The notes: generated by a model not told the origin, from the sequence alone. A DNA stretch of 64,000 bases from Actinomycetota bacterium (GCA_003140175.1 PLJD01000015.1:9963-73962), one strand, 5' to 3'; shown: positions 1-64,000, counted from the first letter of the stretch. Made by a program: numbers and translations.

Positions 1-437
1 TCGTCGGCCAGCCGTCCCGCGTCCTCCGGCGCACATCCACAGCGGGGCAAGCCCACGTTGACGTCGAGCACACACTCGCGCAGCCCCGCCCGGGCGGCGG
101 CCTCGATCGTCGCCTCGGAATCGACCGCGACGGTGACGCGCGCGTCGAGGTGAGCGAGCGCCTCGAGGCGTTGCGGGTCGAGCACCTCGTTGGCGACGAG
201 CAGGTCCTCGCCGAGCCCGGCGGCAGCCATCCCGATCGCCTCTCTCGGCGTGGCGCACGTGAACCCGGCATGGCCATGGGCGCGTTGGCGTCTCGCCACT
301 GCGGTGGTCTTGTGGGCCTTCACGTGGGGGCGACAGCGCGGTCCGGGCAGTGCGGCGGCCATCGCGGCGAGGTTGTGCTCGAGCGCGCCGGCGTCGACGA
401 CCAACGCCGGCGTGCCGAGCTCGGAGAGGGTCGTCAT
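1..437 (-). CDS. PLP-dependent enzyme with alanine-racemase N-terminal fold (D-threonine aldolase / D-serine deaminase-like); 5' part only, gene continues past the left edge
   Basis: Own minus-strand translation from ATG at 437..435: MTTLSELGTPALVVDAGALEHNLAAMAAALPGPRCRPHVKAHKTTAVARRQ... RPHVKAHK resembles the PLP-lysine motif of this fold. Not in the ORF track because no stop lies inside the window. Confidence 0.6.
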   Translation of the reverse strand, partial: MTTLSELGTPALVVDAGALEHNLAAMAAALPGPRCRPHVKAHKTTAVARRQRAHGHAGFTCATPREAIGMAAAGLGEDLLVANEVLDPQRLEALAHLDARVTVAVDSEATIEAAARAGLRECVLDVNVGLPRCGCAPEDAGRLAD

Positions 438-601
438 GGCGCAGGAGCATGACACGCCAACCCTGCGCACGCCCACGGGTCGAGCCGGGCCGACGCCGCC
501 GGGCGCGGTCGCCAGCGCATCCGGGCCGTCCTCCGCTGGGTGTCGCCGGCGCCGGCGCCGCCTACGTTCGGCGGGGGTGCTGTCCCAGCCCCTGTGCCAC
601 C

Positions 602-982
602 ATGCGAGACATGCCGGTGCCTGCGGAGCAGCGACGACCCAGCGAGCGTGATTGGCACACCGACGAGCTGCCCGCGACGCCCCAGCGCGACTTCCTCATC
701 CCGGCCGAGCGCTGGGTCGAGGCCCCCGCCGAGCTGCGCGCCCTCGGATCCGACTTCGGGGTGCCGCTCGTCGCCTACAAGCGGCGCATCGGACGGTGGT
801 TGCTCTGGCGGGCCGGTCCCGCGGTGGGGGCTGACGCCCGGTACGGCGCGCTGGACGCGGCCGATCCGACCCGCACGTACACGTTTCGGTTGCACGCCGA
901 CGGCACCGGCGAAGGCGTCGGCCCCGACGGGCAAAAGCACACCCGGTTCCGGGCGTGGAAGGAATCGCTGCGCGACGCGTAG
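602..982 (+). CDS. hypothetical protein (126 aa)
   Basis: Internal ATG of ORF 350..982. The downstream part (MRDMPVPAEQRRPSERDWHTDELPAT...FRAWKESLRDA) has a balanced composition, unlike the Arg/Pro-rich upstream extension. It fills the gap between two recognisable genes. No family recognised. Confidence 0.35.
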   Translation: MRDMPVPAEQRRPSERDWHTDELPATPQRDFLIPAERWVEAPAELRALGSDFGVPLVAYKRRIGRWLLWRAGPAVGADARYGALDAADPTRTYTFRLHADGTGEGVGPDGQKHTRFRAWKESLRDA

Positions 983-1015
983 CCAGACGCACGGGCTGCC
1001 GCGGGTCGGTGCCGC

Positions 1016-2455
1016 TCAGTGGTCCTCGCGCACCACCTCGCGGGCGTCCTTGTCCCCCCGGATTCCCCGGAACCGAGGCGCGCGCAGCGATCCCGCCGCG
1101 GTCCACTCGTGGAACACGACGTCCACGACCACGTCAGGGTCGACCCAGACCGGGTCCGGCAGCCGAGGCGGGTCGGTGAATGGGGAGGTCGCGCGTCGGC
1201 GGGTCGTGAGCGCCGACTCGAGTTCGGCGCGCGTCGTCTCGTTGACGCCCGAGCCGACCCGGCCGGCGTATCGCAGCGCGCCGCCCGGCTCCTCGTGGTA
1301 GCCGACGAGCAGGGAACCCAGGCGCCCGGCGAGGCGTCCATTGCCGTGGAGCCATCCGCCGACCACGAGCTCTTGTCCGGCGGTGACCTTCACCTTGCGC
1401 CACCCGTCGGATCGTTGACCGGGCCGGTAGGGGCTGTCGGCGCGCTTGGCGACGACGCCCTCGAGCCCCAGCTCCTGTGCGGCGCGCAGCACCGCGGCGC
1501 CGTCGCCGGCGCGCCCCGGTGGGGTCTGCCACCGGGGGCCGGCCAGCGCGAGCCGCTCGAGGAGCGCTCGGCGATCGTGGTAGGCGAGCGCGAGGGTCGA
1601 GTGGCCCTCGAGCCACAGCACGTCGAAGAGCATCACCGCCACCGGGTCGGTGGCGGCGAGCTGGCGGGCCTTGGCCGGCGAGCTGACGTGGATACGGCCC
1701 TGGAGACGCTCGAAGCTCGGACGCCCCGAGGCGTCGAGAGCCACGATCTCGCCGTCGAGCACCGCCTCGGTCGTGCCCATCGCCTCGCCCAGGCCGCGCA
1801 GCTCGGGGAACCGATCGGTGATGTCCGCGCCTCGCCGCGACCTGATCCGGACCCGTCCCCCCTCGACGGAGAGGAGGGCCCGCATCCCGTCCCACTTCAT
1901 CTCGTAAACCCAGCCGTCGTCGTCTCGGGGGAGGGTCCTGGCAACGGCGAGCATCGGGGCCAGGTCGGTGGGCATCGCGGTGCGGGTCGGGTCGTCGGGG
2001 GGACTCATCCGGTGGATCATCCACTGGTTGTCGCGAGTGTGGAACAGGACGTACCGTCCGCGGACGCGCTCGCCGTGGAACGTGACGATCACCTCGTCGT
2101 CGCGCAGCTTCTCGGGCTCGTAGGTACCGGCGTCCCAGATCGACATGGTCCCCGCGCCGTACTGGCCGGCGGGGATCCCGCCGGAGAACTGCAGGTACTC
2201 GAGCGGGTGGTCCTCGGTCCGCACCGCCAGGTGATTGGGTCGGGACCGCATCGGGATCCCCTTCGGTACCGCCCACGACCAGAGCACGCCGTCGTGCTCG
2301 AGGCGGAGGTCCCAGTGGAGGCTTCGGGCGTGGTGCTCCTGGACCACGAAGCGCGGCTCGTCGGTGGGGTCGGCCGCGGCGCCGGCCGGGCCGGGCTCGG
2401 GTGTGCGGTCGAAATCGCGCTTGTCCCGGTAGGGGGCCAGCCGGTCGGGGGGCAT
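1016..2455 (-). CDS. ligD: ATP-dependent DNA ligase LigD, two-domain form (3'-phosphoesterase + ligase; no polymerase domain)
   Basis: C-terminal 479 aa of ORF 1016..3298, starting at MPPDRLAPYRDKRDF. The phosphoesterase-type block is FVVQEHHARSLHWDLRLE. The adenylation motif KxDG is in YEMKWDGMR. The upstream 280 aa of the ORF overlap menE and are Arg/Gly-rich junk. Confidence 0.85.
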   Translation of the reverse strand: MPPDRLAPYRDKRDFDRTPEPGPAGAAADPTDEPRFVVQEHHARSLHWDLRLEHDGVLWSWAVPKGIPMRSRPNHLAVRTEDHPLEYLQFSGGIPAGQYGAGTMSIWDAGTYEPEKLRDDEVIVTFHGERVRGRYVLFHTRDNQWMIHRMSPPDDPTRTAMPTDLAPMLAVARTLPRDDDGWVYEMKWDGMRALLSVEGGRVRIRSRRGADITDRFPELRGLGEAMGTTEAVLDGEIVALDASGRPSFERLQGRIHVSSPAKARQLAATDPVAVMLFDVLWLEGHSTLALAYHDRRALLERLALAGPRWQTPPGRAGDGAAVLRAAQELGLEGVVAKRADSPYRPGQRSDGWRKVKVTAGQELVVGGWLHGNGRLAGRLGSLLVGYHEEPGGALRYAGRVGSGVNETTRAELESALTTRRRATSPFTDPPRLPDPVWVDPDVVVDVVFHEWTAAGSLRAPRFRGIRGDKDAREVVREDH

Positions 2456-2478
2456 CGGATGCCGACCGTACCGCCGCG

Positions 2479-3648
2479 TCAGCGCGGGAGCGTCAGGCGC
2501 GCCCGCTGCGCCTTGCCGCCCGGGGTGCGGGGGATCTCCGCGACGACCACGACCTGGCGGGGCAGCTCGGGGCTGCGCAGCCGCGACCGGGCGAAGTCGC
2601 GCAGCTCGTCGATACTCGGGGCGTCGACGCCCGGGGCGGCGACGACGAAGGCCACGACGCGCTCCCCCCACTCGTCGTCCGGCGCGCCGGCCACACAGAC
2701 GTCGGCGACCGCCGGATGTTCGACCAGCGCCTGCTCGACCGTGGTCGGGCTCACGTTCACGCCGCCGGTGATGACGAGGTCGCGTCGGCGGTCGACCACG
2801 ATCAGCGCACCGTCGTCGGCCCACGCGCCGACGTCTCCCGTCCGCAGCCACCCGTCGTCGAACGCGGCGCGGGTGCCGTCCGGGTCGAGCCGGTAGCCGT
2901 CCATCACCATCGCACCCCGGACCCGAATCTCGTCGCCCGCGCCGAGCTCGAGCTCCGCCCCCGGGATGGGCCATCCGTCGAGCACGAAGCCGCCCCCGGT
3001 CTCGCTCAGCCCGTACGCGTCGACGACCGGCGCGTCGGCGGCGACGGCCCACTCGCGCAGCGCGGCGGGGAGCGGGGCGCCACCCACGACGATCCGCCGG
3101 TACTCGTGGAGGGGGGCGTGCGCGTCGAGGAGGCGCCCGAGCATGGTCGGCACGACCGACACCAGCGTCGCCCCCTCCTGCTCGGGTGCCGCGGCGACCG
3201 CGGCCAGGTCGAAGCCCTCGTGCACGACGACGCCCTGCCCCCCGACGCGCGCCCGGGCCAGGATGGCGAGCCCCGCCACGTGGTGGAGGGGCAGACACAC
3301 CAGCCAGCGATCGTCGCGCGTGAGCCCCAACGCCTCGTTGCAGCCCCGTCCGACCGCGGCGAGCCCGCCCTCGGTCAGCTCCACCGCCTTCGGGCCGCCC
3401 GTCGTGCCCGAGGTGAGCACGACCGAGCGGGTGTCGTCCGCCGCGGGAACACCGTCGGGCCAGGCCCGCCGACCGTCACCGTCGAGCAGGTGGGTCGGGC
3501 GCAGGCGGGCCAGCGCGGCGTCTCGCACCGGGGCGGGGGCGGTGGGGTCGAGCACCGCGACCGCGTGGCCCTCGTCCCAGGCCGCCACCACGGCCGCGGC
3601 GGCATCCGGGCGGGCGAGCGTGACGGCGACGAGCGGGGTCGGGCTCAC
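2479..3648 (-). CDS. menE: o-succinylbenzoate-CoA ligase
   Basis: Adenylate-forming motifs [26 protein letters not shown] and PRTPGGK. Short (389 aa) actinobacterial MenE-type length. Lies inside the men cluster. Confidence 0.85.
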
Positions 3649-3740
3649 GACACGATTTGGAGCCGTGCCGACGGCCCCCGTACCGTGGGAGCGAACACTC
3701 CCAGAGTCTAGGCGCCCCCGGGGGGCGATCGGAGGGCCTG

Positions 3741-4592
3741 TTGAGCGCCACCATCCGAGTGGGAGCCGAGTGGAAGCCCGGCGACGTCGAGTACGGCGAC
3801 ATCCGATACGAGACCGCCGACCTCCCGGGGGGTGCGGTCGCCAAGCTCACGATCGCCCGCCCGGAGGTCCGCAACGCCTTTCGCCCCCGCACCCTCTCGG
3901 AGCTCCAGGACGCGTTCGAGCGGGCACGGAACGACCCCCAGGTCGGCGTCGTGATCCTGACTGGTGAGGGTCCCGAGGCGTTCTGCTCGGGCGGGGACCA
4001 GCGGATCCGCGGCGACGACGGGTACATCGGCGACGACGGCGTCGGCCGATTGAACGTTCTCGACCTGCAGATCCAGATCCGTCGACTGCCCAAGCCGGTC
4101 GTCGCCATGGTCGCCGGCTACGCGATCGGCGGCGGGCACGTCCTGCACGTGGTGTGCGACCTGACCGTCGCGGCCGACAACGCCCGCTTCGGTCAGACCG
4201 GGCCCCGGGTCGGCTCCTTCGACGGCGGCTACGGGTCGGGTCTGCTCGCCCGCTCGGTTGGTCAGAAGAAAGCGCGCGAGATCTGGTTCCTGTGCGAGCA
4301 GTACGACGCGGTCGAAGCCGAGCGCCTCGGCTTGGTGAACGTCGTTGTTCCCCTCGAGGACCTCGAGGTGACGACCCTGGCCTGGTGCGAGCGGATGCTC
4401 GGCCACAGCCCACTCGCGCTGCGGATGCTGAAGGCGTCGCTGAACGCGGCCGACGACGGGCTCGCGGGGATCCAGCAGCTGGCCGGCGATGCGACGCTCC
4501 TCTACTACCTGAGCGAGGAGGCCCAGGAGGGCAAGCAGGCGTTCCTCGAACATCGCCGGCCCGGCTTCGACCGCTTCCCGCGCCGACCGTGA
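3741..4592 (+). CDS. menB: 1,4-dihydroxy-2-naphthoyl-CoA synthase
   Basis: Crotonase fold with MenB-like blocks [26 protein letters not shown] and [12 protein letters not shown]. The start is uncertain: the ORF opens at TTG 3657. I prefer TTG 3741 (GGAGG 5 nt upstream) or GTG 3759. Confidence 0.88.
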
Positions 4593-5482
4593 CTGTGGAT
4601 ACCGAGGCCCCGGGCGGCGCCCGGCTGTGGCTCACCGGCGCCCGGCCTCGCACGCTGGGCGCCGCGGTCGCCCCCGTGCTGGTCGGCACCGCGGCCGGGT
4701 CGAGCGCGGCGGGTCAGCTCCTCGTGGTCCGGGGGGTGCTGGCCCTCGCGGTCGCGGTCGCGCTGCAAGTCGGGGTCAACTACGCCAACGACTACTCCGA
4801 CGGTGTGCGGGGTGCCGACGCCGAGCGGGTCGGGCCGCTGCGGCTCACCGCCAGCGGACTGGTGCCGCCCGCCGCGGTGCGCCGCGCCGCGCTGGGCGCC
4901 TTCGCGGTGGCCGCCGTCGTCGGTCTCGCCCTGTCGCTGCTCGTCGAACCGTGGCTGATCCTGGTCGGCGCGGCCGCGATCGCGGCGGCGGCGCTCTACA
5001 CCGGCGGCCCTCGCCCCTACGGCTACCTCGGGCTCGGCGAGGCGATGGTGCTCGTGTTCTTCGGGTTCGTCGCCACCGCCGGCTCCGCGTACGTGCAGCT
5101 GGGCCGGGTCCCGGCCGCCGCGTGGTGGGGCTCGGCCGCGGTGGGCCTGCTCGCGGCGGCGGTCCTGGCGACCAACAACATCCGCGACCGGGTCGGCGAC
5201 GCGCGGGCCGGGAAACGCACCCTCGCTGTCCGCCTCGGCGAGCGGGGAGGTCGGCTCCTCTATGTCGTCTGCGTGGTCGGCGCCTTCGCCGCGGTCGTGG
5301 CTCTCGGGACGCTGCACCCGTGGGCGCTGCTCGGTCTCGTCGCGCTCCCCCTCGCGGTGCCGCCGGTCCGCCTCGTGCTGCGCGGCGCCTCGGGTCCGGC
5401 GCTGATCCCGGCGCTGGTCGCCACGGTGCGCCTCGAACTCGTCGCCGCGGCCCTCATCGCCCTCGGCCTGTGGATCTCGTGA
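4589..5482 (+). CDS. menA: 1,4-dihydroxy-2-naphthoate polyprenyltransferase
   Basis: UbiA-fold membrane protein with motif [14 protein letters not shown] and multiple hydrophobic helices. GTG 4589 overlaps the menB stop (GTGA). The upstream part of ORF 4154..5482 lies inside menB. Confidence 0.88.
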
Positions 5483-6345
5483 CCGGGGTGCGCGAGCACC
5501 GCCTCCGGATCGGCGACCGGACCGTCTGGCTGCTCGAGGGCCCGGCCGGGTGGGGTGAGTGCTCGCCGCTGCCCGGCTATCCGTGCGACCCGGCGGCGGC
5601 GTGGCGCGCCGCCGAGGAGGCGGCGACCCAGGGCTGGCCGGCGCCGCTCCGGGCCGCGGTCCCGGTGAACGCGCTCGTGACGCGGGCGCCGGTCGCCCCC
5701 GCTGCGCTGGCTGGCTACCCGGCGGTGAAGGTCAAGGTCGGCGGTCCCGGCGACGTCGAGCTGGTCGCCGCGGTGCGCGACGCGGTCGGTCCCCGAGTCG
5801 CGCTGCGGGTCGACGCCAACGGCGCCTGGGACCTCGACACCGCCGTCGAGGCGATCGGGCGTCTGGCCCGGTTCGACCTCGAGCTGGTCGAGCAGCCTGT
5901 CTCGTCCCTCGACGACCTGGCCCGCCTCCGGCGACGCGTCGACGTTCCCCTCGCCGCGGACGAGTGTGTGCGCAGCCCCGACGACGCCCGCCGCCTCCGC
6001 ACGCTCGGCGCGGCCGACGTGCTGGTGCTGAAGGTGCAGCCGGTGGGTGGGGTCCGGGCGGCCCTCGTGCTCGCCGACCTGGCCGGCGTCCCCGCGTTGG
6101 CGAGCTCGATGTACGAGACGTCGGTCGGGGTCGCCGCCGGCCTCGCCCTCGCCGCCGCGCTCCCGGAGCTGCCCTACGCGTGCGGGCTCGCCCCGGGGGC
6201 CGGGCGGGCCGCCCACGACGTGACCCGCGAGCCCCTCACGCCGACGGCTGGGATGCTCGCCGTCCGGCCCGTCACCCCCGATCCCGAGCTGCTGAGCCGC
6301 TACTCGGTCAGCCCCGCCGTGTCGATCCATGAGGCCAGGTCGTGA
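5479..6345 (+). CDS. menC: o-succinylbenzoate synthase (enolase superfamily)
   Basis: Blocks KVKVGG, LRVDANGAWD, LELVEQP and PLAADE, typical of MenC/MLE-type enolases. GTG 5479 overlaps the menA stop (GTGA). Confidence 0.82.
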   Translation: MTGVREHRLRIGDRTVWLLEGPAGWGECSPLPGYPCDPAAAWRAAEEAATQGWPAPLRAAVPVNALVTRAPVAPAALAGYPAVKVKVGGPGDVELVAAVRDAVGPRVALRVDANGAWDLDTAVEAIGRLARFDLELVEQPVSSLDDLARLRRRVDVPLAADECVRSPDDARRLRTLGAADVLVLKVQPVGGVRAALVLADLAGVPALASSMYETSVGVAAGLALAAALPELPYACGLAPGAGRAAHDVTREPLTPTAGMLAVRPVTPDPELLSRYSVSPAVSIHEARS

Positions 6346-7010
6346 GCGAGCGCGGCGGGCTGCTCCAGGTGGAGCGCGTGCCCGGCCCGGTCCACGATCC
6401 GCACCTCCGCGTTCGAGCCGATGGCCGACGCCATGCGACGGGCCGTGTCCGAGTAGGCCCGGTCGTAGCCTCCCGCCACCACCAGCACCGGCATGCTCAG
6501 CTCACCGAGCCGGTCCCACAGCGGCTCTTGGGCGCCCTGCCCGAGCTCCCGCAGCTGGTGGGCGAGGCGAAGCACCGTGTTGCCCCGCCGTCGGTCGTCG
6601 AGCATGGCGGCGTCCCGGGGCAGCGTTTCGAACAGCCGCTGGTCCAGCCACCGCTCGAGGAACACGTCCATGCCGTCGCGCTCGAGCTCTTGGGCCTGTC
6701 GCTCATCCGCCGCCTGGCGGGCTTCGCGGTCACCGGCACTGCGACTCCCCGCGGTCCCGCTCACCAGCGCCAACCCGTCGACGAACCGCGGGTTGTCGAG
6801 CGCCAGGCGCAAGGCCAGGCGGGCCCCCATCGAGTAGCCGACCCAGACCCCTCGACCACCCCGGTGGCCAAGCGCATCGGCGGTCCCGGTGAAGTCGAGG
6901 CCGTCGGGGACCTCGATGGCCTGCACGTCCCAGTCGGTGGGCAGCGCCCGCTCCACCGCCCGCCACGACACCGCCGTGTTGGTGAACCCCGGGACGAGAC
7001 GCAGCCGCAC
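6300..7010 (-). CDS. menH: 2-succinyl-6-hydroxy-2,4-cyclohexadiene-1-carboxylate synthase (alpha/beta hydrolase)
   Basis: Nucleophile elbow GYSMGA and C-terminal DRAGHALHLEQP. Position between menC and menD. The ORF opens at ATG 7049, but that would overlap the divergent menD start, so I prefer GTG 7010. The 3' end overlaps the menC 3' end by 46 nt. Confidence 0.7.
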   Translation of the reverse strand: MRLRLVPGFTNTAVSWRAVERALPTDWDVQAIEVPDGLDFTGTADALGHRGGRGVWVGYSMGARLALRLALDNPRFVDGLALVSGTAGSRSAGDREARQAADERQAQELERDGMDVFLERWLDQRLFETLPRDAAMLDDRRRGNTVLRLAHQLRELGQGAQEPLWDRLGELSMPVLVVAGGYDRAYSDTARRMASAIGSNAEVRIVDRAGHALHLEQPAALAHDLASWIDTAGLTE

Positions 7011-7024
7011 CGATCGATCCTCGC

Positions 7025-8749
7025 ATGACTCGCGACGCCAACGCCGCATTGGCCCGCACCCTCGTCGACGAATGGGCCCGGGCCGGCGTCACCGACGCGT
7101 GCGTGACCCCCGGGTCTCGCAATGCGCCGCTCGCGCTGGCCCTCGTGAACGACCCGCGGCTCCGGGTGCACCCCCACCTCGACGAGCGCTCGGCAGCGTT
7201 CTTCGCCCTCGGCTGCGCGCGAGCGTCGGGGCGGCCCGCCGTCGTGTGCTGCACCTCCGGGACGGCGGCCGCGCACCTGCACCCGGCGGTGCTCGAGGCG
7301 AGCCACGGGCGGGTCCCGCTGCTGGTGTGCACCGCCGATCGGCCCCCCGAACTGCGCGACACCGGCGCCGGCCAGACCATCGACCAAGTCGGCCTCTACG
7401 GCGGGGCGCTGCGGTGGTTCGTCGACGTCGAGGCGCCCGCCGATCGCCCCGGCGTCGGCACCTGGTGGCGGTCCCTCGGGGCGCGGGCGATCGCCAGCGC
7501 GACCGGCCCCCCCGCCGGCCCGGTCCACCTCAACCTGGCGTTTCGCGAGCCGCTCGCCCCGACCGGCGCGCCGCTCGTGGACGCGCCGGGCCGCCCCGAC
7601 GGTCGTCCCTGGACCCGCGTCTCGCCACCCCGGCGGGTCCTCGACGACGACACCCTCGACGAGCTCGCGGCGATCGTTTCGGCCACCCCCCGGGGCCTCG
7701 TCGTCGCCGGGTGGGGCGCGGACGCGCCACTCGGCACGCTCGAGCGGTTCGCGACCGGGGCGGGGTGGCCGGTGCTCGCCGATCCGCTCTCCGGACTGCG
7801 GCACGGGGCGCGGGCCATCGGCGCCTACGACCCGCTCCTGCGCGTCGCGGGCTTCGCGGCCGGCCACCAGCCCGATCTCGTCCTGCGGCTCGGGGCGCCG
7901 CCAACCGGCGCCGTGACCACACAATGGCTGGCCGGACTCGGCGATCAATGGCTCGTGGACCCCGACGGATGCTGGCTCGATCCCGCGCACGCCGTCTCCC
8001 GCCGCCTGGCGGTCGACGCCGGTCCCCTCCTCGACTCGCTCACCGACCGGCTGAGCGTCACCGAGCGCGCGTCGCCGTGGCGCGCCGCGTGGGAGGACGC
8101 CGACCGGCGGGCACGGCGCGCCATCGACGACCAGCTGGCCGACGCCGAAGAGCCATTCGAGGGCCGCGTCGCTCGGGACGTCGTCGCCACCCTCCCCGAC
8201 GGCTCGACGCTCGTCGTCGCGTCGAGCATGCCGGTCCGGGACATCGAGTCGTTCGCCGAGCCTCGCCCGGGCGTCCGGTTCGTCGCGAACCGCGGGGTCA
8301 ACGGCATCGACGGGCTCGTCTCGACGGTGCTCGGCGTGGCCGCCGCGTCCGGCGTGCCCACCGTGGCGCTCACCGGTGACCTGTCGTTCCTGCACGATGC
8401 CAACGGCTTGTTGGGCGTCACCCGGCGCGACCTCGACGCGGTGTTCGTGGTGGTCGACAACGACGGGGGCGGGATCTTCTCGTTCCTGCCGTACGCCGAG
8501 ACGGTCGACCCTGGACCCTTCGAGACGGTGTTCGCCACCCCGCCGGGCGTCGACCTCGCCGAGCTGGCCGCCGCGCACGGCGTGCCGGTCGCCGACGTGG
8601 AGAAAGCCTCCGCGCTGGCGCCGGTCCTCACCCGGGCCCTCGACGCCGGCGGCGTACGGGTCGTGCGGGTACGCACCGACCGGGCCGCCAACGTCGCCCG
8701 CCACCATGAGGTGTGGGCGGCGGTCGCCGCCGCGCTCGCCGCCGCCTGA
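7025..8749 (+). CDS. menD: 2-succinyl-5-enolpyruvyl-6-hydroxy-3-cyclohexene-1-carboxylate (SEPHCHC) synthase
   Basis: ThDP-enzyme blocks TPGSRNAPLALA and TGDLSFLHDANGL. 574 aa. Lies in the men cluster. Confidence 0.9.
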   Translation: MTRDANAALARTLVDEWARAGVTDACVTPGSRNAPLALALVNDPRLRVHPHLDERSAAFFALGCARASGRPAVVCCTSGTAAAHLHPAVLEASHGRVPLLVCTADRPPELRDTGAGQTIDQVGLYGGALRWFVDVEAPADRPGVGTWWRSLGARAIASATGPPAGPVHLNLAFREPLAPTGAPLVDAPGRPDGRPWTRVSPPRRVLDDDTLDELAAIVSATPRGLVVAGWGADAPLGTLERFATGAGWPVLADPLSGLRHGARAIGAYDPLLRVAGFAAGHQPDLVLRLGAPPTGAVTTQWLAGLGDQWLVDPDGCWLDPAHAVSRRLAVDAGPLLDSLTDRLSVTERASPWRAAWEDADRRARRAIDDQLADAEEPFEGRVARDVVATLPDGSTLVVASSMPVRDIESFAEPRPGVRFVANRGVNGIDGLVSTVLGVAAASGVPTVALTGDLSFLHDANGLLGVTRRDLDAVFVVVDNDGGGIFSFLPYAETVDPGPFETVFATPPGVDLAELAAAHGVPVADVEKASALAPVLTRALDAGGVRVVRVRTDRAANVARHHEVWAAVAAALAAA

Positions 8750-8771
8750 CCACGGTGGCGCCGGGGGTGCG

Positions 8772-9956
8772 TTACGGGCAGACCAGCGTGTGGAGCATCG
8801 GCTCGAGCTTGGCTTGGGTCTCCGCCCACTCGGCGTCGGGCTCGGAGCCGGCCACGATCCCGGCGCCGGCCCACAGCACGGCGCGCCGACCCTCGAGCTC
8901 GGCGCCGCGCAACGCGACCGCCCACTCGCCGTCGCCTCGCCCGTCGACCCATCCGACCGGGGCGGCGTACCGCCCGCGGTCCTCGAGCTCGAGGTCGGCG
9001 ATGACGTCCAGCGCCGCGGCACACGGGGACCCGGCAACGGCGGCCGTCGGGTGCAACTGCCGGGCGAGGCTCAGGGCGGACAGCGCCGGTTCGCGCAGCG
9101 ACCCGCGCACGAGCGTGGCCAGGTGCACCACCGACGAGAATGAAACCGCCGAGGGTTCGTCCGGGACGGCCAGCTCGACGCACGCCGGAGCCAGCGCGTC
9201 GACGACGCCGTCGACGACGAGGCGATGCTCGTGGATGTCCTTCGTCGAGCCTCGCAGCGCCGCGCTGGCCCCGTTGCCGGCTCGGACGGTCCCGGCCAGC
9301 GGCCGCGACTCGACCCCGGTCCCGACCCGCCGGACCAGCAGCTCGGGGCTTGCGCCGATGAGGCCGTCGACGGAGTGCACGAAGCAGCCGGGCTGACGTT
9401 CCCGCAGGCGGGCCAACACGCCCGACACCGCGAAGTCCACGTCGGCCTCGATGTGCACGGCGCGGGCGAGGACGACCTTGTCGAGCTCGCCGCGCTCGAT
9501 GGCGTGCAGCGCCGCGCCGACCATCGTCTGCCAGCGGCGCCGGTCGGTGCGCGAGTCGACCTGCCAGCGGGTCGGCTCCTCGGCCGCGACCGGCACCCGC
9601 AGCCGAGCCGGTTCGTCGCCGATCTCGGTGACCCAGCCACGACCGGCGGCGTCGCGGCCCACCACGACGCGGGGGATGACCAGCGAGCTGGCTCGCCGGC
9701 CGTCGAACGCCAGCGCCCCCACCGCGAGCGGGCCCGTCCCCGGCCACACCAGCGGATCGTCGACGTCCACGCCCGCCAGCGCCACCTCGACCTCGTCGAC
9801 GTCGACCCGGGCCGCGACGCCGCTCGTGACGAAACCGGCGTGGTCGTGCAGCCAGGCGAACCCGTCGGGTGCCCGCGCCTCGAGGAGGTCGGCGGGCGGA
9901 TCGAAGGGTCGCGTCACCGCGCGAAGCGTCGGAAACGGAGTCGCGACCGACGTCAT
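8772..9956 (-). CDS. menF: isochorismate synthase
   Basis: Chorismate-binding blocks LHPTAAVAGSP, DRGRYAAPVGW and GAGIVAGSEPDAEW. The start MTSVATPF (ATG 9956) overlaps the menG stop by 4 nt. The rest of ORF 8772..10442 lies inside menG. Confidence 0.85.
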   Translation of the reverse strand: MTSVATPFPTLRAVTRPFDPPADLLEARAPDGFAWLHDHAGFVTSGVAARVDVDEVEVALAGVDVDDPLVWPGTGPLAVGALAFDGRRASSLVIPRVVVGRDAAGRGWVTEIGDEPARLRVPVAAEEPTRWQVDSRTDRRRWQTMVGAALHAIERGELDKVVLARAVHIEADVDFAVSGVLARLRERQPGCFVHSVDGLIGASPELLVRRVGTGVESRPLAGTVRAGNGASAALRGSTKDIHEHRLVVDGVVDALAPACVELAVPDEPSAVSFSSVVHLATLVRGSLREPALSALSLARQLHPTAAVAGSPCAAALDVIADLELEDRGRYAAPVGWVDGRGDGEWAVALRGAELEGRRAVLWAGAGIVAGSEPDAEWAETQAKLEPMLHTLVCP

Positions 9957-10657
9957 GTCCGCGTGCCCACCAGCAGCTGCACGGAGCCGCCGGTCATGGT
10001 GCGGCGGTCCAGGGCGGTGAACCCCGCCCGCGCCAGCTGGCCCGCCAGGACCTCCGGGGGCGGGAGGTAGGCCATGGAGCGGGGGAGATAGCGGTACGCG
10101 GCGGCATCCCGACCGAGCAGGCGGCCCAGCAGCGGCACCGCGCCCCGGAACCAGACCGCGTTGCCGAACCGGAAGGCCGCCTGCTCGGGGACCGCGGCGT
10201 CGAGCACCGCGAGGCGTCCGCCGGGCCGGAGGGCGCTGGCGCAGGCCGCCAGGACCGCGTCGAGGTCCACCACGTTGCGCAGCACGAACGCCGAGACGAT
10301 CCCATCGAGGCTGGCGTCGGCGACCGGCAACGCCTCGGCGTCGGCGCGCACCAGCGGCTGATCGGTGCGCGCCGCGGCGAGCATGCCCGCCGACCGGTCG
10401 GCGCCCACCGGCTCGTAGCCCGACCGGGCGAGCTCCCGGCACAGGTCGCCCGTCCCACAGCCGAGATCCAGGACCCGGGCGGTAGGAGGCAGCCCGAGGG
10501 CGCCGACCACGCGCCGTCGCCAGCGGGCGTCCTGGCCCAAGGAGATCAGCCGGTTCATGCGGTCGTAGCGGGGAGCGATCCGGTCGAACATCGTGTCCAC
10601 CGCGTGGCGCTTCGAGTCGCCCTCGGGCAGCGCCGCGGCGCGCGGGGAGCCGGTCAC
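9953..10657 (-). CDS. menG: demethylmenaquinone methyltransferase (UbiE/MenG family)
   Basis: UbiE signature FDRIAPRYDRMNRLISLGQDARWRR and SAM motif LDLGCGTGD. Confidence 0.85.
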   Translation of the reverse strand: MTGSPRAAALPEGDSKRHAVDTMFDRIAPRYDRMNRLISLGQDARWRRRVVGALGLPPTARVLDLGCGTGDLCRELARSGYEPVGADRSAGMLAAARTDQPLVRADAEALPVADASLDGIVSAFVLRNVVDLDAVLAACASALRPGGRLAVLDAAVPEQAAFRFGNAVWFRGAVPLLGRLLGRDAAAYRYLPRSMAYLPPPEVLAGQLARAGFTALDRRTMTGGSVQLLVGTRT

Positions 10658-11424
10658 GACTGGGCCTGGCGTGGGGGGGCTCCCCAGTCCGGCTCGGCGC
10701 GGGCGGCGTCGAGCTCGGCCGCCTCGCCCACGGCCTCGAGATGTTCCTGGGCGACCTCGAGCAGCACCGCCCGGAAGTGGTGCTCGACCAAGGTCGTCAC
10801 CGCGGGCAAGAGGGTCCGGAACGCCTCGACCAGGCGCTGCGCGCGGTCTTCGGCGCTGAGGTCGGCCCGCCGCAACGGCTCCCGCACGCTCGCGTCGAAC
10901 AGCTGCACCGCCTCCTCGGCGATCGCCCGCGTGCCGTCGGTGTGTCGACGGGCCAATGCGAGCAGCGGGGGCAACGGCAACCCAGCCTCCAGCAGGCGCA
11001 GACCCGCGCTCACCATCGCCACGTCCGAGGCGGCGAAGCGAGCCTCGCCGTCGCGGCTGCGGGGCACCACGAGACCCTCGAGCACCGCGGCGTCGAGGAG
11101 CGCGGCGGGCACCCCGGCGCGCGCCGCCAGCTCGTCGAGGCTGATCAGCTCGCCGGCCGCGGCCGCGGCGACCGCGGCCGCGAGCGGCTCGTCGGCGGCG
11201 TCGAGCTCACCGTCGAGCAGCCGTCGGATCACGGCCAGCGAGAAGCCGCGTCCCTGGAGCTCGCGGATCCGCTGGAGGCGAGCGACGTGCTCCGCCCCGT
11301 ACCAGGCGATCCGGCCCTCCCGGCGAGGGGGCGCTAAGAGCTGGCGCTTCTGGTAGAAGCGGATCGTGTCGACCGACGTGTCCGTATGGTGCGCCAGCTC
11401 CTCGACCCGCAGCTCCTCCTCCAT
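10654..11424 (-). CDS. MerR-family transcriptional regulator with a long C-terminal domain
   Basis: N-terminal HTH ELAHHTDTSVDTIRFYQKRQLL. The stop overlaps the menG start by 4 nt. The ORF opens at TTG 11445. I prefer ATG 11424 (MEEELRVEEL), which sits 8 nt after a TACAAT box. Confidence 0.8.
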   Translation of the reverse strand: MEEELRVEELAHHTDTSVDTIRFYQKRQLLAPPRREGRIAWYGAEHVARLQRIRELQGRGFSLAVIRRLLDGELDAADEPLAAAVAAAAAGELISLDELAARAGVPAALLDAAVLEGLVVPRSRDGEARFAASDVAMVSAGLRLLEAGLPLPPLLALARRHTDGTRAIAEEAVQLFDASVREPLRRADLSAEDRAQRLVEAFRTLLPAVTTLVEHHFRAVLLEVAQEHLEAVGEAAELDAARAEPDWGAPPRQAQS

Positions 11425-11432
11425 CACCCCCG

Positions 11433-11438
11433 ATTGTA
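11433..11438 (-). promoter_or_regulatory. candidate -10 box (TACAAT) for a leaderless MerR-menG-menF transcript
   Basis: Minus strand reads TACAATcgggggtgATG. The hexamer ends 8 nt before ATG 11424, and an AT-rich hexamer is rare in this GC background. No convincing -35. A weak ACTC-tgg-GAGT inverted repeat lies in the upstream spacer. Confidence 0.3.
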
Positions 11439-11474
11439 GGAGCAACTACTCCCAGAGTGGGAACGGGCCCGGGC

Positions 11475-12248
11475 CTACGCCGGGTCGTGCCAGACCGGGT
11501 CGCGCTTCTCGATGAAGGCGGTAGCGCCCTCGATGCCGTCGCCGCTCGCCCCGACCTCACCCGCCGCGGCCATGGTGAGACGCCATCCCTCGGCTTCGGA
11601 CACGTCGACCGCCTGACGGACCAGGCGTCGGGTGACCCGCACCGCGATCGGGGAGTTGCGGGCGATGCGCTCGGCGAGGGCCACGGCCTCGTCGACGACC
11701 CGCTCGACGGGCACGATCCGGTTGACGAGGCCGAGCTGATAGGCGCGCTCAGCGGTGATCGTGTCGCCGGTCATCCCGATCTCCAGCGCGACCGCCAGCG
11801 GGACGCGCTTAGCGAGCCGGATCGGACCGCCCGCCGCGGCGAGGAGACCACGGGACGCCTCGGGCAGCCCGAAAGCGCTGTCCGTCGCCGCGACCACCAG
11901 GTCACAGGACAAGACGAGCTCGAAACCACCCGCGACGGCCAGACCATTCACCGCGGCGATCACCGGCTTCGGGAAGTCGCGCTGCGCGAGGCCCGCGAAG
12001 CCGCCCCGCTTGGTCATGATCCCCGCCCCACCCCCGCCCGCGAGCACCCGGAGGTCCGCGCCGGCGCAGAACACCGACCCGGCCCCGGTGATCACGACCG
12101 CGGCCACGGCGGGGTCGCCCTCCACGTCGTCGAGGGCGGCCTCGATGGCCGCGGAGAGCTCCGGGTTCATCGCGTTGCGGGCTGCGGGACGGTTAAGACG
12201 CAGCAGTTCGACGGCGTCTCGACGCTCGCGTTCGAGGATGTCGCTCAT
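11475..12248 (-). CDS. enoyl-CoA hydratase/isomerase family protein
   Basis: Crotonase motifs GSVFCAGADL and AAVNGLAVAGGFELVLSCD. Confidence 0.85.
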   Translation of the reverse strand: MSDILERERRDAVELLRLNRPAARNAMNPELSAAIEAALDDVEGDPAVAAVVITGAGSVFCAGADLRVLAGGGGAGIMTKRGGFAGLAQRDFPKPVIAAVNGLAVAGGFELVLSCDLVVAATDSAFGLPEASRGLLAAAGGPIRLAKRVPLAVALEIGMTGDTITAERAYQLGLVNRIVPVERVVDEAVALAERIARNSPIAVRVTRRLVRQAVDVSEAEGWRLTMAAAGEVGASGDGIEGATAFIEKRDPVWHDPA

Positions 12249-12309
12249 GCGACGGCCACGCTACCGGCCAGCGGCCCCGTCGGCGATGGGCTCGGCGCGA
12301 CCGTGACGT

Positions 12310-12987
12310 CTATTCCTCGAGGTCGTCGACTCGAGGCTGGAATATGGGGGCGAACACCAAACGATCGGGATCGGGCGCGCCCGTCCAGTCATAGCCCCGG
12401 ATCTGGGCGACGCTCCGCCGCCCCGTCAACGCCCGCAGGAGGTCGAAGCGCGCCACGCGCACCGAGGTGACGGCCGGCGGTTCCCCGACCACCCGCGACC
12501 CGCCGGCGCAGACCAGCTCCAAGGCGTCTCGGTTCTCCGCCCGGTCCCGCACGTCGAGCATCCCCGTCGCCCACTCGTACGCACACGTCGACGCGGCCGA
12601 GTCGCGGCCGCCCGGCACCGCGAACGCACCCCGCAGGTCCTGTTCGTGGGTCCAAGCGTCGAACAGCAACTGGCCGAACGTCCCCGGCGGCGCGGCGTCG
12701 ATCAGCGCGTCGACCGCGTCGCCGTGGCGTTCCCAGTCCGCGAACAGTGTCTCGATGTCCCACGCGCGGCGCTTGTCCACCTGGACCGCGGTCCAGTCGT
12801 CGGTGGCGACGCCATCGAGGTTGTCGTGCACGACGTCGTCCGACACCCCAGCCAGGTGCGCGACGACATCGCGGGCTCGCCAGGCCGGTGCTGCCGGCAC
12901 CGGCTCATCGAGCCCCTCGGTGTGCGCCCGAGCCAAGCCCAGCACCTCGGTGCGCAGGTCGCGGTAAGCAGCAGCGTCGGAAGTCAT
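12310..12987 (-). CDS. DinB-like / mycothiol-dependent maleylpyruvate isomerase family protein
   Basis: Starts at MTSDAAAYRDLRTEV (ATG 12987). The N-terminal helical region contains VVAHLAGV, and the overall pattern recalls the MDMPI_N/TIGR03083-type family. Recognised from memory only. Confidence 0.6.
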   Translation of the reverse strand: MTSDAAAYRDLRTEVLGLARAHTEGLDEPVPAAPAWRARDVVAHLAGVSDDVVHDNLDGVATDDWTAVQVDKRRAWDIETLFADWERHGDAVDALIDAAPPGTFGQLLFDAWTHEQDLRGAFAVPGGRDSAASTCAYEWATGMLDVRDRAENRDALELVCAGGSRVVGEPPAVTSVRVARFDLLRALTGRRSVAQIRGYDWTGAPDPDRLVFAPIFQPRVDDLEE

Positions 12988-13239
12988 CGCGACAGTCTGT
13001 CCCGGCGAGGCTCGACCCGCCCACGCGGCGCAGAGCACGGTTGGCGTTCCTCGAACCAGTTCGACGCCGCTCCGCACCACTGCGGCCCAGGGGCCGGGAA
13101 GATCGGACGCGTCCGATGGATGGCCCGACGCCCCAATTCCCCCCGTGGACGACCTCGGACCGCTCCCAGTACCGTGGATCGACGGTGGCGGGCATCAGCG
13201 CCCGTCCCGCGGGCTTCTCACACCAGATAAGGACTGCCG

Positions 13240-14214
13240 ATGTCTGTGCGCGACGAGGTCGCGCTGCCTCCTCAGGAACTGATCATCCGGGTCGGCGACG
13301 ATCCCGGGGACACCGTCGCCGAGTACCACGCCATCGGGGGCCGCCACCGCAAGCTCCTCGAGTCCTACTTGCCTCCAGACTGGGTGTGGTCCGACAAGAC
13401 CTACCTCGACTGGGGCGCCGGGGCAGGACGACTCGTCCGGCACTTCCTCGCCGAAGCGGAGACCAATCGGATCATCGGCGCGGACATCCACGAGCCGAGC
13501 GTTCAGTGGATCCGTGACCATCTCGCCCCGGTCGAGAGTGTCCTCGTCCACGAGGAGCCGGGAATCGATCTCGTCGCCAACAGCGTCGACTTTGTTAGCG
13601 GCTTCTCGGTGATGACCCACATCACCGACCATTGGGCCGGCTGGTTGCTCGAGATCCGCCGGGTGCTTCGGCCCGGCGGCCTGGCCCTGCTCTCCTTCTG
13701 CGGAGAAGCGATGATCCCCGTCCTCCTCGACGGCACCGAGCAGATCGACGACCTGGGGATGCTCGTCGTCAAGTACGGGAACCCGTGGCGCTTCGGCGGC
13801 CCGACGGTCCTGCACTCACCCTGGTGGATCCGCGCCCACTGGGGCCGCGCCTTCGACATCGTGCGGATCGATTCCGCTGCACTGCAGGGCGTCAAGACCG
13901 GTCACGACCTTGCCCTCTTGCAGAAGCCGTTCAGCGCACCAGCCTCCATCGAGGACCTCGAGGCGGTCGATCCAAGCGATGCCCGTGAGACGCGCGGGAC
14001 GATGACCGCGTTTCGCCACGCGCGGGCCGAGCTCTGCGAAGTGCGGGGCGACTACGAGGTCGCACGCGAGGAGGCCTATCACCAGCGCCTGCTCGCCGAA
14101 GATCGTGCACTCAAGCTTCACGTCGTCCAAACCAGCCACAGCTGGAAGATCACCCGGCCCCTCCGCGCGTTGACGAGCCGCTTCAATCCGACCGATGGAT
14201 GGAAGTTGGACTGA
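13240..14214 (+). CDS. class I SAM-dependent methyltransferase with C-terminal coiled-coil tail
   Basis: SAM motif I YLDWGAGAGR and post-I IIGADI. The C-terminal ~80 aa are heptad-like (RHARAELCEVRGDYEVAREEAYHQRLLAEDRALKL) and end in SWKITRPLRAL. Confidence 0.8.
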   Translation: MSVRDEVALPPQELIIRVGDDPGDTVAEYHAIGGRHRKLLESYLPPDWVWSDKTYLDWGAGAGRLVRHFLAEAETNRIIGADIHEPSVQWIRDHLAPVESVLVHEEPGIDLVANSVDFVSGFSVMTHITDHWAGWLLEIRRVLRPGGLALLSFCGEAMIPVLLDGTEQIDDLGMLVVKYGNPWRFGGPTVLHSPWWIRAHWGRAFDIVRIDSAALQGVKTGHDLALLQKPFSAPASIEDLEAVDPSDARETRGTMTAFRHARAELCEVRGDYEVAREEAYHQRLLAEDRALKLHVVQTSHSWKITRPLRALTSRFNPTDGWKLD

Positions 14215-14505
14215 GCGCGCCTGGTCGCCCGATGGCCTCTCGATCCGACGTGTCCCCGCACCGCAGGGAGTCGAATGCCGACCGAGCTTCGCTAACCCAC
14301 CCCGCGGCGCCCGGTGAACCCCGGGATCGGACATCGCTACCGGCGCGGCGGAACCCTCATCGGACGGCTGGATGCATCGTCTCGCACGTTGGCGCGCCGG
14401 CCCGTCGCATCGCCGACTCCAACCCCGAGTGGTGAGGCCTTCGCCGAGGCAGCACCGCACGGGTACGCTTCGCGTCGACCCCGCATCACCGAGCACCAAG
14501 AGCGC

Positions 14506-15105
14506 ATGACATTCTCCCGGGATTTCCTCAACGAGACGGTCGACATTCTGGCTGCCATACCGGACGCCGACGTCGAAGCAGTCGTCGAGGTCATTCGGTC
14601 GACCCGCGACCGAGGCGGACGCCTCTTCTTCTGTGGCTCTGGTGGCGGTGCGGGCCATGCCTCGCACGCCTCCTGCGACTTCCGGAAGTTAGCCGGGATC
14701 GAGTCGTACTCGGTGACGGACAACGTGTCGGAACTCACGGCTCGGATCAACGACGACGGCTGGGATACGTCGTATGCCGATTGGCTGGTTGCCTCTCGGC
14801 TCGGCGACCGGGACTGCATCTTCGTCTTCTCGGTCGGCGGGGGAGACGAGACCCACCAGATCAGCTCGAACCTGATCGCTGTGATGCGTCTGGCCAAGCG
14901 TGTCGGTGCCTCCCTGGTGGGTGTTGTCGGGAGAGACGGGGGCGTGCTCCGCCAGATGGCCGATGCGAGCATCGTGATCCCACAACTCAACCCTAAGCAT
15001 GTGACGCCGCAAACCGAGGGACTCCAAGCGTTGCTTTGGCACCTGATCGTCTCGCATCCAGCACTGGATCACGCGGTTGCGAAATGGGAATCGGTGTCGA
15101 GCTGA
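14506..15105 (+). CDS. gmhA: SIS-domain sedoheptulose-7-phosphate isomerase
   Basis: Starts at MTFSRDFLNETVD (ATG 14506). SIS blocks FFCGSGGGAGHASH and IFVFSVGGG. About 199 aa, as for GmhA. Lies with hddA/hddC/gmhB. Confidence 0.72.
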   Translation: MTFSRDFLNETVDILAAIPDADVEAVVEVIRSTRDRGGRLFFCGSGGGAGHASHASCDFRKLAGIESYSVTDNVSELTARINDDGWDTSYADWLVASRLGDRDCIFVFSVGGGDETHQISSNLIAVMRLAKRVGASLVGVVGRDGGVLRQMADASIVIPQLNPKHVTPQTEGLQALLWHLIVSHPALDHAVAKWESVSS

Positions 15106-15178
15106 TCGCGACCGCGCTTCAAGGGTCCCGTTGCGCCAGACAGTCGACCGCTGCATGCCGCGCGTAGCATCCCGCCCG

Positions 15179-16159
15179 ATGCGGGTTGTCGTCACAGGTG
15201 GCGCGGGATTTATCGGATCCAATCTCGTCGACGCGCTCCTGAGTGACGGGCATCACGTCGTCGTCGTCGACAACTTCTCGACCGGTGTGGTGGACAACCT
15301 GCACCGGGCTACCCAAACTCGCCGCTGTCAGATCGTCGAGGGTGATCTTCTCGACACAACTCTGGTCGCCGACGCGGTACGTGGAGCCGACGCCGTGTTT
15401 CACCTCGCGGCCAATGCCGACGTGCGCTTCGGATGGAACCATCCGTGGCGCGATCTCGAGCAGAACGTCGCCGCGACGATCAACGTTCTCGAGGCTGCCC
15501 GAGCCTCGGACGTGCGCCGAGTCCTGTTCTCCTCCACGGGCTCGGTCTACGGAGAAGCGCAAGTTATTCCGACCCTCGAGGACGCGGCGTTTCCGCAGCA
15601 GACGTCGCTGTACGGGGCGTCGAAGCTCGCCGCCGAGGGGTACCTCGGCGCGTATGCCGAAGCGGGGCACCTGAGCGTGACCGTGTTCCGATTCGTGTCC
15701 GTCCTCGGCCCCCGGTACTCGCACGGCCACGTCATCGACTTCGTGCGCCAGCTCGCCCGAGACCCCGCTCGGCTCCACATCCTGGGCGACGGCACCCAGC
15801 GGAAGAGTTACCTCGATGTCGACGACTGTGTCGCGGCGATGCGCCTGTGCCTGCCGCGAGACCCGCGCTTCGAAGTCTTCAACCTCGGCGTGGATTCGTA
15901 TTGCACGACCACCGAATCGGCCACCTGGATCTGCGAGCGGATGGGTGCGAAGCCCGAGGTTCGATTCGGCGGCGGCGATCGCGGATGGATCGGGGACAAC
16001 CCCTTCATCTTCCTGGACACGACGCGTATCCGGTCCCTGGGATGGGCCCATCGCCGCTCAATCCGGGAGGCGGTGGAGCGAACGGTCGACGACCTGCTCG
16101 CCCACCCCGCCCGACTCGACGCCCCGGCCGAGGATCGGGCCGCTGCGTCCGAGATCTGA
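15179..16159 (+). CDS. NAD-dependent nucleotide-sugar epimerase/dehydratase (extended SDR)
   Basis: Starts at MRVVVTGGAGFIGSNL (ATG 15179). Catalytic YxxxK in SLYGASKLAAE. Confidence 0.85.
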   Translation: MRVVVTGGAGFIGSNLVDALLSDGHHVVVVDNFSTGVVDNLHRATQTRRCQIVEGDLLDTTLVADAVRGADAVFHLAANADVRFGWNHPWRDLEQNVAATINVLEAARASDVRRVLFSSTGSVYGEAQVIPTLEDAAFPQQTSLYGASKLAAEGYLGAYAEAGHLSVTVFRFVSVLGPRYSHGHVIDFVRQLARDPARLHILGDGTQRKSYLDVDDCVAAMRLCLPRDPRFEVFNLGVDSYCTTTESATWICERMGAKPEVRFGGGDRGWIGDNPFIFLDTTRIRSLGWAHRRSIREAVERTVDDLLAHPARLDAPAEDRAAASEI

Positions 16160-16411
16160 GATTCTCCGATTGTCTCGTCCCGCGCGACACCCCACGGCGG
16201 AGCGCCACCGGGTCCGCCGGGTGGTGGGGCACGCCCAGCGGCCGGCGTTGCCCGCCTCGCGGTCCCCGGACCAAGATTCGGTGATGCACCAGCCACGGCG
16301 GTCGCGTGAGGACGCCGCGACCGGTCCGAACGCCACGGCCGGGGCAGGACCTTCGAACGACGATCCGGGGGTTGATGCCCTCGTGGGTCGCGAGTCGAGT
16401 CGACGACGCTC

Positions 16412-17383
16412 GTGATCATCACGCGAACGCCACTTCGGATCTCGCTGGGGGGCGGCGGCACCGACCTCCCCAGCTACTACCGTCAAGCTGGCGGCGGTTT
16501 CCTCATCGCCGCTGCCATCTCGAAGTATGTGTTCATCGCCATCAACGACAACTTCGAAGACACCATCCTGCTGAAGTACTCAGAAGTCGAGCGCGTCGGT
16601 GACGCCTCGAGCATTCAGCACCCATTGCTCCGCGAAGCGGTGCTCCTCAGCGGCATCCATCACGGCATCGAGATCTCGGCGATGGCAGACATCCCGGCGG
16701 GCACCGGGCTGGGCTCATCGGGGTCGTTCACGGTCGGGCTCGTGCGCGCTCTGCGTGCTTACCAGCACCAGAGCGTCTCGAACGTTGAGCTGGCCGAGGA
16801 CGCGTGCCATATCGAGATCGACCGACTCGGGGAGCCGATCGGCAAGCAGGACCAGTACATTTCGGCGGTGGGCGGTATTGCTGCCTTCGAGTTCCGACCC
16901 GACGAGCAGGTCGCGGTCAGCCCGGTCCGACTCTCGAGTTCGAGCCGACACGCCGTCGAGGAGAACCTGCTCCTCTTCTACACCGGGATCCGACGGTCTG
17001 CCTCGGAGATGCTCGCGGTCGAACAGATGCCCGGCGCCAACGTCAACGACAACCTGGACGCGGTGAAGCACCTTGGACACCAGGCTCATGAAGCGTTGGA
17101 ATCGGACGACCTGGAGCGGTTCGGTGCTCTCTTGAGCGACCAGTGGGCCCTCAAGTTCAAGCGCTCGCCTGGCGAAGCCCATCGCGAGATCGACGGCTGG
17201 ATCCGAGAAGGCATCGAGGCGGGTGCCGCCGGCGGCAAGCTTGTGGGTGCGGGCGGCGGAGGCTTTCTCCTCTTCTACGCCGAACACAAAGCTGATCTGC
17301 GCGCCGCGATGGCCGCCCGCGGCCTGGAAGAGGTTCGCTTCCGAATTGACTATGAAGGCTCAGCGACCATCGTTTCGCAATAG
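16412..17383 (+). CDS. hddA: GHMP-family D-glycero-alpha-D-manno-heptose-7-phosphate kinase
   Basis: GHMP motif PAGTGLGSSGS and C-terminal GAGGGGFLLFY. GTG start. Immediately followed (2-nt gap) by the nucleotidyltransferase. Confidence 0.78.
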   Translation: MIITRTPLRISLGGGGTDLPSYYRQAGGGFLIAAAISKYVFIAINDNFEDTILLKYSEVERVGDASSIQHPLLREAVLLSGIHHGIEISAMADIPAGTGLGSSGSFTVGLVRALRAYQHQSVSNVELAEDACHIEIDRLGEPIGKQDQYISAVGGIAAFEFRPDEQVAVSPVRLSSSSRHAVEENLLLFYTGIRRSASEMLAVEQMPGANVNDNLDAVKHLGHQAHEALESDDLERFGALLSDQWALKFKRSPGEAHREIDGWIREGIEAGAAGGKLVGAGGGGFLLFYAEHKADLRAAMAARGLEEVRFRIDYEGSATIVSQ

Positions 17384-17385
17384 CG

Positions 17386-18090
17386 ATGCTGCCAGTCCTC
17401 GTCCTTTGCGGTGGCTCCGGGACCCGGCTTCGGGACGTCACGCAGGGGATTGTCCCGAAGGCGATGGTCCCAGTCGCAGGCCGTCCATTCATCGACTGGA
17501 AGCTGGAGCAGCTGTCCGACCAGGGCCTGGAGGAGGTCGTGCTGTCGGTGGGACTCGGCGGCAAGCAGATTGTTTCGCACGTGCGCGACGGCGCGCAGTT
17601 CGGCGTACGGGCGCGCTACGTCGACGACGGGCAGGAGCTTCTCGGAACGGGAGGAGCGGTCGTCGCCGCGCTCCCGTCTCTTCCGGACGCCTTCTGGATC
17701 ACCTACGGTGACACGATGCTGGAGGTGAACGCGGCTGATGCCGAGTTGCGCTTTCAGGAGTCTCAAAAGCTCGGGGCGATGACCGTGTTGCACAACCGCG
17801 ATCGCCGGCAACCGAGCAACGCGACCGTCGTCGGCGACCTTGTCACCGCCTATCGAAAAGAACCACCGCCGCGTGATGCCGAATACATCGACTACGGGAT
17901 GCTCGTCTTGACGAGGGCGGCATTTGACGACGCGTCTCGCCAGACCCCGTTCGACTTGGCAAGCGTGCTGGGTCCCCTAGCGGCGCGCGGTGAGCTGCTG
18001 GCGATCGTTGCGCACGAGCCGTTTCACGACATTGGGACGCCCGAAGCGCTGCGGGACACTGAGGCGTTCCTGACCGGCCGCCGGACCTGA
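17386..18090 (+). CDS. hddC: D-glycero-alpha-D-manno-heptose-1-phosphate guanylyltransferase-type nucleotidyltransferase
   Basis: N-terminal LVLCGGSGTRLR (GGxGTRL). Short 234-aa NTP-transferase. Paired with the GHMP kinase. Confidence 0.75.
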   Translation: MLPVLVLCGGSGTRLRDVTQGIVPKAMVPVAGRPFIDWKLEQLSDQGLEEVVLSVGLGGKQIVSHVRDGAQFGVRARYVDDGQELLGTGGAVVAALPSLPDAFWITYGDTMLEVNAADAELRFQESQKLGAMTVLHNRDRRQPSNATVVGDLVTAYRKEPPPRDAEYIDYGMLVLTRAAFDDASRQTPFDLASVLGPLAARGELLAIVAHEPFHDIGTPEALRDTEAFLTGRRT

Positions 18091-18126
18091 GAGCGACCGG
18101 TTGATCCCCCCGACGAGCGGTACGCC

Positions 18127-19008
18127 ATGAGATGCAAGATCTGCCAGTCCGAGATGCGAGACGTCGGCACGAAGGTCTCCGCCCAGACGGAGCGGGTGTT
18201 CAATCTCGCTCACTGTGAGGTATGCCAGTTCTCCTGCGTCTCCAATCCACGTGTTGACTTCGAGCAGATCTACGACGAGGCCTACTACCGAGGTGAGGGA
18301 GCCGATCCCTCGGTCTCGTACGAGACCGAGGCGGGTGATCCGCGCACGAGTCGCCGGTATGAGTGGCGCGGCATGCTGCGCGTCGTCCAGTCGGTGCGCC
18401 CAGTCGGTGAAGAAACAGAATGGCTCGACTTTGGCTGCGGCTTAGGGGGCTTCGTCGAATACCTCCGCGCGCACGGCTTCCGCCGGGCGGTCGGCCACGA
18501 CGAAGGGTATGCCGCCCGGCGAGTGGAGACGCTGAACATCCCTAGTCTCAGCGCCCGCGACCTCGACTCAGCGAACGGCCGCTTCGACGTCATCACGGCG
18601 ATCGAGGTCTTGGAGCACGCCCTCGATCCCCTCGCGGTACTCCGCCAGATGTGCTCGGCGTTGAAGCCAGGCGGGGTCTTGGTCCTCACGACCGGCAATG
18701 CGAAGCCGTATCGCGACAAGCTCACTGCCTGGTCGTACGTCGTGCCAGATGTCCACGTCAGCTTCTTCGAGCCCGAGACGTTAGCCCGCGCCATGCGGCT
18801 CGCCGGACTCACTCCCGAACATCGGGGACACTCGCCTGGTTGGACGGACATCATCCGCTACAAGGTCTTGAAATCGCTGCACGTCCAGCGGCAGAGCTGG
18901 TCCGAGGCGATCGTGCCCTGGCCGGTCGTCGCCCGGATCGTGGATTGGCGTCTCGGGGTATCCGCTCAGCCCGTGGGTTCTCGCGGTGACGAGGACAGCT
19001 CCGCTTGA
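18127..19008 (+). CDS. class I SAM-dependent methyltransferase with N-terminal zinc-ribbon
   Basis: CKIC...CEVC at the N-terminus. SAM motif LDFGCGLGG. Motif IEVLEHALDP. Confidence 0.8.
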   Translation: MRCKICQSEMRDVGTKVSAQTERVFNLAHCEVCQFSCVSNPRVDFEQIYDEAYYRGEGADPSVSYETEAGDPRTSRRYEWRGMLRVVQSVRPVGEETEWLDFGCGLGGFVEYLRAHGFRRAVGHDEGYAARRVETLNIPSLSARDLDSANGRFDVITAIEVLEHALDPLAVLRQMCSALKPGGVLVLTTGNAKPYRDKLTAWSYVVPDVHVSFFEPETLARAMRLAGLTPEHRGHSPGWTDIIRYKVLKSLHVQRQSWSEAIVPWPVVARIVDWRLGVSAQPVGSRGDEDSSA

Positions 19009-19853
19009 TCCGAGGCTGGCAAGCCCCCGTCCGTGATGGTGCGCGCGATGGGAGCAAACCGGAAGCGGATACAAGCCCGAAGCCACGTCGGAGGATCGCG
19101 GAACAGGCGAACCTTCTTGCCAGAGGCGAACGACCGTGCCGAGTACGTCACGGGCACCTCAAGCGGCGAGTAGCCCAGGCGGATCATCTTGGCGACGAGC
19201 TCCCAGTCGAAGTCGAAGCGATCGGACTCGAACTCGATACCTTCGACACATTCACGACGGAACACCTTGTACATGGTGAACGGATCGTGGAGGCGAACGC
19301 CGTAGAAGACGTCGAAGAGCACGGTGAATCCCCAGTGGGCCGAGTTGATGACCCAGCCGAGGACCCGGTTCTCGCGCATCACGCGCATCGGCTGTCCCGG
19401 GACGTGGCGACAGCCCAGGGTGAAGTCGACTCGCCCCGCGGTGATCGGCGCGAGCAGTGCTGGATAGTCCTCGACCGAGTACTCGAGGTCGGCGTCTTGG
19501 ATGAGCAGGATCTCGCCGGTGACATGTTTGAGCGCCTCGCGGACTGCGTGGCCTTTCCCGCGCGGCTCGGGCTCGTAGAAGATTCGGATCCCTGGCGTGC
19601 CCTCGAACTTGGCGACGAGCTCGCGGCTTCCGTCCGTCGAGTTGCTCTCGACGATGACGATGTCGATCTGCGTGTCGGGGAGGTCTAGCTCGCGGACCCG
19701 TTCAATCGCCTCTTGAACGGTCTCGGCCTCGTTGAAGACGGGCATGATGACGCTGAGTGTCGTCGGCGCGGTCGGTGGCGAAGGGAACCTTGATCCCGAG
19801 TCACGACGCCGGCTGCGCCGCCAGGGCGGTCGCCGGGATGGATTCGATTTCAT
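18966..19853 (-). CDS. GT2 polyprenyl-phosphate glycosyltransferase (DPM1/GtrB-like catalytic domain, no C-terminal TM helices)
   Basis: SVIMPVFNEAETV, IVIVESNSTDGS and DxD in IQDADLEYS. Directly downstream of the YfhO gene on the same strand. The 3' end overlaps the convergent methyltransferase gene by 43 nt. Confidence 0.78.
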   Translation of the reverse strand: MKSNPSRRPPWRRSRRRDSGSRFPSPPTAPTTLSVIMPVFNEAETVQEAIERVRELDLPDTQIDIVIVESNSTDGSRELVAKFEGTPGIRIFYEPEPRGKGHAVREALKHVTGEILLIQDADLEYSVEDYPALLAPITAGRVDFTLGCRHVPGQPMRVMRENRVLGWVINSAHWGFTVLFDVFYGVRLHDPFTMYKVFRRECVEGIEFESDRFDFDWELVAKMIRLGYSPLEVPVTYSARSFASGKKVRLFRDPPTWLRACIRFRFAPIARTITDGGLPASDQAELSSSPREPTG

Positions 19854-20057
19854 GAAGATGACTGCCCAGGGTGGTCGTGCCTCGAGAGAACCGAGGTCGT
19901 GCGGGACGAGGGCGCCGACGGCACCGGGGATGCTAGCGGCGCCGAGAGGATCCCGACACCTGAGCGACGCCCCGAGTGGGGCCCTCGAACGGCGGCCGGG
20001 CGCCAGGAGGCACGGCCTGGGCGTTGGGTGGGACAGAGGGAGGGCCGAGGGCGTCGC

Positions 20058-22565
20058 TCAGGACGACTGCGGGCGACGCCGCGCGAGCCGGCTCCCCCAG
20101 ATGGCGCCGCGCCGGCGAAACGGCCGGAACATGGTGGCTGCGAGCCCGATCAGGGCGAGGATCCCGAGCACCAGGAACACGACGCCCAGTTTGAACGACG
20201 ATGGTTGGTACTCGAACACGACGGTGGATCGCCCGGCTGGGACTGACACCCCGCGGAGCGCCACGTCGGTCGGATAGATGCTGGACGGGTGGCCGTTCAC
20301 GGTTGCCGTCCAGCCGGGGTAGTACTCGTCGCTGAGAACCAATAAGCCCGCGCAGCTCGCCGAGACGCTCACCGTGACCTTGTTGGCCTGGTAGGACTCG
20401 ATGCGGGTGCTGTCGGTATTGGTCGCGCACGGCTGAGACTGCGGTACCGGATCGTGTTGGCCTTCGATCACGGCGATTTGTCGCGGGTTCTTCCGTTCCA
20501 CGTCTACGGACTTGTTCGAGAAGTGGGGTTCACCCGATTTCAGGAAGTTCAGGGCTGCGGTCTCGTTGGGGACGGCCTGAACGTCGTGGACGAGGAACGC
20601 TCGGGGCGCGGCGTCGGTGTTCTTGTACACCACGACGCCGTCCGCTCGGTACACGATCTGGAACTGTGGGGAGGCGGCCGGTGCAGTCGGACTGACGCAG
20701 GTTGGATCAGCGAATCGGTTGCACGTGGTGTCGTACAAGATGTAGCGAATGCCCAGGAGGTCGAACATGCTGTTGTCGGCTACCGCGGGCGCGCTCTCGA
20801 AGAGGGCGACCGCGTTGAATCGGTCGACAATGCCGGCGGAGAGAAAGGTCTGGATGTAACGCCAGTACCGGTCGACGTAGAGCGCATCCACCATCCGCGG
20901 GTCGTACAGGCCATATACACCGGACGTGTCGGGGTACAGCACCCCGTCCGGGCTGAAGATCCGGGATCCGTCCTTCGTGTTGTCGCGGACGAAGTTGATC
21001 CAGCTCTTGGAGGGATAGGGGCTTTGGCGCGGTTCGTAGATTCCCCGTGGTGCCACGGCGACGACTTCGAGGATGACGACGAAGAGGATCAGGAGGGTGG
21101 CGGCGCGGGGGGCGAGCAGGAGAATTGCCGCGGCCACGGTCGCCGCAACGAGAATGCCGAGCGGCCAACCACCGAGGACGGACACGTCATGGCCGAGCGC
21201 CACTGGGCGATGGGTGGCGATGACGAAGATGAGGGCGACCACCGCGACGGCCGCGACCGCGACTGCGAATCGGGCCTTGACCAGCTCTCCGTCGAGGAGT
21301 GTCTGCAGCCCCACTCCGGCGAGGAGCGCGACGACGAGCGCGATGACCGGCGTCCCGTAAACGGGCCAGAGCACCTGCGACCAGACCGGGAGGAACCGCG
21401 TCCAGCCGACCAGCCGTCCGCCGTAGATCTGAACGATAACGACACCACCCGTGGCGAGGAGGGGCCAGCCGGCGTACCGACGTAAGGCGCGGGGGTGCAG
21501 GACCGCCGTCCCGGCCAGCAGGACGGCGCCGACCCCGACCCAGTTGCGGGAGTAGGCGTACGTGGTCCCCGATGTCGCGTTGATCTTCGGCATCATCCAG
21601 TTGAGGAAGACGCCGATTGGGTCGGTGTGGGGTGGTGTATTGCCCAGATTGGCGTGCGTATTGAACGACAGCGGTACGTACTCATGGAAGAGCGCAAGCT
21701 GCGGAGCGGCGAGGGCAAGTCCAACGCCGGCTCCGAAGAGGAGTCGAGCCGCGGTGCGGGGGCGGGTCTGTGCCTGATCACCGACGAACAGTCGAACCGC
21801 AGAGAAGATCCCGGCGGCCACGAGGATGATGAACATCGGCTCTGGCATGCCCACCAGCACCATCGCCGCGATCGAGACGCTGAGCAGCGCGACTGGCAGA
21901 CGGTGGTCGGTCCGTACCGACCGCTCGATGCACGCGAGGATGAGTGGGAGGAAGAGAAATATTCGAAACCATTGATTGTTGCTGTAGACGAAGAACCACC
22001 CGGACAGCCCATAGACGCTGCCGCTCATGGTCGCGGCGATCGGTCCGAGGCCGAACACTCGTGCTGCAACGTACGCTCCGCATCCCATGAGGAGCAGACC
22101 GAACAGTGCCGTGAGATCCGCGACGAGCGGAGTTGGATGGAGATGCAGCGGGAGCAGCATGGGGTCGAAGACCGCGCTCTGTAGGTTCGCGGCGAGCGGC
22201 ATGCCGATGCCCTGATAGGGGTTCCACAGGGGGAGTTGACCGTCCGAGAGGAGCCGATGCGTGACTTGATCCCACGGTTCCAGCGCCACCGATGATGCTG
22301 TGGGATCGCCGCGTGGGTCGCCGCTGATCAGGCCGCGACACTGACCTGGCGTGCCGCATCCCTGGACCCCGGCGATTTGGCTCGCGGTGCTGAAGGTCCG
22401 GCCCTCGAAGGGGACCTGGAAGTACCCGACGAGGATCACGATGCAGACGATCGTGACGCCGAGTAGGTCGAGCCACAGGCCGCGACGCCAGCTGCGGTCG
22501 CGGTCGGTGCGTCGGGCCGCCGGAGTGTCGTCGGGCTCTCCGTCGCGAACGCGTAGTGGATTCAT
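20058..22565 (-). CDS. YfhO-family GT-C-fold membrane glycosyltransferase
   Basis: 835 aa with many TM helices. The C-terminal block YYPGWTATVNGHPSSIYPTDVALRGVSVPAGRSTVVFEYQP, followed by one final TM, is the pattern I associate with YfhO proteins. Confidence 0.75.
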   Translation of the reverse strand: MNPLRVRDGEPDDTPAARRTDRDRSWRRGLWLDLLGVTIVCIVILVGYFQVPFEGRTFSTASQIAGVQGCGTPGQCRGLISGDPRGDPTASSVALEPWDQVTHRLLSDGQLPLWNPYQGIGMPLAANLQSAVFDPMLLPLHLHPTPLVADLTALFGLLLMGCGAYVAARVFGLGPIAATMSGSVYGLSGWFFVYSNNQWFRIFLFLPLILACIERSVRTDHRLPVALLSVSIAAMVLVGMPEPMFIILVAAGIFSAVRLFVGDQAQTRPRTAARLLFGAGVGLALAAPQLALFHEYVPLSFNTHANLGNTPPHTDPIGVFLNWMMPKINATSGTTYAYSRNWVGVGAVLLAGTAVLHPRALRRYAGWPLLATGGVVIVQIYGGRLVGWTRFLPVWSQVLWPVYGTPVIALVVALLAGVGLQTLLDGELVKARFAVAVAAVAVVALIFVIATHRPVALGHDVSVLGGWPLGILVAATVAAAILLLAPRAATLLILFVVILEVVAVAPRGIYEPRQSPYPSKSWINFVRDNTKDGSRIFSPDGVLYPDTSGVYGLYDPRMVDALYVDRYWRYIQTFLSAGIVDRFNAVALFESAPAVADNSMFDLLGIRYILYDTTCNRFADPTCVSPTAPAASPQFQIVYRADGVVVYKNTDAAPRAFLVHDVQAVPNETAALNFLKSGEPHFSNKSVDVERKNPRQIAVIEGQHDPVPQSQPCATNTDSTRIESYQANKVTVSVSASCAGLLVLSDEYYPGWTATVNGHPSSIYPTDVALRGVSVPAGRSTVVFEYQPSSFKLGVVFLVLGILALIGLAATMFRPFRRRGAIWGSRLARRRPQSS

Positions 22566-22786
22566 GAGATTGAACCTGTCGCGTGCGAGGGAACTCGCGG
22601 GCGTGCTCGAAGAGCGCCGTATCCTAGCCTCGTGTCAAATCGCGCCGGCAACCGTGCGACCACCGCGGGTGGTGTTCGCGGGCGTGACGGCTCGGAGGCG
22701 GGACGTTCGGTCCACGACCGAGCCGTCGGGCTGAGCATCGTCGGGGTCCGCCAGCGAACCGGCAGCGGCCGCAGCGGCCCGGTGTG

Positions 22787-23347
22787 ATGGCACGGCGCCG
22801 GGCAGTGTTTCTCGATCGGGACGGGGTGCTGAACGAGTCGCGCGGGGGGGCCGCGTCGCCCCATCGGATGGAGGACCTGCAGATCTCGTCCGAGGCTCGC
22901 GACGTGGTGAATCGGATCCAGCAGCGCGGGTTTCTCACCGTGATCGTGACCAACCAGCCCGACGTCGCTCGCGGGCAGATGACGCTGGACGACGCTCTCG
23001 AGATCAGCGACCGCGTGCGCAGTGCAACCGGGGCGGATGCAGCGTATCTGTGCGCTCATGATTCCGGTGATGCATGCTCGTGTCGAAAGCCGAAGCCCGG
23101 GATGTTGTTGCAAGCCGCGCGGGAGCACAGCATCGATCTTGTGGGCTCTTGGCTCATCGGAGATCGTTGGGTCGATGTTGCGGCGGCGAAGGCTGCCGGG
23201 GTGCGATCCGTGCTCCTGGAGCGCGAGTACAGCTGGTTACCGACGAGCGCAGGTCCGCCGCCGCCCGGCCTCCGCCCTGCCCACCGGGCGTCAACGCTGA
23301 CGGGCTGCGTCGATCTCGTGCTCGCTGAGTCCGTCGACGAGGACTAG
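22787..23347 (+). CDS. gmhB: D-glycero-D-manno-heptose-1,7-bisphosphate 7-phosphatase (HAD-IIIA)
   Basis: FLDRDGVLNE (DxDG), VTNQPDVARG, Zn/Cys block CAHDSGDACSCRKPKPGML, and GDRWVDVAAAKAAG. GTG 22784 is an alternative start. Confidence 0.85.
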   Translation: MARRRAVFLDRDGVLNESRGGAASPHRMEDLQISSEARDVVNRIQQRGFLTVIVTNQPDVARGQMTLDDALEISDRVRSATGADAAYLCAHDSGDACSCRKPKPGMLLQAAREHSIDLVGSWLIGDRWVDVAAAKAAGVRSVLLEREYSWLPTSAGPPPPGLRPAHRASTLTGCVDLVLAESVDED

Positions 23348-23483
23348 TCCGGTGCGGACCGACACCGGCCAAGGTCCCTCCAGCGGAGACGCCGGCGGTC
23401 GCGCAGCGGCGACGGGTGCCACCCGCGCCCCGCGGTGCCGGTGGAAGCGGACTCTGGGGGTTAAACGGAGAAGCCGGTGAGCG

Positions 23484-24197
23484 TTAGAGCGAGTATCCCG
23501 ATAGCTCTGCATCCCGAGCGAACATCTTGACGGTGTCGAGGGAAACCTCCACCGGGTCGCGGCCGAGCCCGGGCAGCTTCTTGAGCAGCTCGTGGGTGAC
23601 CGTGATGACGTGACAGCCGATCGCAGCCGCCTGCGCGACATTGAGAATCTCGCGCGGGCTCGCCCAGATGAGCTCGAGATTCTTGTAGGGCGCGAGGATC
23701 TCGAGGGCCTCGACCATCACGGGCAGAGGATCTGATCCGGTATCCGCGATCCGTCCCGCAAACACCGAGACGTACGCGTGCGGTGCATCGACCAGCGCAC
23801 CGGCGACCTCACGGACCTGATCGGCAGTGAGCAGGGCAGTGACGTTGAGCTTCACGCCCGATCCAGCGAGCGAACGCTGGACCGCCACGGTGCTGTTTCC
23901 CAGCGTGTCGGTCACCGGGATCTTCACGTGAACGTGCTCACCCCACGACGAGATCTTCAACGCTTGCTCGACCATCCCGTCAGGCTCGTTCGAAAACACC
24001 TCGAACGAGATTGGCCGATCGGGTACGAGATCCACCATGTCAACCGCAAACGACTCGTAGTCCTCGACACCCGCGGCGCGCATCAGGGTTGGGTTCGTCG
24101 TAAATCCACGGATCACCGGATTGGATCTCAACTCGAGGATCCCATTGCGGTCGGCACCATCTGCGAACACTTGGGTGACGCCTAGGTCGAAATCCAT
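23484..24197 (-). CDS. short transaldolase / fructose-6-phosphate aldolase family protein
   Basis: GFTTNPTL and the Schiff-base lysine block VHVKIPVT. About 237 aa from MDFDLGV (ATG 24197). The ORF opens 21 nt upstream at 24218. Confidence 0.82.
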   Translation of the reverse strand: MDFDLGVTQVFADGADRNGILELRSNPVIRGFTTNPTLMRAAGVEDYESFAVDMVDLVPDRPISFEVFSNEPDGMVEQALKISSWGEHVHVKIPVTDTLGNSTVAVQRSLAGSGVKLNVTALLTADQVREVAGALVDAPHAYVSVFAGRIADTGSDPLPVMVEALEILAPYKNLELIWASPREILNVAQAAAIGCHVITVTHELLKKLPGLGRDPVEVSLDTVKMFARDAELSGYSL

Positions 24198-24229
24198 CGT
24201 GCCCTCCAGGAACAACAACTCTCCGGTAG

Positions 24230-24239
24230 CACTATAGTG
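24230..24239. promoter_or_regulatory. perfect 10-bp palindrome CACTATAGTG presenting TATAGT on both strands in a divergent intergenic region
   Basis: Read directly at 24230..24239, between the transaldolase gene (-) and the SDR operon (+). It is the only AT-rich hexamer in this spacer. Could be a bidirectional -10 or an operator. Confidence 0.3.
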
Positions 24240-24354
24240 ACGCGGTCGAGTTTGGCCTGCCGTACGACCAGGTCAGCGGGGGTCAGCCACCCTGCCTCAC
24301 CACGCGGCCCTCCGACCCTCGCCGCCGTCACTGGACCAGGAGCTTCTCGACCAG

Positions 24355-25236
24355 GTGCCGACCCAGTTGCACGATCAGACTTGCGTGATCACCGGCGCCA
24401 GCCGGGGAATCGGCCGAGTCATCGCCGGGCGCCTCGCGGCCGGCGGGGCGCGCCTGGTCCTGTGCTCCCGCAGTCAGGCGGAGCTCGAGCGCACCGCTGC
24501 CGACATCGTCGAGCGGTACGGAGTCGAGGTCAGGACGGAGCCGACCGACGTGACGGATCTGGGGGCGCTGTCCGAGCTCGCCTCGAGCGTCGAACGCCGC
24601 GGGCCAACCTCTACCCTGATCAACTGCGCGGCCGTCTTGGGCCCAGTCGGACGGATCGACCAGGTCGACCAGGAACGCTGGCGACACGCCCTGACCACCA
24701 ATCTCGGAGGTACCGCCGCGGCGTGCGCAGCGTTCGTACCTCAGATGATCGCGGGTGGTGGGGGTTCGATCGTGAACCTGTCCGGCGGCGGGATCGGTGG
24801 ACCAAATCTTCCGGGGAGGATCAGCGCGTACACGGCTTCGAAGGCCGGGGTCGCGGCACTCACCGAGTCGCTCGGCGAAGAACTGGCACCACATGGCATC
24901 CGTATCAACGCGGTGGCACCAGGTCCCGTCGGCACCGGATTCATGCGAGAGGTGCTGGACGCGGGACCAGAGGGAGCCGGCGCCGACCTGTACCGCAGCA
25001 CGGTTCGCCAGCAGGACGTGACCGAGCCCAGCGAGCAACTCCTCGACCTCGTGGAGTTCATCGTGTCGCCCGAATCGAGTCCCCTGACCGGCAAGCTGTT
25101 GAGCGCACGGTGGGATGACTTGGACAGTCTGCGCGCCCACGTCGCGGACCTGTCCCGCTCCTCCACGTACAACCTGCGTCGTATCGATGGGACCCTGTTT
25201 TCTGAGGCCGATACCGGGTCGGGATCCTCGCCATGA
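24355..25236 (+). CDS. SDR-family oxidoreductase with C-terminal extension
   Basis: VITGASRGIG, NCAA, and YTASKAGV (YxxxK). About 45 extra C-terminal residues. GTG start. Confidence 0.85.
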   Translation: MPTQLHDQTCVITGASRGIGRVIAGRLAAGGARLVLCSRSQAELERTAADIVERYGVEVRTEPTDVTDLGALSELASSVERRGPTSTLINCAAVLGPVGRIDQVDQERWRHALTTNLGGTAAACAAFVPQMIAGGGGSIVNLSGGGIGGPNLPGRISAYTASKAGVAALTESLGEELAPHGIRINAVAPGPVGTGFMREVLDAGPEGAGADLYRSTVRQQDVTEPSEQLLDLVEFIVSPESSPLTGKLLSARWDDLDSLRAHVADLSRSSTYNLRRIDGTLFSEADTGSGSSP

Positions 25237-26231
25237 CGGTCGGTGTCGGGATCATCGGCTGCGGACTGGTCGGTCGAAAGCGGGCTGCCGCATTGCCGAC
25301 GGGAGCCCGGCTCGTCAGTGTGTTCGACCAGGACCGAGCCCGCGCCGCTGAGCTGATTGCGGGCCGGGTTGAGGACGTCGATCGTGCGACGACGGTGGAG
25401 CAACTGCTCGGTCGGGATGACCTCGACCTCGTCGTCATCGCAACGCCGCATCGAGACCTGGCTGGCCTCTCAGCTGCGGCATTGGACGCGGGCAAACATG
25501 TCTTGGTCGAGAAGCCAGGTGCCATCGACGTCGCCGAGGCTCGACTCGTCGCGCAGCACGCCGTGTCGGGGCAGCGGCTTGTGCGCGTCGGCTTCAACCA
25601 TCGTTTTCACCCGTCATTTCGTGAGGCCAAGCAGATCATCGATCGGAACGAGTACGGCCGTGTCCTCCATATTCGAGGTCGGTACGGACACGGCGGCAGG
25701 CTCGGATACGAGCGGGAATGGCGAGCAGATCCCGTCCTGTCCGGCGGCGGTGAGCTGATCGACCAGGGCATCCATCTCATTGACCTGACCAGGTACCTGA
25801 CCGGGGATGTGGAACTCGCTTTCAGCGCTCTCCGGACGGAGTTTTGGGCGATGGCGGTGGAAGACAATGCCTTCATCGCCCTTCGTAGTCTCTCCGGGAC
25901 TGTCGCATGGCTCCACGCCTCCTGGACGGAGTGGAAGAACCTGTTCTCGTTCGAACTGATGCTCGAGCGTGCCAAGTTGGAGGTCACTGGGCTCGGAGGG
26001 AGCTATGGCGTCGAGACGCTGACCATCTACGAAATGCTTCCCGAGATGGGGCCGCCGCGCAGTCGAACCCAGGAATGGGCGCACGAGGACACATCCTGGG
26101 GTGCAGAACTGACTGATGTCCTGGGAGAGATCGGCGGGCAGCCGAGGGTCGGTTCGAATATCGACGACGCAGTGGCCGCATTGTCGATTGTCGATGCGGC
26201 CTACCGGTCGCGAGACGACGGTCAGCCATGA
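25233..26231 (+). CDS. Gfo/Idh/MocA-family oxidoreductase
   Basis: Rossmann VGIIGCGLVGRKR and VLVEKPGA. 4-nt overlap with both the upstream SDR and the downstream methyltransferase. Confidence 0.85.
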   Translation: MTVGVGIIGCGLVGRKRAAALPTGARLVSVFDQDRARAAELIAGRVEDVDRATTVEQLLGRDDLDLVVIATPHRDLAGLSAAALDAGKHVLVEKPGAIDVAEARLVAQHAVSGQRLVRVGFNHRFHPSFREAKQIIDRNEYGRVLHIRGRYGHGGRLGYEREWRADPVLSGGGELIDQGIHLIDLTRYLTGDVELAFSALRTEFWAMAVEDNAFIALRSLSGTVAWLHASWTEWKNLFSFELMLERAKLEVTGLGGSYGVETLTIYEMLPEMGPPRSRTQEWAHEDTSWGAELTDVLGEIGGQPRVGSNIDDAVAALSIVDAAYRSRDDGQP

Positions 26232-27103
26232 GCTCGCCGGAAGTCGGGGCGGGCAGCACCTGTCCCGCTTGTCACGGTGAGACGATACGCCTCGTGAGAT
26301 CGGGAGCCTTTGGCCGATCAGACCTTGTCCGGTGTCGCACCTGCCGAACAGAGTTTCTGGTTCCCCAGCCCAGCGATGATCGACTCTCCGAGATTTACGG
26401 AGCTGACTACTACGAGCCGTGGACGGTCGAGGATGGTCGCATCGTCGACGTGATGAAGCAGCTGACGTTCCAGCCGCTGCTCGACGCCTGTCGAATTGAG
26501 GCTGGGGCTGCACTGTTGGACCTCGGGTGTGCGACGGGAGCCTTTCTCGCCGAGGCCGCTCAGCGCGGCGCGCAGACCTACGGAATCGATCTGAATCCAG
26601 TGGCGATTGCTCAAGCCCAGCAACGGGTGCCGGAGGCCAGACTCCATGCGGGCCGCACGGACGATCAGCCGTTCCGAGGAGTCGACTTCGATGCCGTGGT
26701 GATGATCGACTTTCTCGAGCACGTTCGCGACCCGGAAGCCGAGCTCGCGATTGTGAGGGAGCGCATGCGACCCGGCGCCAGGCTCGTCATCTCGACACCC
26801 TGTGTCGACTCGGTGCTACGTGACCTGATGCAGAGGAACTGGCCCCAGTATCGGGAAGAGCATCTCACCTACTTCTCGCGCCGAGGTATTACTCAGCTGC
26901 TTCAGCAGTGCGGACTGCGGGTTGAGAGCATGGGTCCGACCCGCAAGGCCCTGACGCTCGCGTATGCACACGGCCAGATGAAGGCGTATCCGGTGCCCGT
27001 CGTCGGTCTCACCGTGGCTGTCACCTACCGACTCCTTCCCATGCTTCGGCATCGCCCCGTGCGATTCAGACTTGGGGAGATGACAGTGGTCGCTCGGTCG
27101 TAG
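26228..27103 (+). CDS. class I SAM-dependent methyltransferase with N-terminal zinc-ribbon
   Basis: CPAC...CRTC N-terminus. LDLGCATGAF and IDFLEHVRDP. Same architecture as 18127..19008. Confidence 0.8.
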   Translation: MSSPEVGAGSTCPACHGETIRLVRSGAFGRSDLVRCRTCRTEFLVPQPSDDRLSEIYGADYYEPWTVEDGRIVDVMKQLTFQPLLDACRIEAGAALLDLGCATGAFLAEAAQRGAQTYGIDLNPVAIAQAQQRVPEARLHAGRTDDQPFRGVDFDAVVMIDFLEHVRDPEAELAIVRERMRPGARLVISTPCVDSVLRDLMQRNWPQYREEHLTYFSRRGITQLLQQCGLRVESMGPTRKALTLAYAHGQMKAYPVPVVGLTVAVTYRLLPMLRHRPVRFRLGEMTVVARS

Positions 27104-27169
27104 CCGGTGGACCGGTGGGTCGCCCTCGGGCTGCTCGGAGTCCAGCCTTTCAGACCGGACTGGAACCCA

Positions 27170-34872: not shown

Positions 34873-35433
34873 ATGGCTGAACCTGGGGGCAGTGGACCGA
34901 TCGGGCCATACCCGCCCGGCGTTGAGACCGATGAGCAGAGGGTGGAGTACGACAAGCTGCGCCGTCGGGTCCTCTGGAAGATGCCGTCCGGTCTCTATGT
35001 CGTCGGCTCGCGGGGACCGGAGACGAGGAACCTGATGACTGCGAACTGGGTGACGCAACTTTCCTTTGACCCGAAGTGGGTGGGCGTCGGGATTGAGAAC
35101 GCCGCGCTGACGCACGAACTCATCGTGCAGGGCGCCAGCTTCAGCGTCTGCTTCATCGATCGCGAGGACCGGGCCATCGTGCGCAAGTTCACCAAGCCGG
35201 TGGAGTTCGACGAGACCGCCCAGACGTTGAGCGGGTTCCCCTTCATCGAACGGGTGACCGGCGCGCCCATCCTCGCTCAGTCGGTGGCGTTCCTGGACTG
35301 CGAGCTGCGGGAGCAGGTGAGTGCAGGCAACCACACCTTCTTCGTCGGCGAGGTCGTCGACTGCGGATTCCTACGCGGCGAGCAGACGCCCGTCCTAGGG
35401 ATGGAAGACACCCGCATGAACTACGGCGGGTAG
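34873..35433 (+). CDS. flavin reductase family protein
   Basis: PSGLYVVGSRGPETRNLMTANW and HTFFVGEVV blocks, typical of the flavin reductase-like FMN-binding fold. Confidence 0.85.
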   Translation: MAEPGGSGPIGPYPPGVETDEQRVEYDKLRRRVLWKMPSGLYVVGSRGPETRNLMTANWVTQLSFDPKWVGVGIENAALTHELIVQGASFSVCFIDREDRAIVRKFTKPVEFDETAQTLSGFPFIERVTGAPILAQSVAFLDCELREQVSAGNHTFFVGEVVDCGFLRGEQTPVLGMEDTRMNYGG

Positions 35434-35551
35434 GTCCGCCCGGTTCGCTGCGAGCCCCGGACCCGCGCCGCCGACCGCCCTGCCCTCGGGCCCCAGCCCA
35501 CCGCCGTGACCCGGGATTGACCCCTCGGGCCAGCTTGGGAGCCGCCCCTGC

Positions 35552-35968
35552 TCAGCTGCCTTTCCCGGTCAGACGATCCCACCAGGTTCGCTGCTCCGGC
35601 GCCGGACTCTTCGCCGGCTGAAACGGTGGAGCGACCGCCGGGGCCGGACCAGCCGGGGCCGGGGTGGGAGCAGGCGCGGGAGCGGAGATCCGGCTGGGCG
35701 CCCGGGCCGGCCGCTTGGCGGTGGTCTTGCGGGACGCGGCCTTCTTCGTGGTCCGCTTTTTGGCGGGCCGCTTGGCGCTGGCCCTGCGGGCGGTGGTCTT
35801 GCGGGACGCGGCTCTCTTCGTGGTCCGCTTCTTGGCGGGCCGCTTGGCGCTGGCCCTGCGGGACGGGGCCTTCTTCGTGGTCCGCTTCTTGGCCGGTGCT
35901 CGGCGGGCTGGTTTTCGAGCCGCTGTCTTGCGCGCCGGGCGCTTCCGGGTGGTGCGTTTCGCCGCCAT
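35552..35968 (-). CDS. highly basic Lys/Arg/Ala/Thr-rich tandem-repeat protein (histone-H1-like low complexity) with Pro/Ala-rich tail
   Basis: MMAAKRTTRKRPARK...; three copies of about RASAKRPAKKRTTK(R/K)AASRKTTA(R/K), then APAPAPTPAPAGPAPAVAPP and a WWDRLTGKGS end. AAGGGGGA SD-like purine run just upstream of the tandem ATGs (35971 and 35968). Confidence 0.6.
   Translation of the reverse strand: MAAKRTTRKRPARKTAARKPARRAPAKKRTTKKAPSRRASAKRPAKKRTTKRAASRKTTARRASAKRPAKKRTTKKAASRKTTAKRPARAPSRISAPAPAPTPAPAGPAPAVAPPFQPAKSPAPEQRTWWDRLTGKGS
35709..35894. repeat. three imperfect tandem copies of a 57-72 nt unit (coding, in frame)
   Basis: The unit seed ggccgcttggcg recurs at 35709, 35766 and 35838. 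The middle copy is 72 nt. The outer copies lack different ~15-nt segments. The repeat encodes the basic repeats of the minus-strand protein. Confidence 0.8.
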
Positions 35969-36056
35969 CATTCCCCCTTGTCGGCCCCACGTGGCCGAGT
36001 GCCGCGAATCCTGCCACGCCGGACGTGTCGGTGGGGGGATCGGTACGCTGCGCTTG

Positions 36057-37094
36057 GTGGCTCGAGTCGAACAGGTCCCCGCGACCCCCGGCGATCAGCG
36101 CTGGGGGGTGCTCCGTCGGTGGCGCCACGCGCTCGCCACCGGGAACCCTCCGCCCGGCCCCACCGACCCGGTCACCCGCTGGCTGGTGATCTCGCGCGCC
36201 TCGGTGCTGCCCATGACGATCACCGCGGGGCTCTTGGCCCTGCTGCTGGCATGGTGGAACGACGACGCGCACCTCGACGTCGGTCTCTGGGCGCTGGCCG
36301 CGGTGGGCCTGGTGCTCGCGCACGTGGCGAACAACCTGATGAACGATCTCTGGGACCTGAAGGTCGGCACCGACACGGAGCGCTACCCCCGGGCGCTCTA
36401 CGCGCCGCACCCCGTGCTGTCGGGGATGACGACCCGGCGCGGGCTCCTGGTGCGGGCCCTGGCGGCGAACGTCGCCGACCTGGCGATCCTCGGGGTGCTC
36501 GTCGCCGCCCGCGATGCCTGGATCATCGCGTTCGCGCTCGGCGGGTTCGTGTTGTCGGTCGCCTATACGGCGCCGCCGCTGCGGCTCAAGAAGCACGGGC
36601 TCGGCGAGCCCACCGTCTTCGTGGTGTGGGGTCCGCTCATGGTGGGCGGCACCTACTACGCCGCGGTGGGGCATCTTCCGTGGCAGATCGTGGTCGCCTC
36701 GATGCCCTACGCGTTGCTCTGCACCGCGGTGCTGATGGGCAAGCACGTCGACAAGATTCCCTGGGACCAGCCCGACGGGACCCGCACCCTCCCGGTGCTC
36801 CTCGGCGAGCGGCGCGCCCGCGCCGCCACCCGGGCGATGATGCTGGCCTTCTACCCGCTGGTCGGGCTCCTCGTCGCCGTCGGAACCCTGCCGGTGCTCT
36901 CGCTGGTGTGCCTGCTGGGGCTGTTGCGCCTGGCAAAGATCTGGAAGCCGTTCTCGGCCCCGAAACCCGACCAGCCACCCGAGGGGTTCCCCATCTGGCC
37001 GCTGTGGTTCGCGGCCTTAGCGTTCGTGCACACCCGGCGGGCCGGCGGACTGCTCCTCCTCGGGATGCTCCTCGGGATCCTGATCGGCCACTGA
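36057..37094 (+). CDS. UbiA-family prenyltransferase (second paralogue besides menA)
   Basis: Asp-rich motif HVANNLMNDLWDLKVGTD and a second motif GKHVDKIPWDQPDGTRTLP. 8-9 hydrophobic helices. The start is uncertain (GTG 36057 or upstream). The N-terminal 130 aa of ORF 35664..37094 are antisense to the repeat protein. Confidence 0.75.
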   Translation: MARVEQVPATPGDQRWGVLRRWRHALATGNPPPGPTDPVTRWLVISRASVLPMTITAGLLALLLAWWNDDAHLDVGLWALAAVGLVLAHVANNLMNDLWDLKVGTDTERYPRALYAPHPVLSGMTTRRGLLVRALAANVADLAILGVLVAARDAWIIAFALGGFVLSVAYTAPPLRLKKHGLGEPTVFVVWGPLMVGGTYYAAVGHLPWQIVVASMPYALLCTAVLMGKHVDKIPWDQPDGTRTLPVLLGERRARAATRAMMLAFYPLVGLLVAVGTLPVLSLVCLLGLLRLAKIWKPFSAPKPDQPPEGFPIWPLWFAALAFVHTRRAGGLLLLGMLLGILIGH

Positions 37095-37167
37095 CCCCGG
37101 CCCCGCCCGCTGCGCCAGTTGTCCGGTTTCGCGGCTCGGGAGCCGGAGGCCAAGCAGAGCGGACCGG

Positions 37168-38985
37168 TTGCGAGACCGACGAGTATCGTCGAATCCCGTG
37201 CGTCGAGGGATTCTGGTTGTCTCGGCGTCGATGGGAGCAGGCCACGACGGGGCCGCGCGGGAGCTGGAGCGCCGTCTCGTGGCCCGCGGTCACGACGTGC
37301 GGGTCATTGACTACCTACACCTCATTCCCTTCAAGCTGGGCGGTGTCGTCCGCTGGACGTACCTCTTCCAGCTGAAGGTCCTGCCCTGGACCTACGACAT
37401 GACCTACAAGGCCCTCGGCGTCGGCGCACCCGTGCTGTGGGGCCCCGTCGTGCGGCTCATGAGCCTCACCACCCGCCGCTCCCTGCACCGAGAGCTGCTC
37501 GACTCCCGCCCTGACGCCATCGTCTCGACCTACCCGCTGGCCTCGCTGGTCCTCGGCCGGATGCGCAAGAAGGGCTGGCTGCGGGTACCGGTCGCCACCT
37601 ATCTCACCGACTTCGCCGTCCACCCGCTGTGGGTGCATCCCGGGGTCGACGTGCATCTGGCGGTCAGCCCGCTCTCAGCCCAAACCGCCGCCAAGCGGGG
37701 TGGCCACACCAACTTCGCGTCGGGTCCGCTGGTCGGCGACCCGTTCCGTGAGGGCTCGCACCGGCCGACTCGCCGCCAGGAGATGCGGCGCCGACTGGGG
37801 ATCGACGACGACGAACGGGCCGTGCTGGTGGTGGCCGGCTCGTGGGGTGTCGGGGACGTGCCCGACACGGTCGCGTCGATCGTCGCCGCCGGTCCGTACC
37901 ACCCGATCACGGTCTGTGGCCGCGACGAGAAGCTACGCGCCGCGCTCGTCGAGGAATGCCTCGGCGGGACCGTGGTCGGCTGGACCGACGAGATGCCCGC
38001 GCTCATGGCCGCGGCCGACGCGCTGGTCGAGAACGCGGGTGGGCTCACCGCGATGGAGGCCTTCGCCGCCGGCGTCCCGGTCGTGTCGTTCCATCCCATC
38101 GCCGGGCACGGCAAAGAGAACGCCAAGACCATGGCGACCTCCGGAGTCAGCCGCTACGCCCACAGCGACGCCGACCTCGCCGACGCCCTCGACGAATCCA
38201 CCACCCCCGGCCCGGCGCGCGACGAGCTCATCGCCGCGGGACACCGTCTCTTCGCCGGCGACCCGACCGACCACGTCGAAGACCTCGCCGCCAACACCCG
38301 CGCCGACGCGCTCCTGATCCCCCTCGAGTTTCCCAAGGCGCGTCGACGGGTGTCCTTCGCGGCGCTCGGGATCGTCGGGCTCTACCTCGCCATGACCATC
38401 GGCGCCCAAGGCGCCGCGGCCCTCGGGGTTGGGGTCGCGAAGCCACCAAAAGCAGCCACCCGTGACGTCTTCTTGGGCGTGCGCGTCAACCGCGCCGACC
38501 TCAAGAGCCACCAGGTCACCTCCGCGATCGACCACCTCGGCGTGACGGTCGTCGTCGACGGGCGCACCGCGATGCAATCTGGGCCCCAGCTCACCCCCCT
38601 GGCCGCCGACGGCGTCGACATCGCCAACGGCGGGATGGGCCGACGCGGGAGCCTGCTGCGCTGGAACCGGGCGCGCGACGACTGCACGAAATCCTGGCGG
38701 GAGATCGCGGCGCGGACCGGCGTCCACCCCCGCGAGTTCGTGCCCAGCCGACGAATCGACGGGTTCGACCAGATCTACTGCCGCAGCGGGAAGGACCAGC
38801 AGCGGCTCGTCGAGGCGAACCACACGTTCCAGCCCGGCTCCGTACCCCAGCCCCACGGCCACAACGTGTACGTCCTCGACGGACGCCACCGCAGCCCCGC
38901 CACGGTCGCCGCCAGCCTCGAGCGCTTCGCGACGAACGTCCGCCACCAGGGACTGCACCTGAAGTCGCTCGAGGGTCTGCGCTGA
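37168..38985 (+). CDS. MGDG-synthase/UgtP-like GT28 glycosyltransferase fused to a TM segment and a degenerate polysaccharide-deacetylase-like domain
   Basis: N-terminal ILVVSASMGAGHDGAAREL and GT-B C-terminal block ENAGGLTAMEAFAAGVPVV. TM segment VSFAALGIVGLYLAMTIGAQGAAALGV. The C-terminal ~175 aa lack TFDDG/HxxxH. GTG 37198 is a likely alternative start. Confidence 0.72.
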   Translation: MRDRRVSSNPVRRGILVVSASMGAGHDGAARELERRLVARGHDVRVIDYLHLIPFKLGGVVRWTYLFQLKVLPWTYDMTYKALGVGAPVLWGPVVRLMSLTTRRSLHRELLDSRPDAIVSTYPLASLVLGRMRKKGWLRVPVATYLTDFAVHPLWVHPGVDVHLAVSPLSAQTAAKRGGHTNFASGPLVGDPFREGSHRPTRRQEMRRRLGIDDDERAVLVVAGSWGVGDVPDTVASIVAAGPYHPITVCGRDEKLRAALVEECLGGTVVGWTDEMPALMAAADALVENAGGLTAMEAFAAGVPVVSFHPIAGHGKENAKTMATSGVSRYAHSDADLADALDESTTPGPARDELIAAGHRLFAGDPTDHVEDLAANTRADALLIPLEFPKARRRVSFAALGIVGLYLAMTIGAQGAAALGVGVAKPPKAATRDVFLGVRVNRADLKSHQVTSAIDHLGVTVVVDGRTAMQSGPQLTPLAADGVDIANGGMGRRGSLLRWNRARDDCTKSWREIAARTGVHPREFVPSRRIDGFDQIYCRSGKDQQRLVEANHTFQPGSVPQPHGHNVYVLDGRHRSPATVAASLERFATNVRHQGLHLKSLEGLR

Positions 38986-39041
38986 GCGCAGCCCTCACTG
39001 CCGCGTACGCCGCGGCGGGCCTCGTTGGCGCGGCGGGAGCC

Positions 39042-39734
39042 GTGCACGCCGGCCCGGCGCTCGCCGGCGTTTCCCCGTTCGGGATCCGCGTGACCCCCCG
39101 CCTCGTGGGTCGCGGTCAACCCGGGCACGTGGCGCTGACCTTCGACGACGGGCCCGACCCGGCTTCCACCCCGGCCATCCTCCACGAGCTCGACCGTCTC
39201 GGCTGGCACGCCACGTTCTTCATGCTCGGCACGATGGCCCGCCGCGCCCCGACCCTGGTGGAGGAGGTCACCGCCGCCGGCCACGAAGTCGCGGTCCACG
39301 GTGACGAGCATCGCAACCTGCTGCGCCGCACCCCCCGCCGAGCCCGCGACGACATCCAGCGCGCCACGGACACGGTCGCCGAGCTGACCGGCACCGAGCC
39401 GGTGTGGTTCCGGCCACCGTTTGGGCTCCTGTCCCTCGGCGCGCTCTCCGGCGCCAAGCGAGCCGGGCTCACCACCGTGCTGTGGACGACCTGGGGTCGA
39501 GACTGGCGTCAGGAGGCGACGCCCGACACCGTGGTTGCCGACGTGCTGCGCCGCTACGTCGACGGCGGCACCGTCTTGCTCCACGACTCGGACTGCGAGT
39601 CGTACCCCGGCTCGTGGCGCGCCACGCTCGGCGCGCTCGCGCCCCTCGCCGACCAGCTCGGTTCCCGCGGGCTCACCGTCGGGCCGTTGCGCGACCACGG
39701 GCTCGCCAGCCGCCGCGCCCCGACCCGCGTCTAA
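39042..39734 (+). CDS. NodB-type polysaccharide deacetylase (CE4), catalytic motifs intact
   Basis: TFDDGPD, HGDEH and RPPFG motifs read directly. Confidence 0.85.
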   Translation: MHAGPALAGVSPFGIRVTPRLVGRGQPGHVALTFDDGPDPASTPAILHELDRLGWHATFFMLGTMARRAPTLVEEVTAAGHEVAVHGDEHRNLLRRTPRRARDDIQRATDTVAELTGTEPVWFRPPFGLLSLGALSGAKRAGLTTVLWTTWGRDWRQEATPDTVVADVLRRYVDGGTVLLHDSDCESYPGSWRATLGALAPLADQLGSRGLTVGPLRDHGLASRRAPTRV

Positions 39735-39737
39735 GTC

Positions 39738-40619
39738 ATGGCCCTCTCCGTCGTCTTCGCGCTCAGCGCCGGGCTCTGCTACGCCCTTGCCGCGGTGGTG
39801 CAACAGCGCGTCGCGGGGAAACAAGACGACGAGCTCTCCCTGTCACTCCGGCTCATCTGGGCCCTGGCCCGTCGGCCGCTCTGGCTGGCGGGCATCGCCG
39901 TCGACCTTGGTGCGTACTGCTTCGAGGCCGCCGCCCTCGGCTTCGGATCGATCATCGTCGTGGGGCCGCTGATGGCCAGCGGACTGCTCTTCGCCTTGCC
40001 GTTCGCGTCGTTTCGCACCGGACGGCGCGTCACCCGCCGAGAGATGATCCCGGCCGTGATGATCACCGCCGGCCTCGCCGTCTACGTCGCGGTCGGGGCG
40101 CCGGGCGGCACGACGTCGCACGCCGCGCACTGGGCCTGGGGCGTGGCGGGCGGGGTCGTGATCGTCGCGTCCGCAACCCTGGTCCTGCTCGGGCGGCGCG
40201 CCCGCGAGCCTGGCCGGCGTGCCGCGTGCTACGGGCTCGCCACCGGCATCGTGTACAGCCTCACCGCGGTGCTCACGAAAGCCACCGTCGACCGCCTGAC
40301 CCCGCAGGTGCTACCCATCCTCGGGCACTGGCAGCTCTACGCGCTGCTGCTCGCCTCGGCGGTCGGTCTCGTCCTGAACCAGAGCGCCTTCCAAGCCGGC
40401 CACATCGCGGCCTCGCTGCCCGCGATCTCCGTCGCGAACCCGGTGTTCGCCTCCATCATGGGCGTCGTGCTCTTCGGGGAGCACCTCGGCGCCACCGGCG
40501 CGGCCGCGTGGTTGCTCTGCGGCGCCGCCATCGTGGTCATGATCATCGGCACCCTCTGGCTGGCGCGCTCACCACTGGTCACCGAAGAAGTCGCCCACGT
40601 CCCCGCGCTCGAGGTGTGA
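39738..40619 (+). CDS. multi-pass membrane protein (DMT/EamA-like superfamily)
   Basis: About 9-10 hydrophobic helices. 3-nt gap after the deacetylase gene. Family assignment is from general appearance only. Confidence 0.55.
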   Translation: MALSVVFALSAGLCYALAAVVQQRVAGKQDDELSLSLRLIWALARRPLWLAGIAVDLGAYCFEAAALGFGSIIVVGPLMASGLLFALPFASFRTGRRVTRREMIPAVMITAGLAVYVAVGAPGGTTSHAAHWAWGVAGGVVIVASATLVLLGRRAREPGRRAACYGLATGIVYSLTAVLTKATVDRLTPQVLPILGHWQLYALLLASAVGLVLNQSAFQAGHIAASLPAISVANPVFASIMGVVLFGEHLGATGAAAWLLCGAAIVVMIIGTLWLARSPLVTEEVAHVPALEV

Positions 40620-40630
40620 GCGGGGCCGCT

Positions 40631-41524
40631 CTAGTTCTGGAGGTCGAGGAGCGCGTCAGCGACGCGCGCGAGTTCGGGCCGCCAGTCGTCGGGTTCGGCG
40701 AGGGGGACGAGCACGAGCTTCGAGAATCCCACCGCGACGAACTCGACCAGGCGGGCCCGCAGGGCGGGGAGGCCGATGGGGACGAGGTCGGCGGGGTCGA
40801 GCTCGGGACGGAGCGCGGCGAGGCGGGTCGCCAGGGTGGCGGGGATCTCGTCGTGGGCGTAGGTGACCATGGCTCCGAAGTGCTCGACGTCAACGGCCCG
40901 GTTCGCGCTCCGGGCGGCCTCCTCGATGACGGGTCGCCCCGCGGCGCAGTCGTCGGGTGTGCAGAAGCTGGCCAGCCAGCCGTCGCCGAGCCGCCCGCAC
41001 CGTCGCAGCTCGCTCGGCGCGCGCCCGCCGAGCCAGACATCGAGCGGCGATTGGATCGGCTTGGGCCGCACGGTCAGGGCGTGATAGCGGAAGTGTTCGC
41101 CGTCGTGATCGACGTCGTCTTCGGCCCACAGCCGTCGCAGCAGGGGCAGCGCCTCGTCGAAGATGGGGGCGCGAGCCTCGCGGGCGATGCCGAACGCCTG
41201 GTGCTCGGCGGCGACGGGGTTGCCGAGTCCGAACGCGGGGAGTGCCCGTCCGTTCGAAAGGCGGTCGAGGCTGGCCCAGGCCTTCGCGAGCAGCGCGGGG
41301 TTGCGTCCCGGGAGCACCTGGACGCTGGTGCCGAGCTTCAGCCGTTGGGTGCGACCCGCGGCGAACGAGAGCCCGATCAGGGGGTCGGGGGTGTCGCCCG
41401 CCACCCGCTCGGAGAGCCAGAGGGAGTCGAAGTGGTGTTCCTCGAGGCCGTCGACGAGCTGAGCGAAGCGGGCCTCGTCGCGCAGGCCCTGGACGCCGAG
41501 CCCGAAGCCGACGCGGACCTTCAC
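40631..41524 (-). CDS. LLM-class (luciferase-like) F420-dependent oxidoreductase
   Basis: HFDSLWLSERV, VWLGGRAP, and a general LLM pattern. The GTG start overlaps the acyl-CoA dehydrogenase stop (GTGA). Confidence 0.75.
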   Translation of the reverse strand: MKVRVGFGLGVQGLRDEARFAQLVDGLEEHHFDSLWLSERVAGDTPDPLIGLSFAAGRTQRLKLGTSVQVLPGRNPALLAKAWASLDRLSNGRALPAFGLGNPVAAEHQAFGIAREARAPIFDEALPLLRRLWAEDDVDHDGEHFRYHALTVRPKPIQSPLDVWLGGRAPSELRRCGRLGDGWLASFCTPDDCAAGRPVIEEAARSANRAVDVEHFGAMVTYAHDEIPATLATRLAALRPELDPADLVPIGLPALRARLVEFVAVGFSKLVLVPLAEPDDWRPELARVADALLDLQN

Positions 41525-42735
41525 GCGCGGAAGGCCTCGTAGCGGCGGAGCTCGCGCCGGGCGATCTGGGCGAGATGCACCTCGTCGGGTCCGTCGACGA
41601 GGTGCAGGGCCCGCGCGTACGTGTACATCTCGGCCAGGGGCCAGTCGTCGGAGACGCCGGCGCCGCCGAAGACCTGGATGGCCCGGTCGATGACGGTGGT
41701 CGCCAGACGCGCCGCGACGACCTTGATCGCGCCGATCTCGAAACGGGCCCCCTTGTTGCCGACGGTGTCCATGAGCCAGGCGGCCTTCATCGTGAGGAGG
41801 CGGGCCTGCTCGATGTCGATTCGGCTCTCGGCGACGCTCTGTTGGACGACCGCGTTGTCGGCGAGGTGCTGGCCGAACGCCACCCGCTGCTGGGCCCGGG
41901 TGCAGAGCAGCCCGAGGGCCCGTTCCGCCATGCCGATGGCCCGCATGCAGTGATGGATGCGACCCGGTCCGAGGCGAGCCTGGGCGAGCGCGAAGCCGCC
42001 GCCCTCCTCGCCGAGCAGGGAGTTGGCGGGGAGCCGCACGTTCTCGTACAGCGTCTCGCAGTGACCGCCGCCCGCGTCGTGCCCCATCAGGGGGAGGGTT
42101 CGCACGATGCGCACGCCGGGCGCGTCGAGCGGCACGAGGATCATCGAGTGGCGGTGGTAGGGGTCGGCGTCAGGGTTCGACACGCCGAGCAGGATCGCGA
42201 AGCGACAGCGGGGCGACGCCGCGCCGCTCGTCCACCACTTGTGGGCGTTGACCACGTAGTGGTCGCCGTCCCGCTCGATGCGGCTCGCGATGTTCGTGGC
42301 GTCGCTGCTCGCGACCCAGGGCTCCGTCATCGCGAAACAGGAGCGGATCTCGCCCTCGAGGAGTGGGCGCAGGAACTCCTCTTGCTGGAGCGGGGTCCCG
42401 AACGCGGCCAGGATCTCCATGTTCCCGGTGTCGGGCGCCGAGCAGTTGGTGGCCTCCGCCGCGAGTGGGCTCGCGCCCATCAGCTCACACAGCGGCGCGT
42501 ACTCGACGTTCGTCAAGCCGGCGCCGAAGCGCGGGTCGGGCAAGAACAGGTTCCACAAGTTGCGGGAGCGCGCGTCGCGCTTGAGGTCCTCCATCACCGG
42601 CGGGTGGAAATGCGGGTCGCCCGACGCCTCGACCTGTTGGCGGAAGACGGGGACCGCCGGCTCCACGCGCTCGTCGATGAATGCACGCAAGCGCTCCCGG
42701 AGGGCTTCGGTTCGGGCCGAGACAGCGAACTCCAT
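41521..42735 (-). CDS. acyl-CoA dehydrogenase (FadE2-like)
   Basis: Starts at MEFAVSARTEALRERL (ATG 42735). Blocks CFAMTEPWVASSDATNI and QVFGGAGVSDDWPLA. The upstream 253 aa of ORF 41521..43494 are antisense junk. Confidence 0.88.
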   Translation of the reverse strand: MEFAVSARTEALRERLRAFIDERVEPAVPVFRQQVEASGDPHFHPPVMEDLKRDARSRNLWNLFLPDPRFGAGLTNVEYAPLCELMGASPLAAEATNCSAPDTGNMEILAAFGTPLQQEEFLRPLLEGEIRSCFAMTEPWVASSDATNIASRIERDGDHYVVNAHKWWTSGAASPRCRFAILLGVSNPDADPYHRHSMILVPLDAPGVRIVRTLPLMGHDAGGGHCETLYENVRLPANSLLGEEGGGFALAQARLGPGRIHHCMRAIGMAERALGLLCTRAQQRVAFGQHLADNAVVQQSVAESRIDIEQARLLTMKAAWLMDTVGNKGARFEIGAIKVVAARLATTVIDRAIQVFGGAGVSDDWPLAEMYTYARALHLVDGPDEVHLAQIARRELRRYEAFRA

Positions 42736-42760
42736 GGGGTCGCACCCTAACCTCGGGTTC

Positions 42761-43849
42761 GTGATCGACGTCCGCCTGCTCGCCCTCGGGATCGCCTGGC
42801 TCCTCGGCTGGTACCTGTGCTGGCGGCTGCACACCGTCCCGTACGCCCGCGAACCGCAGGCGGCCATGCGACCGCCGTCGGTGGTGATCCCCGCCCGCGA
42901 CGAGGCCGAGACCCTCGCGACGGTCCTGACCGGACTCGCCTCGCAGACCGCGCCGGTGGCCGAGGTCATCGTCGTCGACGACCGCTCCCAGGACACGACC
43001 GCCGCGGTGGCCACCGCCCGGGGGGCTCGGGTCCTCGCCGGCCAAGCGTTGCCCGCCGGCTGGACCGGCAAGAGCTGGGCGCTGTTCCAGGGTGTGCAGG
43101 CCGCGCGAGCCGAGGTCGTGGTGTGCCTCGACGCCGACGTCGATCCGTCGTCGCACCTCATCGCCCGGCTGGGACGCTGCTTCGCCGACCGGGGCGGTCT
43201 CGTCTCGGTGCAGCCGTACCACGAGATGCGCCGGGCCTGGGAGCGGGCGGCCGCGTTCTTCAACCTGGTGGCGGTGATGGGCGTCGGGTTGGCGTCGCCG
43301 GGACCGTCGCGGGCGCGCGAACGCGCCGCGTTCGGGCCGTGTCTGGTGGCGCGCCGCGACGCGCTGCTGACCCACGTCGCGCACCGCTCGGTGCGGCACT
43401 CCGTCGTCGAGGACGTCGCGCTCGCCCGCCGCTTCGGAGCCGCCGACGAGCCAGTGACGTGCTTCGGCGGCGGCGATCTCGTCGCCTTCCGCATGTACGA
43501 CCGGCCCGGACGGCTTGTGGAAGGCTTCGCGAAGAACTTCGCCGCGGGGGCCGCGGCGACGCCGCGGCTGCGGTTGCTCGCGATCGTCGCGTGGATCGGC
43601 GCGTGCCTCGTGGCGGGCGTCGGCGTGCTCGGCGGCGGCCCGGTCGCCCTGCTGGTCTACGCGGCGTTCGCCGTCCAGTGCTTCGTGATGCTGCGCCAGC
43701 TCGGGAACTTCGGGATCGTCGCCGCGCTGCTCTTCCCGGTGCTGGCCGTCGTGTTCGTCGCGGTCTTCCTCGCGTCGCTCGTGCTGGTGGTTCGAGGCGA
43801 GGTGCGGTGGAAGGGCCGCACGATCCGCCTGCGCGGCGCCGACGAGTAG
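42761..43849 (+). CDS. membrane GT2 glycosyltransferase, CrtQ-like (diaponeurosporenoate glycosyltransferase family appearance)
   Basis: N-terminal TM, then SVVIPARDEAETL, VIVVDDRSQD and LDADV, then C-terminal TM helices. GTG 42761 preferred. ATG 42734 would overlap the divergent ACAD start within CCATGG. Confidence 0.68.
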   Translation: MIDVRLLALGIAWLLGWYLCWRLHTVPYAREPQAAMRPPSVVIPARDEAETLATVLTGLASQTAPVAEVIVVDDRSQDTTAAVATARGARVLAGQALPAGWTGKSWALFQGVQAARAEVVVCLDADVDPSSHLIARLGRCFADRGGLVSVQPYHEMRRAWERAAAFFNLVAVMGVGLASPGPSRARERAAFGPCLVARRDALLTHVAHRSVRHSVVEDVALARRFGAADEPVTCFGGGDLVAFRMYDRPGRLVEGFAKNFAAGAAATPRLRLLAIVAWIGACLVAGVGVLGGGPVALLVYAAFAVQCFVMLRQLGNFGIVAALLFPVLAVVFVAVFLASLVLVVRGEVRWKGRTIRLRGADE

Positions 43850-43856
43850 GCCGGCG

Positions 43857-44369
43857 ATGGTGTCGAGCGACCATGCGCTGCTCGCCCTGCTCGACGCCGG
43901 GTGCTGGGCGGTGTGGAGCACGATCTGCGGCTACGTCGCCCACCGGTTGCCGTCCTCGGTGCTCGCCCGTCCCCCCTGGCCCTCACCCGGGCGGGTGGAG
44001 CGCTTCGAGACCCGGCTCCGCATCCAGGCGTGGAAGGACACCCTCCCCGAGGCGGGGGCGCTGTTCCGGGGCGGCTTCTCGAAGCGCCACCTCCAAGCCC
44101 GCGACCGGGCCTCCCTGGAGCGCTTCGCGATCGAGACCCGCCGCGCCGAAATCGCCCACTGGTCGATCCTGGCGCTCGGACCGGCCTTCTTCGTCTGGAA
44201 CCCGTGGTGGCTGGCCCTCGCGATGCTGGTCTACGCCGGGGTGGCGAACGTCCCCTGCATCGCCGTCCAGCGCTACAACCGGGCCCGCCTCGCAGCGCTG
44301 CTGGGCCGCCGGGCGGCCCCGCCGGCCTCGCACCGGGAGGAACATGAGCAGCCGATCATCGAGCCTTGA
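43857..44369 (+). CDS. small membrane acyltransferase resembling glycosyl-4,4'-diaponeurosporenoate acyltransferase (CrtO family)
   Basis: 170 aa. WKDTLPEAG...FSKRHL...ETRRAEIAHW pattern and hydrophobic helices, as I remember for this family. 7-nt gap after the GT2. Confidence 0.6.
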   Translation: MVSSDHALLALLDAGCWAVWSTICGYVAHRLPSSVLARPPWPSPGRVERFETRLRIQAWKDTLPEAGALFRGGFSKRHLQARDRASLERFAIETRRAEIAHWSILALGPAFFVWNPWWLALAMLVYAGVANVPCIAVQRYNRARLAALLGRRAAPPASHREEHEQPIIEP

Positions 44370-44379
44370 CCGTTTGCTC

Positions 44380-44832
44380 ATGCCCGACGGGCACCGTGGT
44401 CCGTATCGTGTCCGCGTGACGGAGGAGAGTCCCCTGAGCACTGCCCGGCGGCCGCGTCGTCTCGTGCGCGGCGTAGCCCCCGTGATCGTCGTCGTTGCCC
44501 TCCTCGCGGGCAGCGTCGCGCTCGCCGGCCCGGCCGGCGCGCAGGCGCCGGACCCGGCTCGGCCGGCGAGCAGCGCGATCTGCGCCCGGGCTCAACGCCA
44601 GTGGGCGCGCCTGGTGAGCGCCAACGCCAAGACCAAGACCGCGTTCGCGAGGGCCCAATCGCTCCAGAACCGTCTGATCCGAGCGGGCCGGGTCCGGCTC
44701 GCCCAGCGCCTCGACGCGCGCCTCACCTACCTGCGCTCGCTGCACACCGCCGACGTCGCCCGGGTCTCGGCGATCGCGGCCCGGATCCAGGGACGGTGCT
44801 TGGGGGGTCCCCCCGACCTCGTCGGTTTCTAG
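44380..44832 (+). CDS. hypothetical secreted/anchored helical protein
   Basis: In-frame ATG 44380 within ORF 42817..44832. Signal-like APVIVVVALLAGSVALAGPAGAQA, then an Ala/Arg-rich helical region with two Cys. Confidence 0.45.
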   Translation: MPDGHRGPYRVRVTEESPLSTARRPRRLVRGVAPVIVVVALLAGSVALAGPAGAQAPDPARPASSAICARAQRQWARLVSANAKTKTAFARAQSLQNRLIRAGRVRLAQRLDARLTYLRSLHTADVARVSAIAARIQGRCLGGPPDLVGF

Positions 44833-45359
44833 GAGACGGGACTCGCGGCGGGGTACAGCTCGGGGACCATCGCCTCGAGCAGCGGCGGCGCGTCCGCCCG
44901 GCGCAGCGAGTCCGCGGCGGCCGCGTCGTCGGGTCCGAAGGCTCGGGTCGTGCAGCAGTACTCGACCGCGATGCCGTTGGGGTCGTCGAGATAGATCGAC
45001 GTGCACCAGCCGTGGTCGATCTGCAAGACGTCGTACCCACCGGCGCGCCACCGGTCACGGATCGCGGCGAGCTCGTCGAGGTCCCGGGCCGCGAAGGCCA
45101 GGTGGTTCGTCCAGCTCGGCAGACCCAGGCCGCGGCTGATCGAGGTCTCGAACCGGTCCGGCACCGCCGGGTTGTCGTGGATGTCCCAGACCGCCAGGCA
45201 CTCGCCGTTGCCCGTGTCGTAGAACAGGTGGCGGGCCCAGCCGCCTTCGACGGCCGGGGCCGCCTCGACCCGCACCAGCTCGAAGCCCATCACGTCGGTG
45301 TAGAAGCGATGCGTCGCCTCGGGGTCCCGGGTCGTGATCGCCACGTGGTGAAAGCCCAT
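44829..45359 (-). CDS. VOC-family (glyoxalase/bleomycin-resistance/dioxygenase fold) protein
   Basis: MGFHHVAITTRDPEATHRFYTDVMGF N-terminus (ATG 45359). Confidence 0.8.
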   Translation of the reverse strand: MGFHHVAITTRDPEATHRFYTDVMGFELVRVEAAPAVEGGWARHLFYDTGNGECLAVWDIHDNPAVPDRFETSISRGLGLPSWTNHLAFAARDLDELAAIRDRWRAGGYDVLQIDHGWCTSIYLDDPNGIAVEYCCTTRAFGPDDAAAADSLRRADAPPLLEAMVPELYPAASPVS

Positions 45360-45542
45360 GGCTGCTCCTCGGCGCCGCGGTTCTGAGGCCGCCATTCGTC
45401 GATCTCTGGCCCCATGAGGCTAGGGCCTGGGGCCCTCACCCGCCCGGAAGCCTTGACATGGCTCGGTCGACCCTCCATCATCATGACCCCCATTGACCAC
45501 AACTCCCTCAGCGGCCACGGGGCGGGCCGAAGGAGGCTCCCT

Positions 45543-46193
45543 GTGCAAACCGAGCCGGCCCGCGTCGAGGGCGAGACCCTCGAGGTCTCACCCGAGGAGC
45601 TGCTGTCCAGCGCCATCCCCATCGCCAAGCGGGGCTACGAGCCCGACGTCATCGACGCGCTCCTCGAGCGGGCGGCGTGGACCATCGACCGCCTCCGAGC
45701 CTTCGACGCGCCGGAGCTGGAGCGCCAGCGTCGGGGACAGGCCCAGGTCCTCCAACGGACGCTGATGATGGCGCAGGTCACCGCGGATCGCACCGTCGCC
45801 GACGCGCAGGCCCACGCCCGGTCGCTGCTCGACGACGCCGAACGGCGCGCCCAGCAACTCATGGCCGACGCCGAGAAGTTGGCGGCGCACCTGGTGGAGA
45901 GCGAGGCCGCCCGGGCCCAGCTCACCGTCGGCGAGGCCCTCAACCGCCGGGAGGCAATCGAGCACGACATCCGCACCCTGGAGGAATTCGTCGCCACGGC
46001 CCGGGGCCGCCTCCGCGAGGCGCTCGACACCGAGACGAGCACCCTCGAGCGGCTCCTCGCGCAGGCTCTGACCGATCGCCCGGCGCGCCATGAGATCGAT
46101 CTCACCGACCCCCACCTCGACGCCGCCCAGCTCGAGGAGGGATCGCTGCACTGGAGCGACGCGACCACGCCGATCGAGGCCCGACTCGTCTAG
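45543..46193 (+). CDS. DivIVA-domain coiled-coil protein
   Basis: PIAKRGYEPDVIDALLERAA (DivIVA N-terminal signature) followed by a long Ala/Glu/Arg coiled coil. GTG 45543 is preceded by GAAGGAGG 6 nt upstream. The ORF opens at 45414. Confidence 0.7.
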   Translation: MQTEPARVEGETLEVSPEELLSSAIPIAKRGYEPDVIDALLERAAWTIDRLRAFDAPELERQRRGQAQVLQRTLMMAQVTADRTVADAQAHARSLLDDAERRAQQLMADAEKLAAHLVESEAARAQLTVGEALNRREAIEHDIRTLEEFVATARGRLREALDTETSTLERLLAQALTDRPARHEIDLTDPHLDAAQLEEGSLHWSDATTPIEARLV

Positions 46194-46222
46194 CCCGCCG
46201 CCCCGACGGCTGCGAGGCGCGA

Positions 46223-46825
46223 ATGCCTGAGCTGCGCGAGTCCGACCTGGTGGCCGAGCCGGTCGACCAGTTCCGCCGCTGGTTCGCCGACGCGCAGGCG
46301 GCCGGTGTGGCGGACCCCGACGCGATGGTCGTCGCGACGGTCGATACGACGGGCGCGCCGAACGCCCGGGTGGTGCTGCTGCGCGGCGTCGACGCCGCCG
46401 GCTTCCGCTTCTACACCAACTACGACAGCGCCAAGGGCCGGGACCTGGCCGCCAACCCGCGCGCCGCGCTCGTGTTCCACTGGCGCGAGCAGGGCCGCCA
46501 GGTGCGCGCGACCGGGGCCGTGCGGCGCCTGGACGCCGACGAATCGGTCGGATACTGGCGCAACCGTCCCCGCGCCAGCCGCGTGAGCGCCTGGGCCTCG
46601 GCGCAGAGCGAGCCGATCGCCGACCGAGCCGCCCTGGAGTCCGCCGCCGCCGAGGTCGCCGCCCGATTCGGTGACGGCGACGTGCCCCGGCCGCCGTTCT
46701 GGGGCGGGTACCTCGTCACGCCCGACGCGCTCGAGTTCTGGCAGCACCGCGACGACCGACTCCACGACCGGCTCCGGTATCGACGCCTCGCGGACCGCTG
46801 GGTCCTCGAGCGTCTCCAACCCTGA
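46223..46825 (+). CDS. pdxH: pyridoxamine 5'-phosphate oxidase
   Basis: RVVLLRGVDAAGFRFYTNYDSAKG, FWGGY, and C-terminal ERLQP. Confidence 0.9.
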   Translation: MPELRESDLVAEPVDQFRRWFADAQAAGVADPDAMVVATVDTTGAPNARVVLLRGVDAAGFRFYTNYDSAKGRDLAANPRAALVFHWREQGRQVRATGAVRRLDADESVGYWRNRPRASRVSAWASAQSEPIADRAALESAAAEVAARFGDGDVPRPPFWGGYLVTPDALEFWQHRDDRLHDRLRYRRLADRWVLERLQP

Positions 46826-46858
46826 CCCACCGTGGACTGGCGGGCGACGAGACGCCCC

Positions 46859-47755
46859 TCACCGCCTCGGGAGCGCGGGGACCTCGACGTCGACCTGGCG
46901 GTCGCCGTACTGGCGCTCGTCGCCGCGTGCTTCGACGAGCGCCACGTAGACGACCAGCCGCCCGAAGACGAGCAGCCAGGCGAGGAGCGCGAACACGACC
47001 CCGATCGTCCCGTACACCTGCGAGGAGCGGGCCACGAGATGGGGTACCGCGTACGCGCCGACCACCTTCAGCACCTCGAGGGCCACGGCACCGAGCAGCG
47101 CGGCTGGCACCACGACCCGGACCGGCACCCGACGGTTGGGCAGGATCCACGACGTCCAGACCAACAAGGCGGCGTTGGTCGCCACCGACACGACGACGAC
47201 CAGCGGCGCGAAGACACCCGGGAGGACACTCCAGGCCGCGGTGGCAAAACCGCCCGCCGCGATCGCCACGCTCGCCCCGGCCAGCCACGCCACGCCGACC
47301 GCCCGGTCCACCAGCCCGCGGCGATCGACGTGCCACGCCGCGTTGTACGCGTCGGCGATCACGATGGCGAGACTGGTGCCGGTCCACGCCAGACCGACCA
47401 GCCCCACGACGGTCGCGACGTCGCGCCGGCGCCGCGCCGTGTCGACCGCTTCGTGCACCGTGCGGGCCGCCTGGCCGGTGAGGCCGAGCTGGCGGGTCAG
47501 GGTCTGGGCCACGTTGGCGTTGCCGGCGGAGACGAACCCCAGCACCGCGATGGCGAGGACCGCGACCGCGAACAGGGCAAGGAACCCATACAGCGAGATC
47601 GCGGCGGCCAGCGCCGAACCGCGAGCCTCGACGTAGCGACGCTGGATGTCCGCGCCGGTTCGAACGCCGGGCACCCGGTCCAGCTGCGCTCGGATCCGGT
47701 CACGGAGGCGGCTCCCCGGTGCCGCATCGGTGGCGCGGCGCGGCCAGATCTTCAT
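46859..47755 (-). CDS. YihY/BrkB-family membrane protein
   Basis: Starts at MKIWPRRATD (ATG 47755). RRYVEARGSALAAAISLYGFLALFA and six hydrophobic helices. Confidence 0.78.
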   Translation of the reverse strand: MKIWPRRATDAAPGSRLRDRIRAQLDRVPGVRTGADIQRRYVEARGSALAAAISLYGFLALFAVAVLAIAVLGFVSAGNANVAQTLTRQLGLTGQAARTVHEAVDTARRRRDVATVVGLVGLAWTGTSLAIVIADAYNAAWHVDRRGLVDRAVGVAWLAGASVAIAAGGFATAAWSVLPGVFAPLVVVVSVATNAALLVWTSWILPNRRVPVRVVVPAALLGAVALEVLKVVGAYAVPHLVARSSQVYGTIGVVFALLAWLLVFGRLVVYVALVEARGDERQYGDRQVDVEVPALPRR

Positions 47756-47859
47756 CGGCTTCCGTCGCCGGACCTCGCCCGACGCTGGGCGAGGCCCCGC
47801 ATGGTGGGCGATCGTAGGGGTCGACGCGGCGCGACCCGCCGGGGGAGGATCGCGCCGCG

Positions 47860-48510
47860 ATGAGCGCGGCGACGGTGGCGTGGTTCGCGGTGGCGGGTGG
47901 GTTCGCGGTGGGGGACTGGTGGGCCGTGGGCCGGGACCGGCGACTCCTGGAGTACGTCTGCAAGCCGGGAGCGACGGCGGCACTCCTCGGGGCCGCCGCC
48001 ACCCTGCCCGGGGCCCCCGGGGCGACCCAGACCTGGTTCCTCGTCGCCCTCGCCCTGTGCCTCGCCGGCGACGTGTTCTTGATGCTGCCCGAGAACGCCG
48101 CCGGCCACGACGGGTTCGTGCCGGGCCTCGCCTCCTTCCTGCTCGCCCACGTCGCGTTCACGCTCGGCTTCTTGGCGCGGGGCGTCACCGGCGGCGGCGT
48201 CGCCCTCGGAGCCGCCCTCGTGCTGGTGGTGGCCAGCCCGCTGGCCGTCCGCTTCGTGCGCGCCTTGCGTCGGAGCGCGCGCCGCGAGCTCGTGGGGCCG
48301 GTGCTCGCCTACCTGGTCGCCATCGGGGCCACCGCCGCGACCGCGGTCGGCGCGGGCGACGGCTGGGGGATCGCCGGCGCCTGGCTCTTCGTCGCCTCCG
48401 ACGCGCTCATCGCCGAGACCCGCTTCGTCGGCACCCGCCGCGGCGCGCCGGTCGCGATCATGGTCACCTACTACCTGGCGTTGGCGGGGCTCGTCGCGTC
48501 GCTGCACTGA
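47860..48510 (+). CDS. YhhN-family (lysoplasmalogenase-like) membrane protein
   Basis: CLAGDVFLM and FVASDALI blocks. Eight hydrophobic segments. Confidence 0.72.
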   Translation: MSAATVAWFAVAGGFAVGDWWAVGRDRRLLEYVCKPGATAALLGAAATLPGAPGATQTWFLVALALCLAGDVFLMLPENAAGHDGFVPGLASFLLAHVAFTLGFLARGVTGGGVALGAALVLVVASPLAVRFVRALRRSARRELVGPVLAYLVAIGATAATAVGAGDGWGIAGAWLFVASDALIAETRFVGTRRGAPVAIMVTYYLALAGLVASLH

Positions 48511-48562
48511 CCCAGACGCGACCAGGCGAGCCGACCCGCCGGCGGGTCCATCCGGCCCCCGC

Positions 48563-49207
48563 CTACAGGAGGAGCGGGGCGGGGGCGCGGTCGCGCTGAC
48601 GGGTGAGTGCCTGGCGGTGCTCGACGATCTGGTCCACCGTCACCAAGGCGATGCGGTGCTCGATCGCGAACGCGGTGAGGTCGGGGACGCGGGCCGGTGA
48701 GCCGTCGGTGGCCAGCACCTCGCAGATCACGGCCATCGGAGGGAGGCCGGCGAGCCGGGTCAGGTCCACCGACGCCTCGGTGTGGCCGCGGCGCTCGAGC
48801 GTGCCGCCGGCCCGGGCCCGCAGGGGGAACACGTGGCCGGGCCGCTTGAACTCGTGGGGTGCGGCGTCGGGGTCGACCGCGTGGCGGATGGTCAGCGCCC
48901 GATCCGCGGCGCCGATCCCGCTGCCCGCGTCGACGTGGTCGATCGACACGGTGAACGCGGTGTCGCACCCGGCCCGGTCGGGTGGCACCATCGGACCGAG
49001 GCCCAACTCGTCGAGGCGCTCCGGCGCGCACGGCATGCACACCAGGCCCCGCGCCCAGCGCAGCATGAAGTTCACGGCCTCGGCGCTGACCCAGCTCGCG
49101 GCCATGGTGAGGTCGCCCTCGTTCTCTCGGTCCTCGTCGTCAATGACGAGGACCATCTCGCCGCGACGGATCCGACGCAGCGCTTCCTCGATCGGTGTTA
49201 GCTCCAT
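48563..49207 (-). CDS. ribB: 3,4-dihydroxy-2-butanone-4-phosphate synthase (monofunctional)
   Basis: VIDDEDRENEGDL, RPGHVFPL and RRGHTEASVDL. 214 aa, with no GTP cyclohydrolase II domain. Confidence 0.9.
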   Translation of the reverse strand: MELTPIEEALRRIRRGEMVLVIDDEDRENEGDLTMAASWVSAEAVNFMLRWARGLVCMPCAPERLDELGLGPMVPPDRAGCDTAFTVSIDHVDAGSGIGAADRALTIRHAVDPDAAPHEFKRPGHVFPLRARAGGTLERRGHTEASVDLTRLAGLPPMAVICEVLATDGSPARVPDLTAFAIEHRIALVTVDQIVEHRQALTRQRDRAPAPLLL

Positions 49208-49214
49208 GTCGTCC

Positions 49215-50288
49215 TCACACTCGTGTCACTCGTTCGGGTAACTCGATGCCGGTCTCGGGCAACGTGACCACCATGCGGCAGCCCTTCGGGTCGCGCCGTT
49301 CCGAGTGGATATCGCCTCCGTGGAGGTCGACGATCCAGCGGGCGATGGCGAGCCCGAGGCCCGCGCCGCCTTCGCGCGATGAACGCGCCGGGTCCGTGCG
49401 GTAGAAGCGCTCGAAGACCCGCCCCCGATCCGCCTCGGGGATCCCCGGCCCCTCGTCGAGGACCTCGATCGTCACGCCCTGGGTGCCCCGCCGGGCCCGC
49501 ACCTCGACGGTGCCGCCCTGGGGCGTGAACCGCACCGCGTTCTCGAGCAGGTTGGCGACCACCTGGTGGACTCGCTCCGGGTCGCCGTCGGCGGTCAGGT
49601 TGGCCGGCTCCACCGTCACGGCCACGTCGATGGCCGGGGCTTGGAGTCGCTGCTCGCGGACCGCGTGCTCGAGGAGCGGCTCGACTGGGAAGGCGGCCCG
49701 CTCGAGTGGCACCACGCCCGCTTCGAGTTTCGAGAGGTCGAGGAGCTGCTGCACGAGGCGTCCCAACCGCTCGACCTGGGCCAGCATCGTCTCAAACGTC
49801 GCCCGGTCGGGTGCCTCGACACCGTCGACCAGGTTCTCGAGCTTGGCTTGCAACGCGGTGATCGGCGTCCGCAGCTCATGCGACACGTTGGCCACGAGGT
49901 CGCGCCGCACCCGGTCCGTCGCCGCGAGCTCGGCGGCCATCTCGTTGAACGTGCGGGCGAGCGCCCCGACCTCGTCGTGGGACGTCGCGGTCACCCGGCG
50001 GCTGTAGTCGCCCTGGGCCATGGCGCCCGCCGCGGCGGCCATCTCGCGCAACGGCGACGTCATGCCGCGAGAGAGGAACCAGACGAACACCATCGCCACG
50101 ACCCCCGCCAAGATCCCGCTGCCCGACGGCCAGATCCCGACTTTGAGGCCGAGCCAGAACACGAACACGGTCGCCGCCACCGCGGCCGCGATGACGAAGC
50201 CGAGCTTGAGCTTGATCGACGGGAACGCGTTGAGGGGGCGCCGGACGTCGAGGTCCCTGACGTCGATGGGCAAGTGGTGGCGGTTCAC
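49215..50288 (-). CDS. sensor histidine kinase (2 TM, HAMP, HisKA, HATPase)
   Basis: H-box SHELRTPIT, N-box NLLENAVRF, DEGPGIP, GGAGLGLAIA. GTG 50288 overlaps the regulator stop (GTGA). Confidence 0.85.
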   Translation of the reverse strand: MNRHHLPIDVRDLDVRRPLNAFPSIKLKLGFVIAAAVAATVFVFWLGLKVGIWPSGSGILAGVVAMVFVWFLSRGMTSPLREMAAAAGAMAQGDYSRRVTATSHDEVGALARTFNEMAAELAATDRVRRDLVANVSHELRTPITALQAKLENLVDGVEAPDRATFETMLAQVERLGRLVQQLLDLSKLEAGVVPLERAAFPVEPLLEHAVREQRLQAPAIDVAVTVEPANLTADGDPERVHQVVANLLENAVRFTPQGGTVEVRARRGTQGVTIEVLDEGPGIPEADRGRVFERFYRTDPARSSREGGAGLGLAIARWIVDLHGGDIHSERRDPKGCRMVVTLPETGIELPERVTRV

Positions 50289-51007
50289 GCCGGCTCGGCT
50301 CCCGGGCCGGCTCCGTACCCGACCCCATGCACGGTACGCACGACGTCGGCGCCCAGCTTGTGGCGCAACGCCCGCACGTGCGAGTCGACGGTGCGGGCGC
50401 CGCTCCCGTCCCGGTAGCCCCACACCTCGCCGAGGAGCTGCGGGCGGGAGAAGACCCGGTCAGGCCGGCGGGCGAGGAACGCGAACAGCTCGAACTCGGT
50501 GGGCGTGAGATGCACCGCTTCACCGTCGCGGCGGACCCGCCGGCTCTCGACGTCGACCTCGATCGAGCCGAGACGCAGCGGGGAGGTCGTGGACCGCGCC
50601 GCGGCCCGGTCCACCCGCCGCAGGAGGGCGTGAACCCGGGCGGTCAGCTCACGGGCGCTGAACGGCTTCGGGAGGTAGTCGTCGGCGCCGACCGCCAACC
50701 CGACCACCAGGTCGGTCTCGGAGTCCCGAGCGGTGAGCATCAGCACCGGGACCGGCCGGTCGCGTTGGATCTGTCGGCACACCTCGAGGCCGTCCAGCCC
50801 CGGCAGCATGAGGTCCAACACGACGAGGTCGGGCTGGAGCTGCTCGCAGGCGGCCACCGCGGTGAGCCCGTCCCCGGCGATCTGCACGGCGAACCCCTCG
50901 CTGCGCAGTCGAGCCGCCACCGCCTCGGCGATCGGGGCTTCGTCCTCGACCACAAGCACCGTGCGGGTGGCGCTCGGCGCCTGGACCGTCAAGACGTCCG
51001 CCATCAC
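50285..51007 (-). CDS. OmpR/PhoB-family response regulator
   Basis: Receiver LVVEDE...DLVVLDLMLPGLDG...KPF and winged helix LTPTEFELFAFL. Confidence 0.9.
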   Translation of the reverse strand: MMADVLTVQAPSATRTVLVVEDEAPIAEAVAARLRSEGFAVQIAGDGLTAVAACEQLQPDLVVLDLMLPGLDGLEVCRQIQRDRPVPVLMLTARDSETDLVVGLAVGADDYLPKPFSARELTARVHALLRRVDRAAARSTTSPLRLGSIEVDVESRRVRRDGEAVHLTPTEFELFAFLARRPDRVFSRPQLLGEVWGYRDGSGARTVDSHVRALRHKLGADVVRTVHGVGYGAGPGAEPA

Positions 51008-51118
51008 GGTCCATGCTAGGGATCACCTGTCGAGGAGTCCCGCCGGAGATGTGCGGATTTGGTGGAGATCGCCCCCGGGCGGGCGGTGCGGCCGGCGGGC
51101 CACCGAGGCGGCGGCGGG

Positions 51119-51844
51119 TCAGCGCGCGCCGGGGTGCGGTGCCTCCGCGAGGGCGTGGGGACGAATCGCGAGGAGGGTTCCGGCGCGCAGCTCGATCCGG
51201 GCACGATCCCCGACGAACTCGTTGCTGACGCCACGGCTCGTGCCGGCCTCCAGGTCTTCGTCGACCAGCGGGTAGCGCAGGCCTTCGGTCCGGATGCCCC
51301 GCGCGGTGCCCCCGAGCGCGACCAGGCTCAGCACCGACCCGGGCTCGCCCGCCAGCGCGGCCTCGTCGCGCACCACGACGACGTACGCGCCGCCGAGCCA
51401 GGCATCGATCCGTGCCGCGGCCCAGCGGGGCGACGCGAGCACCGTCACGTTGGCGAGGAGGTGGTCGAGGCGCCCGCCGTGTCCGCCCACGACGGTCACG
51501 GCCTCGGCGCCGCGGGTCAGCGCCGCGTCGAGGGCCAGCTCGAGATCGGTCTCGTCTTTCTCGGGGGGATGAGCCTCGACCCGGGTGCCCGACGCGCGGG
51601 CCGCCGCCAGTTGGTCGAGATCGACCGAGTCGAGGTCGCCGACCACCAGATCGACCCGCCGTCCGAGTGCGACCGCCTGCGCCAGGCCCGAGTCGGCGGC
51701 GATCACGAAGGCACCGGCGGCGAGTCGCGCCGCGACCGCCAGTGGCACCGGATCGCCGCCGGCGAAGACGAGCGCGGCCTCGACGCTGATGTCGCTCCCT
51801 TCGCCGGCGCGTCGACCGGCGGGCGTCCCGATTCTCGAGCGCAC
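51119..51844 (-). CDS. thiamine pyrophosphokinase
   Basis: GDLDS, EKDETDLELAL and TEGLRYPL blocks. The start is uncertain (the ORF N-terminus is Arg/Gly-rich; it may start near VEAALVFAGGD). Confidence 0.7.
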   Translation of the reverse strand: MRSRIGTPAGRRAGEGSDISVEAALVFAGGDPVPLAVAARLAAGAFVIAADSGLAQAVALGRRVDLVVGDLDSVDLDQLAAARASGTRVEAHPPEKDETDLELALDAALTRGAEAVTVVGGHGGRLDHLLANVTVLASPRWAAARIDAWLGGAYVVVVRDEAALAGEPGSVLSLVALGGTARGIRTEGLRYPLVDEDLEAGTSRGVSNEFVGDRARIELRAGTLLAIRPHALAEAPHPGAR

Positions 51845-51916
51845 GCCCCGGCGACCCGCGAGCCGCGCAGCGTATCGCCGGTCGGGTCGCGTCGGCGCGG
51901 GGCGACCCGACCGGCG

Positions 51917-53416
51917 CTACGAGTCCTGGCTCGGGAGGTGCTGCACCGTGGGTGGCGTCGCCCGGTCGGAGCACTCTCGGGTGACCAGTCCGCTCGAGAG
52001 GCCTGCGATCGGCAGGGTCGGGACGGAGCGCCGCGGGTGTCCGAACGTGAGCGTGCTGGTGAGATCGCCGACGGTCTGGCGTCGCCAGGCCGAGAGGTTG
52101 GGGACCTCGACCCCGAAGCGGGTCTCGATGAACCGCAGCAGCGAGGTGTGGTCGAAGGTCTCCGAGTTGATGCGACCGCCCCGGCTGAACGGCGAGAGCA
52201 CCAGCAGCGGGACGCGGAACCCGAGGCCGATCGGGCCGGGGATGCCGGCCGCTTCGGCGGGGAGCGGATCGGTGGTGAGGAACTCGCCCGGTGTTCCCGG
52301 CGGCGCGACGGGAGGCGAGACGTGGTCGAAGAACCCGCCGTTCTCGTCCCAGGTGACGAACAGCACGGTGTTGGCCCACACCTTCGGGTTGCTGGCCAGC
52401 GTCTCGAGGACGTGCCCGGTGACGCGGGCGCCCGTGTTCGACGGGGCCGGGGGGTGCTCGTCCTGATACGGGGGTGCGAGCACCCAGGTGACCTCGGGCA
52501 GCGTGCCGGCCTTCACGTCCGCGGCGAAGCCGGCGGGGTAGGTCGGGTCGAAGGCGTTGTGGTACAGGGAGGTGCTCGGATCCGAGTACTGGTGGTACCG
52601 CACGAGGATGTTGTTGGTGAGGACCGTCGAGGCCAGGCTGGCGGGCGCCTGGTAGATCTTCCACGACACGCCTTGCGCCTGGAGCCGCTCGGGCATCGTC
52701 GTCCACGAATACGCGGCCGCGTTGGTGACGACGGTGGACGGCGGGATCGCGGCCACGTTGACGGCGTTCGTGACCACGGGCCCGCCGGCCATGCCGGCCG
52801 GGTCGATCGTGGCGGACATCGAGTAGTGGCGGTTCGGGTCGCTCGGCCCAAAGACCGGCGCGTGGTAGTTGTCGCAGAGCGTGAACGCGTCGGCGAGCGC
52901 GTAGTAGAGCGGGAGATCGGCGCGCGTGTAGTAGCCCATGGTCTGGGGAGCCGCAATCGGCCCGTCCGCCTCCAGTGCCGTGTGGGCGATGACCCACCGG
53001 TCGTTGCTGCCGTGGTCCCACGAGTAGTGCTGCGTGGTCCACTCGTGCGAGGGGTTGTCGGTGCACGCGGCGTTCATGGTCTGGGTGTCGAGGTGCCAGG
53101 GGAGCAGCACCCCGGCGGGCGACGCGCTGCGCCGTCGCGGGTCGGCCTGGGCGAACACGCCCGGGCGGCCCCGGGGATGGTCGTTGAAGCCTCGGCCCTT
53201 GCGGTAGGCGCCGAAGTAATGGTCGTAGGAGCGGTTCTCCTGAATCAGGATCACGACGTGCTCGATCTGGCTGAGCGACGCCGACGTCGGTTGCGGAGCC
53301 ACCGTCGGGTCGGGACCGCCGAGCCCGCCCGCCGCGGCCAGCGGGCCGAACCACGGCCCGAGCGCGGCGCCGCCTCCGAGCAGCGCGGCGCGCTGGAGGA
53401 ACTCTCGACGCTCCAT
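51917..53416 (-). CDS. Tat-exported phospholipase C / phosphoesterase-family protein
   Basis: Twin-arginine signal MERREFLQRAALLGGGAAL (ATG 53416). Phosphoesterase block VVILIQENRSYDHYFG and DENGGFFDHV. Confidence 0.85.
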   Translation of the reverse strand: MERREFLQRAALLGGGAALGPWFGPLAAAGGLGGPDPTVAPQPTSASLSQIEHVVILIQENRSYDHYFGAYRKGRGFNDHPRGRPGVFAQADPRRRSASPAGVLLPWHLDTQTMNAACTDNPSHEWTTQHYSWDHGSNDRWVIAHTALEADGPIAAPQTMGYYTRADLPLYYALADAFTLCDNYHAPVFGPSDPNRHYSMSATIDPAGMAGGPVVTNAVNVAAIPPSTVVTNAAAYSWTTMPERLQAQGVSWKIYQAPASLASTVLTNNILVRYHQYSDPSTSLYHNAFDPTYPAGFAADVKAGTLPEVTWVLAPPYQDEHPPAPSNTGARVTGHVLETLASNPKVWANTVLFVTWDENGGFFDHVSPPVAPPGTPGEFLTTDPLPAEAAGIPGPIGLGFRVPLLVLSPFSRGGRINSETFDHTSLLRFIETRFGVEVPNLSAWRRQTVGDLTSTLTFGHPRRSVPTLPIAGLSSGLVTRECSDRATPPTVQHLPSQDS

Positions 53417-53687
53417 CAGCGCAGTTCCGGGCGATGCCGCCGGGGAGTCGACGCCCGACCGGTCGGCGGCGGTGGAGTCGCCCGTCGACTCGGCGCGCTC
53501 GCGCCGCGTCGCTGAACCCCGCACGCTCGTAGCGCCATCACGTCACCCCCCTGGGCCCGGGCCGGTGGGGATCCGACCGGCCAGCGCGGCCTCGAGCCGC
53601 GCCAGACTACGGGACGCGTCGGCTCCCCGTCAGCCTCGACCGTCGTGTTGCGGGCGTAGCGTCGCCACGGTGGACGTGACACGCGCG

Positions 53688-54812
53688 ATGACGGAGCACG
53701 GCCATGAGCAGGTGGTCCTCGTCGCCGACGCCGCCTCGGGCCTGCGAGCGGTCATCGCGATCCACTCGACCGCGCTCGGCCCGGCGCTGGGCGGGATCCG
53801 GTTCTGGCGGTATGCGTGCGACGAAGACGCGCTGCGCGACGCGCTCGCGCTCTCCGAGGCGATGACGTGGAAGGCGGCGCTCGCCGGGCTCGATCAGGGC
53901 GGCGGGAAGGCGGTCGTGCTCGTCGCCGACCCGGACGCGCCGCACCCCGCCGACCTGCTGGCCGCGTTGGGTCGCGCCGTCGACGAGCTCGGTGGCCGGT
54001 ACCTCGCCGCCGAGGACGTGGGAGCCACGACGGCGGACATGGACGCGATCGCCGCCGTGACACCCTGGGTCACGGGCGTGCACGAGGCAGCCGGCGGCTC
54101 GGGTGACCCGTCACCGGTCACGGCGTGGGGTGTGCTGCACAGCATGCGGGCCGCGCTGCGGGCCCTGGACGGACCAGAGGCGATGCTCGCCGGCCGGCGG
54201 GTCGCGATCCAGGGCGCGGGCAAGGTGGGCGGGCATCTGGCCGACCTGCTCGTCGACGCGGGCGCCCGGGTGGTGGTCGCCGACTCGCACGGCGGGCGGG
54301 CTGCACGCGTCGCGGCCCGGGTCGGAGGAGACCACGTCGGGGTGGACGCGATCCTGGAGCAGGACTGTGACCTGCTGGCGCCGTGCGCGCTCGGCGGGGT
54401 GCTCGACGCTGACACCGTTCCCCGCCTGGCCTGCCGGGCGGTGTGCGGTGCCGCGAACAACCAGCTCGCCGGTCGGGGTGTCGACGAGCTCCTCGCCCGA
54501 CGCGGCATCCTCCACGTGCCGGACTTCGTCGCCGGCGCCGGAGGGATCATCAATCTCGCCGAGGAGTTCCACGGCTACTCACGGCCGCGGGCGCTGGCCC
54601 GCGCCGCGGGCATCGAGCAGACCACGGCGGCGGTGCTCGAGCGGTCCCGCGTCGAGGGCGCGACGCCCGAGCGGGTCGCGCGCGCGTTGGCGCGTGAACG
54701 CGTCGCCCGCGAGGGGGCCGGCCGGCGTTGGCGGCCCGGCGATCCCGCGGGATGGACGAACGGTTCGCCGCTGCGAAGCCTGCGACCAGCCGGTACCGTG
54801 ATCGGGCGATGA
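53688..54812 (+). CDS. Glu/Leu/Phe/Val dehydrogenase family (Leu/Val dehydrogenase-like)
   Basis: Starts at MTEHGHEQVV (ATG 53688). GPALGGIRF, GGGKAV (catalytic Lys), and Rossmann IQGAGKVGGHLA. Confidence 0.85.
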   Translation: MTEHGHEQVVLVADAASGLRAVIAIHSTALGPALGGIRFWRYACDEDALRDALALSEAMTWKAALAGLDQGGGKAVVLVADPDAPHPADLLAALGRAVDELGGRYLAAEDVGATTADMDAIAAVTPWVTGVHEAAGGSGDPSPVTAWGVLHSMRAALRALDGPEAMLAGRRVAIQGAGKVGGHLADLLVDAGARVVVADSHGGRAARVAARVGGDHVGVDAILEQDCDLLAPCALGGVLDADTVPRLACRAVCGAANNQLAGRGVDELLARRGILHVPDFVAGAGGIINLAEEFHGYSRPRALARAAGIEQTTAAVLERSRVEGATPERVARALARERVAREGAGRRWRPGDPAGWTNGSPLRSLRPAGTVIGR

Positions 54813-55618
54813 CGACGCTCGTCCCCGACCTCGAACACCAGGTGGCTGACGTGGTCGCCCGCCTCGACGAGGCGGGCTACGCGATCATCGAGGGTGTCTT
54901 GACCCGCGACGACGCCCGCACCATCGGGGTTGAGCTGCGACGGCTCCTCGACGGCGTCCCCGGCGGCCGGAACCCGTTCGAGGGCTACCGCACCCGCCGG
55001 CTCTACGCCCTCTTCGCCAAGACCCGGGTGCTGGACCCGCTCGCCCTCGACCCGCTGGTGCTCGGCGCGCTCGCCGCGGTGCTCGGTCCCCACTTCCAGC
55101 TCAGCGGCCCGACCGGCATCGAGATCGGTCCCGGCGAGGCGGAACAGATCCTGCACCGCGACGAAGACATCTACCCGGTGCCGCGGCCCCACCCGCAGCT
55201 GGTCGCCAACGTGATGTGGGCCTTCGACGACTTCACGGTGGCGAACGGAGCCACCCGCCTCGTCGCGGGCAGCCACCGCACCGTCGACGCGCCCCCGCCC
55301 GACGCGCCGATGACGTTCGCCGAGATGCCGGCCGGCTCGGTCATGCTCTACCTCGGGTCGCTTTGGCACGGCGGCGGCGCGAACCGCACCGACCAGTCGC
55401 GTCTCGGCGTGGCGATCGAGTACTGCGCGAGCTGGCTACGACCCCAAGAAACCCACTTGCTCGCGGTCCTGCCCGACCAGGCGCGCACCCTCGCGCCACG
55501 CCTCCGCGAGCTGCTCGGCTACAACGTGTACCCGCCGTTCCTCGGCTACGTCGACGGACGCCACCCCGAGCGCATCCTCGAGCCCGACGCGCCGCAGCCC
55601 CCACACCGGTCCGCCTGA
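54809..55618 (+). CDS. phytanoyl-CoA dioxygenase (PhyH) family Fe(II)/2-oxoglutarate oxygenase
   Basis: The start MTTLVPD overlaps the dehydrogenase stop (ATGA). HxD in LHRDED, and the distal His in LWHGGG. Confidence 0.78.
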   Translation: MTTLVPDLEHQVADVVARLDEAGYAIIEGVLTRDDARTIGVELRRLLDGVPGGRNPFEGYRTRRLYALFAKTRVLDPLALDPLVLGALAAVLGPHFQLSGPTGIEIGPGEAEQILHRDEDIYPVPRPHPQLVANVMWAFDDFTVANGATRLVAGSHRTVDAPPPDAPMTFAEMPAGSVMLYLGSLWHGGGANRTDQSRLGVAIEYCASWLRPQETHLLAVLPDQARTLAPRLRELLGYNVYPPFLGYVDGRHPERILEPDAPQPPHRSA

Positions 55619-55653
55619 CTGGACGCCCCGCGGCGCCCAGCCCGGCGACGCGC

Positions 55654-56136
55654 TCATTTGGGCAGCTGGTCGCCGCCCCGCTTGATCCACTGCCAGCCCT
55701 GCCCGGGTGCCACGCCGAGCGCGTTCAGCGCCGCCTGCGCGAACGCGACGAGTGCCTCCGGCGAGGTGTCCTTCGGGAAGTCCAGCTTGTAGTTGGGGCC
55801 GCTGATCTCGCCGCTCGGCGCGTCGATGAGCGCCCCCCGCACGGCCGCCTCCACGCCGGACGGATCCGTGCCCTTCTTCGGGATGACCCACACCGGGATC
55901 GCCTTGCCCTTGCGGTTGGCGATGGCCACCCGGGGGATCGCGTCGAGATCCATGCGAGTCGAGGCCTTCGCCCGCGCCATCCCGAGGTAGCGCTTGTCCG
56001 CGACCGCGGTCGGGCGGATCTCCATACCCTCACGAATGAGTTTCTTTCCCAGCACGTGGTCCTTGAGGAAGGTGACCGCCTCCGAGGGATCATCGACATA
56101 CACGCCATCAATCGGCATCGCTGCCGCCCCTTTCAT
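55654..56136 (-). CDS. hypothetical protein, unrecognised family
   Basis: Clean 160-aa ORF with a Lys-containing, balanced composition (MPIDGVYVDDPSEAVTFLKDHVLGKKLIREG...). It fits tightly between flanking genes. An alternative start is at MPIDG (56118). Confidence 0.5.
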   Translation of the reverse strand: MKGAAAMPIDGVYVDDPSEAVTFLKDHVLGKKLIREGMEIRPTAVADKRYLGMARAKASTRMDLDAIPRVAIANRKGKAIPVWVIPKKGTDPSGVEAAVRGALIDAPSGEISGPNYKLDFPKDTSPEALVAFAQAALNALGVAPGQGWQWIKRGGDQLPK

Positions 56137-56160
56137 CGTGAGTCATCGTGACTGCGAGGC

Positions 56161-56652
56161 TCAGACCTGGTCCGAGCCCCCGAACCAGAACACAAAGACG
56201 ATCTGCGCGACGCACGCCGGCCGATCGCCCCCCTCGATCTCGAACTCGAGGTCGAGGGTCACGCGGACCGCATCATCGCCGAGCGGCGTGGCGTCGGCCA
56301 GCCCAGCATGCAGCCGAACCCGGCTTCCCACCGTCACCGGGGCCGGGTAGCGGACCTTGTTCGCCCCGTAGTCGGCCCCGTTCACGACGTTGCGGAGCTC
56401 CCAGAGATCCTCGAGCAGCATGGTCGCCATCGCCAGGATCTGGATGCCGAAGGCGATCGTCGTGCCGAAGGGGGTGTGGGACGCGAACTCCGGGTCGGTG
56501 TGGATCGGCGCCCGGTTGCCGGTGCCCTCGGCGAAGTGGTCGACCTCGGCCTGGCTGACCGTATGCCAGTTGCCCGTGCCCAACGACGAGCCGGCCCGCT
56601 CGACCAGGTCCGACGGGCGCGCGATGACGATCGACACGCCCCATGCTGGCAC
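56161..56652 (-). CDS. MaoC-like (R)-specific enoyl-CoA hydratase, hotdog fold
   Basis: FAEGTGNRAPIHTDPEFA hydratase-2-type motif. Confidence 0.8.
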   Translation of the reverse strand: MPAWGVSIVIARPSDLVERAGSSLGTGNWHTVSQAEVDHFAEGTGNRAPIHTDPEFASHTPFGTTIAFGIQILAMATMLLEDLWELRNVVNGADYGANKVRYPAPVTVGSRVRLHAGLADATPLGDDAVRVTLDLEFEIEGGDRPACVAQIVFVFWFGGSDQV

Positions 56653-56724
56653 AGGGGCCGGTTCGGCGGACGCGACGCGGCGGCAGTCCCGACGCGGTGT
56701 GAGCGGCCGGGGTTGCTGCGGCCC

Positions 56725-57645
56725 TCAGCGCGGCGTCGAGTTCGACGACGCGTGGGCGCGTTGCCATGGCGTCATGTCGAGGCCGGGATAGCGGGCGGCG
56801 ACGCCCGCGAGGGTCTCGTCGGTCCAGTAGGAGTTCCCCGGCTTCGGGAACCCGAGTACGCCGAGCTGACGGGGTGTGGCTTGCGCGACGAACTTCGCCC
56901 ACTCGGGTGAGAAGCCCTTGAACGGCCAGGCTTGGTATCCGCCCCACTCGGCGCCTGCCGGTCGGTAGGAGACGTGCATCATGAACCGAGACGCACCGGG
57001 ATCGGTCAGGTCCACCGACCGGTGGTACACGTCGGGACGGTACGCGACGATCGACCCGGCCGGCGCGGCGGCGTTTCCCGGATCGTCGTACAGGTCCGCG
57101 TAGTCCCGCAGGTTCAACGTGTGCTCCTCCACCGGGACGCCCGCCGTCTTGCGCCGTGAAACCAGGCGCGTCGCGCCGTCCTGGATCGTCACGTCGCTGA
57201 GATAGATGAACGTCTCGAGGTGCTGGTATCCGACGTCTCGGCGCGGCACGACGAGCATGTGGTTGGGGTAGTCGGCGTGGAGGAGCTGGTTGTAGCCCGA
57301 CGACTGCCCGAAGTACTTGGCGGTGACCAGCGCGAGATACATCCGCACGTCATCGACGCCGAGCAGCTCCTCGGCGAGCCCGATGACGATGTCGTGGACC
57401 GCGAGCTTGTTGAGCGACGAGCTGTGAAACGGGAACTCGGGCCACTGCGCGTCCCAGGTCTGCCACCTCGTGTTGCCCTCGTCGTCGGGCGTCGACGCCA
57501 TCTGCCCGGCCGTCGGAAACAAGCGCGTAAGCACCCGCTGCGCCGCGGCGAGATCCTCCGCCGGGATCGCCCGCTCGATCACGCACCAGCCGTCGTCGTC
57601 CCAAGCGGCCCGGAGCTCGGGAGCCAGCACCGCGTCGCCCACCAT
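56725..57645 (-). CDS. phytanoyl-CoA dioxygenase (PhyH) family protein
   Basis: HxD in LLHADYPNH and the distal YHRSV. General PhyH layout. Confidence 0.7.
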   Translation of the reverse strand: MVGDAVLAPELRAAWDDDGWCVIERAIPAEDLAAAQRVLTRLFPTAGQMASTPDDEGNTRWQTWDAQWPEFPFHSSSLNKLAVHDIVIGLAEELLGVDDVRMYLALVTAKYFGQSSGYNQLLHADYPNHMLVVPRRDVGYQHLETFIYLSDVTIQDGATRLVSRRKTAGVPVEEHTLNLRDYADLYDDPGNAAAPAGSIVAYRPDVYHRSVDLTDPGASRFMMHVSYRPAGAEWGGYQAWPFKGFSPEWAKFVAQATPRQLGVLGFPKPGNSYWTDETLAGVAARYPGLDMTPWQRAHASSNSTPR

Positions 57646-57657
57646 CGCCCCCGGCCG

Positions 57658-58095
57658 TCAGTCGACCGGGTCGAACACCACGACCGGAATCTGGCGCTCG
57701 GTCTTGGTCTGGTAGCCGTCGTACGCCGGCCATGCTGCGGTGGCGTACGCCCACCATTCCTGACGTTCCTTGTCGCGGGCCGTCCGCGCCCGCATCTCCA
57801 TGACCTGCCCGCCGTCTTGCAGCGTGACGTTCGGATCGGCGAGCAGGTTGAGGTACCACACCGGGTGTTTGGGCGCGCCACCCATCGACGCGACCACGGC
57901 GTAGCGACCGTCGTGCTCGACGCGCATCAGCGCCGACTTGCGGAGCCGGCCCGACTTGCGTCCCCGCGTGGTCAGGATCACGACCGCCTGACCCTCGAGG
58001 GTGCCACCCTCGGTGCCGCCGGTGCGCTCGTAGAGCTCAACTTGGTCCGCAACCCAATCCCACGGGCTCGGCTCGTAGTCGCCGTCGAGCGCCAT
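57658..58095 (-). CDS. deazaflavin (F420H2)-dependent nitroreductase family (DDN-like)
   Basis: TTRGRKSGRLRKSALM and GGAPKHPVWYLNLLADP signature blocks. Confidence 0.85.
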   Translation of the reverse strand: MALDGDYEPSPWDWVADQVELYERTGGTEGGTLEGQAVVILTTRGRKSGRLRKSALMRVEHDGRYAVVASMGGAPKHPVWYLNLLADPNVTLQDGGQVMEMRARTARDKERQEWWAYATAAWPAYDGYQTKTERQIPVVVFDPVD

Positions 58096-58208
58096 CTCGT
58101 CTCCCTCCGTGTTGGTCCCGGCCGCGCGGGGTGGCCCGGCGGCCGGGGGGTCGCTTGAGATTCTGGCGGTTGGCGGCGGGCGAGTCGACCGGGTCGGTGC
58201 GACCCGGA

Positions 58209-58610
58209 TCAGGCGCTGTCGGGCACCGCCGCGTCGCGCTCGTCAGCCAGGCGCCGCCCGGCCATCAGCCCGGCGGCGGCGGTCGCGGCGGCGACCACTC
58301 CCAGGAGCCGAGCCCGGACCGGGAGCTTTGGGGTGACGAGGAGCACCACGGCGTCGATCCCGTCCACGAGCGCCCCCATGCTCACCCACTCGGCATCCTG
58401 GGTCCGCTCGTGCAGGCAGGTGAGGGTCCCGACCCCGAGTGCCAGGTCCCGACCGCCGGTCAGCCGCATCGCCGCGCCAGCGGCGGCGCCATCTCTCCCC
58501 ACCGCGAGACGCACGAGCGGCCTGCCCGCGAGCAGCATCGCCGCGCCCGCTCCGACCCGGGCCCGGGCGATGACCAGCGCCACGCGGCGGTGCGAGTCGG
58601 TCACGGGCAC
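58209..58610 (-). CDS. hypothetical small membrane protein
   Basis: Part of ORF 58209..58829 from GTG 58610. Ala/Leu/Gly-rich with several hydrophobic stretches. It fills an otherwise ~700-nt gap. Weak support. Confidence 0.35.
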   Translation of the reverse strand: MPVTDSHRRVALVIARARVGAGAAMLLAGRPLVRLAVGRDGAAAGAAMRLTGGRDLALGVGTLTCLHERTQDAEWVSMGALVDGIDAVVLLVTPKLPVRARLLGVVAAATAAAGLMAGRRLADERDAAVPDSA

Positions 58611-58791
58611 GCCGCCTCCCGCCTGCTGATGCTGCACATCGGCCCATCCTCGCGCCCCCCTGGCACCCCCACCGTGCCGCGGGCGGCTCGGGAGTCGCCT
58701 ACAAAGGACGTGTGCAGTCAACCCCACGCCCCGGCGCCTCGGGGCTCGACCCCGCCGGGCGAGCCGGCCGGCGGGGCGGGAACCAGCGGTC

Positions 58792-59967
58792 GTGACGATC
58801 CTTCGCGTCGACCCCGAGGAGCTCGTCACCTGCGTCGCCTGCGGGTTGTGCCTGCCGCACTGCCCGACCTACCGGGTCACCGGCGACGAATCGGCGTCTC
58901 CGCGCGGTCGTATCGCCGCCATGCGGGCCGTCCAATCCGGCGACGCCGACCTGCGCGGCGAATTCACCCGCTACATGGACGAGTGCGTCCAGTGCCGAGC
59001 GTGCGAGGTGGCCTGCCCGTCGTCGGTGCCCTTCGGGCACCTCATGGAGGGGACGCGAGCGACCCTCGCCGCCGAGACGTCGTACGTCTCCTGGTGGCAG
59101 CGCCTCGCCTACCGCACCCTCGGTCATCACCGCGTCCTCCTCGGCCTCTCCCGAGGCCTGGCCCTCGCCCAGCGCGCCCATCTCGTGCCGACCCGCGTCT
59201 CGCTCCCCAAGCTCCCGCTCCACGCCCGACCGCTGCGCAGCACCGGCGACGACGCGTGGCTCTTCACCGGATGCGTCATGGACGCCTGGCAACGCGACGT
59301 CCACGCGGCCGTCATACGGGTCCTCGGCGCGGCGGGCGTCGGCGTCGCGCTGCCCGACTCCCGCCGAGCCGGCTGCTGCGGCGCGTTGCACGTCCACGCC
59401 GGACTCCACGACGACGCGGCGGCCTTGGCGCGGCGTGTCCTCGACGCCTTCCCCGGAGACGCCCCGATCCTCGTCGACTCCGCGGGCTGCGGCGCCGCGC
59501 TCCAGGACTACGGCCGGCTCCTCGGGACCGACGAAGCAGCGGCGTTCGCCCACCGCGTCCACGACGTGCACGAATGGCTCGCCGAGCGGCTCGACGACCT
59601 CCCCGCCCCACCCCACCGACCGGACCCCGACGCGCCCGTCGCCGTGCACGACCCCTGCCACCTGCGCAACGTGCAGCGGACCCACGGCGCGGTCCGAACC
59701 GTCCTCGAACGCTACGTCGAGCTCCGCGAGCTCGACGACGAGGGACTCTGCTGTGGTGCCGGCGGCGCGTACGCTGCGCTCCACCCGACACTGGCCAACC
59801 AGATCCGCCAGCGAAAGCTCGACGCGATCACCCGCACTGGTGCGGCGACCGTTGCGAGCGCCAACCCAGGCTGCACGCTCCACCTCGCCGCGGCCGGTGT
59901 CGACGTTCGTCATCCCCTCGAGATCGTCGACGCGGCCCTGCACCCCCACGCGAGCCATCCCGCGTGA
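58792..59967 (+). CDS. (Fe-S)-binding CCG-domain oxidoreductase subunit (GlcF / heterodisulfide-reductase-related)
   Basis: Two 4Fe-4S motifs, CVACGLCLPHCP and CVQCRACEVACP. CCG motifs GCCGALH and LCCGAGG. Confidence 0.8.
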   Translation: MTILRVDPEELVTCVACGLCLPHCPTYRVTGDESASPRGRIAAMRAVQSGDADLRGEFTRYMDECVQCRACEVACPSSVPFGHLMEGTRATLAAETSYVSWWQRLAYRTLGHHRVLLGLSRGLALAQRAHLVPTRVSLPKLPLHARPLRSTGDDAWLFTGCVMDAWQRDVHAAVIRVLGAAGVGVALPDSRRAGCCGALHVHAGLHDDAAALARRVLDAFPGDAPILVDSAGCGAALQDYGRLLGTDEAAAFAHRVHDVHEWLAERLDDLPAPPHRPDPDAPVAVHDPCHLRNVQRTHGAVRTVLERYVELRELDDEGLCCGAGGAYAALHPTLANQIRQRKLDAITRTGAATVASANPGCTLHLAAAGVDVRHPLEIVDAALHPHASHPA

Positions 59968-60012
59968 CCGCGCCCCACGATCCAACCCTGCCCGACCCTG
60001 CGGAGGCCCTCC

Positions 60013-60774
60013 ATGGCTGAACTGTCCCTGATCGGCAAGCGAGCGCTCGTGACCGGCGCCTCGCGCGGGATCGGACGGGCCATCGCGGCCGAGTTCGCCG
60101 CGGCCGGTGCCGACGTCATGCTCTCCTCGCGCAAGGCCGACGCGCTCGAAGAAGCCGCCGCGTCGATGCACGGCGGACGGGTCGAGACGTTCGCCGCGAA
60201 CGCCGGGGACCCCGACCAGGCCGAGGCGTGCGTCCTCGCCACCGTCGAGCGCCTCGGAGGCCTCGACATCCTCGTGAACAACGCGGCGACGAACCCATAC
60301 ATGGGTCCAAGCCTCGACGTCGACCTGAGCCGGTACGACAAGACCTTCCAGGTCAACCTGCGCGGGCCACTCGTGTGGACCCAGGCCGCGTGGCGAGCGT
60401 CGTTGCGCGACCACGGCGGGGTGGTCCTCAACGTGGCCTCGGTCGGCGGCATTCGCAGCGAAGCCGCCATCGGCATCTACAACACGACGAAGGCTGCGCT
60501 CATCCATCTCACCAAGACCTTGGCCGCCGAGCTCGCCCCCGGGGTCCGCGTCAACGCGCTCGCGCCCGGGCTGGTCAAGACCGACTTCGCCCGGGCTCTC
60601 TGGGAACCCGCCGAGGAGGTCGTCGCCGCCCACGTGCCGCTGCAGCGGCTCGGAGTCCCCGAGGACATCGCACACGCGGCGCTGTTCCTCGCCAGCGACT
60701 TTGCGTCCTGGATCACCGGCGACACCCTCGTGGTGGACGGCGGCGCGCTGGTGCGCCCCAGCTTCCCGGGCTGA
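60013..60774 (+). CDS. SDR-family oxidoreductase
   Basis: VTGASRGIG, NNAA, and YNTTKAAL (YxxxK). Confidence 0.9.
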   Translation: MAELSLIGKRALVTGASRGIGRAIAAEFAAAGADVMLSSRKADALEEAAASMHGGRVETFAANAGDPDQAEACVLATVERLGGLDILVNNAATNPYMGPSLDVDLSRYDKTFQVNLRGPLVWTQAAWRASLRDHGGVVLNVASVGGIRSEAAIGIYNTTKAALIHLTKTLAAELAPGVRVNALAPGLVKTDFARALWEPAEEVVAAHVPLQRLGVPEDIAHAALFLASDFASWITGDTLVVDGGALVRPSFPG

Positions 60775-60858
60775 CTCGTCGCGCCCCGCGTCGCCGATCG
60801 CGCCCCCGTCCAGGAGCGCGCCGCCGGATCCGGCCACCACGAGGTCGGGGTTCGTGGG

Positions 60859-61539
60859 TTAACGCCCCCGGCGGACGCCGCCGGGCCGACGCCAGGGAGA
60901 GAGCGACGCCGGCACCCGCGCCGTCCTCGACTCGCGCTCGTCGGGCACCGGGCTTCCCGGAACCAGGGCCAGGGGCAGCACTCCCACCCACACGTCGAGG
61001 CCGCGGTCCTCGTCGCGGGGCGCCAACGGCGGCCCGGTGCGGACCTTCGCGGAGGCCTCGTCGATCGGTAGCTCCAACACCATCGTCTCGCGCAGCTCCG
61101 CCGCGCTCGGCGGCCGAGCCTCCGACGAGCGTCCCGGGACCACGTGCTCGACGACCCGAGTGAGCGCGGCAGCCGCCGCCGCGTCGCGCAACCGACGTGC
61201 GGTCCCGAGCACGACCACCGACCGATAGTTGACCGACTGGTTGACCTGGGCGTGCGCGAAGACGAGACCGTCGAGCAGCGTCACGGTGACGCACACCGAC
61301 ACGCCACCATCGAGTGCGCGGAGCAGCCGACTCGCCACCGAGCCGTGAAGGAACAGCCGGTCCCCGTCACGACCGAAGACCATCGGAAGCACGAACGGCT
61401 GACCGTCGACCGCCATACCAACGTGAGCGATCACCGCTTCGTCCAAAATGGCGTAGACCTGCTCCCGTTCGTAGGTCCCACGCTCGGGTTTGCGGCGCAG
61501 CGTCGTCGCTGCGGTCGGCACAAAGTCAGCTCGCGTCAT
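60859..61539 (-). CDS. pyridoxamine 5'-phosphate oxidase-like flavin/deazaflavin-binding split-barrel protein
   Basis: RRKPERGTYEREQVYAILDEAVIAHVG N-terminus, typical of the Pyridox_ox_2-type family. Confidence 0.78.
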   Translation of the reverse strand: MTRADFVPTAATTLRRKPERGTYEREQVYAILDEAVIAHVGMAVDGQPFVLPMVFGRDGDRLFLHGSVASRLLRALDGGVSVCVTVTLLDGLVFAHAQVNQSVNYRSVVVLGTARRLRDAAAAAALTRVVEHVVPGRSSEARPPSAAELRETMVLELPIDEASAKVRTGPPLAPRDEDRGLDVWVGVLPLALVPGSPVPDERESRTARVPASLSPWRRPGGVRRGR

Positions 61540-61687
61540 ACGCGCTCATCGTCGCACGTCACCGATACTCCGAAGGTGCGAATTTCGCCGCTCGACGGGT
61601 GGTGGGGCTCAGTCCGTCGTCGGACCCTCGGGCCGCCGCCGCGTCGCGCGTCACGGAAGCCAACGGCCGGCGTCATGAGCAAGAACC

Positions 61688-63715
61688 GTGCTCACCGACC
61701 CGCGATCCGAGACCGAGCCTGCAGCACCGCTCGGCGAACCGAACGACTCGCGGCGTACGCCGTCGGGCGACCGGGAGTCTCGCGACGGCCCAGACCTTGA
61801 AGACGGCGACGAGCATCCAGGATCCCGCGTCGAGCGGTTCGACCTGCTGTCGCTGCTCCTCTTGTTCACCCTCGCGATTGAGATCGGAATCGCGTCCGGC
61901 AACTTCGTGCTCGCCCCCCTGCTCACGGGTGTGGGCGGCCCACGCGCCCAAGTACGCGCCGTCGTCCTGCTCGTCGCGGCCGCGATCACGCTCCTCTGGC
62001 GAGTTCGCGCCGCCGGCGCGCCCCACGACCCCGACGAGCTCGGGAGCAACTCGACCGACATTCCACACGCCGCGCTCGGCCCCGGCGACAGGTTGGCAAG
62101 GGCGCTCGCCAACCTGGACGCCGCGCTGGCGGACCAAACGCTCACCGCCACGCCGCTCACCGTCCACGTCGGCCTCCACGTCGTGGAGGTGTTCTGGGAC
62201 GGGCCGCCACCCCCGCCGCGCCCGCCGTGGGCCTCGACCCCGTCGGGGTGGGTCTGGGAGGCGGACCTCAACCACCTCGACCCCTCCTCGCCCCGGTTTC
62301 GGTCCCCGTTGCCCGCACTCGTCGCGCTCGGCACGACGCCCACCGGGTCGCTGTGGCTCAACCTGGCCGGCTTCCGAGTCGTCGCGCTCCTCGGCGACGC
62401 CGCCGACGTCACCGCTGGTTCGGACGCGATCCTCACCCAGCTCCAGCGGGCGGACGCCGCGGGCGCGCTCGACCTCCTCATCGTCGCCGGGCTTCCGCCG
62501 AGTGGCGGGACGATCGCCGACGTCGACGCGGTGACGCCCGAGCGCGTCCTGAGCGCCCTGTGGCGGCACCGGGCCGCGTGGCGCGACCCTCGAGCGCGGC
62601 GCCACGCCGGGCGCGCTCGGGACACCGACGCGACTCGTCCCCTCGTCGTGGCCATCGGCCCCGACGCGCCGGCTCCCGTCGTGGACCCCGTGCTCGACGC
62701 CGCCCGCGGGAACCGTGGCGTCACCTGCCTCGTCCACGGCACCGCCCCCGGCGCGGACCTGTGCCTCACCCTGGGCTCGGACCAGGTCCACATCCCGTTT
62801 CTCGGTGACGTCCCCGTGCGACCGGGCTGGGGCCGCGGCCCGAAGCCGGACCCGGCACCCCCACTCGACCTCCCACCGGGGTGCCCACCCACGACGAGCC
62901 AGCACCCCGAGGACTCCTCGCCGGTGCAGGTCCGAATGCTGGGCCGCGTCGCCGTCGAGGGGGCTGCGGGCGTGCTGCACGCCAAGAGCGTCGAGCTCCT
63001 CGCCTACCTCGCCTGCCACCGCGAGGGCGCGCGAGATGACCAGATCCGGGCCGCGCTGTGGCCCGAGCGCGCCCTCAGCCCCAAGACATGGGCAAACCGA
63101 GTCTCGGTCACCCGTCGGGCCGTCGGCCGCGGGCCCGACGGCGAGCCCCTGCTCCGCCGCTTCCGCGACCATGTCGGACAGCTCGCCCCGTCGGTCCGCT
63201 GCGACGTCGACGAACTCGACGACGCCCTCGCGTTGGCCTCCGCGGCGACGCCCGCCGAGCAGCCCGAGGCCAGCCGACGCCTCGGAGCTGCTCTGGCCCT
63301 GGTCCGCGGGCGACCGTTCGACGTCGTGGCCGGCTACGAGTGGGCGTTCACCGAGCTGCACGTCGCGCACGCCGAACGCATCGTCGTTGATGCGGCGCAC
63401 CGCCTCGGCGCGCTCGCGCTCGCAACCGGGAACACGCGCGGTGCCCAGTGGGCAGCCGAGCAGGGACTCCGCGCCTGCCCCGCCAGCGAGCTGCTCCACG
63501 AGGACCGCATGCGCGCGTGCGCCGCGGCCGGAGACCGCCGCGGTCTCGACGCGTGCCGCCGCGACCTCCTCCATGCCGTCGAAGCTGACGACCCGACCAC
63601 CGCCTTGCACCCCGACACCGCCGCGATCTTCGACCAGCTCCGCGCCGCCCTCGCCGGCCCCCCGACCTCTGACACCGAAGCGACCCCGCCCTCAACCCCA
63701 CGAATCGACCGTTGA
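61688..63715 (+). CDS. membrane-anchored protein with unknown ~350-aa central region and C-terminal SARP-type winged helix + BTAD domain
   Basis: Hydrophobic LLSLLLLFTLAIEIGIASGNFVLAPLL and AVVLLVAAAITLLW. C-terminal VRMLGRVAVEG...VELLAYLACHREGARDDQIRAALWP, then LALVRGRPFD...HEDRMRACAAAGDRRGL (BTAD-like). The antisense 645-aa ORF is rejected. Confidence 0.68.
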   Translation: MLTDPRSETEPAAPLGEPNDSRRTPSGDRESRDGPDLEDGDEHPGSRVERFDLLSLLLLFTLAIEIGIASGNFVLAPLLTGVGGPRAQVRAVVLLVAAAITLLWRVRAAGAPHDPDELGSNSTDIPHAALGPGDRLARALANLDAALADQTLTATPLTVHVGLHVVEVFWDGPPPPPRPPWASTPSGWVWEADLNHLDPSSPRFRSPLPALVALGTTPTGSLWLNLAGFRVVALLGDAADVTAGSDAILTQLQRADAAGALDLLIVAGLPPSGGTIADVDAVTPERVLSALWRHRAAWRDPRARRHAGRARDTDATRPLVVAIGPDAPAPVVDPVLDAARGNRGVTCLVHGTAPGADLCLTLGSDQVHIPFLGDVPVRPGWGRGPKPDPAPPLDLPPGCPPTTSQHPEDSSPVQVRMLGRVAVEGAAGVLHAKSVELLAYLACHREGARDDQIRAALWPERALSPKTWANRVSVTRRAVGRGPDGEPLLRRFRDHVGQLAPSVRCDVDELDDALALASAATPAEQPEASRRLGAALALVRGRPFDVVAGYEWAFTELHVAHAERIVVDAAHRLGALALATGNTRGAQWAAEQGLRACPASELLHEDRMRACAAAGDRRGLDACRRDLLHAVEADDPTTALHPDTAAIFDQLRAALAGPPTSDTEATPPSTPRIDR

Positions 63716-63771
63716 TTCGAGGCCTCGGCTTGCGCCTTGTGCCGCCGAGACCCGAGCCACCAGGAGTGCGC

Positions 63772-64000
63772 ATGCACGTCGCCCCAACCGTCGTCGCGCG
63801 GCTGCTCGCCGACGGCGTCAACGCCAACCCATCCGCCAGCGGACTCCCCGGCGCCGACTTCCTCCAACGACTGATCGACTGGGCTGCGCAGATCGGACTC
63901 TGGGGCAGCCTCGCCGCCATGCTGCTCGGCGCCGCCATGTTCGGGCTCTCTCAACAGGCCGGCAACTACCTCGGCGCGTCACGCGGCAAGCACCTCGTCC
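63772..64000 (+). CDS. small membrane protein, 5' part (runs off the right edge)
   Basis: AGGAG at 63762..63766, 5 nt before ATG 63772. Own translation: MHVAPTVVARLLADGVNANPSASGLPGADFLQRLIDWAAQIGLWGSLAAMLLGAAMFGLSQQAGNYLGASRGKHLV. Contains one clear hydrophobic helix. Confidence 0.5.
   Translation, partial: MHVAPTVVARLLADGVNANPSASGLPGADFLQRLIDWAAQIGLWGSLAAMLLGAAMFGLSQQAGNYLGASRGKHLV

What the first reader, a model, noticed from the sequence alone, without database searches (positions are those of the whole stretch)
14506..24197. Complete GDP-(not ADP-)heptose pathway plus a dedicated sedoheptulose-7-P supplier
SIS isomerase (14506..15105), GHMP kinase (16412..17383), small GGxGTRL nucleotidyltransferase (17386..18090) and HAD-IIIA bisphosphate phosphatase (22787..23347) make up the four-enzyme GmhA/HddA/GmhB/HddC route. 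This route gives GDP-D-glycero-alpha-D-manno-heptose and was characterised for the Aneurinibacillus thermoaerophilus S-layer glycan. The use of a GHMP kinase rather than a ribokinase-type HldE indicates the alpha/GDP branch. A short transaldolase-family gene (23484..24197) sits in the same island and could make sedoheptulose-7-P on demand. The extended-SDR gene between gmhA and hddA suggests the heptose is further modified (epimerised or deoxygenated).
Basis: partly seen in the sequence, partly recalled or inferred. Interest (0 to 1): 0.6.

Follow-up and report, generated by a model that had tools for sequence, protein, structure and literature searches.

The report
Transaldolase-primed higher-sugar (heptose/octose) nucleotide pathway
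A cell-surface polysaccharide locus carries all the enzymes needed to build a nucleotide-activated seven- or eight-carbon sugar; its built-in transaldolase and unusual isomerase resemble the lincomycin eight-carbon (octose) route more than the textbook GDP-heptose route, but the chain length is not proven.

Summary
The transaldolase lies on the minus strand.

The GDP-heptose reading is only partly supported:
- None of the four enzymes reaches the curated GmhA, HddA, HddC or GmhB cut-offs. The isomerase scores 46 bits against a cut-off of 209.
- The isomerase belongs to a distinct, very widespread clade, found in at least 594 species loci across many phyla.
- In that clade a short transaldolase lies beside the isomerase in 41 of 46 long loci. 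TAL-SIS fusions exist.
- In 20 ordinary GmhA/HddA-type loci of the same phylum no transaldolase is linked (0 of 20).

I recovered celesticetin-type lincosamide clusters from two Streptomyces-like genomes for comparison. Their octose-type isomerase shares two insertions with this clade that GmhA-like proteins lack. Their phosphatases nest inside the cassette's phosphatase clade. The kinase and transaldolase trees do not agree with this picture.

My best reading, at about 0.5, is a lincosamide-like NDP-octose (probably GDP) made for a surface glycan. It would be passed on by an adjacent GT2 and a YfhO-type transferase. GDP-heptose stands at about 0.3.

The scan has reported this cassette before on other DNA.

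The parts
13240..14214 (+). SAM-dependent methyltransferase, first gene of the co-directional run
   Evidence: Pfam Methyltransf_11/25/12, E about 1e-10
14506..15105 (+). SIS-fold ketose-phosphate isomerase of the cassette clade (GmhA fold, not a GmhA equivalog)
   Evidence: TIGR00441 46.5 bits against a cut-off of 209. AlphaFold pLDDT 97; Foldseek best match B. pseudomallei GmhA, TM 0.78. Metal and catalytic positions H54/D58/E171/H179 are kept; the phosphate loop reads S-V-G-G-G plus a 6-aa insert. Cassette clade supported 100/99.
15179..16159 (+). Extended SDR epimerase/dehydratase, LmbM/CcbM-like
   Evidence: Pfam Epimerase 2.2e-53. 39-40% identity and 210-213 bits to the lincosamide-cluster SDR. 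Falls in a 99-supported clade made of cassette SDRs, the lincosamide SDRs and one control. Start ATG at 15179.
16412..17383 (+). GHMP anomeric sugar kinase (HddA/WcbL/LmbP family)
   Evidence: NF049969 HddA 136 bits, below the cut-off of 600. PDB best matches: WcbL 116 bits and C. jejuni HddA 105 bits. 34% identity and 117 bits to the lincosamide-cluster kinase.
17386..18090 (+). Small sugar-1-phosphate nucleotidyltransferase (HddC/LmbO/MurU family); nucleotide not determined
   Evidence: MurU 96 bits and HddC 87.5 bits, both below cut-off. GGSGTRL motif. 34-35% identity and 95 bits to the lincosamide-cluster NTase.
18127..19008 (+). SAM-dependent methyltransferase
   Evidence: Pfam Methyltransf_23, 2.7e-29
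18966..19853 (-). GT2 polyprenyl-phosphate glycosyltransferase-like enzyme (AglJ/Dpm/GtrB type)
   Evidence: Glycos_transf_2 3.2e-28. Best NCBIfam hit AglJ, 101 bits, below cut-off. Homologues at 44-54% identity lie in eight cassette loci of other phyla (L051, L084, L085, L088, L091, L104, L127 and G148).
20058..22565 (-). YfhO-type polytopic GT-C glycosyltransferase
   Evidence: Pfam YfhO 2.2e-18. About 10 hydrophobic segments. Also next to the cassette in G148 and L085.
22784..23347 (+). HAD-IIIA sugar bisphosphate phosphatase (GmhB/LmbK type)
   Evidence: TIGR01656 124 bits (above cut-off) and TIGR01662 84 bits (above cut-off); GmhB PRK08942 111/178. 38% identity and 112-114 bits to the lincosamide-cluster HAD. 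Lincosamide HADs nest within the cassette HAD clade, 99 SH-aLRT.
23484..24197 (-). Short transaldolase (TIGR02134 type), third transaldolase of the genome
   Evidence: TIGR02134 289 bits against a cut-off of 282. Residue pattern is that of a transaldolase, not an F6P aldolase: Lys in H-V-K-I-P, Glu in S-F-E-V-F, Phe in S-V-F-A-G-R. Two long transaldolases lie elsewhere in the genome.
24355..25236 (+). Classical SDR oxidoreductase; recurrent cassette member
   Evidence: adh_short 9.2e-43. Homologues in 17 of 46 long cassette loci.
25233..26231 (+). Gfo/Idh/MocA oxidoreductase, LmbZ/CcbZ-like
   Evidence: Pfam GFO_IDH_MocA. 41% identity and 194-201 bits to the lincosamide-cluster GFO+carrier protein, against a best PDB match of 85 bits.
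26228..27103 (+). SAM-dependent methyltransferase; 4-nt overlap with the GFO gene
   Evidence: Methyltransf_23 2.2e-27
27170..28435 (-). Wzt ABC-transporter ATPase with a C-terminal carbohydrate-binding domain
   Evidence: ABC_tran 4.6e-20 and Wzt_C 4.5e-19
28439..29251 (-). Wzm ABC-2 permease
   Evidence: ABC2_membrane 1.3e-18. Six hydrophobic segments.
29255..30619 (-). GT4/GT1-like glycosyltransferase
   Evidence: Weak Glyco_trans_1_4 hit, 8.7e-06, below the gathering score
30553..31548 (-). SAM-dependent methyltransferase
   Evidence: Methyltransf_11 1.2e-19

Best explanation
The locus encodes a dispersed copy of a widespread, uncharacterised 'transaldolase-primed' sugar-nucleotide cassette.

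Inferred pathway, by analogy with LmbR/N/P/K/O of lincomycin:
1. The short transaldolase (23484-24197, -) moves a C3 unit from fructose-6-P or sedoheptulose-7-P onto a pentose phosphate, giving an octulose 8-phosphate.
2. The SIS isomerase (14506-15105) converts it to the aldose 8-phosphate.
3. The GHMP kinase phosphorylates C1 (alpha).
4. The HAD-IIIA phosphatase removes the terminal phosphate.
5. The small nucleotidyltransferase makes the NDP-sugar, probably GDP.

The LmbM-like SDR, the LmbZ-like Gfo/Idh/MocA enzyme, the classical SDR and the methyltransferases then tailor it. The adjacent GT2 would load the sugar on a polyprenyl phosphate, and the YfhO-type GT-C would add it outside the membrane to a methyl-capped polymer exported by Wzm/Wzt.

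Shown here: the genes and their families, the cassette's conservation, its specific linkage to a transaldolase, and its kinship with lincosamide sugar enzymes.

Inferred only: the chain length (C8 rather than C7), the nucleotide, and the acceptor.
For: 1. All five core families plus LmbM-like and LmbZ-like enzymes lie within 12 kb.

2. The SIS protein is not a GmhA equivalog (46.5/209 bits). It is the only SIS_2 protein of the genome. It belongs to a clade with at least 594 species loci in many phyla and 269 representatives at E<=1e-30.

3. Among cassette loci of at least 16 kb, the window's transaldolase finds a homologue in 41 of 46, similar to HAD (40) and GHMP (38). All three other genomes of a 400-genome phylum sample that carry this SIS type have a transaldolase in the cluster.

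4. A TAL-SIS fusion (P0310) and HAD-SIS, NTase-SIS and SDR-SIS fusions exist.

5. Control: 20 GmhA-like loci of Actinomycetota (+-10 kb) have the GHMP kinase in 16 and HAD in 15, but any transaldolase in 0 of 20.

6. This genome already has two long transaldolases.

7. Celesticetin-type clusters were recovered from G602 and G737. Gene order and protein lengths (202/427/416/323/232 aa) match the published ccb table.
- Their isomerase shares two insertions with the cassette SIS that 25 GmhA-like proteins lack.
- With those columns removed, the GmhA-like proteins still form one side of a branch at 94/81.
- Lincosamide HADs nest inside the cassette HAD clade (99).
- The LmbM-type SDR sits in the cassette's SDR clade (99).
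- The window's GFO is 41% identical to the CcbZ type, against at most 85 bits for anything in the PDB.

8. Published closest non-lincosamide homologues of the Ccb sugar enzymes come from Solibacter, Acidobacterium, Sorangium and Methanosarcina. Acidobacteriota, the myxobacterial family Polyangiaceae (to which Sorangium belongs) and a methanogen (Methanospirillum) are among the lineages that carry the cassette (PMC4351081 S1 Document).
Against: - No biochemistry exists for any cassette member. The chain length is inferred.
- The kinase tree puts the lincosamide kinases with ordinary actinobacterial HddA-like kinases, not with the cassette.
- The lincosamide transaldolases form their own clade, and the cassette's transaldolases come from several generic short-TAL clades. 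The enzyme may therefore be an ordinary transaldolase whose normal product is sedoheptulose-7-P.
- The kinase is as close to WcbL/HddA (116 bits) as to the lincosamide kinase (117 bits).
- The SIS tree is unrooted, so 'sister to the octose isomerase' rests on the shared insertions.
- The window lacks LmbL (UGDH-family) and LmbS (aminotransferase) homologues.
- Five of 46 long cassette loci show no transaldolase with this query.
- To my knowledge straight-chain aldo-octoses have not been reported in bacterial polysaccharides.
Confidence: 0.5

Rival explanations
1. The genes form a GDP-D-glycero-alpha-D-manno-heptose pathway (or a stereoisomer) using divergent GmhA, HddA, GmhB and HddC. The transaldolase only raises the sedoheptulose-7-P supply, and the SDRs further modify the heptose.
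For: - Best NCBIfam hit of the kinase is HddA. Best PDB hits are WcbL and HddA.
- Best fold match of the SIS protein is GmhA, with the metal and catalytic residues kept.
- Best PDB hits of the HAD are GmhB.
- The transaldolase passes the generic equivalog TIGR02134 and has the normal Glu/Lys/Phe residues.
- Cassette transaldolases come from several generic clades.
- The kinase tree does not separate C8 from C7 kinases.
- Heptoses are common in surface glycans.
Against: - All four equivalog cut-offs are missed, the isomerase by the widest margin.
- The phosphate-binding loop of the isomerase is remodelled in the way seen in the octose isomerase type.
- Ordinary GmhA/HddA clusters in the same phylum carry no transaldolase (0 of 20), while the cassette nearly always does.
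- The genome has two other transaldolases, so a supply role would be redundant.
Confidence: 0.3
2. The cassette makes a different activated sugar: a C9 or otherwise non-standard ketose-derived sugar, or a C7/C8 sugar activated with UDP or CDP rather than GDP.
For: - The nucleotidyltransferase scores slightly higher on the UTP-dependent MurU model than on HddC, and its best PDB hit is MurU.
- Transaldolases accept several aldose phosphates (general enzymology).
- The tailoring set (classical SDR plus methyltransferases, no aminotransferase) differs from both known pathways.
Against: - Both characterised pathways with this kinase/phosphatase/NTase logic use GTP (HddC from memory; LmbO per PMC4351081).
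- No precedent exists for C9 by this route.
Confidence: 0.1
3. The transaldolase is a passenger or housekeeping gene that merely sits in the island and plays no part in the sugar pathway.
For: - It is on the opposite strand, in its own transcription unit.
- In G145 and G148 the cluster transaldolase is the only PF00923 hit of the genome, so it could also serve central metabolism there.
Against: - Linkage is seen in 41 of 46 long loci across many phyla.
- The TAL-SIS fusion P0310 exists.
- Transaldolases from different clades recur at the same cassette position.
Confidence: 0.05

Closest known systems
Lincosamide GDP-octose module of Streptomyces lincolnensis / S. caelestis (LmbR/CcbR transaldolase, LmbN/CcbN isomerase, LmbP kinase, LmbK phosphatase, LmbO guanylyltransferase; then LmbM, LmbL, LmbZ, LmbS)
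   Same: - Family-for-family match of the five core steps, plus an LmbM-like SDR and an LmbZ-like Gfo/Idh/MocA enzyme.
- Protein lengths are similar: 199/202, 323/323, 234/232 and 187/185 aa.
- The isomerases share two insertions.
- HAD and SDR are phylogenetically intermingled with the cassette (PMC4351081 S1 Document).
   Different: - Identities are only 30-41%.
- The kinase and the transaldolase are not the closest relatives in trees.
- There is no LmbL (UGDH-family) or LmbS (aminotransferase) gene, no carrier-protein domain, and no amino-acid or thiol chemistry.
- The context is a Wzm/Wzt surface-glycan locus with GT2 and YfhO, not an antibiotic cluster.
GDP-D-glycero-alpha-D-manno-heptose pathway (GmhA, HddA/WcbL, GmhB/WcbN, HddC/WcbM) of Aneurinibacillus thermoaerophilus, Campylobacter jejuni, Burkholderia pseudomallei and Yersinia pseudotuberculosis
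   Same: - Same four enzyme families and order of reactions.
- The kinase's best structural relatives are WcbL and HddA.
- The isomerase has the GmhA fold and metal site.
   Different: - All curated equivalog cut-offs are missed.
- The isomerase phosphate loop is remodelled.
- A transaldolase is an integral, conserved part of the gene set here. In the 20 GmhA/HddA-type control loci searched none is linked.
Widespread uncharacterised cassette SDR-UGDH-SDR-GFO-GHMP-NTase-SIS-HAD-TAL, seen here in at least 594 species loci and reported earlier by this scan on other DNA
   Same: - The window's SIS lies inside this clade (100/99).
- The window holds eight of the nine families.
   Different: - The window's copy is split into four transcription units on both strands.
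- It lacks the UGDH-family gene.
- It is interleaved with methyltransferases and the GT2/YfhO pair.
Three-component extracytoplasmic glycosylation (GtrB/CsbB-type GT2, flippase, GT-C such as YfhO or GtrC) and ABC-transporter-dependent O-polysaccharide export (Wzm/Wzt with Wzt_C)
   Same: GT2 and YfhO are adjacent and co-oriented. Wzm and Wzt (with Wzt_C) lie in the same island.
   Different: No GtrA-type flippase gene was identified. The link between the NDP-sugar and this GT2 is inferred from neighbourhood only.

Membership tests
GmhA (D-sedoheptulose 7-phosphate isomerase) | Score above the curated equivalog cut-off (TIGR00441, 209.45 bits) | tested here: not met
   46.5 bits. For comparison: GmhA-like actinobacterial proteins 81-191 bits, CcbN-type 86 bits, another cassette member 54 bits.
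GmhA (D-sedoheptulose 7-phosphate isomerase) | GmhA fold with the four metal/catalytic positions (B. pseudomallei H64, E68, Q175, H183) | tested here: met
   Foldseek TM 0.77-0.80, rmsd 1.9 A to 2x3y/5lu7. The aligned positions are H54, D58, E171 and H179, invariant or nearly so in the clade.
GmhA (D-sedoheptulose 7-phosphate isomerase) | Short S-(T/A)-S-G-x-S phosphate-binding loop | tested here: not met
   Replaced by S-V-G-G-G plus a 6-residue insert. A second 4-residue insert precedes T-P-x-x-E. Both are shared with lincosamide-type isomerases and absent in 25 GmhA-like proteins.
HddA (D-glycero-D-manno-heptose 7-phosphate kinase) | Score above the equivalog cut-off NF049969 (600 bits) | tested here: not met
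   136 bits, full-length alignment and best NCBIfam hit. PDB best: WcbL 116 bits, HddA 105 bits.
HddC (heptose 1-phosphate guanylyltransferase) | Score above the equivalog cut-off NF049965 (300 bits); GTP specificity | tested here: not met
   87.5 bits; MurU scores 96.4. Nucleotide specificity cannot be tested with these tools.
GmhB (heptose 1,7-bisphosphate 7-phosphatase) | HAD-IIIA domain, and score above the GmhB cut-offs | tested here: inconclusive
   HAD-IIIA (TIGR01662, 84/44.6) and TIGR01656 (124/84) are met. GmhB models score 111/178, 95/150 and 86/250, so they are not met.
Lincosamide GDP-octose module (LmbR/N/P/K/O) | Transaldolase, SIS isomerase, GHMP kinase, HAD phosphatase and NTase encoded together, with the transaldolase a conserved member | tested here: met
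   All five lie within 14506-24197. TAL linkage is 41 of 46 in cassette loci against 0 of 20 in GmhA-like loci.
Lincosamide GDP-octose module (LmbR/N/P/K/O) | Each enzyme is the closest relative of its Lmb/Ccb counterpart in trees | tested here: inconclusive
   HAD: lincosamide type nested in the cassette clade (99). SDR: same clade (99). SIS and NTase: branch between the controls and the cassette. GHMP: lincosamide type groups with the controls. TAL: separate clade.
Lincosamide GDP-octose module (LmbR/N/P/K/O) | LmbL (UGDH-family) and LmbS (aminotransferase) tailoring, giving an amino-octose | tested here: not met
   No UGDH-family or aminotransferase gene in 12-36 kb. Many other cassette loci do carry the UGDH-family gene.
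Lincosamide GDP-octose module (LmbR/N/P/K/O) | The product is an eight-carbon sugar nucleotide | not testable with these tools
   Needs enzyme assays or mass spectrometry.
Transaldolase (as opposed to fructose-6-phosphate aldolase) | Schiff-base Lys, plus Glu and Phe where FSA has Gln and Tyr | tested here: met
   H-V-K-I-P, S-F-E-V-F and S-V-F-A-G-R. TIGR02134 scores 289/282. The residue rule is from my knowledge of the TalB/FSA literature.
ABC-transporter-dependent polysaccharide export (Wzm/Wzt) | ABC-2 permease plus an ATPase with a Wzt_C domain | tested here: met
   Pfam hits above the gathering scores.
GtrB/YfhO-type extracytoplasmic glycosylation | Polyprenyl-P GT2, flippase and GT-C encoded together | tested here: inconclusive
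   GT2 and YfhO are present and adjacent. No flippase was identified. The GT2 falls below the AglJ cut-off.

The most novel reading that the evidence does not exclude
A straight-chain octose is a regular building block of cell-surface glycans in hundreds of mostly uncultured bacterial and some archaeal species. It is made from a pentose phosphate by a transaldolase-primed GDP-octose pathway, then epimerised, oxidised or methylated. The sugar module of the lincosamide antibiotics was largely recruited from this primary surface-glycan cassette. In this actinobacterium the sugar reaches the polymer through a polyprenyl-phosphate carrier and a YfhO-type transferase.
Probability: 0.45. Interest if true: 0.8.

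Novelty: new variant of a known kind. Interest (0 to 1): 0.64.

Why it matters
If the product is an octose, this would be a new class of surface sugar. It would also be the evolutionary source of the lincomycin and celesticetin sugar pathway, hidden under the automatic label 'sedoheptulose 7-phosphate isomerase / heptose pathway' in hundreds of genomes.

If the product is a heptose, the result still defines a distinct, transaldolase-dependent variant that current annotation models miss.

The question can be settled with five soluble enzymes and a mass spectrometer. The answer would re-annotate a cassette spread over many phyla, would inform glycan structure work on acidobacteria, verrucomicrobia, myxobacteria and CPR bacteria, and would provide enzymes for making rare higher-carbon sugar nucleotides.

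Tried and rejected
Contexts of the metagenomic homologues could not be read, so the genome search, the fetch from genomes and the search for related loci were used instead.
- The two JACS papers on LmbR/N and LmbK/O are not held. Their content is cited only through PMC4351081 and PMC12945683.
- The first, 29-sequence alignment was too diverse for the search for related loci. A closer 11-sequence one worked, but its best 80 loci held no Streptomyces.
- Looking for LmbN-type carrier-protein+SIS fusions among the top 150 representatives found none.
- A transaldolase search of 401 Streptomyces-like genomes at E<=1e-30 found nothing. The threshold was too strict, since lincosamide transaldolases are only about 30% identical. 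The SIS query then found G602 and G737.
- The idea that the cassette transaldolase is brought into hosts that lack one was not borne out. G145's relatives have long transaldolases and G145 itself shows only the cluster copy, which is ambiguous.
- Literature searches for an octose or transaldolase pathway in glycan clusters found nothing beyond lincosamides and aminoglycosides.
- The kinase tree was expected to mirror the SIS tree and did not.

Full report
**Observation.** The window is about 74% G+C, with a 63-67% island from about 12 to 36 kb. Third-position GC bias and family searches give a consistent gene set.

| Coordinates | Strand | Gene |
|---|---|---|
| 13240-14214 | + | methyltransferase |
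| 14506-15105 | + | SIS isomerase |
| 15179-16159 | + | extended SDR |
| 16412-17383 | + | GHMP kinase |
| 17386-18090 | + | nucleotidyltransferase |
| 18127-19008 | + | methyltransferase |
| 18966-19853 | - | GT2 |
| 20058-22565 | - | YfhO-type GT-C |
| 22784-23347 | + | HAD-IIIA phosphatase |
| 23484-24197 | - | short transaldolase |
| 24355-25236 | + | classical SDR |
| 25233-26231 | + | Gfo/Idh/MocA oxidoreductase |
| 26228-27103 | + | methyltransferase |
| 27170-28435 | - | Wzt |
| 28439-29251 | - | Wzm |
| 29255-30619 | - | GT4-like glycosyltransferase |
| 30553-31548 | - | methyltransferase |

The last three plus-strand genes (classical SDR, GFO, methyltransferase) are joined by 4-nt overlaps. 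The corrections are small: the transaldolase is on the minus strand, the SDR most likely starts at the ATG at 15179, and the phosphatase ORF opens one codon earlier.

**Is it the GmhA/HddA/GmhB/HddC route?** By NCBI's curated models it is not a member.
- SIS protein: 46.5 bits on the GmhA equivalog (cut-off 209).
- Kinase: 136 bits on HddA (cut-off 600), although HddA is its best hit.
- Nucleotidyltransferase: 87.5 bits on HddC (cut-off 300), and slightly more (96) on MurU.
- Phosphatase: passes only the general HAD-IIIA models.
- Solved structures give the same picture. Best matches are WcbL/HddA for the kinase (116 and 105 bits), GmhB for the phosphatase (72 bits), MurU then Yersinia HddC for the transferase, and GmhA for the isomerase at only 45 bits.
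- The AlphaFold model of the isomerase (pLDDT 97) has the GmhA fold (TM 0.78, rmsd 1.9 A). The four metal/catalytic positions of B. pseudomallei GmhA align with H54, D58, E171 and H179.

The chemistry (metal-dependent aldose-ketose isomerisation, anomeric kinase, terminal phosphatase, nucleotidyl transfer) is therefore well supported. The substrate is not.

**A distinct, widespread cassette with its own transaldolase.**
- The isomerase is the only SIS_2 protein of the genome, so no canonical GmhA is present.
- In a 400-genome sample of the phylum its relatives are bimodal. Three genomes have copies at 50-59% identity; all other hits are at most 37%.
- Each of the three carries the isomerase next to the SDR, the HAD phosphatase and a short transaldolase. 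The kinase is present in all three and the transferase in the two longer loci. One of the three, G148, is an unpublished genome.
- A search of 1.84 billion representatives gives 269 clusters at E<=1e-30.
The phyla and lineages include Acidobacteriota, Actinomycetota, Verrucomicrobiota, Myxococcota, Chloroflexota, Saccharibacteria, Legionella, Pelagibacteraceae, cyanobacteria and Methanospirillum.
- In the 46 fetched loci of at least 16 kb, the window's proteins find the transaldolase in 41, HAD in 40, kinase in 38, SDR in 36, transferase in 31, GFO in 22 and the classical SDR in 17.
- The commonest order is SDR-UGDH-SDR-GFO-kinase-transferase-SIS-HAD-TAL.
- Fusions HAD-SIS, SIS-HAD, NTase-SIS, SDR-SIS and a true TAL-SIS protein (P0310) occur.
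- The transaldolase partner is polyphyletic. It is a TIGR02134-type clade in most loci, including the window, and at least three other short-transaldolase clades in about eleven loci. The activity, rather than one lineage of the gene, has been kept.
- The window's enzyme has the Lys/Glu/Phe pattern of true transaldolases.
- This genome has two further, long transaldolases.

**Control.** I fetched +-10 kb around 20 GmhA-like isomerase genes (non-cassette clade) of the same phylum. An HddA-like kinase is present in 16 and a HAD phosphatase in 15. A transaldolase of any of nine query types is present in none. Ordinary GmhA/HddA/GmhB clusters therefore do without a transaldolase in the same kinds of organisms. 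The linkage is specific to the clade the window belongs to.

**Comparison with the one characterised transaldolase-primed pathway.**
- Published work assigns LmbR (transaldolase), LmbN (C8 isomerase), LmbP (kinase), LmbK (phosphatase) and LmbO (guanylyltransferase) to GDP-octose formation. LmbM, LmbL, LmbZ and LmbS act in its conversion (PMC4351081; PMC12945683).
- Searching 381 Streptomyces-like genomes with the window's isomerase gave two hits, G602 and G737.
- Their loci have the gene order HAD-UGDH-SDR-SIS-GFO(+carrier domain)-aminotransferase-...-kinase-transferase-DegT-transaldolase.
- They have ORFs of 202, 427, 416, 323 and 232 aa. These are the published celesticetin order and lengths.
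- A third genome, G394, has the lmb-type order with more divergent proteins.

Window proteins against G602/G737:

| Protein | Identity | Bits |
|---|---|---|
| SIS | 33-34% | 98 |
| HAD | 38% | 112-114 |
| kinase | 32-34% | 81-117 |
| transferase | 34-35% | 95 |
| transaldolase | 30% | 82-87 |
| SDR | 39-40% | 210-213 |
| GFO | 41% | 194-201 |

- For SIS, HAD, transferase and GFO these scores exceed the scores to any solved heptose-pathway protein. BLAST and phmmer bits are only roughly comparable.
- The alignment shows two insertions shared by cassette and lincosamide-type isomerases and absent from all 25 GmhA-like proteins. One turns the phosphate loop S-(T/A)-S-G-x-S into F-S-V-(G/H)-G-G plus 6-9 residues. 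The other adds four residues before the T-P-x-x-E helix.
- With those columns dropped, a careful tree still keeps the 25 GmhA-like proteins on one side of a branch (94/81) and the cassette as a clade (100/99).
- The tree is unrooted, so the shared insertions carry the argument for common descent. The short loop is the usual SIS motif, as far as I recall.

**Other trees are mixed.**
- Lincosamide phosphatases nest inside the cassette's phosphatase clade (99, quick tree).
- The LmbM-type SDR lies in the cassette's SDR clade (99).
- The transferase branches between controls and cassette.
- The lincosamide kinases group with ordinary actinobacterial HddA-like kinases (94).
- The lincosamide transaldolases form their own clade.
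- The lincosamide module thus looks like a mosaic drawn largely, not wholly, from this cassette. That fits the published best hits of the Ccb enzymes in Solibacter, Acidobacterium, Sorangium and Methanosarcina.

**Weighing.**

For an eight-carbon product:
- the specific and repeatedly renewed transaldolase linkage;
- the redundancy of an 'S7P supply' role in a genome with two other transaldolases;
- the remodelled substrate loop shared with the octulose-8-P isomerase type;
- the co-located LmbM-like and LmbZ-like enzymes.

For a seven-carbon product:
- the generic nature of the transaldolases;
- the HddA/WcbL-like kinase;
- the lack of any reported aldo-octose in polysaccharides (to my knowledge);
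- the absence of biochemistry for any cassette member.

I put C8 at about 0.5, heptose at about 0.3, another product or nucleotide at about 0.1, and a passenger transaldolase at about 0.05. GDP is likely, because both characterised relatives use GTP, but it is not shown.

**Use of the sugar (inferred).**
- The GT2 (AglJ/Dpm/GtrB-like) and the YfhO-type GT-C (about 10 membrane segments) sit between the transferase and phosphatase genes.
- GT2 homologues at 44-54% identity lie in eight cassette loci (L051, L084, L085, L088, L091, L104, L127 and G148). YfhO accompanies the cassette in G148 and L085.
- This suggests transfer to a polyprenyl phosphate and addition outside the membrane, onto a polymer made by the GT4-like enzyme, methylated, and exported by Wzm/Wzt, whose Wzt_C domain implies a capped chain end.
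- No flippase gene was identified.

**Novelty and limits.**
- The held literature has no description of this cassette outside lincosamides.
- This scan's own notes show the same cassette was reported before on other DNA in dozens of genomes, always with the chain length unproven. I formed the octose hypothesis before reading them (note) and tested the linkage, controls and lincosamide comparison independently.
- G148, used as one of three phylum examples and as rows in trees, is unpublished. No conclusion depends on it alone.
- Most trees are 'quick' searches.
- One tool (look-up of encoding contigs) was closed.

Noticed in passing
L134 (G394:C17:149000-168999): A third Streptomyces-like genome carries HAD-UGDH-SDR-SIS-GFO-kinase-NTase-(aminotransferase)-TAL in the lincomycin (lmb) gene order. 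Its isomerase is only 46% identical to the celesticetin-type one and has no carrier domain. It may be an undescribed amino-octose natural-product cluster.
   Followed up: partly
L041-L043 (G285, G297, G385; genus g103): Small (about 2.2 Mb) actinobacterial genomes carry one or two TIGR02134-type short transaldolases (46% identical to the window's; two about 3 kb apart in G285, two on separate contigs in G297, one found in G385), with no cassette-type isomerase. Their context was not examined.
   Followed up: no
G145:C6:131071-131685 and G148:C159:57262-57891: In two genomes that carry the cassette (100% and 98% complete), the cluster transaldolase is the only PF00923 hit. Relatives of G145 have long transaldolases. 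The cassette enzyme may have taken over the central-metabolism role there.
   Followed up: partly
L070:11565-12386 (-): In a Verrucomicrobiia cassette locus without a transaldolase, an HpcH/HpaI-family aldolase gene sits directly after the phosphatase gene on the other strand. This could be a non-homologous replacement or a coincidence.
   Followed up: no
window 12000-36000: The glycan locus is a lower-GC island (63-67% against 73-75%). Its isomerase and transaldolase have 92-93% identical proteins in JGI metagenomes and 65-80% relatives labelled Acidimicrobiia, while the window's own class mostly lacks them. This suggests horizontal acquisition.
   Followed up: partly
window 12310-13080 (-) and 31846-33063 (+): Two well-biased ORFs (256 and 405 aa) at the edges of the island have no Pfam family and no hydrophobic segments.
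   Followed up: no
window 33210-34175 (-), 35664-37094 (+), 37168-38985 (+): Just outside the island lie a CDGSH/4Fe-4S-type iron-sulfur protein, a UbiA prenyltransferase and a 605-aa MGDG-synthase-like glycosyltransferase. This may be a separate glycolipid module.
   Followed up: no
P0327 (987 aa) and P0231 (417 aa): Metagenomic proteins appear to join SDR, SIS and kinase segments (P0327) or SDR and SIS (P0231) in one chain. P0327 may be a frame-shifted gene call rather than a true fusion.
   Followed up: no
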